Origin: Rhizodiscina lignyota | Lineage: Eukaryota | Direction of reading: 5' to 3' | Assembly: GCA_010015805.1 (NCBI GenBank) | Contig: ML978131.1 | Span: 124,001-188,000 of the forward strand | Length of the DNA stretch: 64,000 nt | Part shown: positions 1 to 64,000 of the stretch, in pieces | Layout: every line of letters begins with the position of its first letter | Numbering within the stretch: the first letter of the stretch is position 1 | Made by a program: the position numbers and the translations under genes | The notes under the pieces: model-generated | What the model was told of the DNA's origin: nothing | Database searches by the model: none | What the model saw: the letters and a program-made list of their open reading frames with translations, nothing else

Positions 1-1204
1 GTAAAACGGCCCATTATGCTGAATATGCGGTTGTGAAAATGTGGTGCGGGGGTATCGCAACGAGTGTTCGATAGGGTGACGTGACCGGGTTACTCTACTG
101 TCTCAAGTAGAGGAAGTAGCGAAGGTCCAAGGACCGTGTCCAAGCGCGTCTGCCTCTTGAACTGCTGCAGTCAAATCAAGGTAGAGCCTCAAGACCAGGC
201 AGGCGTGTTTTGAAACGATGGTTTGTGGCCGATCCAGTCACAGCGATCGTGTGGTCGCGCTGACGGTATGGCGATTTCCCAGCAGACTGGCGAATCGTGC
301 TTCTGTTTCGTGTCTTATGAGTCCAGAGAGCGATTTGAAGCTTCCGTAGACGATTATGGAACCAAGAGGCCCAGTTGCAGTCGCGTGTTGAATTAAAAGT
401 GGTTGGATATCAGAATCTGCCGTGTCAGGGGTAGCAGGAGGCTCGTGGCGAGTCGAACGTCTCCTAAAGCGATTGACGGCTACCACGCAGATCGGACTAC
501 TAAACGAATGTACAAAGAATCAGTATAAACAAGACGAAGGTGAGAAGGCGAGATGGACAGTTTGCGTGGAATGCAGGACTGCTTCAAGGCGCCACAGGAA
601 TGGAAGAGCACGAGGGCCAAGGCGCGGGAGACGCAACCTTAAGCTGTGACCGCGCCCCGTGCGCTATCGCTGCACCAAAGCCGACCACCGCTGCGGCCAG
701 CCCGGAAAGGCAGCTGGGGGCAAGGCCCTTACTCGCTAGACCAGGCCCCTTTGGGATTATCAATAAAAAAATACGCGCGGATACGAGCGCCATCACATAG
801 AAAAAGAACGGTTCCAGAAGTTTTGTTGAATTCCTCTCTCCGCGCTGGTGGAAACATAAACGAACCGTCGATCGTTTGGCCGATGACACGCAGTGCCCAG
901 CTGTTTCACATTATTTCCGATTAGGTCAGGCTCACAACAGACGAGGGACCCAAGTATAGACACGGAGCAGATCTGCGGCGAGGAGGACACCAAGCAATGT
1001 ACGGATCGAGGCTCAAGAATGTCAGAGGTATGTAGGGCTGCATATGGCATATGGGGGACGTAATTGTACGCGTTGTGAATGTTTTGCATTCTTTAGTGCT
1101 ATTTCTTTGTAAGTCTGCTTTGGATATGCATAAGCGGACGCATCCAATACTCATCCCGTCCACAAATACCCATCCTCAGCCTCAATTGCAGGACACTGGT
1201 GAGA

Positions 1205-2876
1205 CTAAAATCGGCGCTTCTTCTTCGCTGGCGCCTGAGCTTTTGCCTCGAGCTGCCTCTTCAGCTCCTCTCGCTTTCTGTCTGCTCTCTCTTGAGACGA
1301 CTCGCGCGGCACATCTGGTGCCAGAGTCTGCTCGTTTTGAGTGGCCTTCGCACCTGGCTTTTCAGAGTTTCTGTTAAGCTCTATTTCGGTCGTTGGCAGG
1401 ACGTTCGATTGTCGTGCTTCTGAAGTTTTTGGTGGTGTAGATTTCTTGCCCCCAATCTTACCAAGGACTTTCTTGGGTGTAGTAGGTTGAGCACTTGGCT
1501 CTGGTGTCTGTGATTTCGCTGCCTTTCCTCCAATAATACCGAGCTTACGTTTCGCCTGTATCTTTGTTGCAGGCGCAGGCTTTGGAGCGTCTTCGGTGTC
1601 CTGATTCTCGTCATCAATACCAGCACCGTGTTGGGGAGCCGATTCTAGAAAACCTAGGTCTTGAGCTGGAGTCTTTTCCCGAGACCCTCCAATCCGACCA
1701 AGCTTTTTCTTTGACGACAAAGGCGGAGACTTGCGCGGACTAGTTCGAGGTGGTTGTATCTTGGGCTTGATGGGCTTCACAACCGCGTCTAAGTCATCGT
1801 CCTCTGTCTCTGTCTCTGATCCATCGTCCTTCGGGGCTGCCGCTCCATTGGACTTTGCTGGATCACTGGCACCGTTCAAATTATCTTGTTTTGCTTGTCT
1901 AATAGCAGGAGGGGTTGCTTGACGCTTATAAGGACTGTCAGCATGCTTAAATCGCGAGGTATAGACAAGAGCTTACCTGAAACTCTGAAGTATCGACCGC
2001 TTCGTCTTCGCTGTCAATGTCTTCTAACCGTCGTTTCTTCGACGTAGGCTCCTTGCTCTTGCTCCTAAGTGACAAGGAAGTCTCACGGGAAGCTGCCACC
2101 AGATCCTTCTCTTGCAGGTGCTCCCACCAGCTATCACTCGTGGCCTCAACGTTACCTTGCAGCGATAAAATGCCCTTCTCAAAGACCTCTTCCACCATCT
2201 GGTTTTGAGAGACTACAGCCGGGTTCGTGTTGCTTTTTTGCAGCCATTGCCTTTCATCGAATCGTCCCAGTCCCTTGACATATTGCCCAGCTTGTTCCCT
2301 CGACATTGACCTCTGCGAAGACTTTCGCCCTGCTGCGCTTGGAAACACATCCGCAACATCTGTGCCAATAGCCTCCAGTTTGTCGAGTAATTTTGATATC
2401 ACGACGTCCTTGTCGTGCAGTTGACGTATGAGGTCATCCTGCTGCCTGCATAACGTGTGGAGATGCTGTACCAAAGGCTGTGTAACATAAGGCTTGAGAT
2501 GCTCTTGAGAGAGCAAGCTAAGCTCAACGCGCCAACGCAAAGATTCTAATGGCGGCGGGAGGGTAGAATAAGTCTCAAGCACGAGAGAGTCTTCAGCTTC
2601 CGCGGTCACCTGCGCGCTAGTGCCTTCAACGCCATCCAACGCGTCTTTTACTTTGGTAAGCAGGATCCTGAGTTGACTTGTATCTTCACTTGGGTCGATA
2701 CTCGTGTTGTCGGTGAGAGCCCTGAGGACAAGTTGTCTCCTGTCGAGCGTTTCTGTCCAAATGCGACTCAAGTCGGTAAGCCAGACGGTGTAGCCAGCAG
2801 ACGTGAAGTCGTATTTAATCAGAAGCTGTGGCGTATTATTTGACGAGTTAGCAATTCGGATGGGCTTCCAGGACAT
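1205..2876 (-). CDS. XRCC4-like factor (XLF/Cernunnos/Nej1 family) NHEJ protein; 2 exons, intron ~1925-1976
   Basis: N-terminal motif VWLTDLSRIWTETLDRRQL...SIDPSED..QLRILL, followed by a coiled coil (L..QL.DKD.VI.KLLDKLEA.G.D). GTAAGC donor and AG acceptor join EFQ|RQATPP. Low-complexity C-terminus ends in a basic KKKRRF tail. Confidence 0.85.
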
Positions 2877-2924
2877 GTCGTTCTTTTGCTGAGGTGATGT
2901 TGATGATCGAGAGCAGAAGGGGAA

Positions 2925-2942
2925 TCGCGTCGCGACTCGCGT
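2925..2942. promoter_or_regulatory. CGCG-rich (MCB-like) element in the ~200-bp bidirectional XLF/cactin promoter
   Basis: TCGCGTCGCGACTCGCGT lies between the two divergent start codons. MCB-like sites are typical of DNA repair/S-phase genes (inference). Confidence 0.35.
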
Positions 2943-3080
2943 GTAAAGTAGCTAGGCAGCTATGGTGGTCCAAGCGTTTTGGTGTTGAAGCTCCGTCATC
3001 TCGAATAAGGACACTTCAATTTCCAAATTCTTCCACCGACCAGCACCTCAAGAAATAATCTCAACAACGCTTCACACAAG

Positions 3081-4904
3081 ATGTCGCATCGAGAACCTCC
3101 GCCATGGCGACGAGACAATGCACGACAGGCCTCGAGGCAAACGAAGTCAACCATACCAAGCAAGCGGCGGGCAGATGATGAAGAGGAAGCCTGGATCGCT
3201 GGCGAGGATCGCTTCGTTCTAACACAGGCGAAGAAGAAGGCGGCAATTCGTGTGAAGGGAGGCAGAGCAAAGCCGATCGACTGGCTGGCCGTTACACTGC
3301 GCGCCATCGAACCGTCGAAAGACATCGACCCCGATGAGGACGAGGCCGATTTGGACATCGTAGACCCAGAGGGTGTCCTGGAGGACCTGGATGAGACACA
3401 ACTAGTGGAATTGGAGAAGGATATTGATTCTTATCTGGCGCTTGAGACTAGTCGCAGCAACAAGGATTTTTGGGAGGCAAGTGCTATAATTCTCAAGCAG
3501 TGAGTGCGAAGCTAACACGGCACAATAGACGATGAAGGTTATTTGCAAAGATCGCATCCAAAAATCCAAGTCCTCGGGCCCAGCTGGTCGCGGTATTCAC
3601 TCCGTCTCCGCCGACATCGACAAGTTGCTCAGTCCCAAATCCCTTGAAGAACTCGAGAAGTTGGAGAAGCAAATCAGGGCCAAGCTTGCGTCCAACGAAC
3701 CGATAGACACAGATTATTGGGAACACTTGTTACGGAGCCTCTTGGTGTGGAAGGCTCGGGCTCGCCTGAGGAAGGTATCGCAGACTATCGTCAACAGCAG
3801 ACTAGAGGAACTTCGAAAGCAGCAGGAAGCCGAAGCGGATGCTGTGCGCGAGAAGCTTGAGGCTGCTCTCAAGGACTCTGTTGCTCTATCAGGCTTTGGT
3901 ACCGCGGCTCACGACCCAAGTCTGGATCCACAACCGTTAATAAAGCAACGCCCTGAGGACAAGTCACTGGAAGCACAAGACGAGGGAGCTTTTCTTGATG
4001 GCATCATTAAAGAACGGCAGCGGATTCGTAAATTAGGATACGTCCCACTACAGCAGCGAACGTCAGAGGGCTCACGAGCAACGGGAAGTAGTGCTATCAC
4101 TAGTCGATTCTCCGCTTCGAAGAACGACGATTTCTCCAAGGCCACAACTGATCTCTATGAAAGAGAGGTTGCCCGAGGCGTCAATGAGAATGAGGAGATA
4201 TTCACCAACGAGGAGGAGGTCTCAACTTCCCAACCGCAGTGGGCGAGCAAGTACCGCCCTCGCAAGCCGAGATACTTCAACCGCGTGCAAATGGGCTATG
4301 AGTGGAACAAGTATAACCAGACACATTATGATCACGACAATCCGCCCCCAAAAGTCGTGCAAGGCTACAAGTTCAACATCTTCTACCCTGATCTGATCGA
4401 CAAGAGCAAGGCACCGACGTATCGTATCGAGCGGGAAGGCGGTCGGAAGAGGGGCCAATCCTTCGCCCCTGCTGGCGAGGACGACACGTGCTTGATCAAG
4501 TTTATTGCCGGACCACCGTATGAGGATATTGCCTTCCGTATAGTCGACAAGGAGTGGGACTATAGCGCCAAGAGAGAGCGCGGCTTTAAGAGCAGCTTCG
4601 ACAAGGTACGTTTGAGAACAGAGCACCCTATCAATTTCGTTTTCGCCGCTTCTCGGTGTCATTGTGGTTGCGGCAAGTCCAGCTCGCGGCCAAGCTTGGC
4701 ACGGGGTCGCTGTCCGAAGTCAATACATCTCAGCTGGCCCAGAGAGGGCGTACAAAGTGTGGGGCCGTTGCTGACCAGATTTTGTGGCTAGGGCATACTC
4801 CAGCTTCACTTCATGTTCAAAAAGGTGAGTCAGCACCGTTATACCTACATGTGTATCTTCGTGGCATTTGCTGATAAGCGCTCCAGATCTACTATCGCAA
4901 GTGA
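3081..4904 (+). CDS. Cactin (spliceosome-associated factor); 4 exons, introns 3477-3528 (GC-AG), 4606-4791, 4825-4886
   Basis: Cactin mid-region ED.FVL.QAKKKAAIRVK.GRAKPIDWL and C-terminal domain RKPRYFNRVQMGYEWNKYNQTHYDHDNPPPKVVQGYKFNIFYPDLIDK...GPPYEDIAF.IV. The spliced end is GILQLHFMFKKIYYRK*. Confidence 0.92.
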
Positions 4905-6183
4905 TCGTGGCGGCGGCGGTCATCTGGATGGTGGCTGGCTCTGGCCGCATTTCCGGTTTACCTCCTCCATACATCTCATGCATGGCTCACCGGTCCGTGC
5001 CGGATGTGCCCAATAGGGTCACAAAGCAGGCTCTTGCCGCCTCGTTATTGGGCAGTAGTAACAACAGGAATCGCGTTAGTGCTTTGTGTTGTATACCTTT
5101 CACAAAGCCAACGCCTTTGCATCATTGTAAGTAGAAGAAAATCGACAGCTGCATAGCCGATGGACATTGCCGCCTGCACGTGCAACGTCGGATATCTTGC
5201 CTTGCATTCATAGTGACATTGAGGGGCAAGAGTCCGACCTCGCCTAGTCATAGTCAACCGATCAATTGCTTGAATTCGCCTCCAAATTTCCAGGCTGCCA
5301 GTCAGGAGGGCGCAAATTGATGCGCTAACGTTTGTCAGGCCACATCGAACAAAGAAGTCCCACGCGTGTAAATGCCATTAGTGTTCTGTTGTGGAACTAA
5401 TGAACCTGGTTTCTTCAATTTCGGCGTCCTCATTTTCCTTTGCTGTCATCTGCAATAGGGGTTCTTGCATGATTGAATGCCAAATTGCTGCGGTCGAAAT
5501 GTATCCTGCAATATGAATGCGCTTCTAGAAGACGTTTGGAATAGTATCCTGAGTTACCGCGGTTCAACGGTGGATGGTTGCAGTGGGCAGAGGTAAGTCC
5601 GTTGGAACGGGCAAAGTAGCTGCAGCCAGCCGTTTGGGCGCCCAGAGCGCATGCTGGAGGTGCACCATCTTCTGTACTCTGCCAGAAACGTGCTGCGGTT
5701 GATCACACAGGGCTGTCATTATGGACAGCGCATCGCTCATTGGCGTATCGCTTGGGCGCGACTGGGGCGCAGACGGGTTATGTCCGACGAGGGGTAGGTG
5801 CCTTGTTGAGTTTCTCTATTCACAGAGTACTTCGATACATGCTTCACTACTCCAGAGCTCTGTTTGCTGCATCACGTCGCTTGATGCCTTCTGCGGCGCC
5901 ATTCCGTGTGCTGCTTTCCGTACCCGGCGGACGCATGTCTGCGGCACCGATTGACAATGCCCAAAGAAATCCTCCGATGAAGCAAGTCCCAGCCCTTAGA
6001 AATGTCCCACCAGGGCACGTCAACATCCGATTTGGAGAGCATCCCTATCGGCCAATCTCTAGCCCTGCCCCGGGGAGTTGGTGCAACCAGACAACACTGG
6101 TAGCTGTCATTGTTCAGTTGGGCCACTCGTCGCTAACCTGCTTCTGTACCTGGTGATCTGGGACATAGCCTCCCTGAAACAAG

Positions 6184-7983
6184 ATGGCAGCTTCGGGAGC
6201 CACGCGTGAAGGCCTGGCGCGGGAAACTCAGAGCTCTTTAACCTCTGATTCGGCGTCGAACCAACTACACGACCATACTCCTCATTCGACGTCATATATG
6301 GCGACAGCCAACCTGGACACATCTACATGGCTCCCACCAAACGTCCGACGACCGATTGATCAACAACAGCACGCCATGCTTGAGGCTTCTGATATAGCGT
6401 GGGCCAGCGAGTATCCCACAGAGGCGCTCTTCCCAAACTCGCCGAACTACGAGCTGTGTCAGCAGTCTATCCTTTCGCCTGGGAAGAATGGACTGCACAT
6501 GGGATCCTACTTTGACTTCCAAATGCTTAACGAGCAGGGGTTTGAAGGATGGAGTGTCGACAATTCTACTCTCGTTCAGCCTCGAAGCATACCTGGGCTT
6601 GATATGAGCTCAATGACCCAATCGTCAGATGGCTTCCCTCCATCAGCATTTCATGTTGATACAAAATCAAATGAAGCCTCACAGCAGATCGACGATGCTT
6701 CAGCGAACGCAGCGCTGCTCGATATCCATCTCAGCGTGGAGCAAGATCCCCTGCACACTCATCGACAGGATTCCCTCCTGGATTTGGGATCCTCTGAGCT
6801 CCAACTATCGTACGCTAACGACTTTCGCCGTTCGCACCACCACTCACCAACACCTATGCATTCTGAATTCAGTGGTGGGCACGATGAGCACATTGAATTC
6901 GACGACGTTGAAGAGGACAACGAAAAGCCGTATGCGCAGCTGATCTGGCAAGCCCTCAAATCAGCTCCAGACTACAGCATGCAGCTGCAGGACATTTACG
7001 ATTATGTTCAGCACTCCACCGACAAGGTTAAGGACAAGTCTGGAAATGGCTGGAGGAACAGTATCCGCCACAATCTTTCAATGAACAAGGTGCGACTAAT
7101 GTGTACTCACATCAGTGATTCATTATTTCGAGGATTGTACTAAAAATGGCATTTTCAGGCATTCGAGAAGACTACATCAGACTCCAAGTCCAAGAAAGGC
7201 GGCAAGAACACCTGGCGACTCGTTCCAGAGTTCATCGAGTGCGGGCCTGAATCTACGACTCGCTATCGTCGCAAAGACCCAACCTTCAAGCGCCCGCGCA
7301 AGTCGATGCACCCGGCACCTCAACGGCAAGCATCTGGAGCCAAGGGCGGTCAAGCAGCACGGAAGGCAGCGGAGCAGCGCCGCTCAATGCGCCTGAGAGA
7401 AGCGCAAACTACTCAACTCCAGGAAATGAGAGCCTTTGATGCGCCGCTCTACAACCATAGCCCGCGGATGGCGGGCGATCAGTGTCACGGCCTTCCGTAC
7501 TACGCGCACTCACCACAACCTTCGTCGGAGCCTCATAGCGCGTTCGCCAGTTATCCAAGCTCGCCGTACTTCACCTGCAGCCCTTCAATACCCCAAGGCT
7601 TCTCTTTCGCCCAAGCACCTGCCACTGCTCCGAAATCGGATCCTTTCGCCCTCCCACAAGCCCATGGACTGCCGCAGGAGCAGCTTCGATCGCAATACCA
7701 CTTCCAGCAGATCGACGGCTTCCCGACTTCGATGCCGGCACCTTACACTCCCCCGCATGATCACAGCTCCTACACAAACACTCCGCCCGCCGAGCATGTC
7801 GACCGCATCGAACTGATTGACATCGGCGACAAGCCGCTGTTTGCTTCGGAGTGTGACACTTCCGACTCCGCAAGCGAGATGAACTCTCCATTGACCCCGG
7901 CGACGATGGGATCGACGGAGCGCTTTGGCGGAATACCCTCTGGCATTGGAATCGATCCAAGTCCGTTCGATGGGAGCTCCTAG
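6184..7983 (+). CDS. Forkhead-domain transcription factor; intron 7090-7158; start codon uncertain (6184 or 6298)
   Basis: KPYAQLIWQALKSAP...QLQDIYDYV...GWRNSIRHNLSMNK|AFEK forkhead signature, spliced across a GT..AG intron. Confidence 0.88.
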
Positions 7984-9785
7984 ACCAGCGTTACTCAAAG
8001 TTCGCTTTGGGCGGAGTGTCTGATGTTGCACACTATGTATCCGCGCTGAATATTTCGGGAATCACATTTTGCTTTCTGCTTCCCGTTTCTTGGCTTCCAT
8101 CTGCGAAGACGTCGGTTTCTGGAGTTGGGTTTACGTTCTAGATTGTCTTTATGACTGATTTTTGGGCACCGTCCTGTCATTTCCTTTCCCACCAGCCCTC
8201 ACGTTGGATTCAACTCGGCCTAGTTGAAGCCTTTGCACGTTGGGTTTGCCTTTGCTTCACTTCAAGGCTCACATGTATGAAAGACTGCAGACTAATCTGG
8301 GAGCTGGATGTCTCTATACATTCGAGCGGGTATCAAGGGTCTTGTGGTCTAGTCGACATATTGTGCACCCTATTCCCCATCGACATACACACTTTTTCAT
8401 ATCACTAGCTAGTCCTTTGGTAGCACTGGAAACGCATGTACAGTAGCCATACATTGATTTGTCTGTAATTCTGACGTTGTAATGATCACCAAAAAAAGAT
8501 TCACTCTCAATCAGTCAATCTATACCTCATATTCCCGTGCCGCGTGCTGTCAAACCTTCCACACGCGAATACCTCAAGCATTCGACGTTGCCGACGTTGC
8601 AACTCATAAATTTGTGCAAATGCATAAGCGGCAGTGCGGCAGTGCGGCATGCTGCAACACTATCTGTGCCACCGCCCCTTCCGTACCACGGCGTCGGGAT
8701 CAAAAGAGTCGGCTTGCACGCGTGGACTCCCTCTTCGACCCGGATGCCGCACACCAGCGCTACCATGGTAGACTCCTTCAGGACCGTGCTCAGGGCTAGA
8801 TTCTACTCCATCCGTGCGCTAGCGTAACGGTGCTGCGTTGCTGCAATGTTTCAGGAATGCTCCTGGGGCGTTGTGGCACATATGGAGTGCTTCTACATCC
8901 AGGTTGTCGGTCAGTCTGTCATACACCGCTCCAGAGCTTGGACGAGCGCAAGCTCAGGGAATTGGAGGCTTCCGTGGTACAGGATCGTCATTCCAGCTTG
9001 TGGGACGAATCAGCCTTCTCTAATGCGCTGTCTGAAGAAACGTTGCCAACGATCGTGCAGATGGCTGGACGCTAGTCGTCGTGGTAACTCCGATTGACGG
9101 GAGGCCGCATTAACCGCCGAGGCTCGTGCCGTAAGGGGTGTTTTTCTTGAGCTCGACTCCTAAATTGAAGCAGACCTTATTAGAATACTTGTCTGAATAG
9201 GGTGGGTGTGTTGCATGCGGTTGTGGTCAAGATTGGAAAGCATCGGACGCTTATGGCACGAATAGCTTCCAACATGTTGTGGACTAGGTCGTGCAATAGG
9301 TGAATGCGAGACTTACGAGCCTCATCCTAGCAAGTATCGTAAACGAAGCAGCTTAACCCTGCCTTCGCACTATATTCCAGATGAGTTCAGGATCTTTACC
9401 CTCTGCTACGAGTGCAACTTTGGGTAGTCGATGGTTGCGCAGCCGCAACTTGACGATGTCCAACTCAACTCCAAGCCCGTAAAAATTTATCTACGGATTC
9501 GTCCCGGACATGTAACTGGCTGTGAATCTCACAGAGTGTTATGTAGCTTATGGGTAGTGCTCAGCAATCTGTCATCATGCTGTCCTTCGATGCTCGGGGT
9601 TGGTTGCGAGGTTCGCTGTATGTCGTCTAAGAGGCTGAGCCGGACGCCTAATCGCTGTATCTCCGAGACCAACGATATTGAAGCCGTACATTCTAGCTTC
9701 AGCATCGCACATCTCATTTGATTTGGCTAGAGTGGGCCACTGCATCTGTTCCGAAACCGCGAAAGGTAATATCAGCTGATGAACT

Positions 9786-10784
9786 TCATGTCGGCGTAAC
9801 GCTGCTATTGTTCGCTTCAACCAGGACATTGGGGTTGTTCTCTGCGGCACTGATTCTCTCGAGCACATTAGTCCAATTCTCCCACCAAGCGTTTGCGTAG
9901 TCCGGGCTGTCAAAGGCAAGCATATTGTCCATGCCTGTGGTGTCGTCCACAGGAAGTCCCTGAGGCCAGTTCGATGATGGTCCAAATGCAGTTGAAGGTT
10001 GATCAGGAGCTTGTAATGTCGAAAGAGCGCTGGGATCGAGATTGACGTATGTCCAATCATCGGATGTCAAGGACGCATCTGGTGCGCTGTTCGGTCTAAA
10101 GGCTGCAATAGGAAAATTGCTTTCTCCAAACGAGCTGGTGGGGACAGCCAAATCCGGTACCTCAGAAATCGCCATCGCGGAGTCGTTCAAGGAAGGAGCG
10201 CTAAGATTTGCTTTCTGCTGCCCCCGAGAGCCGGCTGGTATTTGTGATTGTAGTTCCTGTCCGGCATCTCGGATGAAGCGGTCGGTCCAATTTATATACC
10301 CAGGTATTCGCATAGAGATCTTCTCTTGATCACCATGAACTTCATGGCCTGTACCAGAGTCTACCTTCCGCAGGAAGTCTACCTCGACCCCGCTTGCTTC
10401 AAGACGCTCTACGATATTCCGTATACTGCTCTCTTGTGTATTGGGGCGTTCGCATAGTTGCCGGAGAGCATCGAGAAGGTATCGCTGTTGGGTCTCTAGG
10501 CTGGATATGTAACTATGAAGGGATTAGTCCCATGCATGTAGCGCCAGGTTTGATACGTACGTTCGTGAGACTTCTTTGATGTCGGCCTGGTTACGGCGGT
10601 CCAGCTGGCAATTGACCTGGTCGCGAGTGCATCGACGGCAGGGCACTTGACCGTCACATTTCACTTTTCTGATGCGGCAGCGAATACAGGCCTGCTTGAC
10701 TCTCGGAGGGATGTGGGGTCTGCCCGCTTCAGTCGGGGACGTGTCGTGAGGATGACTCTTAGGCTTGGGCGTGATAAGGAACAT
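9786..10784 (-). CDS. Zn(II)2Cys6 transcription factor; one intron ~10513-10561
   Basis: ACIRCRIRKVKCDGQVPCRRCTRDQVNC zinc cluster. Splicing gives the dimerisation helix SRTYISSLETQQRYLLDALRQL, which continues in frame into ORF 9786-10313. Confidence 0.8.
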
Positions 10785-11300
10785 GATGGAGGTGAGGTTG
10801 ATGCGCCAGGCTCTGTGCTCAAGAGAGTGTACGGATCTACGGAGGTGTGAGGTTGGTGGTGAATGTCAGTATCGTGGGCGAAGTTGGGCCTTCATAACTT
10901 GCAGTATCGTACCGAACGGCGGCAAAGCGGAGGATTTTGGGATGCGTGGACAGTCAGGTCAATGTGACCTCATTACTCTTCGGGAACACCCGATCCTTGA
11001 CCTTTCAATTGACGACCCACCACGCTTGCAGAGAGCCAATTTAAGGGACGGAGAAAATAAGCTTACTACGCCTTTAGTATGTTGCGCATAGGTTTCACTT
11101 TCGAATTGATGAGGGCGCTACTTGTTCATGATTATTGAGCCATGCCCAGGCCCAACATACGTCACTAAGTACTACGTAGCGACAGCGGTGGAGATAGTAA
11201 ATGAAAAGTTGATGGCTCAGATATGCTATGCTTAATTGAATTAACAAACACCTAGGGTATGCAGTGCTCTTGTGAAAGGCCAGAAGGTGGTATCATAAAA

Positions 11301-12821
11301 TCAAATCCAGCGCCTGTACGTCGGTGGGCCTTCCGACCTCTCATGAAAATCGTCAAAGTCGTCTCCTGACTCTTCGTCTAGTTCCCGCTCAATGCCTGGA
11401 TATGAGTCTAGGTCTCGGGGAGGCTCAATGGCCCGTAGCTCGGTCGAGAGAGCCCACATTGATATCCTCGTCTTGGTTGCATAACTCGTACGAGGATCCC
11501 TGATCACCTGCACGGGTAGTTCGAGCACCGCGGCTGACATTTGCATATTCGCCACAGTAACCTCCAAGACGATAGAATACCTCAATGCAGCCGTTTGAGA
11601 GAGAAATGACGGTGGCAAAGTCTTAGGCGCAGTGACCATTGCTTGCAGCTTAGCCAGCCATGGTAATTGCTTTTTATCTGCATCCCCTGGCGCGTCAAAA
11701 GGAGACCGGCGGTCTACTCGCCATGACAGACTTGAATATTCTCGAGCTTCGGCTGCAGTTAATCGTGTGGACAATGCGATATGCCGCTTAGCGGCAACGT
11801 CGGTAAGAGTCGGCTCTCGGTCAAGACATTTTGCTGAATAGAATACTCGCATGCGCACATAGCTCTTCACAACCAAAGTCCAGTCGTATGGGACAATGTC
11901 TGAGGTTGCGCTGTGCTTTGGAGTGAATGAGACTTTGATAGGGACAGTCGTGCTAGCCCGGGGGGCGGCGACCAAAAGATTCAATGATAATGGCTCGCTC
12001 GCTGATAACTCCAAACTGCCACAGGGGCGATTGTAAAGATGGCGTCGAAGTTTGACGCGAGACTGAAGCTTGTATTCTCGCCCGTAAGACTCGGCGTAGA
12101 GGGGAGGATCTGGAGCCTGCGTTGGCATGATGATGGCTTCTCTTTCGCATTGCGGCAGCGGAGGAAATCGACCTTCCTCTTTCTGGCGAATGGTTGCGAG
12201 TAGGTGATAGAACACAAGGGGCTGCATATACCGTGACTTTGTCGGATAGTCGTCAAAAGAGCAGCCCATCTTTACAGTTGGATGGAGTCGTAAGAATCGT
12301 AAATCTGAAACCGGCCGCGCGGAAATCAGCCTCCGTGGGATAACGAAACTGAAAGGGAGCTGAATCTCCGTTTTCGTCGCCGCGTCTGTAGGTGAGGGAC
12401 AATGTTCCACCGTGTCGACTTCTTGAAGAAACTATGCACAATTAGGTCTGACTTGCTTCCAAAGGATTTGTATCCTGACCCGGTGTTCTGAGACTGCGGT
12501 TGGGACGCGGATCTGGCTGTAGTTCTGCTCGTTTCCTATCCAGGTCCTACAAATACCTGGGCATCCGTTAGTGAAAGTAAACTATGGATGTTATTACTGC
12601 ATACCTTCAAGTTTGACTTCAACTGTGAAATTAACGTTCAGAGGGCCGGCGACCTCAACGACACCCGAAAGGACATCTCCTCCTGTCCGTATCGCACAAT
12701 GGCAGTATCCATGTGAATCTGGCTTCGTGCATTGGGAGTCCTCTGGCAATATAATCTTTCTGATTATCAAGGTCCGTATATGGCGTTCCTCTTCGGTGAG
12801 CTGCAGAGTCGATGGGTGCAT
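11301..12821 (-). CDS. Arrestin-like (alpha-arrestin fold) protein; 3 exons
   Basis: N-terminal GDVLSGVVEV...VEVKLEG, then LPFSFVIP, LPPSF..LRYSI.LEV..LELPVQV, and a C-terminal PPTY (PY) motif. Confidence 0.6.
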
Positions 12822-13358
12822 GGTACTTTGGAGGTCGCCAACCGAGCATCAAACTCACGTCCAATTCTCGGCACAATACATGTCAGTACACATGTTGATA
12901 TGCATTGGAGATACATAGTTTAGGTGAAAGGGGTTGTGCGGTCTGTTCGGCAGCAATAGCTTTAAGACGTCGTTCAATGAGCTCATACATAGGTAAACTC
13001 GCTAAAGGCATAATGAGAGGTCACATACTAAGGATGAGCGTTCCTTGTCTAAAGTCGGTCGCGTCGGGAGCGCTAATGCACGAGGCGTCGCCGGGGATAG
13101 TGAGCTATTCTGTAAGGAGGTGTATTATTACAACTCGTTTCAACCCTTACTTACGTCATTTAATTTAGACATTTTGGCCGTGATACATAGCTGCAGCCTC
13201 AGGTGATATTTCCTCTAAGCACTACTTCGTACGAATTTGAATTGCACCCATACCCTCTTCCTTGTCAGCATGTCATTAGTAAGAGGAGGATTTGTTCTGT
13301 CAGACTAGACACAAGTTACCTGTGATTTCATGTCGTGCGAGCTCGTACGAGCAAGAGC

Positions 13359-15211
13359 ATGGATTGGCGGAGACTTGCGGAGTCCAAGAGAGAGGCACTG
13401 CGAACTGCCATCCCCTCAGCTTGGAGGCTTGCAGAGTCCGATATCCCTCCAGCCGCGCGACTGAAAGATGTCGTATCCATTGTTCCGCAGTTTCTCAGCC
13501 CACTTGAGCTGCAGATTACCAACTCACCGCCAATGGTCATTATCGAAGAAGTGCAAAACTTGAACTGGTCAGCATTAGAAGTAACACGTGCATTTTGCCA
13601 TCGCGCCGCCATAGCGCATCAGTTGGTAAGTCTTGGAGAATGGCATTGAAGCTCTTATGGAACCCAATGCTAAGTACAACCAGACAAACTGTCTCGCTGA
13701 GATATGCTTCGAAGCAGCTGAGAAGAGAGCTAGCGAACTTGACACATCGCTTCGCATCACTGGTCGAACTACTGGCCCGCTTCATGGACTTCCCATCAGC
13801 CTCAAAGATCGCTTTCATGTCAGTGGCCTCGAGACCGCATGTGGGTATGTTAGCTGGCTCGGAAGCGTCAAGAGTGCCAAAGATGAAGGCGTTCTGGTGC
13901 AGAGGCTTAGACAAGCCGGCGCCATCATCATCGCCAAAACAAACGTACCAATGAGTATGTTGATTGCGGAAACTGTTAACAATATTGTCGGTTCAACCAT
14001 CAATCCCTACAACCGCTGCCTCAGCGCTGGCGGCGCTTGCGGTGGAGAAGGCGCCTTGCTTGCACTCCGCGGCTCCCCCATGGGCTGGGGCTCTGATATA
14101 GCTGGATCAGTACGGATCCCTTGTGGATTTAACAACATCTTTGGTTTGCGCCCTTCATTCGGTCGGATCTCCAGAAGTGGTATGGCACAAAATCTTGCTG
14201 GACTTCCCACTGGAGCGAGCGTTGTAGGTCCGATGTGCGCAGACCTGACCTCCCTGACTGCAATGGTGAAATGGATCATCAGTTCGAATTCCTGGCAGGA
14301 TGACCATGAAGTTATAGACCTCCCATGGAACGAAGAGAGATTCACAAGCACCCGCAATAGAATATGCCAGCCTGGCAAGGGGAACGGGACACTTGTGTTC
14401 GGTATGATGAGTTGTGATGGGGAAGTCCTTCCACATCCACCAGTGCGACGAGCAATGAGGATGGTCAAAGACGCTCTTCTTCAATCCGGTTATGAGGTTC
14501 TTGAATGGAATCCGCCTCCCCATAGCCCGGCTGCCGATGTCCTATTCCAGATACTGGGTTCGACTGCCGGGGAAGAAGTTCGCAAGGCGATTCACGCTAG
14601 CCATGAGCCTCCAATCCCACAGCTGTCAGAACTATTCGGTAGCGGTGATATGGAACCTTCGCCAACCTCAGAATTCTGGAAGCTCTGTGATATGCGAGAA
14701 GCCTTTCGTGCTCAATATCACGAATACTGGAAGTCGACCCGAGAACTCACAGCATGCAGAAGGGCTGTCGACGGGGTAATCCTGCCCACAGCCGCACATG
14801 CAGCTCCTCCAGAAGGCACATTTAAATATCACGGTGAGTCTTCAATCTTTTCGCTAGACTGCAAAGAGGTTGTTGTCTGACCCTGTCTGATAGCATATAC
14901 TGCCATTCCAAGTACATTGGACTTCACCACTGGGGTCGTACCGGTGACGTTTGCAGACTGCTTCATCGATAACCGGGATGTTAATTACCAACCCCTGGGG
15001 GCGAGGGATCGCGCCAACTGGCATCTCTGTATGTTTCCGATGATTTCTTAATCGGGATCCCTGCTGACCGATTGGGATTGTAGATCACGAAGATCTTTTT
15101 GACGGAGCGCCGGTAGGGGTACAAGTCATGGGACAAAGGCTGCAAGAAGAGAAGGTCCTCGCAATGATGGAAGCTGTCCAGAATGCTCTCCAGCAATACA
15201 GGATGGGATGA
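13359..15211 (+). CDS. Amidase signature family protein (acetamidase/AmdS-like); ~4 exons
   Basis: GPLHGLPISLKD, AKTNVPMS, GGACGGEGALLA..GSPMGWGSDIAGSVRIP amidase signature; C-terminal GAPVGVQVMGQRLQEEKVL. Confidence 0.9.
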
Positions 15212-15665
15212 GATTTCCCCGCATTAAGAACATGGGATCAAGGTCACGAAGATGTTGCTCTGAAATGTATCGACTAATGGACCCTTGTCCAACACACTCG
15301 GTGGATTCGGGCGCAACGGCAGGGTCGGTAACGCTAAGCCTAATTGAGATACCCCTTTAGTAGAGCCGCCGCAATTGTCACCAAGAGAATGGAATTCACA
15401 TCGCTATTCCTGTTCCGGCGTCATATCAGTATCATATTTATTACGACACCTGCAATTTATTTGTTTGATCAAAATTGCTAGCGTTAGTTTCTCTGTATCC
15501 CGGCCAGCGCGATCCCGGACCCAAAATAAGTGCCTTCAGCCTGTTCATGTTCCGTGCCTTTATGTCGGACTACTCATTTTCTATTTCACTTCTCACATTC
15601 ACTCCAATTCCTTTCTTATCCTAAACGAAATGCATTGAGAGTCTTGCTTCCTTTGCACAACAATT

Positions 15666-17267
15666 ATGGCGGCCGACCAGCAAGATGGCACGCCGCAATC
15701 GTTGCAGCCTCACACACCTCTATCAGAAGCCATCACAGAGCAGGATTCTCTATCAGGAGACGTGGATCAGTCTGTATCGCATCCAAGAAGGCCATCTCAC
15801 CTACCACATCGTCTCTCTAGCGCCCACTCACACTCAACCGCGGGCCGGTCCTCCATGTCCGACTATGCCAATATAGATGAGCTCGCCGCTCCTCCTCCGG
15901 TGGAAAATCCGTATGAGAGGCGATGGTACAGACATGAAAGCATCGAAGATCGGAGATCTCCAGACCCTGAGTACAGACGCAAGTCTAGTATTTCACCGGA
16001 TCGATCTGCGGAAGCGCAGAGAGTCGGCACACTACCTGATTATGGGGGGCTGGATGAGATCATAGGGCCTCCGCCAGCGGAGGACATAGAAGAAGGGCCA
16101 TGGCAGCGGCGGCATAGTCTTGAAGAAACAAGAACTGATGAGCTCGAAGAAGAGAAAAAATCGCGACTCCCTTTCTCGAAACTTCGTTCGATGAACATGT
16201 ACAATGTCTCGAACCTAATATTCTTTTCGATCTTGGGAACACTGGCGAGACTGGGACTTCAAGCGCTCACCACCTATCCGAATGCGCCCGTTATTATGAG
16301 TGAGGTATGGGCCAACGTCGGTGGGAGCTTCATTCTTGGTTTCCTACAAGAAGACAAAGCTATTTTCTCGAATCGGAGAAGTGAAGCTATCCCCGGACCA
16401 ACGCCTAATGAAAGCGAGACTTCCGACACCGAGAATGCAGCGCAGACTCCTCCAACAGATAATGAAAAGAAATCTGCAGAACTTGATCTCCTTCAAGTAA
16501 AGAAGACTCTTCCGCCATATATTGGTCTCACAGTTGGCTTCTGTGGATCTTTTACGTCATTTTCGGCACTAATACGCGACGCATTCCTTGCTCTCTCGAA
16601 TGACCTTCTACCAGCGAACCCTGGAGCCCCATCTCGCCACACAGGATACAGCGCAGCCGCGGTTACTGCAGTCTTGATTGCCGAGACAGGCCTCTCCCTC
16701 GCGGCATTGTCTTCTGGCGCTCATTTCGCTCTGGCTTGTGCGCCGATCCTCTCCCGCTTTCCCAATACAGGGTTCCGCCGACTGCTAAATCCTCTCATGC
16801 TACTCCTAGGTCCTGGATGTTGGCTTGGTGCGGTTTTACTAGCCATTTGGCCTGTACAGAATGTATGGCGCGGCGAAGTAGTCTTTGCTCTTGTCTTTGC
16901 ACCGATTGGCTGCCTGATGCGATTCGCTCTGGCGCTAACACTCAATGGCATCAGCAGCATGTTTCCATTTGGCACCTTTGCGGCAAATGTCTTTGGCTCA
17001 TGGGTATTAGCCATGTGCTTCGATTTGCAGCGCTCAAGTTCCGGGCAGGCCGTTGTGTCGTGCCAGGTCTTACAGGGCGTTGAAGATGGGTTTTCTGGTT
17101 GCCTGACGACAGTGAGCACGTGGGTTGCAGAGTTGAAGGGCTTACGGCGGAGGCACGCGTATACATATGGCGCCGCGAGCCTCGGCGTGAGCTTCGCAGG
17201 CTTTTTGATTATCGTGGGATCGCTGCGATGGACTATGGGCTTCGATACTCCGCTTTGCAAGGTTTAG
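15666..17267 (+). CDS. Fluoride exporter FEX (two CrcB/Fluc domains)
   Basis: Two CrcB repeats: GTLARLGL..WANVGGSFILG..GLTVGFCGSFTSFS and GCLMRF..GTFAANVFG..DGFSGCLTTVSTW. Confidence 0.9.
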   Translation: MAADQQDGTPQSLQPHTPLSEAITEQDSLSGDVDQSVSHPRRPSHLPHRLSSAHSHSTAGRSSMSDYANIDELAAPPPVENPYERRWYRHESIEDRRSPDPEYRRKSSISPDRSAEAQRVGTLPDYGGLDEIIGPPPAEDIEEGPWQRRHSLEETRTDELEEEKKSRLPFSKLRSMNMYNVSNLIFFSILGTLARLGLQALTTYPNAPVIMSEVWANVGGSFILGFLQEDKAIFSNRRSEAIPGPTPNESETSDTENAAQTPPTDNEKKSAELDLLQVKKTLPPYIGLTVGFCGSFTSFSALIRDAFLALSNDLLPANPGAPSRHTGYSAAAVTAVLIAETGLSLAALSSGAHFALACAPILSRFPNTGFRRLLNPLMLLLGPGCWLGAVLLAIWPVQNVWRGEVVFALVFAPIGCLMRFALALTLNGISSMFPFGTFAANVFGSWVLAMCFDLQRSSSGQAVVSCQVLQGVEDGFSGCLTTVSTWVAELKGLRRRHAYTYGAASLGVSFAGFLIIVGSLRWTMGFDTPLCKV

Positions 17268-17363
17268 AATGTACAGATTCACCTCTTTGTATCATGATCC
17301 CTCGATAGATAGATGATGCGCCTTTTCTACGCCTAGCGCACCAATTCCAAACATACGCCTTCT

Positions 17364-18272
17364 TCAATCACTCACTTTAATGCCATAGGTGCCGCACTGG
17401 AAATTCTCCAGGCTCCGAATCATCTCAGCCCAGTCGTCCTCTGATCTGATAATCTCGTCCCGTAATGGATCCGACATAGTTTCGCTCGAAGGACTAGTGC
17501 CATTGAAATCTGGTGGTGATCCATCCTTTTCCGTCCTTCCCATCAGTACGTCTTGCTCCCTTCCTTTGCAGACTTGGGCCAATCCTTTATGTGGCACCCA
17601 AACAACTCGCATTCCGGCCCTTCTCCCAGCCTCTACTCCGGCAATAGAGTCTTCGAAGACAATGCATTCATTTGCATCTAGTGGCCTTTCTCCGTGTTGC
17701 ACGCAGCTCTCATTCAAGCGCTTTAGAGCGAGAAGGAAGATATCTGGCATCGGCTTCGTGTCGGACCCGGCCAGATCTGGGTCATCGCCGAAGACCCTAT
17801 ACTCCTTTGCAAAGTAAGATGGCAGATTCGGGACCTGAGTAGTTTTGACATCAAAGAGCGCTTTGTCTGCGGAGGTGGCCAGTGCCATTTTGATTGGTGG
17901 TGACACCCTTTTCGTCAATTTCTCCAGAAGTTCTACGACTCCAGGTAGGAGGTTGCATTTGGTAAAGAGATGCTGTTGTGATTTCTCTTTGGCTCTGAAC
18001 TCTTCTGCTGATAGTGGCAAGTTGGCCCAGTCAAGAATGCGCTGAGATTTCAGTTAACTGTAAGGCGAGTCTTTGCAATCCTTGGGGTGTTTTAAGGAAC
18101 TTACGGATGTCCCTCTACTTTGCTGTATTGCCTTGATAGCCCAAGGGAAGTCCGGTTTGCCATATTCTCGTAAGATGTTATTGTATATTTCGGTGTAGAC
18201 GTCTTCTGAATTGATGAGTGTCCCGTCTACATCGAAGATACAAGCGCGGACAGGAGGGAATTGAATCGCCAT
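17364..18272 (-). CDS. HAD-superfamily hydrolase (GS1/pseudouridine-5'-phosphatase-like); one intron
   Basis: Motif I FDVDGTLINSED, ALATS, KPMPDIFL, and motif IV VFEDSIAGVEAGRRAGMRVVWVP. Confidence 0.88.
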
Positions 18273-18629
18273 TGCTGCGAATCAGCATCGGAATATCAGA
18301 GCACGCAAGAGAGGTGTTCTTCTGGAGTGAGTTGATTAATTGAGAGAGAACTCTATGACGAAGAAAAATACCTATGGGTATACTCTACACTGTGCGGTGC
18401 TGACGTCTGTGACGAACGCTGCCGCGGCGCACACCTACCTAACACCGCCCTGACACAGAGGACTGGTCCGCTTAATTGATTTTGACTTTGATGCCATTGG
18501 GCAAATGCGGCTCTCTCGCACGAATGACTTGCTTACCAGTGAAGGAAAATACAGTAATAAGTACTATGTAAGATGACACGGCGATTAGACGAGAACTTTA
18601 TCGTATCCCAAAACAGGAAAGGCGTGTGG

Positions 18630-18664
18630 CGCGTCGCGTCGCGTCGCGTCCCAGACGACGCGAC
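18630..18664. repeat. (CGCGT)x4 tandem repeat plus an inverted copy, upstream of the HAD gene
   Basis: CGCGTCGCGTCGCGTCGCGTC-CCAGAC-GACGCGAC read directly. Confidence 0.6.
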
Positions 18665-19017
18665 TTCAAGCTGTCGTCCAGATTTCACACACACACTGAA
18701 GCAGAAGACCAACCTCGTTAAAAGAGGATTGTTGTTAACATTGTCCACAATTAAACGAACGGCCTCACACTCACTGACGTTCACCGGGCGTATTAACTCT
18801 CGCGGCAGAGTAGGATCCATGAACTCCGGCCAATGGAACCTCATAGTAATATGATGTAGCGTGCTGCTTAGTTGTATAATCCCCCTAGCACGCTGCTACT
18901 ACAATTCTTACTAGTTCTCTATGATGCTCCTTAAACCATGCTGTCTTTGGGATTTCAAGATCGAACGAACCATCAAGCTTACCGTACATTATATTTTGAT
19001 GTCACGTAAGCTGAATA

Positions 19018-20546
19018 TCAGCTTCGCCGCAACCTCTTTGTACGGCTACGCCCTTCACCCATGTTCACTACAATCCTTTTACCGGACACCTCATGTCGCC
19101 GCAGCCTGCCGAGAGATTGGTTGACAGCTTTGAGACCACCCTCCACAACGTCAACTTCGATCAGTTTTATAGCCTTTGAGTCCAGAAGCTCATACATCCA
19201 CGACGAGAGTGTTCTACCTATCTCTGGATTTGTATGGAAGAGCTTTATCGGAAGTTGATGCGACCGAACCTGCGGATGAGGTTGTTTTGGGCCACTTGCT
19301 AAGCAAACCAGATGACTTCGCTGCCCATCTTTGGGAGTCTCTTTCTTGGGAGCGTTTTGAAGGAGTAGCGATTCACACCATATTGCAGTTTCCCTGCCTA
19401 TGGTGTCTAATCCTAGTCTGACTTCCCCCTTCGTCTCCTTGCGGATGATCTCTGCCGACTCCTCTAGGTTATGGCGATCAACAACGAGGTCTGCGAGCAG
19501 TCAGTTTGACAAGAGTGTAGCAACTACTATGCTACCCACCTGCTCCTAAGTTCTCCAGTCTTTCTTTGTGCCGTTTCGTGTCGACTACCGCAACTACACG
19601 CATACCACACATCTTCGCAAGTTGGACTGCTATCTGGCCGGATATTGCGGACGCTATTGTGGGCTCAGTACGGCACTCATGACGACAATTACTGCTTACT
19701 GACCTCCCATTATGAGTAGCCAATCACCTATTTGTGCCCTTTCTGCTGTTGGAATACCATTGAACACTACGTCTCTGACATCCTCTGGGACTTCATGCTC
19801 TTGTTGTGTCTGTGCGAGCAAGCACAGATCTAATTCTTTCCCAGATTTCTTCATGAAGAACTTCTGTCCAAGACAGACGCCAAGAGAAAGAGTTGCAGTA
19901 ACAAAAGCAACGCCCATCCCAGATATGGTTTCCGTCGATATGGTCTCCGGCACTCGCAAGACATTGAAGGCCGATGAGATTGCGAACTCTTGGAAGGCTG
20001 CCTTGCGGTAGTCACGGTAGTCTGTAGAGATTGCAAGGACCTACATCTTGTTAGCAGAGTTCACAGTTGCTAGGGAAGAAACCGCACTGTATCTCCGACT
20101 TTCAGGTCGTCAGCCTCCGTTTCCTTCTTTGCGACGATCTTGCCGACGAATTCACGACCGTACACACACGGAAAGGAAGGGATCCCATATCCGTATGCCC
20201 TAAAGCCAGATCAGCTTTGCTATCGTCAAGACTGTCAAATTGCTTACGCTGCTTTCCAGTCAATTGGATTCAGCCCAATGGATTTGACCTCTATCAAAAG
20301 CTCTTCTGGATGATGCAGCGCCGGCAGAGGCACGGTTTCAATCTCATAGTCTCCTCCGACATGATGCAGCTGTAGCTGTTTCTGAGAAGATGGTAATACT
20401 CTAGGCCTTTTCCGGCGGTGATTTTTCACATGTGGCCGACTTGGTCTGACTGCTGGAGTCTCTGTGTCTTCCTCGGGAGCCTGATCCTCACCCTCAAACT
20501 TTCTCTTCGACCCATGCTGAAGGGTGACATCCGCTGGAAGTCGCAT
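19018..20546 (-). CDS. MDR/GroES-like oxidoreductase (enoyl-reductase/quinone-oxidoreductase type), multi-exon; start uncertain
   Basis: ELLIEVKSIGLNPIDWK, GVAFVTATLSLG, WLLIMGG..QLAKMCGMRVVAV; last exon ends GGLKAVNQSLGRLRRHEVSGKRIVV...*. Confidence 0.75.
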
Positions 20547-21151
20547 ACTGTTCTTGCTCGGCGCACTGATTTTTCACAGCTCGTCAAATTACATGTCATG
20601 TACTGCGGCGAATGTGATCTTCAAACTACGCATCATCATGGATATCGGCAATGCGGCCTCCGATTGCGGAATTCGAGTTAGACTCGGCTATTTGCATCTA
20701 CGGTAAGACTAATCGATGGAATTTCCGTTGACAAAATTCTCTTCTGGACAGCTAAATTTCTTCGAGTTTGGAGAGCTAATCCGGCATTGCTTCATTTACC
20801 CTGCATATGGTGCAATAATTGTGGATCGCTCTAGTGCAAGGATACCGTACGCTACAAAGATCATGAATCGCTGCGGGCCGCAACGAAATGTCCAAAGGCT
20901 ATCCAATAGCATGATTTGCAGCCACGAGTCTCAATCACGAGTTCTGGACCGTGGCACATAGTGCTTATTGTGATTCGCCGACCAAACAACATCGACGTCA
21001 ATATTATGTTCCACAAAGGAATGCGCATCTAGATTTCTCGGCTAACCTAAGAAGGTGCGGATATCAATTTTTCTATCATTGATATTACTTGTCGAATCAA
21101 CTGTATTGCAGACCCAACTCCGAACCAGAAACCGGAATTGTATAGCAGGGA

Positions 21152-22699
21152 CTATTCCGGGATGGTATGATCAAGAGCCTCAACACCAGCTTTCCACCGA
21201 TACTTTGCCGCAGTATGCGAAGGGAGCGGTCCAGTCTGTCCCTTGGTGAGGTACAGGTTCTCGCGATATGTCCCTCCCGGAATTGCATAATCCTTCCAGA
21301 AGAGTCCTCGTCTACGTAGCTCCGGAATCAGGAGCTCTGCAACATCAACGAAAGAGCCTGGTTTGATCGCGTAGGCCTGCAAAGAGTCAGCATACAAACA
21401 TGAAAAGGAGACCCGTCAGTCAAATACAATGTTGAATCCGTCGACATCGGCTTCCTCGACCCATCGCTCGAACTCATCAGCAACCTGCTCGGGAGTGCCC
21501 ACCACCGTCGCACCGAGCCCTCCAATGGTAATGTGCTTGGCGACGGTATGCTTCGTCCATTTCGGTACAGACGGCGAAGCTTTAGACCACGCTTCAACAG
21601 CCGATCGAATGGCATTGCTCTCTACGTGCCGAAGTTCCTCGTCGTCTCCGTATGTTGAAAGGTCAATACCTGTCCAGCCGCCAAACAAGGCCAATGCACC
21701 TTCTATGGATCCGTACCGTTGATACTGATTAAACTTCTTCAACGCTTCTTCCTCTCTTCGACCGATTACGGGGCAGATTAGCGCCATGAACTTAATATCC
21801 GACGGATTGCGGCCGAACTGGTCCCTAGCCATTTGGCGAATCTCGGCAATATTCTTCGCGACAACGGAAGGACTATGGCCGGCAACGAATATACCTTCTG
21901 CATGCTGGGCGGCGAAGGTCTTGCCCGCCTTCGAAGTGCCTGCCTGTAAAAGAAGAGGAGTTCTTTGCGGTGATGGCTGACAGATATGAGGCCCTGGGAC
22001 GGTGTAGTGCTTTCCGACATGATTGATTTCGCGAACTCGTGATGGCTCTGTGTATATGCCGCGTTTCCTGTCGAGTACTACTGCATCATCCCGCCATGAT
22101 GATTCAAACAGCTTATACATCACTTTCATATACTCTTCCGCCACAGCATAGCGGTCGTCGTGAGCGGGTTGCTCTGTCGCTCCGAGGTTGCGTGCGGCAG
22201 AGTCGAGATAACCAGTAACAATATTCCACCCTATGCGGCCCTTCGTGAGATGATCTACGGTGGATAATCGTCGCGCGAGATGGTATGGCTGCTCATACGT
22301 AGTCGCCACTGTTACGCCGAAGCCGATGCTCTTCGTCGCTGCTGCCATTGCGGGAACAACTGCCTAATTGACATTTCTCACTGAGCTTTAATTCTACCCT
22401 CGGTCAATGCTCGCACTCACCAACGGTTCGTTCACAGGCCATTGAGCTCCAGAAATGATCGCAGGCTCCAGATTGCGTGGACCACGATATACATCGTAGC
22501 CTCCAAGCACATCTGCGATGAAAATTCCATGTATTTTGGCCTTTTCGCACAATTTCGCAAGCTCGACCCAGTGCTCTATGTCATTGAATTCCGAGGAGTG
22601 ATCGTCTGGATGCTGCCACAAGCCCGGCGATTGATGGCCGGAACATGATTCAACAAAGGCATTGAGAATGAGCTGCTTCTTGTGGGTGCCGTTCGACAT
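21152..22699 (-). CDS. Luciferase-like FMNH2-dependent monooxygenase, DszA/NtaA/SnaA family (paralog 1); 2 introns
   Basis: LILNAFVE.CSGHQSPGLW.HP, GIFIADVLGGYDVY, MAAATKSIGFGVT, RRLSTVDHLTKGRIGWNIVTGY, PSPQRTPLLLQAGTS, LLIPELRRRGLFW.DY..PGGTYRENLY. Confidence 0.92.
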
Positions 22700-23729
22700 G
22701 CTTGACGAAGTTGTGGAAATTTGGAGCTCAACTGACAACCGTCAAAGAGCAGCATTTGAAGGACCCGCCCATTCGACGCCATTGTGCGTTTGGGTCTGGT
22801 CTGGAAGCGCTGTTCCTTCACAAGGGCTTTTGATTTTTGTTGGCACCGATGGCGTGGTTACTCTTGCGTGCTTTGGACCCCGGTCGCCGCATTGCCGCAA
22901 TTGTGCAAACTATACCAAATAAAGGTTAGTGTCTGCGCCGACTCTTCTATCAAACAGGGGTCATCTGTCGTCACTCGTCCTCCGCCTCCGCTTTCCTGCT
23001 CTTCAACTCATGAACGCCATATCTGACATGTGCTGAAGCTGGACCAGGCATCCGAAACCGCAAGGCTACGAGTAGTGCGAGGAGCATTCATTCGCCAATT
23101 GGGCTAAGAGTCTACTGTGCTTCTCGCTTCCACGGATTAGAAGCTGCCGTCGAACAGCACACTGTGCCTCTTGGAGTTCCTTCAGCTGTGCTTTCCTACA
23201 TCTCTTATTTTATCTACTGCATGTGTATTGATTATTTGGCTCGATTCATCATTCAAAAGTCCAAATATAGAGAGATTAACAAGCGGCCAGTTTGACGTGA
23301 ACAGAATAAATATGAATACGCCTGCTACTTCTTATAGCCTTGGTAAATTTTCTTTAGGAGAACTTGAGGTCACTAGAGATCTCGCATTCAGCCACCCGAT
23401 CCCAAGGAACTAGCTCCTTAGCTGTCGAAGACTGCAAATTTGCGTCAACGAAGGGACCCACCGACGAGCACGCAATCCTGACAGAAGTGCGCTCGCTCAC
23501 AGTTTGTTACTTGATTTTATCCAGTCTAGACTGTCTTGCCCTCCCTCGAGTCAGATCATCATGAAGACTCGCTTCTATTGGCCCGTTATTGCCAACAACC
23601 TCGCAGTCCGGCTATGATGAGTTCTTCTGTTGATTCAATTCCCCGAGCTATTTGATATCTCCAGGATCCCGCCTCTGCAGAGGTAACTTTTCTCACAGTC
23701 ACTATTGGAGACTCTGAACAAACTTAGCA

Positions 23730-26279
23730 ATGAGTTCGTTGCACCAGCGAGCAGCAGTGTCTAGCAATGGCATTGAGCCGCCCCTGTCGCAAGCTGTCGG
23801 CTATGTCATTGTGCTTGTGGTTGGATTGCTTATCGCTTTTGGTATGCAAATTATCGCATTGTTGACAATCTGATGCTGACGAAGCCAGGCATGGTGTTCC
23901 TTACGAGATTGCTCAAGCGCACTGTCGGCGAGGACAATGCGAAGACAGAGATGTTCATGACAGCTAATCGCAGCGTTCGAACCGGCTTGACGGCATCAGC
24001 AGTCGTATCCGTATGTTTTAGTTCGCTTAAACCATGTTTAAATTGTAGCGATATATGTCTAACGGACAAATAGTCTTGGCTATGGAGTACCGCAATGCTG
24101 GGCTCATCCATCGTTGGCTACACAAATGGAGTCTCTGGTCCCTTTTGGTTTGCAGCTGGATGCAGTCCCATGATAGTCTTCTTCGCTCTGCTTGGAATAT
24201 CATGCAAGCGAAAGATTCCCGAAGCTCACACCCTTCTTGAGATTGTACGCATCAGATATGGTAAGAGATCCGAGCTTCAAGAGATGTGCAAGATTTCTTA
24301 CAGTGGAATGCCAGGCACCACGGCGCATTTCGTGTATATGTTTTTATGTCTAGTGAACAACATCATTGCCTGCGCGAATATGCTGCTTGGCGCCTCCGCC
24401 GTTATTACAGCAATGTAAGCACGGTTTAGTCAACTAAGGAGCATCACGCTGAAGAAGCTTAGGACTGGAATCCATATAATAGCAGCGACATTTCTCCTTC
24501 CTGTTGGTGTTGCACTTTATACTTTTGTGGGCGGCATAAAAGCTACGTAAGGATTAGACACTCCAGAGGTTTACATGACGCTTACCATGGCACAGGTTCC
24601 TGACTGATTACATGCACACGTTCACCATTCTCATAGTGCTCTGTTATTTCACTGCAAAGGCGTTCTCGATAGACGAAATTGGCTCGATCCAACACCTCTA
24701 CGATCTCCTCAAGGCCGCCGGGCAGCAGCATCCTGTCAGTGGAAACCATGACGGATCATACCTCACAATGACTTCCAAAGGCGTATGTAATGGTAACTTT
24801 ATGCAAGGAGCCAACTAAACAGAACCAGGGTATTGAGTTCGGCATCATCCATATTCTTGCCAACTTTGGACTTGTCATTGTACGGATCCCAGAAATAGTG
24901 TATAATAATTCGATAACTGACACCCCACTTTCAGATGGATACGAGCTTCTTCATCAAAGCGTTCTCGGCTGCTCCGTCATCAGTAGTTCCCGGTTACGTC
25001 GTAGGTGGCATAGCTTATTTCGCTATACCATGGGCAATCGGCACCTTGGCGAGCTCTATCTGCCTGGGACTCGAGACCACAAGCCCAATATTTCCAACGT
25101 ATCCTCGTGTATGGCTTCCTGTACGGATTATACATGATAACTATGCTAACCCCTGCGCAGAGACTGAGTACCACCGAAGTTGGAAGCGGTCTCATCCTCC
25201 CATATGCGTTTATCACGGTTGCTGGTAAGGGAGGAGCGGGCGCAATCGCGGTCATTACGTTCATGGCCGTCACTTCCACTCTGTCTGCACAGGTTATTGC
25301 TGTCAGCTCGATCATAAGCTTCGACATATATCGAACATACATCAGACCTGGTGCTACTGATGCCGATGTTATCCGTTGGAGTCACTACGGTGTTATCTTT
25401 TTCGCATTATTTGCCGCCGCCTTTAGTACGATGCTGCACTACGTTGGAATTGACTTGAGCTGGACATTGTATATGTTGGGTACGAAATCATACCACATGA
25501 TACGGGATTGGAATGCTAATCTGAGGAAGGCGTTCTTACATGTCCTGGTATCTTCCCGACAACATTCACCATTCTGTGGCGCAAGCAGAGCAGAGTCGCG
25601 GCCATTGTCGCTCCACTGCTTGGCATGGCTACTGGGCTAGGGGTATGGATCGGCACCGCTCATGCCTTCTCTGGAGAGATCTCTGTCGCTTCAACGGGCG
25701 CAGTGCTGCCGTGTGTATATGGCACTGCTGCGTCTGCGCTATCTCCAATCATTTACTCGGTAATCATCACGATTGTCAAGCCGGAAAACTACGACTGGGC
25801 AGACTTCAAGAAGGAAAAACTAGCGTTTGAGGTTGAGCATAGCACGACAGATATTGTGCAATCGGTCGACACGGAACTGGCAGATTCTGCGAGCAGTGTC
25901 CAGAAGTCACAAACCTTGAAACGATGGGCTCGCATCGCCGCATATTGGTCGATTGCCACGTTCCTTGGCCACTGGGTATTGTGGCCGCTTCCGATGTATG
26001 CTTCTCACTACATATTCGAAAAAGGCGTAAGTCACCGATAACTCATTTCTGCCACGAAGCTTTCGATGCTGACAAAAGCAGTTCTATGTCGCCTGGCTAG
26101 TCATTGGGTTTATCTGGCTTTGGATAACTCTATTCATTGTAGGTTTTTATCCAATAATTGACGGCCGTGATCAGATCTGGGCTGTATTGAAAGCTGTTCG
26201 GTCATCTCGTAAAACAGCCGAGCCCGACTCGAGTGCGAATAGCGCAACGGTAGTGGAGGTTCGCCAGGATGAGAAGTGA
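23730..26279 (+). CDS. Sodium:solute symporter, Dur3/urea-active-transporter family; ~10 introns
   Basis: PPLSQAVGY, EMFMTANRSVRTGLTASAVVS|SWLWST, GVSGPFWFAAG, AHTLLEIVRIRYG, YTFVGGIKA, FMAVTSTLSAQVIAVSSIISFDIYRTYI. Confidence 0.9.
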
Positions 26280-26312
26280 ATATGTACATGAAGGAGGATG
26301 ATTGATGTATTT

Positions 26313-27836
26313 TTAGACCTGCTCTCCATTTTCACCGTTTTCACCGTTTTCACCGTTTTCTCCACTTTCTCCATTTTCTCCATCTCGTTTTCGCTTCGAC
26401 GACTCCCTGGCGTATGCGGGCTCAATCTCCCCAGCTTTCCAGAAATACTGCGCTCCGGGGTGGGTGTCCGACAGCCGATTCATTCCCTTGATACCCAGAT
26501 AGTTTTCTCTCAGTGTCCCTCCCGGGACAGCATAATCATCCCAGAACAAGCCTCTCCGTCTCAACTCTGGAAGCAGTAACCTGATAATGTCACGGAACGT
26601 CTCCGGGATTGATGCGTAGCTCAAGTTGAATCCGTCGACGCCAGAAACCTCAGCCCACTCTTCAAGAAGGTCTGCCACGGTCGTCGGACTGCCTATCAAC
26701 TTGGCGCCGTTTCCTCCAAGGACCAGCCAATCCGCAATCGTCTTCTTGTTCCACGTCAGGCCGTCCGGCGATATTGACGCCCAGTGATTCACCATGCTCC
26801 GCACTGCTGGTGGCGCTTTGTCGCTGAACCTGAAGTCTTCGTCATCGGAATACGTGCTCAGGTCGTATCCAGACCATCCGCCGAATAACGCAAGGGCGCC
26901 TTCTCGATCTCCGTACGAGGCCAATTCGTCATACTTCTTTTGTGCAGCTTCGTCGGTTTCAGCCACAACGACTAATAATCCAGTTACGATCTTGATACTA
27001 TCCGGGTCTCTTCCAGCCTCTGCTGCTTGCTTCCGTATGCTGTCGACAGAGGGGCGCACAAGCTCCGCAGTGTGTGCGTTGAGAAAGATCGCTTCGGCGT
27101 GGGTTGCGGCAAATGCGCGGCCTGCCGATGATGTTCCTGCCTGAAAGAGGAAAGGAGTGCGCTGTCTCGAAGGCTCGCAGAGATGCGGTCCCGGAACTTT
27201 GAAGTACTTTCCCTCGTGATTGATTTGTCTCACGCCTTCTGGATCCGCATAGGCCCCTCGTTTGTTCCCGGGCCGAAGTACTGCATCATCTCTCCACGAG
27301 CCTTCCCAGAGCTTGTAGGCCACTTGCATGTACTCGTGCGCCATACGGTAGCGCTCATCGTGCTCGATTTGCGTGTTCAGCGAGAAGTTCCTTGCTGCGG
27401 AATCGAGATATGACGTGACGATATTCCAGGCAACTCTCCCATTGCTAAGGTGGTCCACAGTTGAGAATCTTCTCGCAAGCGCATAAGGAGACTCGTATGT
27501 AGTTGAGGCGGTAACACCGAAGCCAATGCTTTCCGTAGCGGCTGCCATTGCCGGGATTGTGTATAGAGGATCGTTAATCGGGAATTGTATGCCGGCAGGT
27601 ATTGTCGGCGTGAGATTGGCAGGGCCCTTATAGACATCATAGCCGCCGAGGACGTCCGCGAAGAAGATTGCATGGAATTTCGCTTCCTCCAGCTCTTTTG
27701 CGATTGAGATCCAATGGTTGATGTCATTGTACTTGCGGCCTTCGTCTGCAGGATATTTGAACAGTCCAGGGTTCAGATGACCAGGTGCCTGCATGGCGAA
27801 GGCATTGATGATGAATTGCTTTTTAGGCTTTGCCAT
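26313..27836 (-). CDS. Luciferase-like FMNH2-dependent monooxygenase, DszA/NtaA/SnaA family (paralog 2), intronless
   Basis: Same family motifs as paralog 1: FFADVLGGYDVY, RRFSTVDHLSNGRVAWNIVTSY, EPSRQRTPFLFQAGTS, LLPELRRRGLFWDDY. Confidence 0.92.
   Translation of the reverse strand: MAKPKKQFIINAFAMQAPGHLNPGLFKYPADEGRKYNDINHWISIAKELEEAKFHAIFFADVLGGYDVYKGPANLTPTIPAGIQFPINDPLYTIPAMAAATESIGFGVTASTTYESPYALARRFSTVDHLSNGRVAWNIVTSYLDSAARNFSLNTQIEHDERYRMAHEYMQVAYKLWEGSWRDDAVLRPGNKRGAYADPEGVRQINHEGKYFKVPGPHLCEPSRQRTPFLFQAGTSSAGRAFAATHAEAIFLNAHTAELVRPSVDSIRKQAAEAGRDPDSIKIVTGLLVVVAETDEAAQKKYDELASYGDREGALALFGGWSGYDLSTYSDDEDFRFSDKAPPAVRSMVNHWASISPDGLTWNKKTIADWLVLGGNGAKLIGSPTTVADLLEEWAEVSGVDGFNLSYASIPETFRDIIRLLLPELRRRGLFWDDYAVPGGTLRENYLGIKGMNRLSDTHPGAQYFWKAGEIEPAYARESSKRKRDGENGESGENGENGENGENGEQV
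26322..26383 (-). repeat. 9-bp tandem repeat encoding (GEN)n at the C-terminus of DszA paralog 2
   Basis: TTTTCACCG/TTTTCTCCA units on the + strand; protein DGENGESGENGENGENGENGEQV*. Confidence 0.85.
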
Positions 27837-28163
27837 CACGAAGTCGATTGGACCAATGAGAGGTGCAATTGAAAGGTGGATATGTCTAGATAAAATCTAG
27901 AAAGGAAGTTGGAAAGGGCAGGTCGGTGTGAAATGGGATTGCGTGTTGAGTACGCAACGAAGTATCTTAAGAGAGGTGTCTTTGTAAGAGAATTAATTGA
28001 GCAAGAGAAAAATATGAAGAGCGAGAAAATATACAAGGTACTATGCTTCATGTGATGTAGCGTAACACCTGCAGACCACTTGACATATTTAGGTATGCCC
28101 GCGGTGCTGTGTTGGAGGTTTCGGCCGACCTCGGGAGGTTCACCACTCACCATCGCGCTCGTC

Positions 28164-28174
28164 GATGGCGCAAT
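28164..28174. promoter_or_regulatory. CYS-3/MetR-like bZIP site upstream of DszA paralog 2
   Basis: GATGGCGCAAT resembles the ATGRYRYCAT-type palindrome of the sulfur regulator; related sites at 20807, 22848 and 23010. Confidence 0.4.
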
Positions 28175-28375
28175 AGTGGATGCCAGGTACGGAATAAAGA
28201 TCCGCGACAACTATAAATCACTAATAGGATATGTGGATTCACTCTTGGTACTACGCCTTCTCAACAAATAACAGCGATATTTTGCAGTAAGCGGCACTGT
28301 AAGTTCAGAAGCCCATGTCAAGGTGAACATGAAGAGGGGTGTCTTTAAGCCTCCAGTTATTAGTTACTATATTAG

Positions 28376-29476
28376 TTAATAGCATGCTTTAGTAATCCAC
28401 TGCAACATCGTTACATCCTTCTCATCTCTGCGCCCCTCGACGAAAGCCCAATCCTCCAAGACCTTGAAGCAATGATGCATATGCTGAGAGTGGACGTCAA
28501 TTGTGCATACATGTTCCCCGGACTCTTTAGCATTGAAATATCTTCGCATCGCTCTAACACAATGAGCTCGGTGGAACAGCATGTCAACCGGTGCAAAGGC
28601 TGTCTTCGACTCCAGCCAACCAGGGCTAAAGTGGAGGTTTCCGGCCACCACGCTATTCACTTCCGGATATCGGTTTTGAACCCATTCTTGATATCGCTGC
28701 TCTTCCTCTGTAACCAGAGCAGAGGGCACAAACGACTGGTCATCCAGCCGGACGATCCAACTCTCTGAATTGCCCTCTAAGTTCTCAACAAACCAATCCG
28801 TGACATTCTCTGTTGTCAATTTCGCATAGTTCTGCGGCCCCACGCTTCCAATCGGCTGACCATGATTACAGCGCTCGCAGGACAATAGTATTCGACTGTA
28901 CCAAGCCAAGAATAGCAGGCCTAAGCCGACCAACGATGCCACTGCAGCGCACGTAACGGGGGATGCCATGAGATATTTCAAAGATTTCCGTCCACGAATG
29001 CGCTCTATTGGATTCCGTGCGTGGAGATTGTCGTTTTCCTCGTCTTCGGTACTTTCACCATCATATTCTTCTCCCTTTTCGAAGCTCACCTCCGCCAGTG
29101 GACTTGGTTTCGACTTTGCATCGACTGTGCTTATCCTCAGATGATAGAATTGTTCGCGGTAAGGGGTCGCTTGGTCATCTATCGTATCTGAATATACTAT
29201 CGAGAGTGTTCGAGGACTGAAACGAGTTGCTTCCGAGAGGAATCGCCGGGATTGGAATAACGCGCCATCAAAAGAAGTTGATGGTATCTTGTGTGTAGGA
29301 GTCTGCCAGAGAACGTGGAGAGATTTATCCGCGGTTTCATCGACAGCAAAGGCTATCTGACATGCTCCGTAGGTCGAACGACACTTTTTAAGAGCCGCTT
29401 GAAGTTCTAATCGCTGACGTGTTGACGTATCAGGATACAAAATGAAAACTGACAAAGAGATATCAGAGCAATTCAT
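28376..29476 (-). CDS. DUF3328/UstYa-like HxxHC oxidase #1 with a long N-terminal extension
   Basis: One TM helix (AAVASLVGLGLLFLAWY) and two motifs, FHRAHC and QHMHHC; C-terminal Cys. Confidence 0.75.
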   Translation of the reverse strand: MNCSDISLSVFILYPDTSTRQRLELQAALKKCRSTYGACQIAFAVDETADKSLHVLWQTPTHKIPSTSFDGALFQSRRFLSEATRFSPRTLSIVYSDTIDDQATPYREQFYHLRISTVDAKSKPSPLAEVSFEKGEEYDGESTEDEENDNLHARNPIERIRGRKSLKYLMASPVTCAAVASLVGLGLLFLAWYSRILLSCERCNHGQPIGSVGPQNYAKLTTENVTDWFVENLEGNSESWIVRLDDQSFVPSALVTEEEQRYQEWVQNRYPEVNSVVAGNLHFSPGWLESKTAFAPVDMLFHRAHCVRAMRRYFNAKESGEHVCTIDVHSQHMHHCFKVLEDWAFVEGRRDEKDVTMLQWITKACY

Positions 29477-29934
29477 TGCGAAGTGGAAAATTTAGCTTTG
29501 TGTGTGAGTTGTGAGGGATAAACTCGAATAGCCAGAGCTAAGAGTCAAGACGCAGTCAACCAGCAGTCAATGTGGGAGTGATTTTCAAGAAATCAACAGT
29601 GCCGATGGCTGGGACGGTTCCTTGTATGGCCTCAGTACGGAGCACCCTCGCTGATACCCTTGTCAAGCTGACGCTCAAAACTCCCCTGTAAACAGGCTGC
29701 GTACGTTTTACCTTTGAGAGGCGCTCCACCCGGATCTGTAAATACCCCAGCATTCTCACGTAACTTATTTTTGCTATCGGCGCTCCTTGACGTTTGTTCA
29801 GTATTTCCTGTTTTCAAGCCCCTAAATGCTCCCTTCCAGACTTCCAAGCAGGGGCTATTGAATTATACACTTTGTTCGATTCACACAGCTCAGTGCGCAA
29901 TTCATATTTCTAAATTAGACGTTCATCGACGGGT

Positions 29935-31063
29935 ATGACCACGATGTGGATCGGCTGGAGAAAGTCCTCGGATGCTACGCTTTTGTACTCTTCGTTGCCG
30001 ACTGGAGAAGGCGACGTTAGCGAGAAAGCCAAAACTCTCTCCGAAGACGACTCGAACAATGGGAATGGAGCACATAGCCGCGACTACGTACGAGTAACCG
30101 ACCGACGGGCCCTCTTGCCTTGGCTGCTTTGCTGCGTATTGCTTGCTCTATTGGCTTGGGAGACACTGAAGGAGAAGAGATGTGAGACTCCTGCCTGGCG
30201 CGGAACGGACTTTGGTAAGTTTAGGAAGCGAATACCATGCCGATCAGCACAATGCTAAAAGGTTCCTCAGTGCCTGCCCGGAACGCCATCAGAACGAAAG
30301 AGATCAAGTTCAAAAGCGGCCTCAAGTTCATCGACAACGAAACAATGATAAGAACTTTCGACCCTCATGATCCTGTTTATGTCGGCACACCGAACGAAGA
30401 AATCGATCGCAATTGGGCTAATATTGCCCTCCGTAAGCATTAATCGAAACATCGAGCAAGCCTTCAATTCGGCTAACCGAAACATAGCGCAAGAGTTTTG
30501 GATCACAAGAGAAGAAGCTGCAGGATTACCGTATTCCGACCTCTACCTGATTGAAGAGTATGGCCTTTACCAAATAGAGTGAGCTTTACCCGATTGCGAT
30601 ATAGGGTAGCCTCCAACTGTTAACATCCTGCAGAATCGAATCGTTTCACTCTCTGCATTGTTTGGTAGGTGGATGTCCCCGGCTTCTTGTTCTAGAGCTG
30701 ACCACTGGAGAACTTAATTCGAAAGTATATTTACCGAGATCACTATCCAGGGCTTGTCACTCCAAATTTTGAAGCTCATATTGGTATGCCTTCTGCCGCG
30801 CTGTCTCTGTCGATCCAATGTTCTAACCACAAGCCGTAGAACATTGTATTGAGGCGTTAAGAAGCTTCATCATGTGCACTGGAGATATGACCCCAATACC
30901 AATGCCGTGGTCAGACGAAAAGCAATTAATGGTTCCCGACTTTGAAGTTACGCATACTTGTCGGGACTGGGAAGCTTTGCGGGAATGGGCTGCATCGCGT
31001 GATGCGAACCATAATGGTATAAGACAGGCAAACGCTCGCAGACTCTCTTCGCTACAAACATAG
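29935..31063 (+). CDS. DUF3328/UstYa-like oxidase #2 (canonical type); ~6 exons
   Basis: TM helix, GTDF|, YVGTPNEEIDRNW, SFHSLHCL|NLIRKYIY, HI|EHCIEALRSFIMCTGDMTPIP, PDFEVTHTCRDWEAL. Confidence 0.9.
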
Positions 31064-31244
31064 CCTCACAAAGAAGATAATCATGCAGTGTGGGGAAATC
31101 GCCTTACAGGACTGGATGATTATCGAAGCAAAGCCAAGGTATTCGAGCCAACTCCAAGAGCGTATGGACGTAGAATTGAAATAGCAGTAGTCAGAAATGT
31201 GCAGATAGGAATCTCTTTACGCTACAGCCACTTTCAACATGCAG

Positions 31245-31891
31245 CTAATCAAAATCTATACATGCGTTGAACTTCCTCTCCAATCTGGTGAAATTCCTTG
31301 GGTTGCTCAGCATATCCAGCATGATCTCTGCACAGTGTTCTGTATGCCGATGGCTGTACGCGTCATTATCCAGAATGTCTCCATCTGTGATAGCCCATAG
31401 CTGCCTTTTCCATAGATACATGCAGTGACTGGTATGATAATCAGGTGTTGTGAAGACGACCTTATACTCTCCATGCTCTATTAGCTCCCTTGACACTGCT
31501 TGGGTGAGCTCAGAGTCCTTGAAGAAAGTCCAGTTCCCTTGATTCATGTAATATCTCGACAGCCTCTGTGTCCTTTCAGGGAAACATTGTGGTTGCATCC
31601 ACGCTATTCTGGCCTTAGATGTGTGTCATAACATAACAAATGACTGGGGCTCTCACCTCCCATCATGGGATCGAATAAGCATCCATTGATTTGAGCCTCT
31701 TCTGCAGAAGAGCCACACGTTTGGAGATGCAGCCGACGACCGTTGTGCGTGCCATCAAACAGCTTTGGCCACCAGATAAGGGAGCATACAATTGTGCCCG
31801 AGGCAATACCAAGAAAGAAAAGTGAGAATAATAAAGCCCGAGATTTCAAGCGAGTTTGAGACATGGAAGCGATAAGAATATTCCTGCGCAT
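31245..31891 (-). CDS. DUF3328-like HxxHC oxidase #3 (CGSS.EEA..GC.FD subtype); one intron
   Basis: TM helix, CGSSAEEAQINGCLFDPMMG|AWMQPQC, YHTSHCMYLWKR, RHTEHCAE. Confidence 0.8.
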
Positions 31892-32249
31892 GTAGCAATG
31901 ATGGTTGCCGTCACTCTAGTGGCAGGATCAGGTGTCGTGGTATTACATATACGTTTGTCCGGGTAGTCAATGATGGTCACTATGAAGCTAAAGCGTTATT
32001 CACCACCCTAGATTAGGAGATGGACTATTTGTCAAGATTTGCTTTTACCGATCCCTACCTACTCCGGAACCGTTAATCACCGAGATGAGCTAAGATTTAT
32101 TTATGATTGCGTTTCGTTATCATTGCCTCCAGCTCGTTTCCAGCTAAGACAGATACGAGTCATACATCTGGAATCACAGACATAACTATTGAGCATAAGT
32201 GTGAATTGGTAGTACCTCCCGCTACGCCTAATTGTGCTTATGTCGAGAG

Positions 32250-32256
32250 TATAAAG
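32250..32256 (+). promoter_or_regulatory. TATA box upstream of the small precursor gene
   Basis: TATAAAG lies 159 nt upstream of ATG 32409, which has a good AAAATG context. Confidence 0.45.
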
Positions 32257-32408
32257 ATGTCCACGTCCTCTCTGAGAGAACATACATTAAAATTCGTCCT
32301 TCACTGTCATCACTGCCTCGCCACTTCACAAAGTTGAATCAATCCGTAAGCCCTAATCATCCTCGTAGACACGAGTTGAATTCTGATTACACCTTAGTCC
32401 AGACCAAA

Positions 32409-32579
32409 ATGCGCTTTACAAGCCTCCTCAGTCTTGTCGCGATCGCGATCACCTCGGTGTCCGCTCTGCCGGTGGCAGATGCAGCAAAAGCGATGAAGAT
32501 GCTTCACGTTCGAGATGCCGACGCCACTGCTGCCGCCAAAGCTGAGCCATATCTGATTTGCGTCAATTGTAGCTACTAG
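32409..32579 (+). CDS. 56-aa secreted prepropeptide, candidate RiPP precursor (predicted core YLICVNCSY)
   Basis: Signal peptide MRFTSLLSLVAIAITSVSA|LP, pro-region ending VR, then DA-DA-TA-AA-KA-EP and C-terminal YLICVNCSY*. It sits among five HxxHC oxidases and a tyrosinase. Confidence 0.75.
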   Translation: MRFTSLLSLVAIAITSVSALPVADAAKAMKMLHVRDADATAAAKAEPYLICVNCSY

Positions 32580-33402
32580 CGTATGTTTGATTTCTCCACT
32601 TTCGTCGACCACACTAACACGCTCAAGGCATCTGGAGCATCAAGAAGGGTCTAGCACGTAGACGATCAACTGGCAATCTTCAGAATTTCTGGCGAGGAAG
32701 AGGATACTTCAGCGGACCAGCCATATTACTTCTGTCACTTAGATCACTTAAATTACTCAAATTACTCAACAATTGTTGAATCTTGTCAAAGTTCACTTTT
32801 AATGCGGTGAAGTTAAGCTCAAGCCGGTACGAATTACAGGGTCAGGCATAATAACCGACCGCCGACGCGCTTAACCTGTTCAAGCCATTGTGCAAGCTAT
32901 CCGTATCCTGATCCTGATCGCGTGTCCACCACTGTCTGTAACTGATAAAATCGTTGCAACACAAGTACGATAACGCGCAATAAGATTTGGCGTGTCTTTT
33001 TACCGGTTAATAGGGAACTCTCTCACCATCTCGAGCGACATTACAGCTGCACGATCGCAAGCTAATTTCTTAATCTTTATTTTTCGCTCTACAACCGGAG
33101 ATGTAAACCAACAACAAGACTTTAATCCGGGGAAACGCTACGATAATGGAAAAGTACGCCACGCACCTTAGCACCTATCTCCTAACTAGGCTAGCGTTCT
33201 GTTTTCCCGCATCACCCTTCAACGTGTTTCTTCAGTGTGTCGGCATTACCTACGATAGAGTACGGCCGCCACGGCCGCCACGGCCGCTCCAGCCGCTTCT
33301 TTATGAAGTAGGCGAGACACATTTTGCTAGAGCATGCAGTGAGCACGAAGTAGTGAATATCGTGGTTTGATTAAAGGCGGAAACGTCTGAAGGAGAGAAC
33401 GC

Positions 33403-33485
33403 TCTGGGCACACCCCTGACAGTTGACTCCCAAGGCCTGACTCCGCTGAGTGCCCTGCTCCAATCATATTGTCAGGGGTTCCCAG
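33403..33485. repeat. Imperfect inverted repeat (hairpin) just left of the MITE
   Basis: TCTGGG..ACCCCTGACA is complementary to TGTCAGGGGT.CCCAGA. Confidence 0.5.
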
Positions 33486-33510
33486 AAGGTCCTAGTGTAC
33501 GAAGGATATA

Positions 33511-33670
33511 CAGAGGGTAACCGCGTCGGTTCGCAAGCTTGCTACCTTGAAGCCACACGCTATGCCAAAACACATTAATTTGGGCCGTATTTTTAAGCCG
33601 AAACGCTCAGGACAGCTCAAGTAGATGGCTTTCCACTAGCAGGCATGCGAACCGACGCGGTTACCTTCTG
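33511..33670. mobile_element. 160-bp MITE, Tc1/mariner-type
   Basis: TIRs TA|CAGAGGGTAACCGCGTCGGTTCGCAAGCTTGCTA ... TAGCAGGCATGCGAACCGACGCGGTTACCTTCTG|TA. The 20-bp core is a perfect inverted match (33516-33535 vs 33646-33665), with TA on both sides and no coding capacity. Confidence 0.75.
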
Positions 33671-33932
33671 TAGTATCTTACCTATCCAGGCAGTAAACGC
33701 ACAGGCGGATTTCCTCTCTTGCATCAATCCACGAGCTCGCTGTGTGCTTCCGACACAGACTTTGCCTTGTATCTATAAGCGCTAAAACTGAAGGACAGGA
33801 TTTTCACGGTCCATATTCGAGCGTGGCTGTAGACGCGGACCATCAAACGAACTCTAAGTTTATCACTTCCTAGCCGAAATTGTAATATCACAGACGTACA
33901 CCAGTCTGAAAGCCCGTAGCTCTGATTATTAA

Positions 33933-34331
33933 TCACGGCGCTGCGTCGGTGCTTGTTTCACCGCCATCCTCTACTGCTCCCTTAGCAAGCAAGCCACTTT
34001 CTTCAGAGTCATCCTGTGCATCCACTCTTTTATCAACAGATCTTCGGGAAAGAAGGAAGAACGCCCCCGAAGTTACCAAGGATATCAGGAGGACCGTAAG
34101 AGCCGCAAGGTTTTGAAGTGTGCTCAGCCCAATCGTTCGGCTCGAGCTGTTGTTTCCGAAGTTTAGGGCGTTCGTCGTGGCCAGTGGTGGAGGCGTCCCG
34201 GGAAGCGTCAGATTCTCCTTATCGTAACTTGCTGTTGCATAGGGAGTTGGGTAGGTGTCGTGTGCGTGCATGTAGTACCATGTGCCGCCAATCTCGAGCA
34301 CGCTGAGGATATCGCTTGCCGCTGTTGACAT
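33933..34331 (-). CDS. Hypothetical 132-aa single-TM protein inside the RiPP cluster
   Basis: ATG-initiated ORF with one hydrophobic helix (LAALTVLLISLVTSGAFFLL) and an acidic tail; divergent from oxidase #4. Confidence 0.45.
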   Translation of the reverse strand: MSTAASDILSVLEIGGTWYYMHAHDTYPTPYATASYDKENLTLPGTPPPLATTNALNFGNNSSSRTIGLSTLQNLAALTVLLISLVTSGAFFLLSRRSVDKRVDAQDDSEESGLLAKGAVEDGGETSTDAAP

Positions 34332-34883
34332 TGCGGTTTGTTGCCTCTTAACCTAGGGCCTAGGCCGAAGAGTATCGGAATTAATTATGAAAGACTCGGA
34401 CCAAAAATTCTAAAGACGAAGACTGAAAGACGGTTGAAATGAAAGAGCGGACAGAGTCGGTATTGAATCTCACTTCCCAGCAAGTATCGAATCATTTCGA
34501 TAAGCTAAGTGATTATTTTTGTCCTTCCACAGCTCAGAATAGGGGAGCATTTCCTCACCCTGATTTCGTATAGCCGAAATGACTGCACGCTGACAGATAC
34601 GTATGCATTAAGATCTGCCCTTGACACGGTCCACTGTCACAAGGGGGCAATTAACAGTTGACAACCTGAAAGGATTGACGTTAGTCCCGTTGATCATCAT
34701 GTGCAGTCCATGAAGCTCAGAGACACTTCGGATTGAGTAATTTGGCGACACCGTACGACTCAGCAGCTTCTTTCGTACCCTTTCCGGTAGTAACATTCTC
34801 AGTCTTAATTCTCGACCACTTGAAACTTTCTACGACACGGCCGGTTCTACAACTATAAAACACCCATCATCAGATTTGCATCC

Positions 34884-35492
34884 ATGGCCTTCTACCACCG
34901 ACTGCATCACGAGGACCAAAACTCAAGCGAAGAAGAATTGGCTCGGACATTCGTACCGCGCTCGACGAAGCCTGTTTTGACCTCAATCATTGGGATCGTT
35001 GCGGGAATCGGCACAATCATTCTGATTACCTCTGCTCTGTTCTACAGACCATGGCATCACCAAGAGATCAAGAGCTGCGGCAGCAGCCCTGAGGAAGCTG
35101 AGAGGAATGGTTGCAAGTTCGACATCATGATGAGCGCGTGGTTACCCTCTCAGTGTTCCAATCGTACCCTGTCCGAAGAATATTTAAACCAATACAATTG
35201 GCAGTGGTACGCGGATCCGCAACTCGTCGAGGTATTTTCTCTCGAGCAAATGCGAAAAGGGCAGCATCGCTTTGCTTGGACTACTCCGGATTTCCACGTC
35301 ACGCACTGTGCTTACATGCTGGAGCGAATGGTTCGGTCGATGAAAATGGACGGTGAAAAGTGGGCGGACAGCGATTCAGTCGATATCAAGCATGTGCATC
35401 ATTGCGCAGACAGCCTGTTGCAGGAACCGTATAATAAAGATGGAAATTTCACACGGGTCATGGTTGGATATCTCTCATGTGTCAAATTATAG
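34884..35492 (+). CDS. DUF3328-like HxxHC oxidase #4 (CGSS.EEA..GC.FD subtype), intronless
   Basis: TM helix, CGSSPEEAERNGCKFDIMMSAWLPSQC, FHVTHCAYMLER, KHVHHCAD; TATAAAA ~30 nt upstream. Confidence 0.85.
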   Translation: MAFYHRLHHEDQNSSEEELARTFVPRSTKPVLTSIIGIVAGIGTIILITSALFYRPWHHQEIKSCGSSPEEAERNGCKFDIMMSAWLPSQCSNRTLSEEYLNQYNWQWYADPQLVEVFSLEQMRKGQHRFAWTTPDFHVTHCAYMLERMVRSMKMDGEKWADSDSVDIKHVHHCADSLLQEPYNKDGNFTRVMVGYLSCVKL

Positions 35493-35567
35493 ATTGTGGA
35501 TTTGACAGTGGACAGGTCGTATAGTCCTAACGAGCCGAGAGGTGCTATGCGACTTCCTTACAATGCA

Positions 35568-36694
35568 TTAGTTTTCATGATTGGAGTCTGATGGTTTGCC
35601 ATGTTGATCGCCTTTGAGATGGTCCTCCATCCAAATCTTCTCCTGATCAGATATCTCAAATCCTTGCCTTTGTATACCCTTTGTCCAGTTCGGGCTGTCA
35701 CCAGTAGTATTGCGCTTTGAGGCCCAGTCCCACACATGGTCAAAATTCTTGCATTCAAACGTCTGCATGTGGGAGAGGCTATAAGCATAGTGCTCCTCTG
35801 ACCATTCAAACGTTTGCGGTGTTATATCACCACTGCACATTAGGCCCACGCGAATATGCTCCAGGCAATGATCTTTCAGCAATCAGTAGAGGCAATCGAA
35901 AGCGGTAGGGCGCAAGTCAAACCTAAGTGAAATTCCCACCAGCTCAAAGGACCGTCATTTTGCCAGTTAAGATCAACAGGGCGCCAGATCTGCTCCCTCA
36001 GCATCGACTGCAAGTGGTCAATTAATCTCTTTCGGGTGCAAAGAGAAAATGAAACGTACCAGACAGTGTAATTCATGAAAGACGTTTAACTCTGTCATAT
36101 ATTTCCCTGGATTGCGAATATCTTTCGCACTCGAATGAACCATTCGAGCGTGTTCCTCGGGCGAGATGCTCACCATGCCAACTTCAATTGCTCTATCAAC
36201 ACTCATTGTTCTGGCAGATAGGTACTTGGGTACATACCACTGAGTAGTTTATCCCAAGCGCCATCGGATATGTTTGAAGGGCGTCCCATGAAATCTGATG
36301 GGGAATTCACCCCGTCATACTCCAATCTCCCAGTTGTGAGGTGGAGATCATCGTATATATCTGAAAACATCAGGATCGAAACATATATAGAAGCAATGGG
36401 GTTGATACTCGGCCAAGCAGGTCCATCAGCCTTGTCGTCACTCTCCCATTTGATGCCAATGCCCATCCATACTGCCCCAAAGATAGAGAGCTCGAAAGAT
36501 ATTAGGAGGAAATGAAGGATCCATGGCAAATACTGCAAGACGCGCCTCTGCTTGCCATTCCATCGAACGATATTTTTGGTGAACTTCTCTTGCTGAGCAT
36601 GATCTTCGAAGTCGGGGTCTGATAAAAGCGTAACGGATGTCTCTTCCTGTTCTATCCCATGGGTGTCGTTGGGTACTGGGTGATACTCCGCCAT
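35568..36694 (-). CDS. DUF3328/UstYa-like oxidase #5 (canonical type); ~5 exons
   Basis: TM helix, FMGRPSNISDGAWDKL, LNVFHELHCL|SMLREQIW, FHL|DHCLEHIRVGLMCSGDITP, FECKNFDHVWDWA. Confidence 0.9.
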
Positions 36695-37284
36695 ATCGCA
36701 ACGCTTGAAAATTGTACAGGTGAGTCGTACGGAGTGACTGTGGTACGGTTGTAATGAGGAGCCTCGCTCGAGGGTGTCTTACAGCCCTAAATGTCAGCGG
36801 CAAACTCCGACTTGGATCGGCAACATGATTCTCGAAAAGAGAAACCATATTAATCAGAGTTAAGGAGTAGTAGCTTATGGGACATGGGTGGTTCGTAGCA
36901 TATCTCGCGTCATCCCTGAAGCCAGCCGGAAATGGTAGGGCTACTTTAGTGCTGACATGATTGAAATAAAGCTCTGGGCTAATACAGGGATTCGTTAACG
37001 GACTCTACGGGCGGCTTCCTTAACCTAGTGCCCGTGAATCATTCAGCTTGAATCCAGCTCGACAGTTGTCAGTCCGGCTGGCCAGGCTTCCCCACTCACG
37101 TGTCGCATTAGAGAACTCGCATCGTCCTGGATATCGCTCTGACTCTCGCGGTCCGGATGGTTCCACGCTCATTGTATATTCCAATACCAGATGAGGTACA
37201 AGATGAAGATGAAGGAGCAGAGATCGAAACTGAAACGAATGAGTATGGCTCTTCTTGGAAGATGTTGTAACCTGTTCTGTACTG

Positions 37285-38482
37285 ATGATGTACAGCGCCA
37301 CTTCCTCAAGTCTACCAACCTCGAATCCTTCACCGTCTTTTAACTGGACTTTGCTGTCGTGGCTTGGTTTACTCGCTCTTATAGTGGTGGCTATTTTTCT
37401 ACTCAAAAGTCACACCGGCAAGTCTGTCTCGCACAGTGGGTCCAGTGAACTGCTTCGCCAATGCAGCAATGCCACTCTTCGAAGAGAATGGAGAAGCCTT
37501 TCGACAGCGGAAAAGCTAGACTACGTTGAAGCCGTCCAGTGCTTATACAAGAAGCCCTCTCCAATGAGGCCAAATACCACAATATACGAAGATTTCGCTT
37601 GGACGCATAATCGCCACGCCAACGAAAGTAAGAATCAATGAAGGAGTGTGGAGTAACATGTTGAGCTAACGCCACACTGAAGCCCATCAAACGGCAGCCT
37701 TGTTACCGTGGCACAGATACTATATTTCGATCTACGAAAAGGCATTACAGCATTACTGCGGGTATAAGGGAACTTTGGTGTAAGGCCCCCCCCTTGCTGC
37801 AGAGAAACATTTTACTGACGGCTTCGAAGATACTGGAACTGGGCACTCGACTGGGAAGAGCCCGCCAATTCTCCAATCTTCGATCCCGACACGGGCTTGG
37901 GAGGGGATGGCATTGCTGGCGGTGCTGTGACACCTTCGTTCGGACATTGCCTGCATGACGGGCCCTTTGCACATTTCAGAGCACTATACGTGAACTCAAG
38001 ATATGCTCCTCATTGTCTCGCTCGAGGATTTGGGGATGCAAATCAACAGGGCCGATTCTCGGGATCCCCGTACAGACCGCAAGCCATGAAAGAGATACTG
38101 GCAGCTGAAACTTATGAAGCATTCTTGGAGCGGCTGCTTTCGGCACATCGCGCGGTTCACAACGGGGTCGGCGGAGATTTCCAAAGTAACACGGCGCCAT
38201 ACGGTAGATTCCGACAGTTTATCACCCTTTGGTCGTTGCTGATTCGCTGTTATAACAGATCCGTTGTTCTTCCTGCATCATACCCAAGTCGACCGTCTAT
38301 GGTGGATATGGCAACATAAGAAGGCGGATTCGAGGTTGACAGATTACAGCGGAAATGTTGATATATCCAGTAATGAGTCGGCCTCTCTTGACGATCCACT
38401 GCGCATGGATCCCATGGCGGCCACAGTAATGGTTTCTACTGTAATGAGCACAGAGACAGATCTTCTTTGTTACTCGTATTAA
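37285..38482 (+). CDS. Tyrosinase (di-copper centre) with N-terminal TM anchor, UstQ/PhomQ-like; 4 exons
   Basis: LRREWRSLSTAEKLDYVEAVQCL; CuA region H..H..LLPWHRYYI; YWNW; CuB region HRAVHNGVGG..APY|DPLFFLHHTQVDRLW; ends LCYSY. Confidence 0.9.
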
Positions 38483-38516
38483 TAAGCTGGAGTAATACTC
38501 CCAATGGTACGATCGA

Positions 38517-38733
38517 GGAATTCCAACACAACACCTAGATGTTGGGAACGATAGAGAACCAAAATTCTATTAAACTGTATCAGACAAACCTGTCAGAGGA
38601 AGTCGCTTGGTGTTCGTTGAGCTATTGCTGGGGCGGAGACCAAGTATTCAAACTTACCAAGGCTCGAATGGATGACTACTTCCGGCAGATAGCCCTCCAC
38701 GACCTTCCTGCTACGCTGCGTGATGCTGTTCGT
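38517..38733 (+). pseudogene. HET-domain (heterokaryon incompatibility) gene fragment
   Basis: IPTQHLDVG (resembling LPTRLLDV) is in one frame and IKLYQT..WCSLSYCWGGDQ..LPATLRDAV in another, implying a frameshift. No downstream WIDxLCI motif and no intact start. Confidence 0.65.
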
Positions 38734-39335
38734 ATGAAGGAACCCTCGAATACTCGAGCATAGTGCTTTCAAGAACGTATGCTTTCGCGACGCGTGCTCG
38801 ATTACGGAACCACACAACTGCGACTTATTTGCCGAAGCAAAAGCTCTTCGCCATGAAGGTCAACACGACACGTTCTCCACTGATCCAGGCTTGGACGATA
38901 GGGGAGGCTGTGCCAAAGCGAAAAAGCTTTCAGAGAATTATGGCAAGAAGTCGCTACTCTCACATCAAAACTTCAAAAGTAAAGTTGTTGCAGGGAAATC
39001 CGCTTCAGGTTTAGGTGGTCGTCCCATTACGGTTTAGCTCATTTTTCTGAGAGCTGTTTTAGCATGTGTTAAAATTTGTCACAATTGTGACGTTGCGCGC
39101 ATGTCAAGCAAAGCCTTCGGTCCGCCAAGAGCCCCCCTAATGGCTGCTGACCGTTACTGCACAGGCCGATCAGCATAACTCTCCGGCTGGGCGACCTCGC
39201 AAGGTTTACCAGGAACAGCCGTCGCTCCACTACCTACAGTTTCTCCCTTCGCTCATAACCTCTTCTTCTTCTCATGCATCCCCGTTAATCATTGAACTTG
39301 TTAACGTCGGACCGCGTGCAGCACTTGGCAACATC

Positions 39336-41038
39336 ATGGCAGACCCTCCTATGATAAAAAGAACACGAGCACGCGTGCCAAGAGTGCGGACTGGATGCAT
39401 CACCTGCAAGTGCGTTTCTTACATTTGTGTCAAGCCTTGAGGAAACTGACAGGGACCCAAAGGATACGACATCTCAAGTGCGACGAAGAGAAGCCATCCT
39501 GTCGACAATGCATCTCCGCTGGCTTCAAGTGTGATGGCTACAAGCCTCCCCAACCAACCAAGCCTCGAGAGACCGCAGCGACGAGCACTTCGGTCGATGT
39601 TGTAGCACCGCTGGCAGCCCAGAAGAGACTGTTGCCAAATCCTGGTTGCTACGAGCTCAAGCTGTACCAGCGCTACGTAGCTCCGAAGCTCTCCAGTTAC
39701 TCTGACGCTGGTTTTTGGAACGTTCTTATTCCGCAAATGTCACAGACAGAGCCTGCAATACGACACGTGGTGGTTGCGATCTGTGCTGTGCACAGGGATA
39801 TTGAGTCTATTCGCAGCTACTCTCGACTGAGCGTCCTCCGGCCTAACCCTCTGGCCATGAAAGAGGCCAGCCAGGCCATGCAAAGCCTCTCGCAGAGGAT
39901 CAACTCGGATCCCAGTTCAAGCCTTGTTCCCCTAGTCGCCTGTCTGCTCTTTACGTGCCTAGAGCTTCTCTGTGGCAACTTCGAAACTGCAATCGTCCAC
40001 GTGGCGAATGGCTTTAGGATCCTCAACGGTCTCAGTTCTGCTGAGCTTGCCGGAAGGTCACATCAACAGATCGCAGAAACGAACACGATTGAGAAGGAGG
40101 TCGCACCGGTATTCCAGCACCTGAGCGTGCTTTGCCTGCTGTTCGGGCAGACGCATGCATTCGATACTGCCGGCCATGTTGCAACAACAGAATTCGCTAC
40201 GTTCACATCGTTGGGAAACGCCCGACTTAATCTGTTCGAGCTGTTCAGCCAAGTCTTCCGCTTCATCAAAGTTGCCAGTAATAAGGCTGATAAGGGGAGC
40301 ATTGACGTGACAGATCTCATTGAAAAGGTTAAATTTGAGCGGCGGCTGCAGCACTGGTACAGCTGTATGGAGCAGTATGTAGAAACTGCAGCCAAATCAG
40401 GCCGCCATGTCGACGAGAATGCGGTGAATATCTTGCGCATGCACCACCGTACCATACTTGTTTGGCTCTCAGTGTGCCTCTCCGTAGACGGAGCTGACCT
40501 CGATCTTCACACATCCAACTTTGAAGAAATTGTCCGCCTCTGCGAGAGCATCGCGCGTAATTCACCCGGTTCAACAACCACCTCGCCGCCCCAAACACCA
40601 GGACATAATAAATTCTCATTTGGCATGGGTATGATACCATCACTCTACTGGGTTGCAAGGGAGTGTCGCGATTCCACAATCCGTAAAAGGGCGTTGGACC
40701 TGCTCCTAAAAGCGCCACTCCGCGAAAGTCTTTGGGATGCGCACGTTTTTTCCAAGATTGCCGAGCGCGCCAAGGCTATAGAGGAGTCTCAAAAGCACAG
40801 TCAGAAAACGCTCTCTCCGGAAGACTGCTTGCGAGGAGGTCTCTCATTGACGTCAGATCATAAAATTCGTCCTGAGCTACCTGTACACAACTTCAAACGT
40901 GTCCGGACTTACAGGATCCACAACACTCTCATTTCGAACAACTGGTCTGCCGATCAAAGATCAAGAGTCACGTTTCGTGCGAAGCCATGGGGACCACTCG
41001 GCGCATGGCACATATGGGATGATTTTGTCTATCTATGA
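39336..41038 (+). CDS. Zn(II)2Cys6 transcription factor; one intron ~39410-39461
   Basis: RVRTGCITCK|IRHLKCDEEKPSCRQCISAGFKCDGY, plus fungal TF middle region FWNVLIPQMSQTEPAIRH..ACLLFTCLE. Confidence 0.88.
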
Positions 41039-42459
41039 CAGTGACACGCTCGTCACCATCTACAGCTAAGCTTGAGATGTGGAGCTTCCGGCTCGATGCC
41101 GTTCGTGGGTCCCTCGGCTATGCCGTACTACGATCATATACGTTAAAAGCTCTATCAAGAGTGCCTTGAGTGGCAGTCATCCGGATAGAGTCTCAGTCCT
41201 CGGATCGTATCAGTATGCTGTATCTGTAGTCAGGCCGTCAGAGTGGACGTGCTTTCATCGCAGTCCACTCCAGGTCTTGCTCATTCATCTCATGTTCCAT
41301 TGGTACAAGACAATAAAGTCACCAACGGCTTGAATGATAGCAATAAGGTGAAGTATCGTAAATGGAGGCTGTGAGGGCAGCGAGATGAGGCTGTCAAGTT
41401 ATCTTTCGAGGATGCGAGAGTTCGAGGGAGACTGAAGCCACGAGGGATCGGGCCTCTAAAGTGAGAAAGGCAAAGCAACTGTCCACAAATCATCTGTACT
41501 AGCAATTAATATGCTATGGAGGTAAGATGGGTAGGCCGAGCAGAAAGATCAACAGCAATGAGTAATCAAACGAAGCGATATCGATTGTGCGGTGCCTTGA
41601 GACGTTCAAGTACAAGCACTCGCGACGATATGACCTATTGAATGACAAGGTGCGATAGTAGAGCTTGTAAACTCTGACGCATACAATCGATCCGGGTGGA
41701 AGCAGGACCCCAACCAATATATGCGTAGATATGAGCCCCAATGACCAAAGTGATCAAAGCTCTATCGTGACTTTAACGTCAGGAGCTGTTGGACGGGCCC
41801 TCATTCATCTGTTCTGCTGCAGAATCTAGGAAGGATCCAATAAGCAATAAACATATTCCTTGCCACTGTCTACGCGTCACGACATGTTTACCGTTTCGTT
41901 TGTGGTCTCTACTTCTAGCCGGCTCTCCCGTAATTGCGTATGATTGGAGGTATGTCGCGCTCGTTGATTGGCTGCACCGTAACTTCAAGCGACGCACAGT
42001 TCTTGGCGGCTGTACGATTTCGTATACTTCTTTCATGCCACATAATAAAGCAGTTCTGTGCTTGAATGGGTCGGGTGCAAACTACGAGCTACCCAATCTC
42101 CACGCTCCGAGCGGCGTGATCATTGGCCGGCCTGCGGCGCATGGTGGGCAACGACACAACACCAGTGGTGGTGAGTGGAGGCTAAGCACAGTGTTCGAGG
42201 GCTGTGACCTCACATCCAAATCTCAGTATCCTCATTCGAATCTAGTTCGGACCGAATCACCCCTGGTAAGGGATGATCACTCTTCATATAAACCCTCCCA
42301 ACCTTTCCTTTACTACTTGCACATCGCCCCCTTCCCATCCTCAACAGCATCATTTCAGTAGCTCGAGCAATCCAACACGTCCAGATATTTACAGAAGCCT
42401 CTATCGCCTCAAGATTGGCAACTTAAACTATCCTTTCCATCTAATTCCAGTCAAGCTTC

Positions 42460-44334
42460 ATGAAGAGATGGAGTACAATCGCCTTCCCCACCACTGTCAT
42501 CCTACTAGAGTTCGCGACAGTGGCTGCTGCCCACGGCGATGAGAGCGGGAACAAAACCACAGCGGCGATGAGCAATTCATCTGACGAGCCTCATCTTCCA
42601 CCCAAAAGCTATATGCGTCACCCCGAGCACGTCACGCTCATTCTGGCGCACATTGCATTGATGACCGTCGGATGGGTGTTTGCTCTGCCTGTCGGTAAGC
42701 CTGAAATCGTCCGGAAGTTCCACGAATGTTTCGTAGGCTAATTAAGCTGCCCTGTCAGCTGTTGTCTTCAGCGTGGCCCGCTCGCGCCTCACCATGGCAA
42801 CGCAGCTGGTGTTCCTTTCGATAAATGCGCTTGGGGTGCTGATAGGTATCATCTATAACCAATCGACCCCCAGTTTATATGAGCATGGGAAGCACGGTAC
42901 AGTTGGATATATCATAACCCTGCTTGTATCTACTTGGTTGTTTCTCGGCCTCGCTGATACCTATACCCGCCGCAATTTGCATAAGCGACGCCTCACCGGG
43001 ACTGACTCTTCATTGCAGGATGAAGCGTCAGGTTGGCAGTCAGAGAATTTGATAGCGGATATCACCACAGAATACAACCAAGACTACAACGAAAACGACT
43101 GTGGCGACGATGAGAAGCATGGGTTCTTACGCGGCACAATCGTGGACCGCTTCCTCAGGAGCAACTTTGCGCGATTCGGGCGCACCATTCGTGCAATCCG
43201 CCTCTTCCATCTGGTGCTCGAACGTGCCGCGCTGGTACTTGGATTTCTAGGTATCACCACTGGCGCCGTTATCTACACTGGCATGTTTGTAGGTCAAGGC
43301 CTTGCCCACAGATGGTTTCGCGTTTTATGGCTAACCCAAGTGCAAGCACGGCCACAACATCTTCAACGGCTTAGCACATTTCATCAAGGGCGGCATCTTC
43401 TTCTGGTATGGCTTTTTGACATTTGCGAGATGGATGGGGTGCTTCGCCGATATGGGCTGGGCGTGGAACCGCAAGCCGTCGCGCAATCTGGTCGGCAAAG
43501 TCGCGTCCATGCCATCAGCTGAGTTTGTTGAGTCGGCGGTGATTTGTTTCTATGGTGCATCAAATGTCTTCATGGAGCATCTTGCAAACCCAGGCGGTAA
43601 ATGGGCTGCGATTGATTTGGAGCACTTATCGATTACGCTCATGTTCTTCGGCGGTGGATTGGTGAGTTTGCTCTGCTTTGCTCTGCGTTGCCCGCTTGCC
43701 CGCTTGCTTTTCCTTTCGAGGTTCAACACATATGTAGATTGGATGCTAGCTGATCACAGTGCGCTTTCTACAGTTAGGTATGATTATCGAGTCTACCTAT
43801 GTCCGCGATCTGCTCATGTCCAATATTACAATCATCAAGGCCGACTCTGCCTTGACTGGTGAGGGCGCTTCTTTCTCGCAACCCAAGCAATACGCCTTCT
43901 CAATGAATCCCATGCCGGCGCTCATCATATATCTCCTCGGGCGGATGATGGGCTCGCACCACCAAGCTAGCATGGTGAGCACTATGATTCACACACAGTG
44001 GGGAAACCTGTTCTCCGGTTTCGCGCTGGCACGGATGGCCACATACGCTCTTCTCTATGTCCAACCGCCGGTAGGCCACCTCCCACAGCGTCCGCCTACG
44101 GAGGTGCTAAGTAGCTTTTGTCTCGTCGCGGGTGGTATGCTGTTCATGATGAGCAACAGGGATACCGTGAATGGGCTTGAGTGGAACGAGCTAGATGCCA
44201 TGTTCACCTTCAACGTCGCCATGGGTCTGGCAGCCTTCCTGATGGCTTGGAGCACTGTGGTTATGGCGCTGAAGGGCCAGGCACAACTGAGAGTGGCGAA
44301 AGAACGGGAAAACCGAGTTGCTGCTGCGTCGTAG
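42460..44334 (+). CDS. YTP1-like (DUF2427) integral membrane protein; ~4 exons
   Basis: Signal + AHG, AHIALMTVGWVFALP, IFNGLAHFIKGGIFFWYG.LTF.RW.G.FAD.GWAWN, SAEFVES, DLEHLSIT.MFFGGGL, MNPMPAL..MMGSHHQ.SMVSTMIH.QWG. Confidence 0.85.
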
Positions 44335-44874
44335 GGAGAATATGGGCAAGCACGTCGAGTCAAAGTTCCTTTCCTGTAATCTCCCATATGCCTAGCTAAG
44401 TTAGGACTAGTCGGATTCGCGCAATGACTCAGCACAATTTTTACGCCCGGTTCAACTCCGCTCAGTCTCGCTCAATCTTGCTCAAGTTTACTTAGAATCA
44501 GGCTCATCAGTCTTCTCAGTCTTGCCTTAAGTCCCAGTTCTAGAATCCTCTATGCTTGTATGTCGCCTCTAACGGAATATTGTCAAGTCTACGCGCCCAT
44601 CTTAGGGTTCCCGAAACTGGACCCCCAATAATGGATGAGTCCTTACATTATATCTCAGGCTCTCTCGAGCTACGCTTGTCTTCTTTTGTGACAGCATGGT
44701 GTTGAACTCGGTCTTATCATAGTCCTCTTCTCCCGTACACTCGTTTGCAGTTGCTCCTTCTCTGAATCACCTTCTACAGCAACAGCGGCCTGTTGATGCT
44801 AACTTGAGTTCTCTCATAATGTCTGCATAGGATCATTTTATACCATGGACTACAGATATAGAACACGCTCGATG

Positions 44875-45192
44875 TTAAGCCTTCCGCTCCATTTGCGCGA
44901 GGAGTTTTGGCCGCTTTTCGTCCCATTCGTCCTGGATAATCGAAACCATGGCAGTGTACCTCCCCGGTAGCTCTCCTTTGGTGCCATTCCTCTTTTCGAG
45001 TGCTTCCCGAGGGAGTGCAACCTTGCCTTCCGGAAATATGCGCTGCCACCTTGCGATGCGTTCGAACTCGAATCCCATCCGTAGCGTGGTGCGCCTAGAG
45101 GCCACGTTGTCCGCGTGAGTACGTCGTTCGACTCGCCGCAATCCCAGACCGCCAGCCGAGGGCGGGTCAATCGTCTAGAGAAGTAGGAGCCT
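44875..45192 (-). pseudogene. GNAT (RimL-like) acetyltransferase C-terminal fragment
   Basis: LLLL*TIDPPSAGGLGLRRVE.RTHADNVASRR...MGFEFE.IARWQR. In-frame TAG at 45175-45177 where Trp is expected; no recognisable N-terminal half. Confidence 0.65.
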
Positions 45193-45914
45193 TGGAGCCC
45201 CGACTCGAGAGCAGTACTGCGGGCGAGGATACACAGGCCAAGCTCACACTTTTTCCGGCCTGGGCGGAACAAGGGTGATTGGCGGTCCCCGCAGCTTGGC
45301 GAAACTGCGGGGACATCCCCACAATGTCACTACCCTCCGCGTTCTGCGACTCGTGCGTTCCATTAGAGCCTGGAAGCGTGGGATGGCGTTTCCACTGAGG
45401 TCACGAAAAGCGTCGTCACGTGTGAGCACCACCGTAGCCAACTGTAAAGGGTGAAGCTGTCACCAAGCGAAGAGCAAATTCCGTTGCGATCCCAAGAGGC
45501 TCTAGCAAATGAAGTATGATAATTGTTGCATTCGGCGATGAGGCCGTGTAAGCGATGCCCAGCTAAGGTCCAAGAGCGCCCCCTGGTTGTTGGCAAAACG
45601 GTGGTATGGCTTCTGTCGCGTGCCAATGCTGGGCTCAAAACGATGACCCTGCAAGCTACTTTATGCGGTCAGACAATCAGAGTAAAGGCAATTTAGACCT
45701 GGCTGTTCCCCGCAATGCATCTCCCTACAACCCTACATCTGCGGGGCCAGAACCGCAGAAAGTCTAGTTGGACGGGCGATATATCATCCCACAGCAATGG
45801 GCTGCTCTGAACCGGTTCCGCGACGTTAAGCTCTTCCCATTTAACATCATCGGCGTCGCCTCTCGTCTGAATCTACGCTCGTGAATTCCCTCGACCCGTA
45901 TTTCGCACAACACA

Positions 45915-47807
45915 ATGGCAGGCGACGCCGTCATCCATGATCATGATATCATTGGGGGTGAGAAGGCTGAAGTGGAGTACCTGGAGGACAGCGGCTCGCC
46001 GTCCAGACAACCACTCCAAATCACGCAACTTACAGAGCACGAGCGTGCAATCGAAAGGAAGTTGCGCATCAAGATGGATTGCTTGATAATGCCAATAGTC
46101 GTTCTGGTTTATCTGATGAACTATATTGATAGGTACGTGGTCGGATCGTGTGTGCTCAATCGAGACTGAAGAATTGAGCTGACCACTGCAGGAATAACTA
46201 TGCTGGTACACGTCAACGTTTCCTTTTCAATTGAGCCTCGAACAGCAAGGACTGACGAACGCATTAGCTGCGAAGCTGCAGGGTCTGGTTGAAGATCTTC
46301 ATCTATCGGCTGAACAGTACCAAGTCGGCTTGTCCATTCTTTTTGTAGCCTATGTAAGTCTCGAGTTCAATGGGACTATTGGAACCTCATTCACAGCCAC
46401 TAGGTGTTGATGCAAGTCCCTTCCAACCTGATGTTGAACTATTGTGGCAGACCGTCATGGTATATCGGCTTCTTCGTGATCGCTTGGGGTCTTGTTTCCG
46501 CCGTCACAAGCCAGGTCAAGGACTATGGAGGCATCGTGGCTTGTCGGTTCATCCTGGGGCTCGTTGGTGGGTCACTCGTCGATATTACGATTACGATCAT
46601 GAAAAAGACTGAAAACTTGCGATAGAGGCACCTTTCTTCCCTGGCATCCTTTTCTACCTTTCGAAGTGGTATACCAAGGAAGAACTCTCGTTCCGCATGG
46701 CCGTCTTCTATTCTGGATCTCTAATCAGTGGTGCCTTTGGCAATCTGTCAGTATACAACAGAGCACGCATCTGGCGACATGAGCTAATGCGTACTGCAGC
46801 ATTGCCGCTGGAATCTTAAGAGGACTTAACGGCACTCGCGGAATGGACCCGTGGCAGTGGCTTTATATTATTGAAGGGTCTCTAACTGTCTTTATCGGGC
46901 TCATCATCGTCTTTGTAATGCCGGACTTCCCTGATACATGGCGCCGGCTCTCTGCTGAGGAGAAGCACGTTGCTAATCGCCGCCTTGCGATTGATGCGGC
47001 TGAGGCTGACGTCGATCTTCCTGGCGGTATGTCACAGTGGACCGGATGCAAGCTTTGTTTTAAGGATCCGAACACGTATATCCTCGCTATTGCCTATCAC
47101 GCTATCGTCGGCGGGTCTGGTTTCCAAAACTTCTTCCCATCATTGACCGCAACGCTTGGCTACGACTATATCATCTCCCTCCTACTTGTGGCGCCGCCTT
47201 ATGTGTTCCTGGTCATATATTCTTATGTACACTCTCTCCTACCTTCTTCTTTATGATATTATTGTTGGACTAACTTCTGTAGGGAAATTCGTGGTTGTCT
47301 GATAAGCTCCAGAACCGCTTCTGGTTCTTTGTTTACCCGATTCCTATTACTATCATTGGATTCGTCGTGTTTATGTTCACTGATGATTTCGGTCCGAAAT
47401 ATTTCTCGCTATTTCTTATGAACTTGATCTTCGCGCAAAATGGCATTTTTTATGCGTGGATTGCGAATGCTATACCTCGACCTCCAGCAAAGCGCGCTGC
47501 TGCTATGGCATTCATTAACTCTATTGGCAACTGTGCTAGTATCTGGACGCCGTTCACGTATATTAATCCGCCTCACTACAGGCCGGCTCTAGGCATTTGC
47601 ATCGGCCTGCAGGTGGTTGCATTTGTCTGCGCTATCATCATAAGGATAACTATGCAGCGTAAAAACAAGCATTTGGCGGCGCTGCAGAACGAGGATGTGG
47701 CATTAAGCGAGAAGGACCTTACGAAATTGAGGAAGACTGCTGAAATGGAAGGCATCGACATCGCTACTGCAAGGAGGCAAGCAAAAGACTACAGATACGT
47801 GATTTAG
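45915..47807 (+). CDS. MFS transporter, allantoate permease/ACS (Dal5/Tna1-like) family; multi-exon
   Basis: ERKLRIKMDCLIMPIVVLVYLMNYIDR|NNY, QVPSNLML, RFILGLV|EAPFFPG, WQWLYIIEG..PDFP, AWIANAIPRPPAKRAAA. Confidence 0.9.
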
Positions 47808-49490
47808 GCGGACAAGAGAGGAAACTATACAAGCATGGTCTGAACCGGCGGAGATTGGTAAATGAAGAGGTGGCCAAAGAACAAAGCAGCCTCAAATGCA
47901 TGAGACCTGCACCACGCCTATAAGGCAGGCTTGTATAGTAGCAGTCAAGAGATATTTATTCAATTGATTGAAGAGAGAAATCACTGAAGAAGAAATGCTG
48001 ATACACGAGTGCACGTGCTCGCGCGCCAGGACGTTCTGGGCGCCCCCTGACAACCGTGTTGGAATATTCCAGGACCGACATCACTCACACGGCCCACAAA
48101 GTATGTTGCTCTCACGTGGTCTTGGGCGTCAACCAGGGAAGCAATCAATGTCTAGTATAATACGAGAGGAAGTCCTGCCTATGTGGTGGCATGTACAGCC
48201 AAGCCGGCGATCAAGTCACTTCCTTTCGGCGGTCTGACCGATGGCACCCTTGTGGTTCGTGCTCCCCTCAAACCGGCCAAATAGATTTACACCATACGGG
48301 AAGGAAGCGAGTCATTATTTCTTCACCAGAGTGCCGTCAGTTTCGAACTGAGCGGCCAGGACTTCTTCGATCAAAGCAGGCCCCATGTGGAGAGCAGTGG
48401 GGAAGAGTGCAAGACCACATTTCTCGGTTTGGTTCATTCGGACTGTTTGGAATTGGACGACATCAGCATCAAAGAGCAAGAAAACTCGGAGGCACTTTAG
48501 TGCGTGAAGTAAGGGATCGAGATACGAAGACAGGCACTGTTTGTTGGCTATTGACAAGCGATAGTGCTACCTTTCAAGTCTTCGACGGAGGGCAACGTTT
48601 GAATATGCGATGCTCTTTGTCGCTATCCGCGCTCCTGGAAATCGATTTCTTCAGTGACGCACCGATTCGAAAGATGACCATTCGCTGAAGCCAACGTGGC
48701 TTTGGCGGCGTAGATGTTATATACATTCGAGATGCTCTATCAATATGCGACTGTCGACAAAAATCCTCACGAGTTCAAGTTTTGGGCTAGCATTTGTCGT
48801 TACACTCGTACAATCCGAAAGGCTGCCCGTCCCCAATCAACGTGTTATCCAATCCCTAATCTACTTGCGGAAAGCCAAAAACGCTTGACAGTCAGTGAGT
48901 CACATGTATGCAATGGAGCCGTGTAGCTCAAATTCGTGCAACCGGAGGATCACAGGGTCACGGCCAAGCAGTTTGTACACCGGCCATTCTTGGCTTTTCT
49001 TTCCGCGAGATATCAGCCTCTTCTGTACTGTGCAAGGAACTGATGATGCTGCAGTATATCCGGATTGTGAGCCATAGAGCTTATGTTCTCCTTACCGACT
49101 ACAATGCTAAATACGCCGACCTTCACAATCTGATGCTTGTGTTTTAACTTGTATCCTTCGTGTGGCTTGTTGCATTGTGCATTTTCTTGCGTCCATCGCC
49201 AAGTTTTCGTCCATGAGTCTGGATTACCACTGGGCCAATGAAGCTATGCGGCGACTGCTGTACGATGTTCCAGCTCTGACCGGAAACTCAAAGTTCGTAC
49301 ACAAGTATTCAGGTTTTCCTCGGAGGCAGCTTCCTCGTACTTTTGCTGCACATCGGGATCTAGCTCATCGTTGCAATAATTTTTGGTTGCCTCTGGATCA
49401 GCTCGAGTATAAGTATCGGTATGGCCAACATTCGAGTGAGCACAGCCATCAGTCTCCGACTTTAGAGCAAAGTTCAGCAGCCACGCCAAC

Positions 49491-49934
49491 ATGAAGTCTC
49501 TTCTCCTCGTCAGCCTCCTTCCTTCCTACGTTCTTGCTGTCGTTTCCCGACCGGTTTCATGCCCGGCTACAGTTGCCAATGCGCCTTACTATCAGACCAG
49601 ACGAGTGGATAGCGCTGTCGTTGGTCACTTGACGTTAGGGCAGCTAGCGAGTGTCGTATGCTATGCTTTCGGTGATACGATTGCGGGAGATTCGTGGGCG
49701 ACTATGCTACTCTCTTGACGTATAACTCACTAACCTCACCAGAACATGGTATCGGATCAATGTAGGTGGGAACTCGGGATACATCAGTGATTATTATATG
49801 GCCAGTATGTAATCACTTTCATGCTTGTATTCGAGAGAACTCTAATACAGGAGAGCTGATCGCATATAGAATGTTATGGGATGTCGCCTTGCTGTAGTGC
49901 TGTTCCATTCAGCCTTGATTGCGTCCAGGGTTAA
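49491..49934 (+). CDS. Small secreted Cys-containing protein with a bacterial-SH3 (SH3b)-like module; ~3 exons, 3' end uncertain
   Basis: Signal peptide, then SAVVGHL..GQ...VVCY..GDTIAGDS|TWYRI...SGYISDYY after removing a GT..ctaac..AG intron. Confidence 0.55.
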
Positions 49935-50772
49935 ATGGACGCGTAACTAGATTATACGGGGGCCACGATAATCTTGGGGCGAGCGAGAGTAGATGCTCTG
50001 TGCGGAGTGGTCAGAATGCAAATATCACTCTTTAACATATTAGTCAATTCTTGGCTTTACCCAGTAGAGTCTACGATTTGGACCGTTCTGTATCTATTTC
50101 AAACATCCCACGGTCGACTTTATGAATTTCTCCATGTCCTGAGTATGAAGAAATATGCGCTGGCCCGTCCTAATCGGGTAATAGTGCCCATGCGTGCATG
50201 TGCGCAAATTCCCTTTCAAAATTCTAGCACGCTCCATTCTTTCGCTCTTTGCAGACTTTTTTTCGACCGACAGGCGCTACTGCGCGACGCCAAATAGAGA
50301 AAGCTCAGAAATGGATTTATGCATAAACTGGCTCGCCCTGGCGCTCACCGACAGTCGCCGAACAGGAGATCAGCTCTGGATGGGGCTGAAGATGAACGTA
50401 TTGGAGATCTGTAAGAAACCATCAAGCACGGCGACCAAGACCCTCATACCATTATAGGGAGATCCAGCTCAAAATAAGGAAAGTCCAATGCTTTGTAATG
50501 CGACAATTGGCCCCCAAAGGTCATAATGCTGGATGAGGAACAGCATGCGGCCGCACGTGCGGCCGACCGCCCGCCATCGTATCTATCAAGACTGAAGAGA
50601 AAGCAACAAAGTCGACCAAACCGCCTCGAAATGGACCCCTCGAAAGGTGCCGGCACCTTCATCGAGCCAAAGCGGCTCATCTTCGCATACTTTCCATTTG
50701 AGCTGCGAAGCTGCTTTCGTTGGGCACCTCACCTTCGGGAAGGGAGGCTGCTCTCATTTCGCAGTTCAAGCA

Positions 50773-52779
50773 ATGGAATCTCAACCAACGATTACCGGCA
50801 ACGACCTGTCGCTACAGCCTGATGCAAACAATGCGGAAGCATATCAGCCGAGGACAGCGGAGAAAGTTGGTTTAATTGATCAATCCTCAGACAACAACGG
50901 CAGCTCCGACAACCCCAGCCCGGAAATTAGCAAACCGAGTCCACACAAACGAAGTGTATTAGCAGACTGGTGGATCACTGAGCTAGTTGGTTTATTGGCC
51001 GCAGCCGCATTATTAGCCGCAATAATTGCGGTCTTGAAACATTACGATGGACATCCGGCGCCCAACTGGAAGCACGTCTCCCTGAATGCGCTGATATCGG
51101 TTCTGAGCACTACCTCCAGCATATGCGTCCTTACTCCAGTCACTTCCGGAATTGGACAGCTCAAGTGGCTATGGTTTGCTAACTCGAAGACTGGCCGCAA
51201 GCTTTCGGACTTTGAAGATTTTGATGCGGCCAGCAGAGACTTTACTGGAAGCGGATGGCTGATATGGAAAACCAAGGGGCGGTAGGCTTTTGCTCCAAAC
51301 CAAACAATATGCTACTGTATTGACATATAAGACAGGAATTTTGTCCTATTTGCGTGTATCGCCATGATACTCGTCCTCGGATGGGATCCATTCATACAGA
51401 ATCTTGTACAATACTTTAATAAGGAGACTGTCAGCCATTCCCCAACGGATCGGGCCTACGTTACAAATGCGACTGTTTACGGTACTACCGGTGCGCAAAT
51501 TGCGGTCGGCCAGCAGTTCAATACTTTTTACGTCGACCCGGTCTTGAAAGCCAATGTGTACAGCTCACTCTTCAATTCTGGAAAAAACCGACAGCAGTGG
51601 GCGACGCCGCAATTTGTCTGTACCACTGGAAACTGCACCTGGGACCCAGTAACGACGCTGGAGATGCAAGTGCTCTGCTCTGATTTAAGCTCGAGAGTGA
51701 ATGTTTCTTGCCATCACATAAATGGCTTTGTCGCCGGTGTCAACAATTGCACCGCAATTCTGGACGGCTTGCCCGATTTTCCATTTCTATACTTCTCAAA
51801 TGACGTCGGAAATCAGGTGCCCATGAACATCTCAGCCAGCAATTCCAACTCACAAACACAGCTCCAACCTGTCATATACAAGAACAGTACAATGTCTCTC
51901 GTTCAGTCCATCATAGCGCTAGATAGCGCCCCGCCTCCACCGACTCACGACGGAAAGCTGGCTCAGCCTGTTGTCGTGCTTCCGAACTCTACGTTCGTCG
52001 CGACAGAGTGCTCCTTGCAATCCTGTGCCCGGCGCTTCAAACCATCGGTCCACAACTCTGCCTACAGCGAGGAGACGCTCGACACATGGTGCAACGCGGA
52101 AATCAGCAACCTCGCGGACACGCCTCGACAAATATTACGACCGCCATGGGCTCCGGGTCAAAATTTCACCATAGATGATGATGCAGTCCGATCGCTCGGT
52201 TCATTTCTCATCCAAATTGTCGCGGGCATTGTCAACAGCGCCCCGCCGAGCTATGCATACGTTCCATCCCTCAATCCTAATCCGTCTTTAGTACCTGATG
52301 GTTCAACATTTGCCAGCTACGCCACACCCGACGTTTTGGAAGCAATATTCGCGGGAAACTTCTCAGGATGTGACAGCGGACCCGTCACTTGCGCCATGGA
52401 GAACATTGCTCAGGCTGTCTCAAAATCTATCAGGGATGATCCTCTCCTTTCGAATGGTCTGGCAAATGCGAACGTTTCGATCGGCCAGGTGATGACCAGC
52501 ACAACGTTTATCCACATCGAATGGCAGTGGATCACTCTCCCAGTTGTAGTCTGGTTTCTGGGATTCATCACATGGATCGGTACTGCTTGGATGACGCGCC
52601 GCGCGGATGTTGGAAGATGGTCGAACAGCCCGCTCGTGCTTATGTTTCTCGAGCGCTCGTATCTCAGTGACAGAACTAGTAGTGGGATGTCGCAGAAAGA
52701 CCTCATGCAGAGGGCGAAGGACTTGAAGGTGCGATTGCAGGTGCAAGACGAGCAAGCGAGATTGGTTGATGGAGGTTAA
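50773..52779 (+). CDS. DUF3176-family membrane protein; one intron
   Basis: WW.TEL...YDG.P.P.W..VSLNALISVLST..GIGQLKWLWF..LSDFEDFDAASR..GS; DPFIQNLV; CTTGNCTW; W.WITLP. Confidence 0.8.
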
Positions 52780-53028
52780 TGTAGTTTGAGCAATTAGCAT
52801 ATGTTCGCATGTGCGGAAGATACACTGTCTATAAACATGCTTCCTCCGTTACTCCAACCATGCCACTTCCACTTCCACCAACTGAGTGCCGTACTGTGCC
52901 AGGGTCATCCTTTCATGAACAAGAAAAAAAAAGAACTGAAGCTCATTCATTCCGATAATGAAACCCCTGAGCCGAGTATTGACGACGTTAACATCGTCCA
53001 TCGTGATCACCAACGGCCAACCTACCCC

Positions 53029-56000
53029 TTACTCATCCCTGTAAAACTTTCTCATCAACAAATGCACAAGCAAATTAACGTTCAGCCTCAACGCTCCCTC
53101 ATTGCTTCTTCCTTTGCCACCAACCTCCACATTCTCATCCCCAAACAGATTTATGAACTGGGTATTATTGAACTGTGCTTGCAACAGATCATCCAATGGA
53201 ACCATCGCGCTGGCGCCGGGAATCATCATACTCCCAACACTGCCTTCGACATGGAACAGGCCGACCTCGTCGCTGCTAATCGTGATATTAATCTTATCCC
53301 ACTGGCGTTCCGAGAAGCCCTTCCAGCTCACCAGCACGCCCTTGTCGGCCAGGTTTCTTGCGGAGTATTTGAAGCTGCCAAATTTGGGTACACGTCCTGA
53401 ACGCTGAAGTTCACGCTCGTGGTTGTACTGTTTCGTGAACGGCAGTAAGAAACGCTTCTTGCCCTTCTTGTTCTGCAGCGTGACCATCGCCTGCTCGATA
53501 TAATCGTTGTAGCTCTTGAGCTGCTGGTCCAGCCAGATGGCCTTCTCGTCCAATGCTCCGAGCGTGGCGCGGACACCTTCGAGTTCCTTGGCACGCTGGA
53601 CACGTCGCCGATGCTTGGTACGGATGTCGACTGCAATGGCGTTGAGGAGGTCTTGGTAGTGGTTGTGGCGACTAATGCGACCAGTTTTCTCGAGAGTGAG
53701 GATGTTTTCGAGTGCAGTGCGCTTGAGCTCAGTGTATGTAAGGGTAGTGATGTCGATGAGAGGGTTGGTGGATTCAGAGGTGTACGCGCTGCGCTTCTTA
53801 GGTGAAGAACGGTTTGCAACGTGTTCTTCGTGTACGAGTTGGGCCCAGCGGTCTTCATCGTCGTCCGCGATAGGCCGAACCATAATTTCGAGGAGATTTG
53901 GACCGGTTTGGATGCGAATGATGTAAAGAACGCAGCGCTTGGTTTCCATGAAGAGAGATTTTACTGCAGCATCTGGGTCTGTACGTAAAATTAGTATGTC
54001 CCACTGTTGTAATTATGGTGAAGCTGCTTACCTTCGAGATCATGGTACTTAGGATTCAAGTTCAAACTGATCTCGTTGGAACTCGACGTCGCACCCGTAA
54101 TCTCGCTCTCATTGTTCTTCGCGCTGCCCAGCTCCCTGATAATCTCGCGCAGCATGTCATCTTGGCTTGGGCATAATGCCGAAATGTCGTTTGCGATCAG
54201 ATGATGTATGGAGAAAATGTCCGCGAGCTTGATGTACAGCGTAGGCTTCGTTCTCGCATAAAGATCGTTAAATTCGTCAATGTCGAAGTGCGTTTCCATG
54301 TCCTGAATTTCGATCACTTGTGATAGTTAGCTGGAGGAGTCCAATTAGGGTAAGTTGAATACTCACTGTTCGCCCAGATCTCTTCTATTCTCTGCACTGC
54401 GCTTCCAATGTAATTGTCCAGCGGTCTTAAGTAGACATTCTCCTGTCCGAATGGGCGACCAGTTGCAACCTGGCCCAGGACTTTGGCAACCTCTCCTAGA
54501 TTCCGCTTGTGTAGCGGGCTCAGACCTCTGTCCACTACACCCCAGGTCTCTGGTTGCAGCAACGCTGGACTGAGATAGTTCTTCCAGATCCAGTTGCCCA
54601 CAATCTTGAGCAAATGTTGCTGTGGCTCTTGTGGAAATCGCTTGCATAGGATCTGGAATGTCTGAGATGCAAGGTATCGAACTCCGAACGGCATACGGTG
54701 TAGCGTTTCTTCGAGGGAGAGGAAGAAATGGTCTGTAATGTCCCGCAGATCCTGGAGGTGCCTGATGAACGTGTCGCGCGTCTCTGGATCCCTGATCGCC
54801 TCTTCCCTTGGAATGTCCGGATTGCGCCTGCTCCTTTGGCCAGTCCTCAGCTCCTCGTTGTTGATCAAGCTGCGGTAGATCTGCATAGGGTCGCTCTCAA
54901 GATCTAAACCCTCGTTCTCGATGATGTCCTCTTTGATAACCGGGCTAAGAACATCTCGAAGATATTTGCGATCCTTTGGCGAGCGGATATAGCGAGTGAA
55001 GATTTTGGACCAGAAAAAGTTTCCGCGTAGGTACGACTGCAGCTCATTGCAAGTATCGATTTCTTCCTTGATGGAGCGGGCGATGAGCTTCAGGAGATAA
55101 TATTCTTCTCGTCTCTTTTGCGCAAACCCAAAGAGACCCATCATAAGAAGTTCAATGCGGCTGCACTCTTTCTCTGGCATTGCCTTTTCCCGAACAGCCC
55201 TGAAGAGCCGGGCAAGATACTGTGGCTGGGTTTGCAAAACGAAGAAGAGCTCCTGGTAGTGCTCTAACTTCTTCCTCGAGTTCTTGTTAAGCGCCTTGAG
55301 GTCAAATGGATCTTTCGATGAGAGATCCTTATTGGTGAGGAGATTGCCAACGTGCCCGCCAAAGTGCTTCTGATGCTTGATGACTTCGTCGAGGGTGATC
55401 TTGTTCTTGACAAGTAGTGCAATTTTAATGTCGAGCTGATCGATGTACTGCTCTGCAAGCTCATTCTGACGTACGTGCTGAACGACGGTCTTCCGCATGC
55501 GCTCAAATTCTACAATCCCCTATTAGCGACTTCATCTCAATGCAAATTGAACAAACTTACCAATCTCTTCATCAAAATCGAAATCACTATCGTTGAGCAA
55601 ATGGACAAAGTTCTTGATCGTTCCGACCGGAGGATTCTTTCCACTCGTCAAAGTCTTGTATGCTTCTCCTTGCTGTCGACCTCTGACAAAGCTCTGAATC
55701 TTGACAACCTTCTCCATATTTTGCCTGTAGAATTTCATCTTTTCCTTGAACTTTCCCCTTACTTCACTTCCCCTCATCAGCGTCTGGAGCTCAATGATGG
55801 ATTCCTCGTGCTGAGCCAAGTTCGACGTAAGGATCAGGACATCTGATTGGAGGAGCGACGAGCGGATGAGTGATTGAAGAGCGATAATGGAATCCGATTG
55901 ATCGTTGAGATCGCAGAGAAGATCAAAGGTCGTTTGCCGATGAAGATATCCACGTGCCGCAGATTGTGCGGCAATGATTGATGGGAGCGCCACCTGTAAA

Positions 56001-58297
56001 GCCTGCATGTCAGATTTTTGGGCGCTCCTGAGGAGATACGCGCGACAAAGAGACTGCAGCCCAAGCACACTGTCTTCGTTGCTTGCGAGCGCCGCCCTAA
56101 GCTCGAGGAAGCGGTCTCTGGCCTGCAGCCCGCGAATAGCAGATTGGAGCTGGACATAACGAGCCTCATTCGCCCCCAATTCGTTGCGAAGAGCGTTGAC
56201 AGAAGATCGCATTGCATTTCCTCTTGCGAGTGACTGGAAATTCCCCCAATGGAGACTTACCGTCTCAAGCTCTCTCCTGATCTCGTTCATCTTCCGCCGT
56301 TCCAGCATAGCTCTCGCATTCGCCTGGAGAGATACGATTTGCTGCTGCTCTTGAATGAGAACTTCACGATCTGCCTCGAGACGGCTTCGCTGCAACATTC
56401 CTCTAATAGCGGCCTGTACCTTCTCCACTTTGGGTTCCTCTTCCTTGATCTCTGAATATTCACGGTCCACTTGCTTCCTCACAAGTGCTGCGCGAATAGC
56501 CGCTTGAAGTTGCTGAACCTGTGGGACCGCCTCTCGGGTAGCGTGATACTGATCACCAACATTCCATCGTTGCATTGCTCCTCGAATGGCAGCTTGAAAG
56601 CTTCTGATGCCATTCTCTTGCTTCTGGACCCGGCTCTTTATGTACTGCGCCTCTGCTTTGGCCTTTCGTCCGCGCACGAGTGATTGGATGAGTACAACGT
56701 CGCGAACGTGATTCTGGAAGAACGCCTCCTTGTCTTGTTTTCTTGATCGGACGATGAAACCTTTCGCAGCGCTTTGAAGATTCACTGCGAAATTTCGCAT
56801 CTCGAGTTTGTAATCAGTAATCTGTCGTGCGAACTCGCCGCGGATCCTTGACTGCAGGTCCACAATCCAGTCTTCCGTGTCCCAAAGTTTCTGCATAGTG
56901 TCGCCAAGTTGCAATCTGACTATTGCACCACGTATTTGTGCTTGCAAGTCTAGAATCATATCTTCATTTTCATGCAATTCGCGATCTACTCTCTCATCCT
57001 CCGTCTCTTGTGGTTCCGGTTCCGGCTCTGGCTCTATGCCCATTGCAGCGCTCATGGCGCCAAAGTTTGGCATTGATATGCCAGAGCGATCCAGACCTTT
57101 CTGCATTGCCTCGAGTTCGTGGTCTTCGAATTGTAACTGGCCGACAAGATTGCCTATTCTGAAGTCGACGATGCCGCGGCGGAAAAGTAACCACGATAGC
57201 GCATGGATGCAGTAGATGACTTTGGGAATGTTCTTCTTCTCATAGAGGTCGACCAGCTCGAATCGGAACAGTTCTGGCAACTCCATTTGAGCAAGGAAGT
57301 TGAAGAAGATCGCAATGTTGTCGGAATGTCGGAACTGCAGCCTTTCATGCCTGAATATTCGAAACGTTCGCCCTGGATTCAGCGCTTGAACTACTTCAGC
57401 AAGAGTGACACCATTGCGCAGTGCCTCTTCGAGCTCCACTATCGGAGGAATCGGATGGTGTATGATGTCCTCGATCCACTCTTTCGCTTCACCAATGTGG
57501 CAAAGATACTCATATGCTTGCAAATATTGTCGTTGTGTGTCCATCCATATACGTCCGCCATATCCAGCAGTTGTTTGTGCCACACGTCCACGCTTGGACG
57601 TCGCGCGCTGGAGACGGCGACGACCGTGAAGACCAACGACCTCTTGCTCTGGAGACTTGATTCCAAGATCCTGTTGAAAGTCTCCATCTTCAGTGGCGAG
57701 CTTCGAAAGTGTGCGAAGATGCCCGGTTGTTGCCTTTCCCAGCGACTGTAGCTCGGGTGCGTTGGGCGCAAAGTGTACGCTACGGCGATCGCCTCTGTTT
57801 GCGCCTCGGACAGAATCGGATCGTGACATCGCCATAGAGAGCGGCTGCATTTTTGGTGGAGGAGACATGCTGCCGTCGTTGTGGTGCATCGATGACTTCA
57901 CATCGTCAACACTATAAGAGCGACCATGTGAGAAATATGAATCACGTCTGTCAGGAAGGGGTGCGGTCTCAAGAGGTAGCTTTGGGAGAGCGCGAGGAGG
58001 TGTGCGTTGGCGTTCAGGAGAGCCATTATAGTTTTGAGTGTGTCTGGAGTAGTACTCGTCTTTAACTGTTGATGTTGACGACAACGTGCCAGCCGCTTCG
58101 CTCAAGCCGCGCTTATGCGAAAAGGAAGGGTAGGTAAAGCCACTCGAGCCATTAGAGGAGACAGTACTTGTTCTGCTTGGCGGATACTGATTCGAGTAGT
58201 TTGACGAGTTTGAGGAAGCGGTCGAGGCATGGCGTAGAGGCGACGGTGACGTCGCTGGGTGCCCGACGGTAGAGCGCGGTCGAGTGGAGGTGTACAT
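53029..58297 (-). CDS. iqg1: IQGAP (Iqg1/Rng2/SepG-like): CH domain, IQ repeats, RasGAP and RasGAP_C; 3 introns
   Basis: YEYLCHIGEAKEWIE..LRNGV.LA CH domain; many LQ..IRG IQ motifs; RasGAP region MPFGVRY; C-terminal KFGSFKYSARNL.DKGVL..LNVNLL. Confidence 0.93.
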
Positions 58298-58643
58298 GCT
58301 GATGACAGCGCGAGGTCAGCGCTACCAGTCGAAAGTTATCTCCATATGTCGCACCAAAGAGGTCTGCTATGCGGTCGCAGATGGATTTGAAGGTATAGCC
58401 TGCGGCTTTCTGCGTGTGATATCGAAGAGGCCCGAGCTGCGACACGAGAGAGTCGAAGGTCGGAGCGCAAGCAGCGTCGGCTGTTATCCTCTCAGATTAT
58501 GAGAATGCGAGGCAGAAGGCTTTCGAATACAGCACTCTGGTGTCGTAGGAGACGAGAAGCGAATTGGCTTGGAGTGACTGGAGAGTGTTGACTTCACGAA
58601 AAGCAAGGCAAGACTTTTCCGCGGTGCAGGTGGTGCGGCAGCG

Positions 58644-58667
58644 CTCGATTAGGAAAGGCATAAACAA
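58644..58667. promoter_or_regulatory. Mcm1-Forkhead-like composite element upstream of IQGAP
   Basis: CTCGATTAGGAAA-GGC-ATAAACAA: a CArG-like half site with RTAAAYAA 3 nt downstream; a second ATAAACA at ~58682. Confidence 0.45.
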
Positions 58668-58960
58668 ACGCTAGGCCGCTAATAAACATGGCAACGACAG
58701 GGATACACGCTTGGTAAGGCTAGGCTTAGTGCGGCTAGCGGGGTCATTTACCGTTGAACGCGTGAGGCGAACGCAGGGACCGCAATGCCAAGCGCTCGCG
58801 AGAAAATCAGTCTTCCCCACACTCGCTCGTCCGTTTCCCTTCTTCTTTTTTCTCTCTTGGGAGAAGCAGCCCAGCTTCAACCCGGCAGTAGCTTTGCAAC
58901 GCATTTCACATTGCTACTGTCATCTACTTCCGTCTCATCTCATCATACACCCATTTCAAG

Positions 58961-60858
58961 ATGCCTATTGTCAACGGTGACGCGATGTCTGGCGCTGCCC
59001 ACATCACAAATGGCAAGCTCGAGGACTATACGCGTGCTCTCGAGATTCTCGATGCCGAATATCCTGAACGCGACGGCGTCGATGTCAGGACACTCTTAGA
59101 CTCGAAAACCCGTGGTGGTTTGACGTATAATGACTTTCTTGTCCTCCCTGGATACATTGGTACATTCTTCACCGCCAGCGTAGTATCAAACATCACTAAC
59201 GCACAACGCAGGCTTTGCAGCATCAGAAGTCAACCTCGATACTCCAGTCACTAAGCGCATCTCGCTTAAGACTCCATTCCTCTCCTCTCCCATGGATACC
59301 GTCACCGAGCATTCCATGGCCATTCATATGGCTCTTCTTGGCGGCTTGGGTGTAATTCATCACAACTGTTCGGTCGAGGACCAAGCAGAGATGGTCAGGA
59401 AGGTCAAGCGTTTCGAGAACGGCTTCATCCTCGATCCCATCGTCATCTCTCCTTCAACAACAGTTGGCGAGGCAAAGCAGTTGAAGGAGACCTGGGGCTT
59501 CGGTGGCTTCCCTGTAACAGGTATGTATTAATCGACTATTCCTTATTTCTTTTTAATGATGTTCAAACCTTTGCCCTTATAACTTTCGTTCATCCATAGC
59601 GAGTTCATCGCGATGAGGACCAAATGGAGATTTCTGTCTGAAAATATAAATTTTCTATTTCCCTTGATTGAGAGATCACCAAAGCATGCTCTGACATGGT
59701 GAATAAACAGAAAATGGCACACTGCGATCCAAGCTCATTGGTATCGTCACTGCCCGAGACATCCAATTCCACGCCGACCTCTCTGATCCTGTCTCCGTCG
59801 TCATGTCCACCGACCTTGTTACCGGCCAAGCTGGCATCAGCCTCCTCGAAGCAAACGATATCCTACGCAAGTCAAAGAAGGGCAAGCTGCCTATCGTTGA
59901 TGGAAATGGCAATCTCGTCTCTCTAGTCTCTCGCTCTGATTTGATGAAGAATCTCAACTATCCTCTCGCCTCCAAGCTCCCACACTCCAAGCAGCTCATA
60001 GCAGCGGCAGCAATCGGCACAAGACCAGACGACAAGATAAGATTGCAAAAGCTTGTGGACGCAGGTCTTGATATTGTGGTTCTCGACTCCAGCCAAGGCA
60101 ACTCGATGTATCAGGTTGAAATGATCAAGTACGTCAAAGAAACTCACCCTGCGCTCGACGTAATTGGCGGAAACGTCGTTACAAAAGCTCAAGCCGCAAC
60201 TCTCATCGCCGCTGGCGTCGATGGCCTGCGTATTGGCATGGGCTCCGGCTCCGCTTGCATCACGCAGGAAGTCATGGCTGTCGGTAGACCACAGGCTGCT
60301 TCTGTGTTCAATGTCAGCAGCTTCGCGGCGCGATTTGGTGTGCCCTGCATTGCGGACGGCGGTATCCAGAACGTCGGCCACATCGTCAAGGGCTTGGCGC
60401 TTGGTGCTTCCACGGTAATGATGGGTGGACTTTTGGCTGGCACGTCAGAATCACCCGGACAATACTTTGTCAATCGTGAGGGCAAGCTCGTCAAGGCGTA
60501 CAGAGGCATGGGCTCAATTGATGCCATGGAGGATAAGAAAGCAGGCGGCTCGAAAGATGCAAAGGCTGCGAAAGCATCCAATGCTGGTACCGCGCGCTAC
60601 TTCTCTGAAGGCGATCGATTGCTTGTCGCACAAGGTGTGAGCGGCTCGGTCGCAGACCGAGGCAGTATCACGAAATTTGTCCCATATCTTGCGGCTGGTG
60701 TTCAGCACAGTCTGCAAGATATCGGTGTGCAGAGTGTGAAGGAGCTAAGGGAGAAGGTTCTGGATGGTGAGGTGCGTTTCGAGTTAAGGACTGTGAGTGC
60801 ACAGGCAGAGGGCAATGTGCATGGTATGGAGACGTTTGACAAGAAGCTATATTCGTAA
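58961..60858 (+). CDS. imd: Inosine-5'-monophosphate dehydrogenase; introns 59160-59211 and 59521-59710
   Basis: [26 protein letters not shown] pair, catalytic loop [24 protein letters not shown]. Confidence 0.97.
59551..59645 (+). ncRNA. snR54: Intronic box C/D snoRNA, snR54-like
   Basis: Box C-like ATGATGT (59556), guide TAACTTTCGTTC complementary to 18S GAACGAAAGTTA, C'-like GCGATGA, box D CTGA (59638-59641) and a TTTT/AAAA terminal stem. Yeast snR54 is also hosted in an IMPDH (IMD4) intron. Confidence 0.8.
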
Positions 60859-61077
60859 TGGATGGGGAAAAGGTAACCGAAACGGAGTATGTGATATGGC
60901 TTTGATGCATTGAAATGATTATGATTACTCTTAGATAAGGATGCTGCAATATGCTGCAAGATTCGGTGTTGGGATTTCGCCGTTGTCGTTCTTCCGAAAT
61001 ATCATCGACCTTTTTACTCGTACCTCGACTCTTGTTTCTCTCCGCAGATGCAATCTTCAACGTTTTCACTCTCACCA

Positions 61078-61905
61078 TTACGTAAATATCTTTATCATAG
61101 CTTGATCTATTGCCTCCAATTGCCCTTTAAAGGCGTCCTCGAGGAATTCTTCTGCTCTTTGCAAACGCATGCCTAATCTTGAGAGCAAGCCTAGCCCCTT
61201 TTCCAGCAGTGGATTTTCGGGGCCCATATCAAGGTCCAAGAATTCAGAAACCTTGTCAGCGATTTTTCTTACAGCGTTGAACTTCTTTTTAATTTTTTGT
61301 CTGCGAGCGGCTAGTACGAGCATTGCGCGCTCTACGAGTTCCCTTGTAGGCCGGTGATGGTGCGTGGAGTGCATGACCGTATCATTGTCGGCGTCGTAAA
61401 AGTTGAACTGGGAAAAGTCGATGTCGGAATCGTGTTCATCGAAGGGTGGATTATTGACAAGAGTTGGGCATCTGCTGTCGAATGACTCGGTGTCGGTCGA
61501 GCTTGTGGCTTTCTCCTTGCCCTTCATCTCGGAGCTAACGGGAGCCGAGTCCGTGTTACTTTCGGAGACTTCATCTTGAGGATGCTGCGTTTGCGGTAGT
61601 GCTGCAGCACCAAGGGAGACTGCTGTACTCTGTGCTTCGCTTGGAGTTTCGTGGGCGTAGCTCTCAAGCAGCGCTCTTTGCTGTGGAGTGAGGATATTGT
61701 TGTTGGTGATTTCAAGAAGCAATTGTCCGGTCATCGTATGTGCGAGAATAAGAAGGCGGATATATTCTCCAATCCCGAGGGTTACGTTGCCTGCGTTGGC
61801 AGAGCCGTCGGCAGCTGGACTCGAACGCGCAGCATTTTGATATTCTCTCGGCAGCCCGGCTGGCTGCTGGCCGGAAGAGGTAGTTTCAGTATTGTAGCTC
61901 GACAT
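61078..61905 (-). CDS. Hypothetical protein (low-complexity middle, helical C-terminus)
   Basis: ~275-codon ATG-initiated ORF (MSSYNTETT...); no family recognised. Confidence 0.5.
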   Translation of the reverse strand: MSSYNTETTSSGQQPAGLPREYQNAARSSPAADGSANAGNVTLGIGEYIRLLILAHTMTGQLLLEITNNNILTPQQRALLESYAHETPSEAQSTAVSLGAAALPQTQHPQDEVSESNTDSAPVSSEMKGKEKATSSTDTESFDSRCPTLVNNPPFDEHDSDIDFSQFNFYDADNDTVMHSTHHHRPTRELVERAMLVLAARRQKIKKKFNAVRKIADKVSEFLDLDMGPENPLLEKGLGLLSRLGMRLQRAEEFLEDAFKGQLEAIDQAMIKIFT

Positions 61906-62697
61906 CTTGGACTTTTTTTTTGGCCTTTCAGTGGCGCTGCCACTGCGTCCACGAATCCGAATCCACAGGAGTCGGCGTGCGCTCTCTGCGGCGGCGTTGA
62001 CCCCTATGTGGAGAGCCCGCACTTTCGAGGGCGGGAACGTCGTTGGTTTCAAAATGACGTCGCGATTCCAACTGTATGTCCTTGTATTGAAAATACAAGA
62101 AAGTGAGGAGAAAAAGTATCACACACACGAAGAGAACCAAGACCACGACTTCAGTAAAGGAGCTATCTAATTCGGTAACGACGCGTTCAGGGGCCATGAA
62201 GCTGTTGCTTTGCAATTGTCGAAACCTGAGGGGTAGAAAGGTATGCAATGCTCTCGAGAATGCGCAGGAAGACCGTGTTATATATACTGACACGGTGCAA
62301 GGGCCACGTTCATCACCAGCAGGCCTTAACCGCCTGTACGACGATGGGCATGACGCTCGACGAGCACAGTGCTATTCACGTTCAAATGACACTATCAAAA
62401 GCACGAGGTGAAGGAATTTATGGCAGGATTTGTTGAGAAAGATCATGTGCAGGGTTTCTGATGGATATCAAGTCATATGATATGTAAGTAATGTCACATA
62501 GAATAAAACCTTCCATAAATTGTTCCAACGCCGCTGCCCATGGACTCTACAGTTTTCCCCTTGCCCTACACGGTGAAGAATATCCTCCGCTAAAAGTACA
62601 TGCCCAGACTCGTGCCTTGGTCACAATGCCAGCTAAATCATCGCCGGAAATGTCCCACCAGCCCTTCTAATTGGTGATCAAGTCCGCGCCGTTCTGC

Positions 62698-63243
62698 TTA
62701 AGTGACGGCTCCATTCCCACGAGGAGCACCGGCATCCGCGCGATCCATAGCCGCCTTCAGTTCCAGTTGTGCAATCTCCAACTGGCTGCTCAGGAAGCGG
62801 ATTTCCTCAAATTTAGCACGGATCTCCGGAGTAATCGGTCGCGTTGACACACTGCCGCTGACGCGGGAATTGCCACCAGCCATTTGCCCATCGATGCGAG
62901 AGCCGCGCTTAAGCAGGTCGAGGACTTCGAAGGTCGCATCTTTTCGAATTGCCTCCATGGCGGGATTGGCCCAGATCGAGACCATGCGGCTGTAGAGCGT
63001 CTGCTCTGTTGGTGAGAGACGCTCATGTCGGTCCGTTTTCGGCTTTATCAGCATGGCGATGGCCATGGCGTAGAAGACATCGAATGCTTCGGTTGTGCTC
63101 TCGGAGTCATTGTTCGCAGTAGAAGATGCGCTGTGCTGTGCGGAAGATGCGATGCTCGGTGGATAAGATGCACCGCTCGATGGGTAAGCACCTCTCGGCA
63201 GATATGAATGACCACCTGTTGATCGGGAGTAGAAGCTCGACAT
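62698..63243 (-). CDS. Hypothetical protein, Ser-rich N-terminus and coiled-coil C-terminus
   Basis: 181-aa ORF from MSSFYSRS; no family recognised. Confidence 0.5.
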   Translation of the reverse strand: MSSFYSRSTGGHSYLPRGAYPSSGASYPPSIASSAQHSASSTANNDSESTTEAFDVFYAMAIAMLIKPKTDRHERLSPTEQTLYSRMVSIWANPAMEAIRKDATFEVLDLLKRGSRIDGQMAGGNSRVSGSVSTRPITPEIRAKFEEIRFLSSQLEIAQLELKAAMDRADAGAPRGNGAVT

Positions 63244-63639
63244 TATGTTCGATGAGTTCTTTGGAGACCAGGTGTGCAGATGTAGTTGGAAGAGTGTGTT
63301 CAATCGCCAACCGAGCAGGCCGGTATGGCTTTATATCCTGTGATCTGACCCGTTGTCAATGGCTCTTGTCGGACTCGGCAAACTTGATGTGTTTTGTACT
63401 CTGTACAACATCTCCTTCACCACCAGTATATCCGAATCGGATAATCCTTGTGGGCGCTTGTAGCAAATGATACACAGGCGCTAAATGAGCTCATTTTCAG
63501 GTTACCCAATTTATAGAATTTGAATCGACCGAAAAGCAGTACTGCTAAATCACGAACATGAATTGACATCGACCATTTTCCGATGATCAACGACTCCATC
63601 ATACCGATTGATGAACACAGCCCGTAGATATTACTACTA

Positions 63640-63999
63640 TCAACCCTGACCCCAACCAGAGTCCCAGCCCCAGCGGCCCCAACCTGGGCCAAAAGCGGAC
63701 CATTCAATGCCAGTCCCGCCATTGTTATTCCTGCCAGGTGATCGTCCCCCTTGAGTTCGTGCCCCTCTGCCCTGCTGAGAAGCACCTCCAGCATTCTGAG
63801 AAATCCGTCGAGACTTGGCCCTGACACGTTTATTTTCTTGCTGGGCTTCTCGAAGTTGTAACTGAGCAGCCCGACGCTCATGACGCACGCGTTGTAAGTC
63901 CCTCCTCATCTGTGCCAGTTCGGCTAGCAAGTGATCCACCAATGGGCCTCCCCACGCTGGGGTTCTTTCGCGCTCATGATGATGGCCAAGACCACGTGT
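63640..63999 (-). CDS. Partial hypothetical coiled-coil protein (5' end outside the window)
   Basis: Frame is open to the window edge; heptad-like LLAELAQMRRDLQRVRHERRAAQLQLREAQQENKR and a Gly/Trp-rich tail. Confidence 0.4.
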   Translation of the reverse strand, partial: TRGLGHHHERERTPAWGGPLVDHLLAELAQMRRDLQRVRHERRAAQLQLREAQQENKRVRAKSRRISQNAGGASQQGRGARTQGGRSPGRNNNGGTGIEWSAFGPGWGRWGWDSGWGQG

Positions 64000-64000
64000 C

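Follow-up and report, generated by a model that had tools for sequence, protein, structure and literature searches.

In the closest described system, the biosynthesis of ustiloxin, a trio of one tyrosinase and two UstYa proteins is reported to be indispensable for the first cyclic intermediate and enough to form it (PMC6514808). Ustiloxin-type peptides, including phomopsin, are described as sharing the core motif YXIX (PMC7329392), and in these accounts the association of a tyrosinase with a UstYa pair has so far been documented for ribosomal, Tyr-containing cores (PMC6514808, PMC7329392). Other DUF3328 enzymes presented in the literature include CctR, in which an essential HxxHC(x)nHxxHC motif binds two coppers, and ApnU, which is a halogenase; non-ribosomal products, e.g. 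cyclochlorotine, are also substrates of DUF3328 enzymes, and the same report compares the arrangement of their histidines with that of BURP cyclases (PMC12435403). UstY/tyrosinase clusters without repeats, together with the possibility of a single core, are already in print for lichens, the authors raising either a precursor encoded outside the cluster or a precursor with one core (PMC12048977).

The locus described here occupies positions 28376-38482 of a 64-kb stretch of DNA (the window). It encodes five single-pass membrane proteins with HxxHC motifs, a membrane-anchored tyrosinase, and a 56-codon, signal-bearing ORF. The features of the locus and its flank are as follows (TM, transmembrane helix).

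g1: 28376-29476, minus strand; 366 aa, single exon, TM 169-189, motifs HRAHC302 and HMHHC332
g2: 29935-31063, plus strand; UstYa/DUF3328 protein, 289 aa, six exons (29935-30214, 30262-30432, 30488-30578, 30634-30664, 30711-30783, 30840-31063; spliced model), TM 59-79, motifs HSLHC186 and HIEHC214
g3: 31245-31891, minus strand; 197 aa, two exons (31657-31891, 31245-31603), TM 19-39, motifs HTSHC135 and HTEHC165
Second intron-like candidate: 32346-32402, plus strand; upstream of the ATG of the small ORF
Small ORF: 32409-32579, plus strand; candidate precursor, 56 aa
Intron-like element: 32581-32627, plus strand; GTATGT ... CACTAAC ... AAG, one base past the stop of the small ORF
g5: 33933-34331, minus strand; single-pass membrane protein, 132 aa, TM 75-95
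g6: 34884-35492, plus strand; 202 aa, single exon, TM 31-51, motifs HVTHC138 and HVHHC170
g7: 35568-36694, minus strand; UstYa/DUF3328 protein, 325 aa, four exons (36238-36694, 36060-36190, 35923-36007, 35568-35872; spliced model), TM 59-79, motifs HELHC191 and HLDHC223
g8: 37285-38482, plus strand; type-3 copper tyrosinase, 345 aa, four exons (37285-37627, 37683-37779, 37830-38203, 38259-38482; open spliced model), hydrophobic anchor 20-40
Zn2Cys6 transcription factor: 39336-41038, plus strand; exons 39336-39409 and 39463-41038

The reading frames of all seven protein-coding models (g1-g3 and g5-g8) and of the small ORF are open, and the exon codon scores of the cluster genes lie within the coding range. 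In the spliced models, g1, g2, g3, g6, and g7 each carry two HxxHC motifs 28-32 residues apart, and all ten motifs are intact, as are the copper histidines of the tyrosinase. As assessed by hydropathy and flanking charges, each of the five proteins has a single N-terminal TM helix ahead of its HxxHC pair and a predicted lumenal C-terminal domain. An initial annotation of this DNA had reported five TM-anchored proteins with two HxxHC motifs each within ~10 kb, and the gene models bear this out. A six-frame scan of the window identified 13 contiguous HxxHC motifs, a count that omits two further motifs interrupted by introns; ten of the 13 fall within the 10.1-kb stretch, eight of these ten inside the five gene models. 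This density is higher than expected by chance.

No NRPS or PKS domain was found in the 34 long ORFs scanned in the window or in 15 cluster pieces, in agreement with the initial annotation, and the longest open frame of the window is 927 aa. No ORF of the window has dibasic sites together with repeats, the hallmarks of a Kex2-repeat precursor, and the cluster contains no coding tandem repeats. Pfam searches recognized no peptidase gene inside or adjoining the cluster, the sole hydrolase-type matches in the window being an amidase ~14 kb off and a HAD-family hydrolase ~10 kb off. Neither the methyltransferase, S41 peptidase, P450, nor flavin monooxygenase of the ustiloxin/phomopsin pathways was recognized at the locus. 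The four divergent promoters have no exact 7- or 8-mer common to all, and no 9-mer is present in three of them. Homologue searches found no orthologous cluster. A 47-nt inverted-repeat element and a 1.35-kb stretch without coding-like ORF lie inside or beside the cluster, as does a decayed HET gene. A HET-domain fragment sits between g8 and the Zn2Cys6 gene.

Three proteins belong to families known from dikaritin pathways. The spliced g2 model keeps an open frame, its introns being of the GT..AG type and 46-56 nt long, and its last exon matches PF11807 (UstYa/DUF3328) with 48.1 bits (E 1.8e-12), above the gathering cutoff of 25 bits. The model of g7 is likewise open (introns of 47-52 nt), and two of its exon pieces match the same profile with 33.5 and 32.0 bits; g2 and g7 share 26% identity (blastp, E 9e-21). 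The tyrosinase g8 matches PF00264 by exons 2, 3, and 4 (36.2, 30.5, and 29.0 bits; cutoff 22.6 bits), which are colinear on profile positions 25-56, 59-192, and 195-213 (of 214). Its spliced model displays a CuA stretch (H116-x8-H125, with H108/H111 upstream) and a CuB stretch (H253-x3-H257 ... H278 H279). The hydrophobic anchor is followed by four sequons, and there is no C-terminal lid domain. The TM-anchored tyrosinase of the initial annotation is thus confirmed, and the profile check that it had suggested was positive for g8 (PF00264) and for g2 and g7 (PF11807), and negative for g1, g3, and g6. g2 and g7 are the only ones among the five HxxHC proteins to pass the Pfam UstYa threshold, and the earlier description of all five as DUF3328-like goes too far: the other three fall below the cutoff and represent two other lineages.

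By profile comparison, the five HxxHC proteins fall into more than one family: g2 and g7 are UstYa/DUF3328 proteins, g3 and g6 are members of a large fungal family that is unannotated in Pfam, and g1 is an orphan. We designate the family of g3 and g6 by its 'CGxSxxEA..GC' signature. The two proteins share 34.5% identity (blastp, E 4e-34), and g3 aligns with the g6-family profile over 141 columns (hhalign probability 99.9%, E 8.6e-37). The exons of g3, searched separately, gave no Pfam match at E<=0.1, and g6 scores 23.0 bits against PF11807 (E 8.1e-5), under the 25-bit cutoff. An exhaustive search with g6 retrieved 1687 representatives at E<=1e-3, the best non-self match having 40% identity. 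Family members are ~200-270 aa long, with one TM helix, invariant Cys, and HxxHC pairs. In an alignment of 66 sequences, C65, C77, C91, C142, H170, C174, and C199 do not vary, and conservation is 90% or higher at H138, H141, and H173; g6 thus has four family-invariant Cys besides its HxxHC motifs. Only four of these 66 sequences touch PF11807 at E<=0.01. The family includes hypothetical proteins of Fonsecaea, and all eight named proteins among the 19 cluster members listed are called 'hypothetical' or 'uncharacterized'. Our literature search found no paper linking this family to UstYa and tyrosinase clusters. In the AF2 model of g6 (pLDDT 85.5), the motifs are on helices 135-154 and 168-179, and comparison with solved folds found none alike (Foldseek best E 3.1, VIA best Z 3.7).

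The g6-family profile gave hhalign probabilities of 8.2% with g2, 5.9% with g7, and 17.7% with an alignment of both, the matches being confined to the motif region. For g1, the probability was 59.5%, over a 45-column motif core only. By these comparisons, g1, g3, and g6 are tied to UstYa only via the motif core. g1 has a predicted cytosolic N terminus of ~168 aa, then its TM helix, then a predicted lumenal domain with both motifs. It matches no Pfam family at E<=0.1, its C-terminal half scores 13.5 bits against PF11807 (E 0.064), and it shares 23% identity with g2 over 239 aa (blastp). None of 1943 word-sharing candidates proved to be a homologue, and the Atlas returned leads only (0.88 and 0.83). 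As judged from these searches, g1 is an orphan HxxHC oxidase-like protein.

The tiny secreted ORF of the initial annotation is upheld as a 56-codon frame with a signal-peptide-like N terminus (own crude test) and a coding-like codon score. Located mid-cluster, divergent from g3 and 517 bp apart from it, it would encode a signal peptide (residues ~1-19), a 28-aa pro-region rich in Ala, Asp, and Lys, and a C-terminal YLICVNCSY directly followed by the stop. Six of 466 ORFs were signal-peptide-like in our crude test, including this one, which has the best h-region score (2.67). Its codon log-ratio is 0.180 in frame, compared with -0.013 and -0.010 in the other two frames. The in-frame value ranks among the highest 11% when set against 391 null ORFs and matches the average for 205 true coding chunks. 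Between g3 and g5, five other ORFs were scored, all with codon scores <=0.03, leaving the small ORF as the only one scored in this gap that is both coding-like and signal-bearing. By its signal-peptide-like start and its codon score, this ORF is very probably a genuine gene for a secreted peptide. The start context is CAAAATG, and there is a TATAAAG at ~32250. KR and RR sites are absent from it, as are repeats. In the homologue search, two of 5.8 billion proteins shared words with it, neither scoring at E<=10, and none of 597 pattern matches in metagenome contigs was confirmed as a homologue. Both intron-like elements flanking it are possible, putative UTR introns. There are 21 strict intron-like patterns in the window vs ~10.5 expected by chance, which amounts to only ~2:1 evidence for a spliced transcript. 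Beyond the 32581-32627 intron-like element the frame is open and in phase for 51 codons, with a codon score of only 0.057.

Compared with the ustiloxin and phomopsin clusters, the locus shares a UstQ/PhomQ-like tyrosinase, paired UstYa-type DUF3328 oxidases, a signal peptide on the (candidate) precursor, a Tyr-x-Ile-x core start, and a zinc-finger regulator (here a candidate) nearby. The phomopsin cluster has five UstYa homologues as well. In contrast to these clusters, the candidate precursor ends in a single core at the extreme C terminus, with neither Kex2 (KR) sites nor repeats; the candidate core is a nonapeptide with two Cys; of the five HxxHC proteins, three lie outside the Pfam UstYa family; and the S41 peptidase, methyltransferase, P450, and flavin monooxygenase were not recognized. 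The proposed likeness to dikaritin clusters stands for the tyrosinase and the UstYa pair, and not for the canonical Kex2 sites and repeats. The claim of the initial annotation that the core matches none of the DUF3328-pathway products it names has to be revised, since YLICVNCSY starts, at the level of sequence motif, with the Y-x-I-x described for ustiloxin and phomopsin cores (PMC7329392). A Y-x-I within the last 12 residues is found in 12 of 400 null ORFs, and the match in the small ORF was noticed post hoc. Lichen 'Clan R1' likewise combines, by its description, two UstY homologues whose HxxHC pairs are conserved, a tyrosinase, and no repeated precursor found; it differs in having an O-methyltransferase and an FGE-sulfatase, and no concrete single-core ORF is put forward in that description (PMC12048977). 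CctR, ApnU, and AprY are described with a cytosolic N terminus, one TM helix, and a lumenal helical domain with HxxHC(x)nHxxHC (PMC12435403), the topology predicted here. In contrast to the CctR type, g3 and g6 carry an additional Cys-rich module in their N-terminal part (CGxSxxEA..GC..W..C), while the UstYa C-terminal tail is missing from both.

We judge it an even call that the locus is a RiPP cluster of the dikaritin type, restricted to its lineage and using a non-canonical precursor with a single core. A secreted-peptide gene surrounded by genes for a tyrosinase and five copper-oxidase-like proteins suggests that the cluster probably makes a new, ustiloxin-like cyclic peptide. We infer that the small ORF is expressed and that its product is the substrate. 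In brief, (i) six enzymes (g8, g2, g7, g3, g6, and g1) would reside in the secretory-pathway membrane with lumenal catalytic domains, g1, g3, and g6 being putative binuclear-copper oxidases that share their mechanistic type with the UstYa pair, (ii) the substrate, the 56-aa product with C-terminal YLICVNCSY as its single core, would reach these enzymes by way of its signal peptide, (iii) g8 and g2/g7 would oxidize the first Tyr, by analogy with ustQ/ustYa/ustYb, and join it to the β-carbon of the Ile two residues on, closing a Y-L-I macrocycle, (iv) g1, g3, and g6 may add further oxidations or cross-links, and (v) a protease whose gene lies elsewhere would cleave behind Pro47 and so remove the 28-residue pro-region.

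It is possible, if somewhat doubtful, that the oxidase cluster is active on a substrate other than the small-ORF product, either a precursor peptide from elsewhere in the genome or a non-ribosomal metabolite; the small ORF would then be an unrelated small secreted peptide or an unused reading frame. Its lack of repeats, of a Kex2 signature, and of any homologue found is consistent with this, as is the lack of a common promoter word. In the literature, NRPS products such as cyclochlorotine are tailored by DUF3328 enzymes (PMC12435403), and an outside precursor is considered for repeat-less lichen clusters (PMC12048977). However, the 64 kb contain neither NRPS, PKS, nor repeat precursor, and the small ORF is central, with the strongest signal-peptide-like N terminus of the window, a coding-like codon usage unique among the scored gap ORFs, and a nonapeptide that opens with Y-x-I. 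Moreover, the pairing of a tyrosinase with UstYa proteins has so far been described for ribosomal, Tyr-containing cores (PMC6514808, PMC7329392).

That the locus is instead a silent or decaying dikaritin remnant, making no product since the loss of a Kex2-repeat precursor and a peptidase, is improbable. Such decay would account for the missing canonical precursor, the peptidase and methyltransferase genes that were not recognized, and the lack of close orthologues found, and it would fit the decayed HET gene, the non-coding-like 1.35 kb, and the inverted repeat. Against it, no reading frame is interrupted in the seven models or the small ORF, every HxxHC motif and copper histidine is intact, and exon codon scores are those of coding sequence.

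g5 (codon score 0.165) may or may not be part of the cluster. It has no signal peptide and matches no Pfam family, and it displays a Tyr-rich, predicted lumenal N terminus, with six Tyr in the first 36 residues, and an acidic C terminus. Its TM helix is flanked by four K/R on the C-terminal side vs one on the N-terminal side and is preceded by three N-glycosylation sequons. We consider it very unlikely that the substrate is g5, or that the enzymes act on their own termini in the manner of core-carrying plant BURP cyclases, since we know of no fungal precedent for either, g5 has no Y-x-I motif, and the prediction for the long N terminus of g1 is cytosolic, despite the location of g5 in the cluster, its lumenal Tyr, its lack of a Pfam family, and the comparison of DUF3328 histidines with BURP cyclases (PMC12435403).

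The Zn2Cys6 transcription factor adjoining the cluster is a candidate regulator. It matches PF00172 (28.9 bits) and PF11951 (30.4 bits), and its spliced N terminus recovers the full six-Cys motif. This gene, g5, and the restriction of the Pfam match to g2 and g7 are additions to the initial annotation.

The fungal chromosome piece containing this locus has short GT..AG introns and carries Zn2Cys6 regulator, HET, forkhead, and IQGAP-type genes, its longest open frame being 927 aa. Seven protein-coding models were built between 28376 and 38482 and a small ORF was read there, all of which are open:

28376-29476, minus strand: g1, HxxHC protein, 366 aa
29935-31063, plus strand: g2, HxxHC protein, 6 exons, 289 aa
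31245-31891, minus strand: g3, HxxHC protein, 2 exons, 197 aa
32409-32579, plus strand: small ORF, candidate precursor, 56 aa
33933-34331, minus strand: g5, further membrane protein, 132 aa
34884-35492, plus strand: g6, HxxHC protein, 202 aa
35568-36694, minus strand: g7, HxxHC protein, 4 exons, 325 aa
37285-38482, plus strand: g8, tyrosinase, 4 exons, 345 aa
39336-41038: Zn2Cys6 regulator gene, adjoining the cluster

Introns in the cluster are 46-56 nt long and have the usual ends, with the exception of two unusual GAG acceptors, one in g2 and one in g7, which were picked because with them the conserved sequence downstream of the first motif is recovered. No hits came from Rfam and tRNA scans of 28000-39500. 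Comparison of the divergent promoters using exact words only, which is a weak test, revealed no 7- or 8-mer common to all four and no 9-mer common to three. As stated in the initial annotation, the window is devoid of recognizable NRPS/PKS domains, none of which was found in its 34 long ORFs or in 15 pieces of the cluster.

Five proteins (g1, g2, g3, g6, and g7) display a single strongly hydrophobic segment followed by two HxxHC motifs 28-32 residues apart, which agrees with the earlier description of five TM-anchored proteins with paired motifs. In six frames, the 64-kb window contains 13 contiguous HxxHC motifs. Ten of these lie in the 10.1-kb cluster stretch, eight of them inside the five models, and two further motifs are split by introns. 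The clustering of the HxxHC and tyrosinase genes is real and non-random. Flanking charges predict cytosolic N termini for g1, g2, and g7; g3 and g6 show little charge difference. The claim that all five proteins are DUF3328-like holds only in part. The 25-bit cutoff of PF11807 (UstYa/DUF3328) is passed by g2 (48.1 bits) and g7 (33.5 and 32.0 bits), which share 26% identity (E 9e-21), but not by g6 (23.0 bits), by g1 (13.5 bits, E 0.064, for the C-terminal half), or by g3, whose exons give no match at E≤0.1. Judged by their sequences, the HxxHC proteins fall into three kinds: g2 with g7, g3 with g6, and g1. No homologue of g1 was detectable among 1943 word-sharing candidates, a language-model look-up gave leads only (0.88 and 0.83), and its single-sequence structure model is unusable (pLDDT 46).

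An exhaustive HMMER search with g6 identified 1687 representatives (clustered at 50% identity) at E≤1e-3, of which 711 reach E≤1e-10; the closest non-self match shows only 40% identity. A word search returned only its own fragment and one 34% relative. In an alignment of 66 family members, C65, G66, A72, C77, W86, C91, C142, H170, C174, and C199 are invariant, and H138, H141, and H173 are conserved in at least 90% of the sequences. Only four of the 66 touch PF11807 at E≤0.01, and the eight named proteins among 19 members listed are all "hypothetical" or "uncharacterized" (e.g. Fonsecaea). By profile comparison g3 is a member of this family (hhalign probability 99.9%), and g3 and g6 fall in one seven-leaf clade (support 0.80) of a 148-sequence tree, from which P0001, P0002, and proteins shorter than 150 or longer than 330 aa had been left out. 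The same profile aligns with g1 over a 45-column motif core only (probability 59.5%) and with g2 and g7 at probabilities of 6-18%. In an alignment-based model of g6 (pLDDT 85.5), the two motifs are on helices 135-154 and 168-179. No solved structure resembling this model was found (Foldseek best E 3.1, VIA best Z 3.7), which is silent on fold novelty. Searches of the openly accessible literature yielded no description of the family. For this contig, g6 is represented in the public protein collection by no more than a 114-aa fragment (residues 66-179), and the source assembly therefore seemingly lacks proper eukaryotic gene annotation there.

A possible biochemical model for these proteins is CctR, which the available part of PMC12435403 describes as an O2-dependent, disulfide-linked dimer with two coppers bound by HxxHC(x)nHxxHC. 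CctR has a cytosolic N terminus, one TM helix, and a lumenal helical domain bearing the motif pair (as far as the same partial text goes), and the predicted layout here is alike. By analogy, g1, g3, and g6 may work as CctR does.

The TM-anchored tyrosinase proposed earlier was recovered as g8. Three of its exons are colinear on PF00264 (tyrosinase), covering positions 25-56, 59-192, and 195-213 with 36.2, 30.5, and 29.0 bits, all above the cutoff of 22.6. The CuA and CuB histidines are readable in the model, which has an N-terminal hydrophobic anchor and is devoid of a C-terminal lid domain. Exon 3 has no match among PDB sequences at E≤0.01; this is uninformative because the exon contains the core motif of neither copper site. 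Taken together, the enzyme roles in the cluster are well supported at the sequence level.

The tiny secreted ORF of the initial annotation is present at 32409-32579. It consists of a predicted signal peptide of ∼19 residues, a 28-residue stretch rich in Ala, Asp, and Lys, and the nonapeptide YLICVNCSY followed by a stop. Only six of the 466 ATG ORFs of at least 30 aa in the window passed a crude signal-peptide test of our own, with the small ORF ranking first by the strength of its hydrophobic region. In frame, it has a codon-usage log-ratio of 0.180, as against about -0.01 out of frame; the mean for 205 true coding chunks is 0.185, and 11% of 391 null ORFs reach its value. Codon scores do not exceed 0.03 in the five further ORFs evaluated in the g3-g5 interval. 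The small ORF and g3 are divergent, with 517 bp between them; a TATAAAG box lies ∼155 bp upstream of the small ORF, and its start context is CAAAATG. Intron-like elements occur on both sides (32346-32402 and 32581-32627), strict patterns of this kind being only twofold more frequent in the window (21) than in random sequence (∼10.5). On these grounds we regard the small ORF as probably a genuine secreted-peptide gene. For 28500-38482, no RNA run was listed; one DNA run, probably the source assembly, contains this stretch.

Two other candidates were considered. A second signal-peptide-like ORF at 33645-33785 (46 codons, four Cys) was rejected, as it has a non-coding codon score (0.031) and overlaps an inverted repeat. 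A longer precursor spliced across the stop of the small ORF was not retained as the main model: past the intron-like element, the in-phase frame runs 51 codons without a stop and scores 0.057, and the sole donor preceding the stop is a weak one, GTAGCT. A short upstream ORF at ∼32258-32338 (plus strand), between the TATA box and the small ORF, has an HCHHC motif that is probably there by chance. The inverted repeat, at 33509-33672, has 47-nt arms that are 83% complementary and 70 nt apart. It sits in the interval from the small ORF to g5, in a 1.35-kb stretch devoid of any coding-like ORF, and may represent a MITE-like or hairpin element.

That the small ORF encodes the precursor of the cluster is plausible, and we put the chances at about even. 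The first cyclic ustiloxin intermediate needs three proteins, UstQ, UstYa, and UstYb (available part of PMC6514808), and the cluster has such a trio of a tyrosinase (g8) and two UstYa proteins (g2 and g7). The core of ustiloxins and phomopsins bears a link from its N-terminal Tyr to the Ile two residues on, within a YXIX motif (PMC7329392 and PMC9233826, both in the portions available). The last nine residues of the small ORF open with Y-L-I-C, a match spotted after the fact; a Y-x-I within the last 12 residues is found in 12 of 400 null ORFs. No ORF in the window combines dibasic sites with repeats, and no coding tandem repeat is present in the cluster, leaving no competing precursor of that type. 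On the other side, the small ORF contains a single core and no KR/RR site, and neither the cluster nor its flanks have a recognized peptidase gene; the lack of a shared promoter word also counts against it. The small ORF has no homologue among 5.8 billion clustered proteins (word index) or in metagenome contigs, and word searches, HMMER, and a metagenome contig scan found no close orthologues of the oxidases or of the cluster. Non-ribosomal products are also tailored by DUF3328 enzymes (PMC12435403, in part).

If the small ORF is the precursor, its pre-pro-peptide would enter the ER, where the tyrosinase and the UstYa pair might close a Tyr-O-Ile macrocycle on Y48-L-I50. Further oxidative changes to the peptide could be made by g1, g3, and g6. 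The two Cys and the terminal Tyr would be sites for further change, including Cys addition to a tyrosinase-made quinone, and the core would be freed by a cut after Pro47, made by a protease unlinked to the cluster.

By analogy, the cluster would resemble a dikaritin cluster (those of ustiloxin/phomopsin-type RiPPs) in its working. A Kex2-processed repeat precursor, commonly used as a defining feature of dikaritin clusters, is absent here, and we therefore class the cluster as a dikaritin variant, not a plain member. The closest published parallel is the lichen "Clan R1" of UstY/tyrosinase clusters, in which no repeats were found either; as these repeat-less clusters and a possible single core peptide are discussed in the accessible text of PMC12048977, the idea has been published before. 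The present locus adds a concrete candidate ORF and the co-occurrence of three HxxHC lineages. No such cluster with an identified single-core precursor was found in the openly accessible literature. In a more far-reaching reading, which we hold to be rather unlikely as a whole, the small ORF would indeed be a precursor and would stand for a new sub-class of dikaritins, marked by a single C-terminal core, a leader-like pro-region of ∼28 residues, and Kex2-free release, possibly by a cut after Pro47. HxxHC copper oxidases of three kinds would, together with a tyrosinase, turn the product into a polycycle, and both Cys could join the tyrosinase-generated quinones of both Tyr, giving intramolecular Cys-S-aryl bridges beside the Tyr-O-Ile ether. 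It would follow that peptide-modifying binuclear copper enzymes have a second branch, the g3/g6 family.

Fungal DUF3328 RiPPs are sought in genomes by way of Kex2-processed repeat precursors; ustA-/phomA-like repeats are what antiSMASH looks for (available part of PMC7099791). Proof of a single-core, Kex2-less precursor would thus show that the repeat filter misses a class of clusters, would explain the repeat-less lichen clusters, and would for the first time place a large unannotated fungal family with copper-binding HxxHC pairs (1687 representatives) in a functional context. The product could be bioactive, given that its known relatives, the ustiloxins and phomopsins, are mycotoxins that bind tubulin (PMC9233826, in part). 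The cluster is a good genome-mining lead.

Several minor features accompany the cluster. Three of its products end in Cys-x(0-2)-Tyr:

28376-28390: g1, KACY
32562-32579: small ORF, NCSY
38465-38482: g8, LCYSY

The g6 family has an invariant C-terminal Cys (C199). The g5 protein is a single-pass membrane protein with no Pfam family, and its predicted lumenal N terminus is Tyr-/His-rich (WYYMHAHDTYPTPYATASY) with three N-glycosylation sequons. A HET-domain fragment at 38539-38760 (PF06985, E 0.0023, below cutoff), followed by stop codons, is apparently a decayed heterokaryon-incompatibility gene between the tyrosinase and Zn2Cys6 regulator genes. Upstream of the cluster, two luciferase-like (FMN-dependent) monooxygenase genes (26313-27836 and 21416-22363, both on the minus strand) are accompanied by solute symporter and amidase genes, and together they look like a separate catabolic group. 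The nearer monooxygenase ends with a GENGEN repeat, which stems from a 9-bp tandem array at 26323-26383.

What the first reader, a model, noticed from the sequence alone, without database searches (positions are those of the whole stretch)
32409..32579. Non-repeated precursor with an alpha-factor-like processing code releasing YLICVNCSY
Seen: signal peptide (aa 1-19), pro-segment LPVADAAKAMKMLHVR, then exactly six X-Ala/X-Pro dipeptides (DA DA TA AA KA EP), then Y48-Y56 and stop (core at nt 32550-32576). Known: Kex2 cleaves after basic residues, and Ste13-type dipeptidyl aminopeptidase removes X-Ala/X-Pro pairs, as in alpha-factor. Inference: trimming would stop exactly at Tyr48, giving a nonapeptide with Tyr at both ends and an internal CxxC. 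That suits Tyr-ether/biaryl macrocyclisation, DOPA formation, or Cys-Cys/Cys-Tyr crosslinks. Characterised dikaritin precursors are multi-repeat, so repeat-based mining would miss this one, and gene callers often drop a 56-aa ORF. Caveat: VR is a non-canonical (monobasic) Kex2 site.
Basis: partly seen in the sequence, partly recalled or inferred. Interest (0 to 1): 0.9.

Follow-up and report, generated by a model that had tools for sequence, protein, structure and literature searches.

The report
Small precursor peptide in UstYa cluster
A 56-codon, unannotated gene for a secreted peptide lies in the middle of a fungal cluster of peptide-modifying oxidases and is probably their single-copy substrate, but nothing yet shows that it is expressed or conserved.

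Summary
The ORF is real as described. Window 32409-32579 (+) encodes 56 aa: a signal-like N-terminus, six in-phase X-Ala/X-Pro dipeptides, then YLICVNCSY and a stop.

The context makes it credible. It lies inside a 13-kb cluster with five intact UstYa/DUF3328-type genes (each with two HxxHC motifs), a tyrosinase and a Zn2Cys6 regulator. The cluster has no repeat-type precursor, and no NRPS/PKS was found in the window.

Those cores are closed by a Tyr-Ile ether bond that needs a tyrosinase plus DUF3328 proteins (PMC7329392).

My best reading is a single-core, C-terminal-core dikaritin-type precursor (0.55).

Weak points:
- No RNA run was available, and no homologue was found in any protein or metagenome search.
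- There is no dibasic Kex2 site, so the Kex2/Ste13 route is only inferred.
- A canonical intron-like element starts 1 nt after the stop codon. The frame behind it, in phase with the ORF, stays open for 49 codons, so the C-terminal end of the core is uncertain.

Verdict: a good candidate and a new variant of a known kind, not yet a demonstrated gene.

The parts
32409..32579 (+). 56-aa ORF: candidate single-core precursor peptide (P0001)
   Evidence: Translation. It is the first in-frame ATG. Codon score is 0.119 per codon, the best of six frames. It is absent from the protein collections.
32409..32465 (+). Predicted signal peptide, aa 1-19 (MRFTSLLSLVAIAITSVSA)
   Evidence: Heuristic -3/-1 rule and hydropathy. 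There is a weak, sub-threshold Pfam MF_alpha_N match over residues 1-31: E 0.014, 15.7 bits against a cut-off of 22.
32466..32513 (+). Pro-segment, aa 20-35 (LPVADAAKAMKMLHVR), ending in the monobasic H-V-R
   Evidence: There is no KR/RR/KK anywhere in the peptide (row: 0).
32514..32549 (+). Six in-phase X-Ala/X-Pro dipeptides, aa 36-47 (DA DA TA AA KA EP)
   Evidence: Shuffle P is 0.008 to 0.031.
32550..32576 (+). Candidate core YLICVNCSY. Its first four residues, YLIC, fit the YxIx motif.
   Evidence: The motif and the Tyr-Ile ether chemistry come from PMC7329392 (passages).
32250..32256 (+). TATAAAG, 159 nt upstream of the ATG
   Evidence: Read. Weak evidence on its own.
32581..32627 (+). 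Intron-like element: GTATGT (32581-86), ACTAAC (32613-18), AG (32626-27). It is 47 nt long and starts 1 nt after the stop.
   Evidence: It is the only match in the window. Chance expectation is 0.05, and 4 of 100 shuffles had one or more. The acceptor is AAG, not YAG (one search found none with YAG).
32628..32778 (+). Sequence behind the intron-like element. The frame in phase with the ORF is open for 49 codons, against 8 and 10 for the other two. It is probably 3' UTR, but could be a lost or alternative second exon.
   Evidence: Shuffle P is 0.053. Codon score is 0.016. It holds a DNA tandem repeat at 32746-32769.
31245..31891 (-). Gene D: UstYa-like, two HxxHC motifs, TM anchor, two exons (intron 31656-31604). 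It is transcribed divergently from the ORF, 517 bp away.
   Evidence: Sequence. Motifs. Paralogue of gene C (tblastx E 3e-23).
34884..35492 (+). Gene C: UstYa-like, 202 aa, two HxxHC motifs, TM anchor
   Evidence: Pfam UstYa E 8e-5, 23 bits, below the cut-off of 25. Motifs. The source's own model is a 114-aa fragment.
28376..29476 (-). Gene E: 366 aa, with a divergent UstYa-like C-terminal domain holding two HxxHC motifs
   Evidence: Pfam UstYa reaches only E 0.17.
29935..31063 (+). Gene A: multi-exon UstYa gene (FHSLHC, and AHIEHC split by an intron)
   Evidence: Pfam UstYa E 1.8e-12 on the last exon. Sequence. Motif.
35568..36694 (-). Gene B: multi-exon UstYa gene (FHELHC, and HLDHC split by an intron). 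Paralogue of gene A.
   Evidence: Pfam UstYa E 1.2e-12 and 5.1e-8.. tblastx A-B E 1.1e-10.
37157..38482 (+). Tyrosinase (di-copper protein), extent as in the source's model P0005
   Evidence: Pfam Tyrosinase E 1.2e-6. P0005 mapped by tblastn.
39305..41038 (+). Zn2Cys6 transcription factor (stop-to-stop frame)
   Evidence: Pfam Zn_clus and Fungal_trans_2.
33933..34331 (-). 132-aa ORF with one TM segment. It is annotated in the source; its role is unknown and its membership of the cluster is uncertain.
   Evidence: Exact match P0002 in the collection. No Pfam family.

Best explanation
The ORF is most likely a real, unannotated gene. I read it as the single-copy precursor of a dikaritin-type (UstYa/DUF3328-dependent) ribosomal peptide made by the surrounding cluster.

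Inferred mechanism:
1. The signal peptide takes the 56-aa prepeptide into the ER.
2. There the membrane-anchored tyrosinase and the UstYa pair A/B, whose catalytic parts should face the lumen, close a Tyr48-O to Ile50 ether macrocycle on the YLI(C) motif, as in ustiloxins and phomopsins.
3. The three further UstYa-like proteins (C, D, E) add other oxidative changes.
4. The N-terminal 28-residue pro-region is removed. One possible route is an endoprotease cut after Arg35 followed by stepwise removal of six X-Ala/X-Pro dipeptides by a Ste13/DPAP-type enzyme, which would stop at Tyr48.

What is shown: the ORF, its layout and the cluster content. What is inferred: expression, the substrate-enzyme relation, the cross-link, the processing route and the C-terminal end of the product.
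For: 1. Cluster content.
- There are five genes with two HxxHC motifs each. Eight motifs were found directly. The second motifs of A and B are split by introns.
- Pfam UstYa matches above the cut-off lie on genes A and B.
- A tyrosinase and a Zn2Cys6 factor are present.
- All five UstYa-like proteins and the ORF-based tyrosinase N-terminus carry a hydrophobic anchor, so the substrate must enter the secretory pathway.

2. No other candidate substrate.
- Tandem Repeats Finder gave only 12 micro-repeat rows in 20000-46000, none a coding repeat.
- No NRPS or PKS was seen in the 55 translations scanned (51 of the 187 ORFs of 90 aa or more, plus 4 shorter ones). The longest ORF in the window is a 927-aa IQ/CH protein.
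- This is the only intergenic small ORF in the cluster with a convincing signal-like N-terminus.

3. Core chemistry.
- YLIC matches the YxIx core of YAIG, YVIG and YVIP. Those cores cyclise between Tyr and Ile and need a tyrosinase plus DUF3328 proteins (PMC7329392 passages; PMC6514808).
- It is the only Y-x-I in the peptide.

4. Signs of a real gene.
- Codon score lies in the range of coding exons and is the best of six frames.
- There is a local GC rise, and a TATA box and A-rich start context.
- The 2.0-kb gap here compares with 75-590 bp between the other cluster genes (coordinates).
- A perfect GTATGT...ACTAAC...AG element lies on the same strand 1 nt after the stop, with 0.05 expected in the whole window. 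This suggests a spliced transcript.

5. The dipeptide ladder is unlikely from composition alone: P 0.008-0.031.
Against: - No homologue was found in the word-indexed search of 5.8 billion proteins (2 candidates, none at E<=10). None was found in the HMMER search of 1.84 billion representatives (0 at E<=0.001). None was found in metagenome contigs (597 pattern matches, 0 confirmed).
- There is no dibasic Kex2 site and no repeats, so it fails the classical precursor definition.
- A STE13 signature is reported to be absent from known ustiloxin-type precursors (PMC6339444).
- The nine core codons score -0.115 (too short to weigh).
- Codon bias is weak in the whole cluster (0.004-0.134), so the coding score discriminates poorly.
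- DUF3328 enzymes also serve non-ribosomal pathways (PMC12048977).
- The one relative of the C/D family recovered with its flanks, L001, sits alone among what look like housekeeping genes (read from ORF translations, not scanned against Pfam).
- No methyltransferase or peptidase is in the cluster.
- The intron-like element and the in-phase open frame behind it leave the C-terminus uncertain.
Confidence: 0.55

Rival explanations
1. It is a chance ORF in a long divergent promoter / 3' region. The cluster's enzymes act on a substrate encoded elsewhere, or on a non-ribosomal compound.
For: - ORFs of this length are common here: five of 40 aa or more lie in the same 2-kb gap.
- A crude signal-like N-terminus occurs in 21 of 537 small ORFs.
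- 11.7% of 239 small ORFs score as well on codon usage.
- No homologue was found anywhere.
- DUF3328 proteins also occur in PKS/NRPS pathways, and the precursor might lie outside the cluster (PMC12048977 passages).
Against: - Several independent features coincide: a signal-like N-terminus, the ladder (P 0.008-0.031), Y-x-I at the end of the ladder, the best-of-six frame, and a canonical intron-like element on the same strand 1 nt after the stop (0.05 expected per window).
- The ORF sits at the centre of the cluster, beside a UstYa-like gene.
- No NRPS/PKS was found in the window.
Confidence: 0.2
2. It is a real precursor gene, but the product is not bounded by the TAG. One possibility is that the gene once had (or by an alternative donor still has) a second exon. 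The other is that the ORF is a truncated remnant. Weak upstream donors at 32569 (GTAGCT, phase 1) or 32562 (GTCAAT, phase 0) would remove the stop. They would give products of about 102 aa or 59 aa, both of which still contain YLIC.
For: - The intron-like element lies in phase 1 right after the stop. The frame in phase with the ORF stays open for 49 codons behind it, against 8 and 10 codons for the other two frames; shuffle P is 0.053.
- With the 32562 donor, the sequence following YLIC would contain an RR pair (read).
Against: - The strong donor GTATGT lies after the stop. The upstream GT sites depart from the usual GTRNGT form (the consensus is recalled).
- The downstream frame has a neutral codon score of 0.016.
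- It contains a DNA tandem repeat and reads as basic, Leu-rich, low-complexity text.
- 22.5% of all window positions have 49 or more open codons ahead.
- The independent Logan contigs agree with the assembly at the TAG: no differences, depth 155. They may come from the same data as the assembly.
Confidence: 0.13
3. It is a real small secreted peptide that the cluster does not modify. It could be an alpha-factor-like pheromone or hormone precursor with a single C-terminal copy, or an ordinary small cysteine-containing secreted protein.
For: - X-Ala/X-Pro ladders are described as the hallmark of ascomycete alpha-type pheromone precursors (PMC6339444 passages).
- Single-copy alpha-pheromone precursors exist, as small unannotated ORFs with an intron and a 9-residue two-Cys mature peptide, in Paracoccidioides and Histoplasma (PMC3464258 passages).
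- There is a weak Pfam MF_alpha_N match over residues 1-31 (E 0.014).
Against: - There is no KR/RR/KK site.
- The nonapeptide has neither the two-Cys pattern exemplified by WCTRPGQGC nor the PYGxPxG motif reported for Dothideomycetes.
- The Pfam hit is below the cut-off (15.7 against 22 bits) and covers mostly the signal peptide.
- Mating-factor genes are reported not to be accompanied by DUF3328 genes (PMC7329392, section heading and passage). This ORF lies between five of them.
Confidence: 0.12

Closest known systems
Ustiloxin pathway (precursor UstA with tyrosinase UstQ and DUF3328 proteins UstYa/UstYb)
   Same: A secreted precursor, a Tyr-x-Ile-x core, a tyrosinase, a pair of mutually homologous UstYa proteins with two HxxHC motifs, and a zinc-cluster regulator in one cluster (PMC6514808, PMC7329392 passages).
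   Different: UstA has 16 repeats of YAIG flanked by ED and KR. Here there is one core at the C-terminus, no KR, an X-Ala/X-Pro ladder instead of ED, a longer possible core with two Cys, and no methyltransferase, P450 or flavin monooxygenase of the ust type.
Phomopsin pathway (PhomA, PhomQ, five DUF3328 proteins)
   Same: Five DUF3328-type genes plus a tyrosinase, and a core that begins Y-x-I and is longer than four residues (PMC7329392 passage).
   Different: PhomA has eight KR-flanked repeats. The phomopsin cluster also has a methyltransferase and an S41 peptidase, and neither was found here (PMC6514808). Three of the five genes here (C, D, E) are too divergent to pass the Pfam UstYa cut-off.
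Alpha-factor-type pheromone precursors, including the single-copy precursor of Paracoccidioides/Histoplasma
   Same: A signal peptide, X-Ala/X-Pro dipeptides directly before the mature peptide, and a short mature peptide with two Cys. The single-copy forms are small unannotated ORFs with an intron (PMC6339444, PMC3464258 passages).
   Different: There is no dibasic Kex2 site and no conserved pheromone motif. The Pfam MF_alpha_N match is sub-threshold. The ORF is embedded among DUF3328 genes, which mating-factor genes are reported not to be (PMC7329392).
Single-repeat gigA-like (epichloecyclin-type) genes, and the hypothesised single-core dikaritin precursors of lichen clusters
   Same: These are non-repeated candidate substrates of DUF3328 enzymes. 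They are predicted from genomes only (PMC10540207 and PMC12048977 passages).
   Different: The gigA-type genes are recognised by homology to a repeated family and keep Kex sites. In the lichen clusters no precursor was identified at all. Here a concrete orphan ORF with a YxIx core and a dipeptide ladder is present.

Membership tests
Dikaritin-type RiPP cluster (DUF3328/UstYa as the class-defining enzyme) | One or more DUF3328/UstYa proteins with two HxxHC motifs | tested here: met
   Genes A and B pass the Pfam UstYa cut-off. All five genes A-E carry two HxxHC motifs. The definition is taken from PMC12048977 passages.
Dikaritin-type RiPP cluster (five-gene definition of Ding et al., as quoted in PMC12048977) | Tyrosinase gene in the cluster | tested here: met
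   Pfam Tyrosinase E 1.2e-6. The source names it a di-copper centre protein.
Dikaritin-type RiPP cluster (five-gene definition) | Precursor with an N-terminal leader/signal peptide | tested here: met
   Heuristic only. No SignalP was available.
Dikaritin-type RiPP cluster (five-gene definition); also KEP (Kex2-processed repeat protein) | Repeated core/recognition motifs flanked by KR-type Kex2 sites | tested here: not met
   There is one candidate core and no KR/RR/KK. There is no coding tandem repeat in 20000-46000.
Dikaritin-type RiPP cluster (five-gene definition) | Methyltransferase, and a transporter or peptidase | tested here: not met
   None was found among the 55 translations scanned. 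MFS and SSF transporter fragments lie outside the core cluster (24-26 kb and 46.7-47.8 kb).
Ustiloxin/phomopsin subclass | Core with Tyr at position 1 and Ile at position 3 (YxIx) | tested here: met
   YLIC at residues 48-51. The motif comes from PMC7329392.
Ustiloxin/phomopsin subclass | Tyr-Ile ether macrocycle in the product; cluster genes and precursor co-expressed | not testable with these tools
   No RNA holder was listed.
Alpha-factor-type pheromone precursor | Dibasic Kex2 site before the ladder, and a conserved mature-peptide motif | tested here: not met
   There is no dibasic site. The nonapeptide lacks the motifs quoted in PMC3464258 and PMC6339444.
Alpha-factor-type pheromone precursor | Pfam MF_alpha_N at or above the gathering score | tested here: not met
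   15.7 bits against a cut-off of 22, E 0.014, residues 1-31 only.
Alpha-factor-type pheromone precursor | STE13 signature (X-Ala/X-Pro dipeptides before the mature peptide) | tested here: met
   Six in-phase dipeptides lie before Y48.

The most novel reading that the evidence does not exclude
The ORF would be the founding example of a hidden class of fungal ribosomal peptides. In this class a single-core, C-terminal-core precursor borrows the dipeptide-ladder trimming of alpha-pheromones in place of Kex2 repeats. It is then turned by a tyrosinase and five UstYa-type oxidases into a Tyr-Ile ether-bridged peptide that also carries a CxxC-derived cross-link. Many 'orphan' UstYa clusters, for example those reported in lichens, would then have similar unannotated one-core precursors that repeat-based mining cannot see.
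Probability: 0.25. Interest if true: 0.8.

Novelty: new variant of a known kind. Interest (0 to 1): 0.55.

Why it matters
Mining for fungal ribosomal peptides relies on repeated, KR-flanked cores. As a result, clusters of UstYa oxidases without such a gene are left as orphans. [quoted passage not shown]

This locus offers a concrete, testable candidate. The cluster is compact and apparently intact: five UstYa-type genes, a tyrosinase and a regulator. It contains exactly one small secreted ORF, and that ORF's C-terminus starts with the YxIx motif of the antimitotic ustiloxins and phomopsins.

If the candidate is confirmed:
- precursor search rules would widen to include signal peptide plus C-terminal YxI near UstYa genes, with or without repeats;
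- a first link would be made between Ste13-type trimming and this peptide class;
- a new macrocyclic scaffold with two cysteines would become available.

If it is refuted, that shows that intact UstYa/tyrosinase clusters can work on substrates encoded elsewhere.

Tried and rejected
- Expression. No RNA holder was listed for 32000-33400. The single run X1 is genomic DNA: its contigs are colinear and identical over 29800-36800. It says nothing about transcription.
- Whole genome. None is held for this window, so paralogues and a canonical pheromone gene could not be sought.
- Homologues of the 56-aa peptide. None was found in the word-indexed search at 30-98 aa, by exact look-up, in the HMMER search of 1.84 billion representatives, in metagenome contigs or in our earlier findings. 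ESM Atlas hits were all below 0.8 and uninformative.
- Neighbour-guided search. Gene C found only the window's own fragment and one 34%-identical protein from a 2.4-kb contig. The alignment-based metagenome scan gave one locus, L001, where the relative stands alone with no cluster. No orthologous cluster could be examined.
- Tyrosinase search. Restricted to longer proteins, it returned only the window's own protein.
- Structure of gene C. The model from a 4-sequence alignment had mean pLDDT 43.1 and pTM 0.28, so it was unusable and no fold search was made.
- Complex prediction (gene C lumenal part with residues 20-56 of the peptide). The job never ran. I then gave it up.
- Shared promoter motif. 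AACCGT occurs in all five cluster promoter regions, 5 of its 18 copies in the window. After allowing for the roughly 2,000 hexamers tested this is marginal. It also cannot separate the ORF from gene D, which shares the promoter region.
- Automatic intron-aware gene builder. It gave poor models. The gene structures of A, B and D were instead read by eye.
- Literature. Paper search was badly posed and returned irrelevant papers. A search on the organism's name found no work on its peptides. Three supplementary files of PMC7329392 do not mention the genus.
- No characterised single-core UstYa-dependent precursor turned up in searches. Subscription-only papers are not covered.
Full report
**1.

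Window 32409-32579 on the plus strand translates to a 56-residue peptide, MRFTSLLSLVAIAITSVSALPVADAAKAMKMLHVRDADATAAAKAEPYLICVNCSY, followed by TAG. The ATG is the first in-frame start of a stop-to-stop frame that opens at 32232.

The first 19 residues look like a signal peptide: R2, a long uncharged hydrophobic stretch, and V-S-A before Leu20. This is a rule-of-thumb check, because no SignalP was available.

Read in phase from residue 20, the dipeptides are LP VA DA AK AM KM LH VR DA DA TA AA KA EP. Six X-Ala/X-Pro pairs therefore end exactly at Tyr48, and the core coordinates 32550-32576 are right.

**2. Is it more than chance?**

- Length is not. Five ATG-ORFs of 40 aa or more lie in the same 2-kb gap.
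- The ladder is moderately unlikely from composition. A run of six or more occurred in 0.8% of shuffles of residues 20-56 and in 3.1% of shuffles of residues 20-47. The statistic was chosen after seeing the pattern.
- A crude signal-peptide rule fires on 21 of 537 small ORFs in the window.
- Codon usage scores 0.119 log-odds per codon. That is the best of the six frames, the 36th percentile of 279 windows from confident exons, and is equalled or exceeded by 11.7% of 239 small ORFs.
- Codon bias is weak throughout this cluster (0.004 to 0.134 for the neighbouring genes), so this test has little power here.
- GC rises to 56% over the ORF, against 40-44% just upstream.
- TATAAAG lies 159 nt upstream, and the start context is CAAAATG.

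**3. The surroundings are the main evidence**

The window is fungal. The tool names the window's own tyrosinase as a protein of Rhizodiscina lignyota, a dothideomycete. The core cluster, roughly 28.4-41.0 kb, contains:

| Gene | Position | What it is |
|---|---|---|
| A | 29935-31063 (+) | classical multi-exon UstYa gene, Pfam E 1.8e-12 |
| B | 35568-36694 (-) | classical multi-exon UstYa gene, Pfam E 1.2e-12 and 5.1e-8 |
| C | 34884-35492 (+) | divergent UstYa-like gene |
| D | 31245-31891 (-) | divergent UstYa-like gene |
| E | 28376-29476 (-) | divergent UstYa-like gene |
| tyrosinase | 37157-38482 (+) | di-copper protein |
| regulator | 39305-41038 (+) | Zn2Cys6 factor |

- A and B are mutual homologues, and C and D are mutual homologues (tblastx).
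- All five UstYa-like genes carry two HxxHC motifs. Eight were found directly. The second motifs of A and B are split by introns.
- Two HxxHC motifs are the feature proposed in the literature for peptide-related DUF3328 proteins (PMC12048977 passages).
- All five proteins have a hydrophobic anchor, so their substrate should be a secretory-pathway peptide.
- No repeat-type precursor exists in 20000-46000 (12 Tandem Repeats Finder rows, all micro-repeats).
- No NRPS or PKS appears among the 55 translations I scanned (51 of the 187 ORFs of 90 aa or more, plus 4 shorter ones).
- No methyltransferase or peptidase was found either.
- The ORF lies 517 bp from the start of gene D, on the opposite strand. 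The gap it occupies (2.0 kb) is far longer than the other intergenic gaps of the cluster (75-590 bp; coordinates).

**4.

Umemura 2020 (PMC7329392, passages) reports three things. The cores YAIG, YVIG and YVIP share Tyr1 and Ile3. These two residues are joined by the ether bridge. The cyclisation needs a tyrosinase as well as DUF3328 proteins. The paper generalises the core to 'YXIX'.

The candidate core here begins Y-L-I-C, and this is the only Y-x-I in the peptide. The phomopsin cluster also has five DUF3328 genes.

So the locus resembles the ustiloxin/phomopsin subclass both in enzyme set and in core motif. It differs in precursor architecture.

**5. Processing**

The peptide has no KR, RR or KK. 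Its basic residues are R2, K27, K30, R35 and K44. Only a cut after R35 would leave the ladder in phase; a cut after K44 would not.

Kex2 cleavage at L-H-V-R is therefore an assumption. From memory, Kex2 tolerates some non-basic P2 residues and favours an aliphatic P4, but I did not check this. Other secretory endoproteases are just as possible.

Le Marquer 2019 (PMC6339444, passages) says the STE13 signature is generally restricted to alpha-type pheromone precursors. It also says the signature is absent from the cyclic-tetrapeptide toxin and epichloecyclin precursors. The combination seen here would be new for this class, which is also a reason for caution.

Pfam gives a weak sub-threshold match of residues 1-31 to the alpha-factor leader family: E 0.014, 15.7 bits against a cut-off of 22. 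It mostly covers the signal peptide.

Single-copy alpha-pheromone precursors, with a C-terminal nine-residue, two-Cys peptide, do exist (PMC3464258). However, the nonapeptide here lacks the conserved pheromone motifs quoted there and in PMC6339444. Mating-factor genes are also reported not to sit beside DUF3328 genes (PMC7329392). I give the unmodified-peptide reading 0.12.

**6. An unresolved point at the 3' end**

One base after the TAG lies a textbook fungal intron signal on the same strand: GTATGT (32581-86), ACTAAC (32613-18) and AG (32626-27), 47 nt in all. It is the only such match in the window; 0.05 are expected, and 4 of 100 shuffles had one. The acceptor is AAG rather than YAG.

This argues that the region is transcribed and spliced, which supports a real gene.

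The intron would be in phase 1. The frame behind it that is in phase with the ORF stays open for 49 codons, while the other two close after 8 and 10. The shuffle P is 0.053, and 22.5% of all window positions do as well.

That downstream frame has a neutral codon score (0.016), holds a DNA tandem repeat (32746-69), and reads as basic, low-complexity text. I think it is 3' UTR.

A lost second exon, or use of the weak upstream GT sites at 32569 or 32562, cannot be excluded without RNA data. All of these alternatives keep residues 1-51, including YLIC, but they change or remove the VNCSY tail.

**7. What could not be tested**

- No RNA holder was listed, and the only run is genomic DNA identical to the window.
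- No genome is held.
- The peptide has no detectable relative in any protein or metagenome search.
- Its absence from collections that do hold two neighbouring proteins of the same 1.1-Mb contig shows it is unannotated.
- The one relative of gene C recovered with its flanks stands alone with no cluster; its neighbours look like housekeeping genes on my reading of the ORF translations, which I did not scan against Pfam.
- The structure model of gene C was unusable (pLDDT 43.1).
- The complex prediction never ran.

**8. Novelty and verdict**

In the open literature I searched, dikaritin precursors are described as repeated and KR-flanked. A single-core form is only hypothesised (PMC12048977). 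Single-repeat gigA-like genes are noted from genomes (PMC10540207). I found no characterised single-core UstYa substrate, but subscription journals are not covered.

I rate the locus a new variant of a known kind. It works like a ustiloxin/phomopsin-type system and meets the enzyme-based definition of the class. It fails the repeat/Kex2 definition of the precursor.

My odds are:

| Reading | Probability |
|---|---|
| Single-core precursor as described | 0.55 |
| Chance ORF | 0.20 |
| Real precursor with a different C-terminal boundary, or truncated | 0.13 |
| Real secreted peptide not modified by the cluster | 0.12 |

The specific Kex2-then-Ste13 route to exactly YLICVNCSY I put at about 0.2.

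Interest is 0.55. This is a well-placed, cheaply testable candidate that bears on an openly stated gap in the field, but it rests on context and sequence features alone.

Noticed in passing
window 34884-35492, 31245-31891, 28376-29476; L001 904-1719: Genes C, D and E, the ENA protein P0004 and the L001 gene form a family of about 200-270 aa. It has a TM anchor, a C-G-[ST]-S-x-x-E-A...G-C-x-F-D motif and two HxxHC motifs. It stays below the Pfam UstYa cut-off: best E 8e-5 (23 bits against 25), with no UstYa match at all for D exon 2 or P0004. The ESM Atlas places gene C among Ascomycota-wide clusters of 'hypothetical proteins' with no Pfam family (score 0.95). This looks like an uncurated UstYa-related subfamily.
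   Followed up: partly
window 35079-35420: The protein collection holds only a 114-aa fragment without a start codon (P0003, no source named) for gene C, whereas the window has an intact 202-aa ATG-to-stop ORF.
   Followed up: partly
window 37157-37641: The source's tyrosinase model (P0005) starts with a short exon at 37157-37243 and has no hydrophobic N-terminus. The alternative in-frame ORF from ATG 37285 encodes a TM anchor (WTLLSWLGLLALIVVAIFLL) before the same NATLRREW sequence. The anchored form would fit a lumenal enzyme better. No RNA data were available to decide.
   Followed up: no
window 29614, 32068, 34430, 36745, 39029: The hexamer AACCGT (either strand) occurs once in each of the five promoter regions of the cluster: 5 of its 18 copies in the window, within 3.9% of the sequence. 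It could be a site for the cluster's regulator, but after multiple testing the excess is marginal.
   Followed up: partly
window 33933-34331 (-): An annotated 132-aa protein lies inside the cluster. It has a Tyr-rich N-terminal part (TWYYMHAHDTYPTPYATASY), N-x-S/T sequons, one TM segment and an acidic tail. It has no Pfam family and no signal peptide. It is an unlikely second substrate, though this is not excluded.
   Followed up: no
window 21416-22741 (-), 26313-27836 (-), 24000-26050 (+): Two luciferase-like monooxygenase genes and a sodium:solute symporter flank the cluster on the left. The 507-aa monooxygenase ends in a GENGESGENGENGENGENGEQV tail, encoded by a 9-bp tandem repeat at 26323-26383. 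Whether they belong to the cluster is unknown.
   Followed up: no
window 32257-32340 (+): An out-of-frame upstream ATG directly follows the TATA box and opens a 27-codon frame ending 69 nt before the main ATG. It would matter only if transcription started upstream of the TATA box.
   Followed up: no
window 38470-38479 and 32565-32576: The tyrosinase model ends in ...LLCYSY and the candidate precursor ends in ...NCSY. Both finish with Cys, one or two residues, Ser-Tyr and a stop. This is probably coincidence.
   Followed up: no
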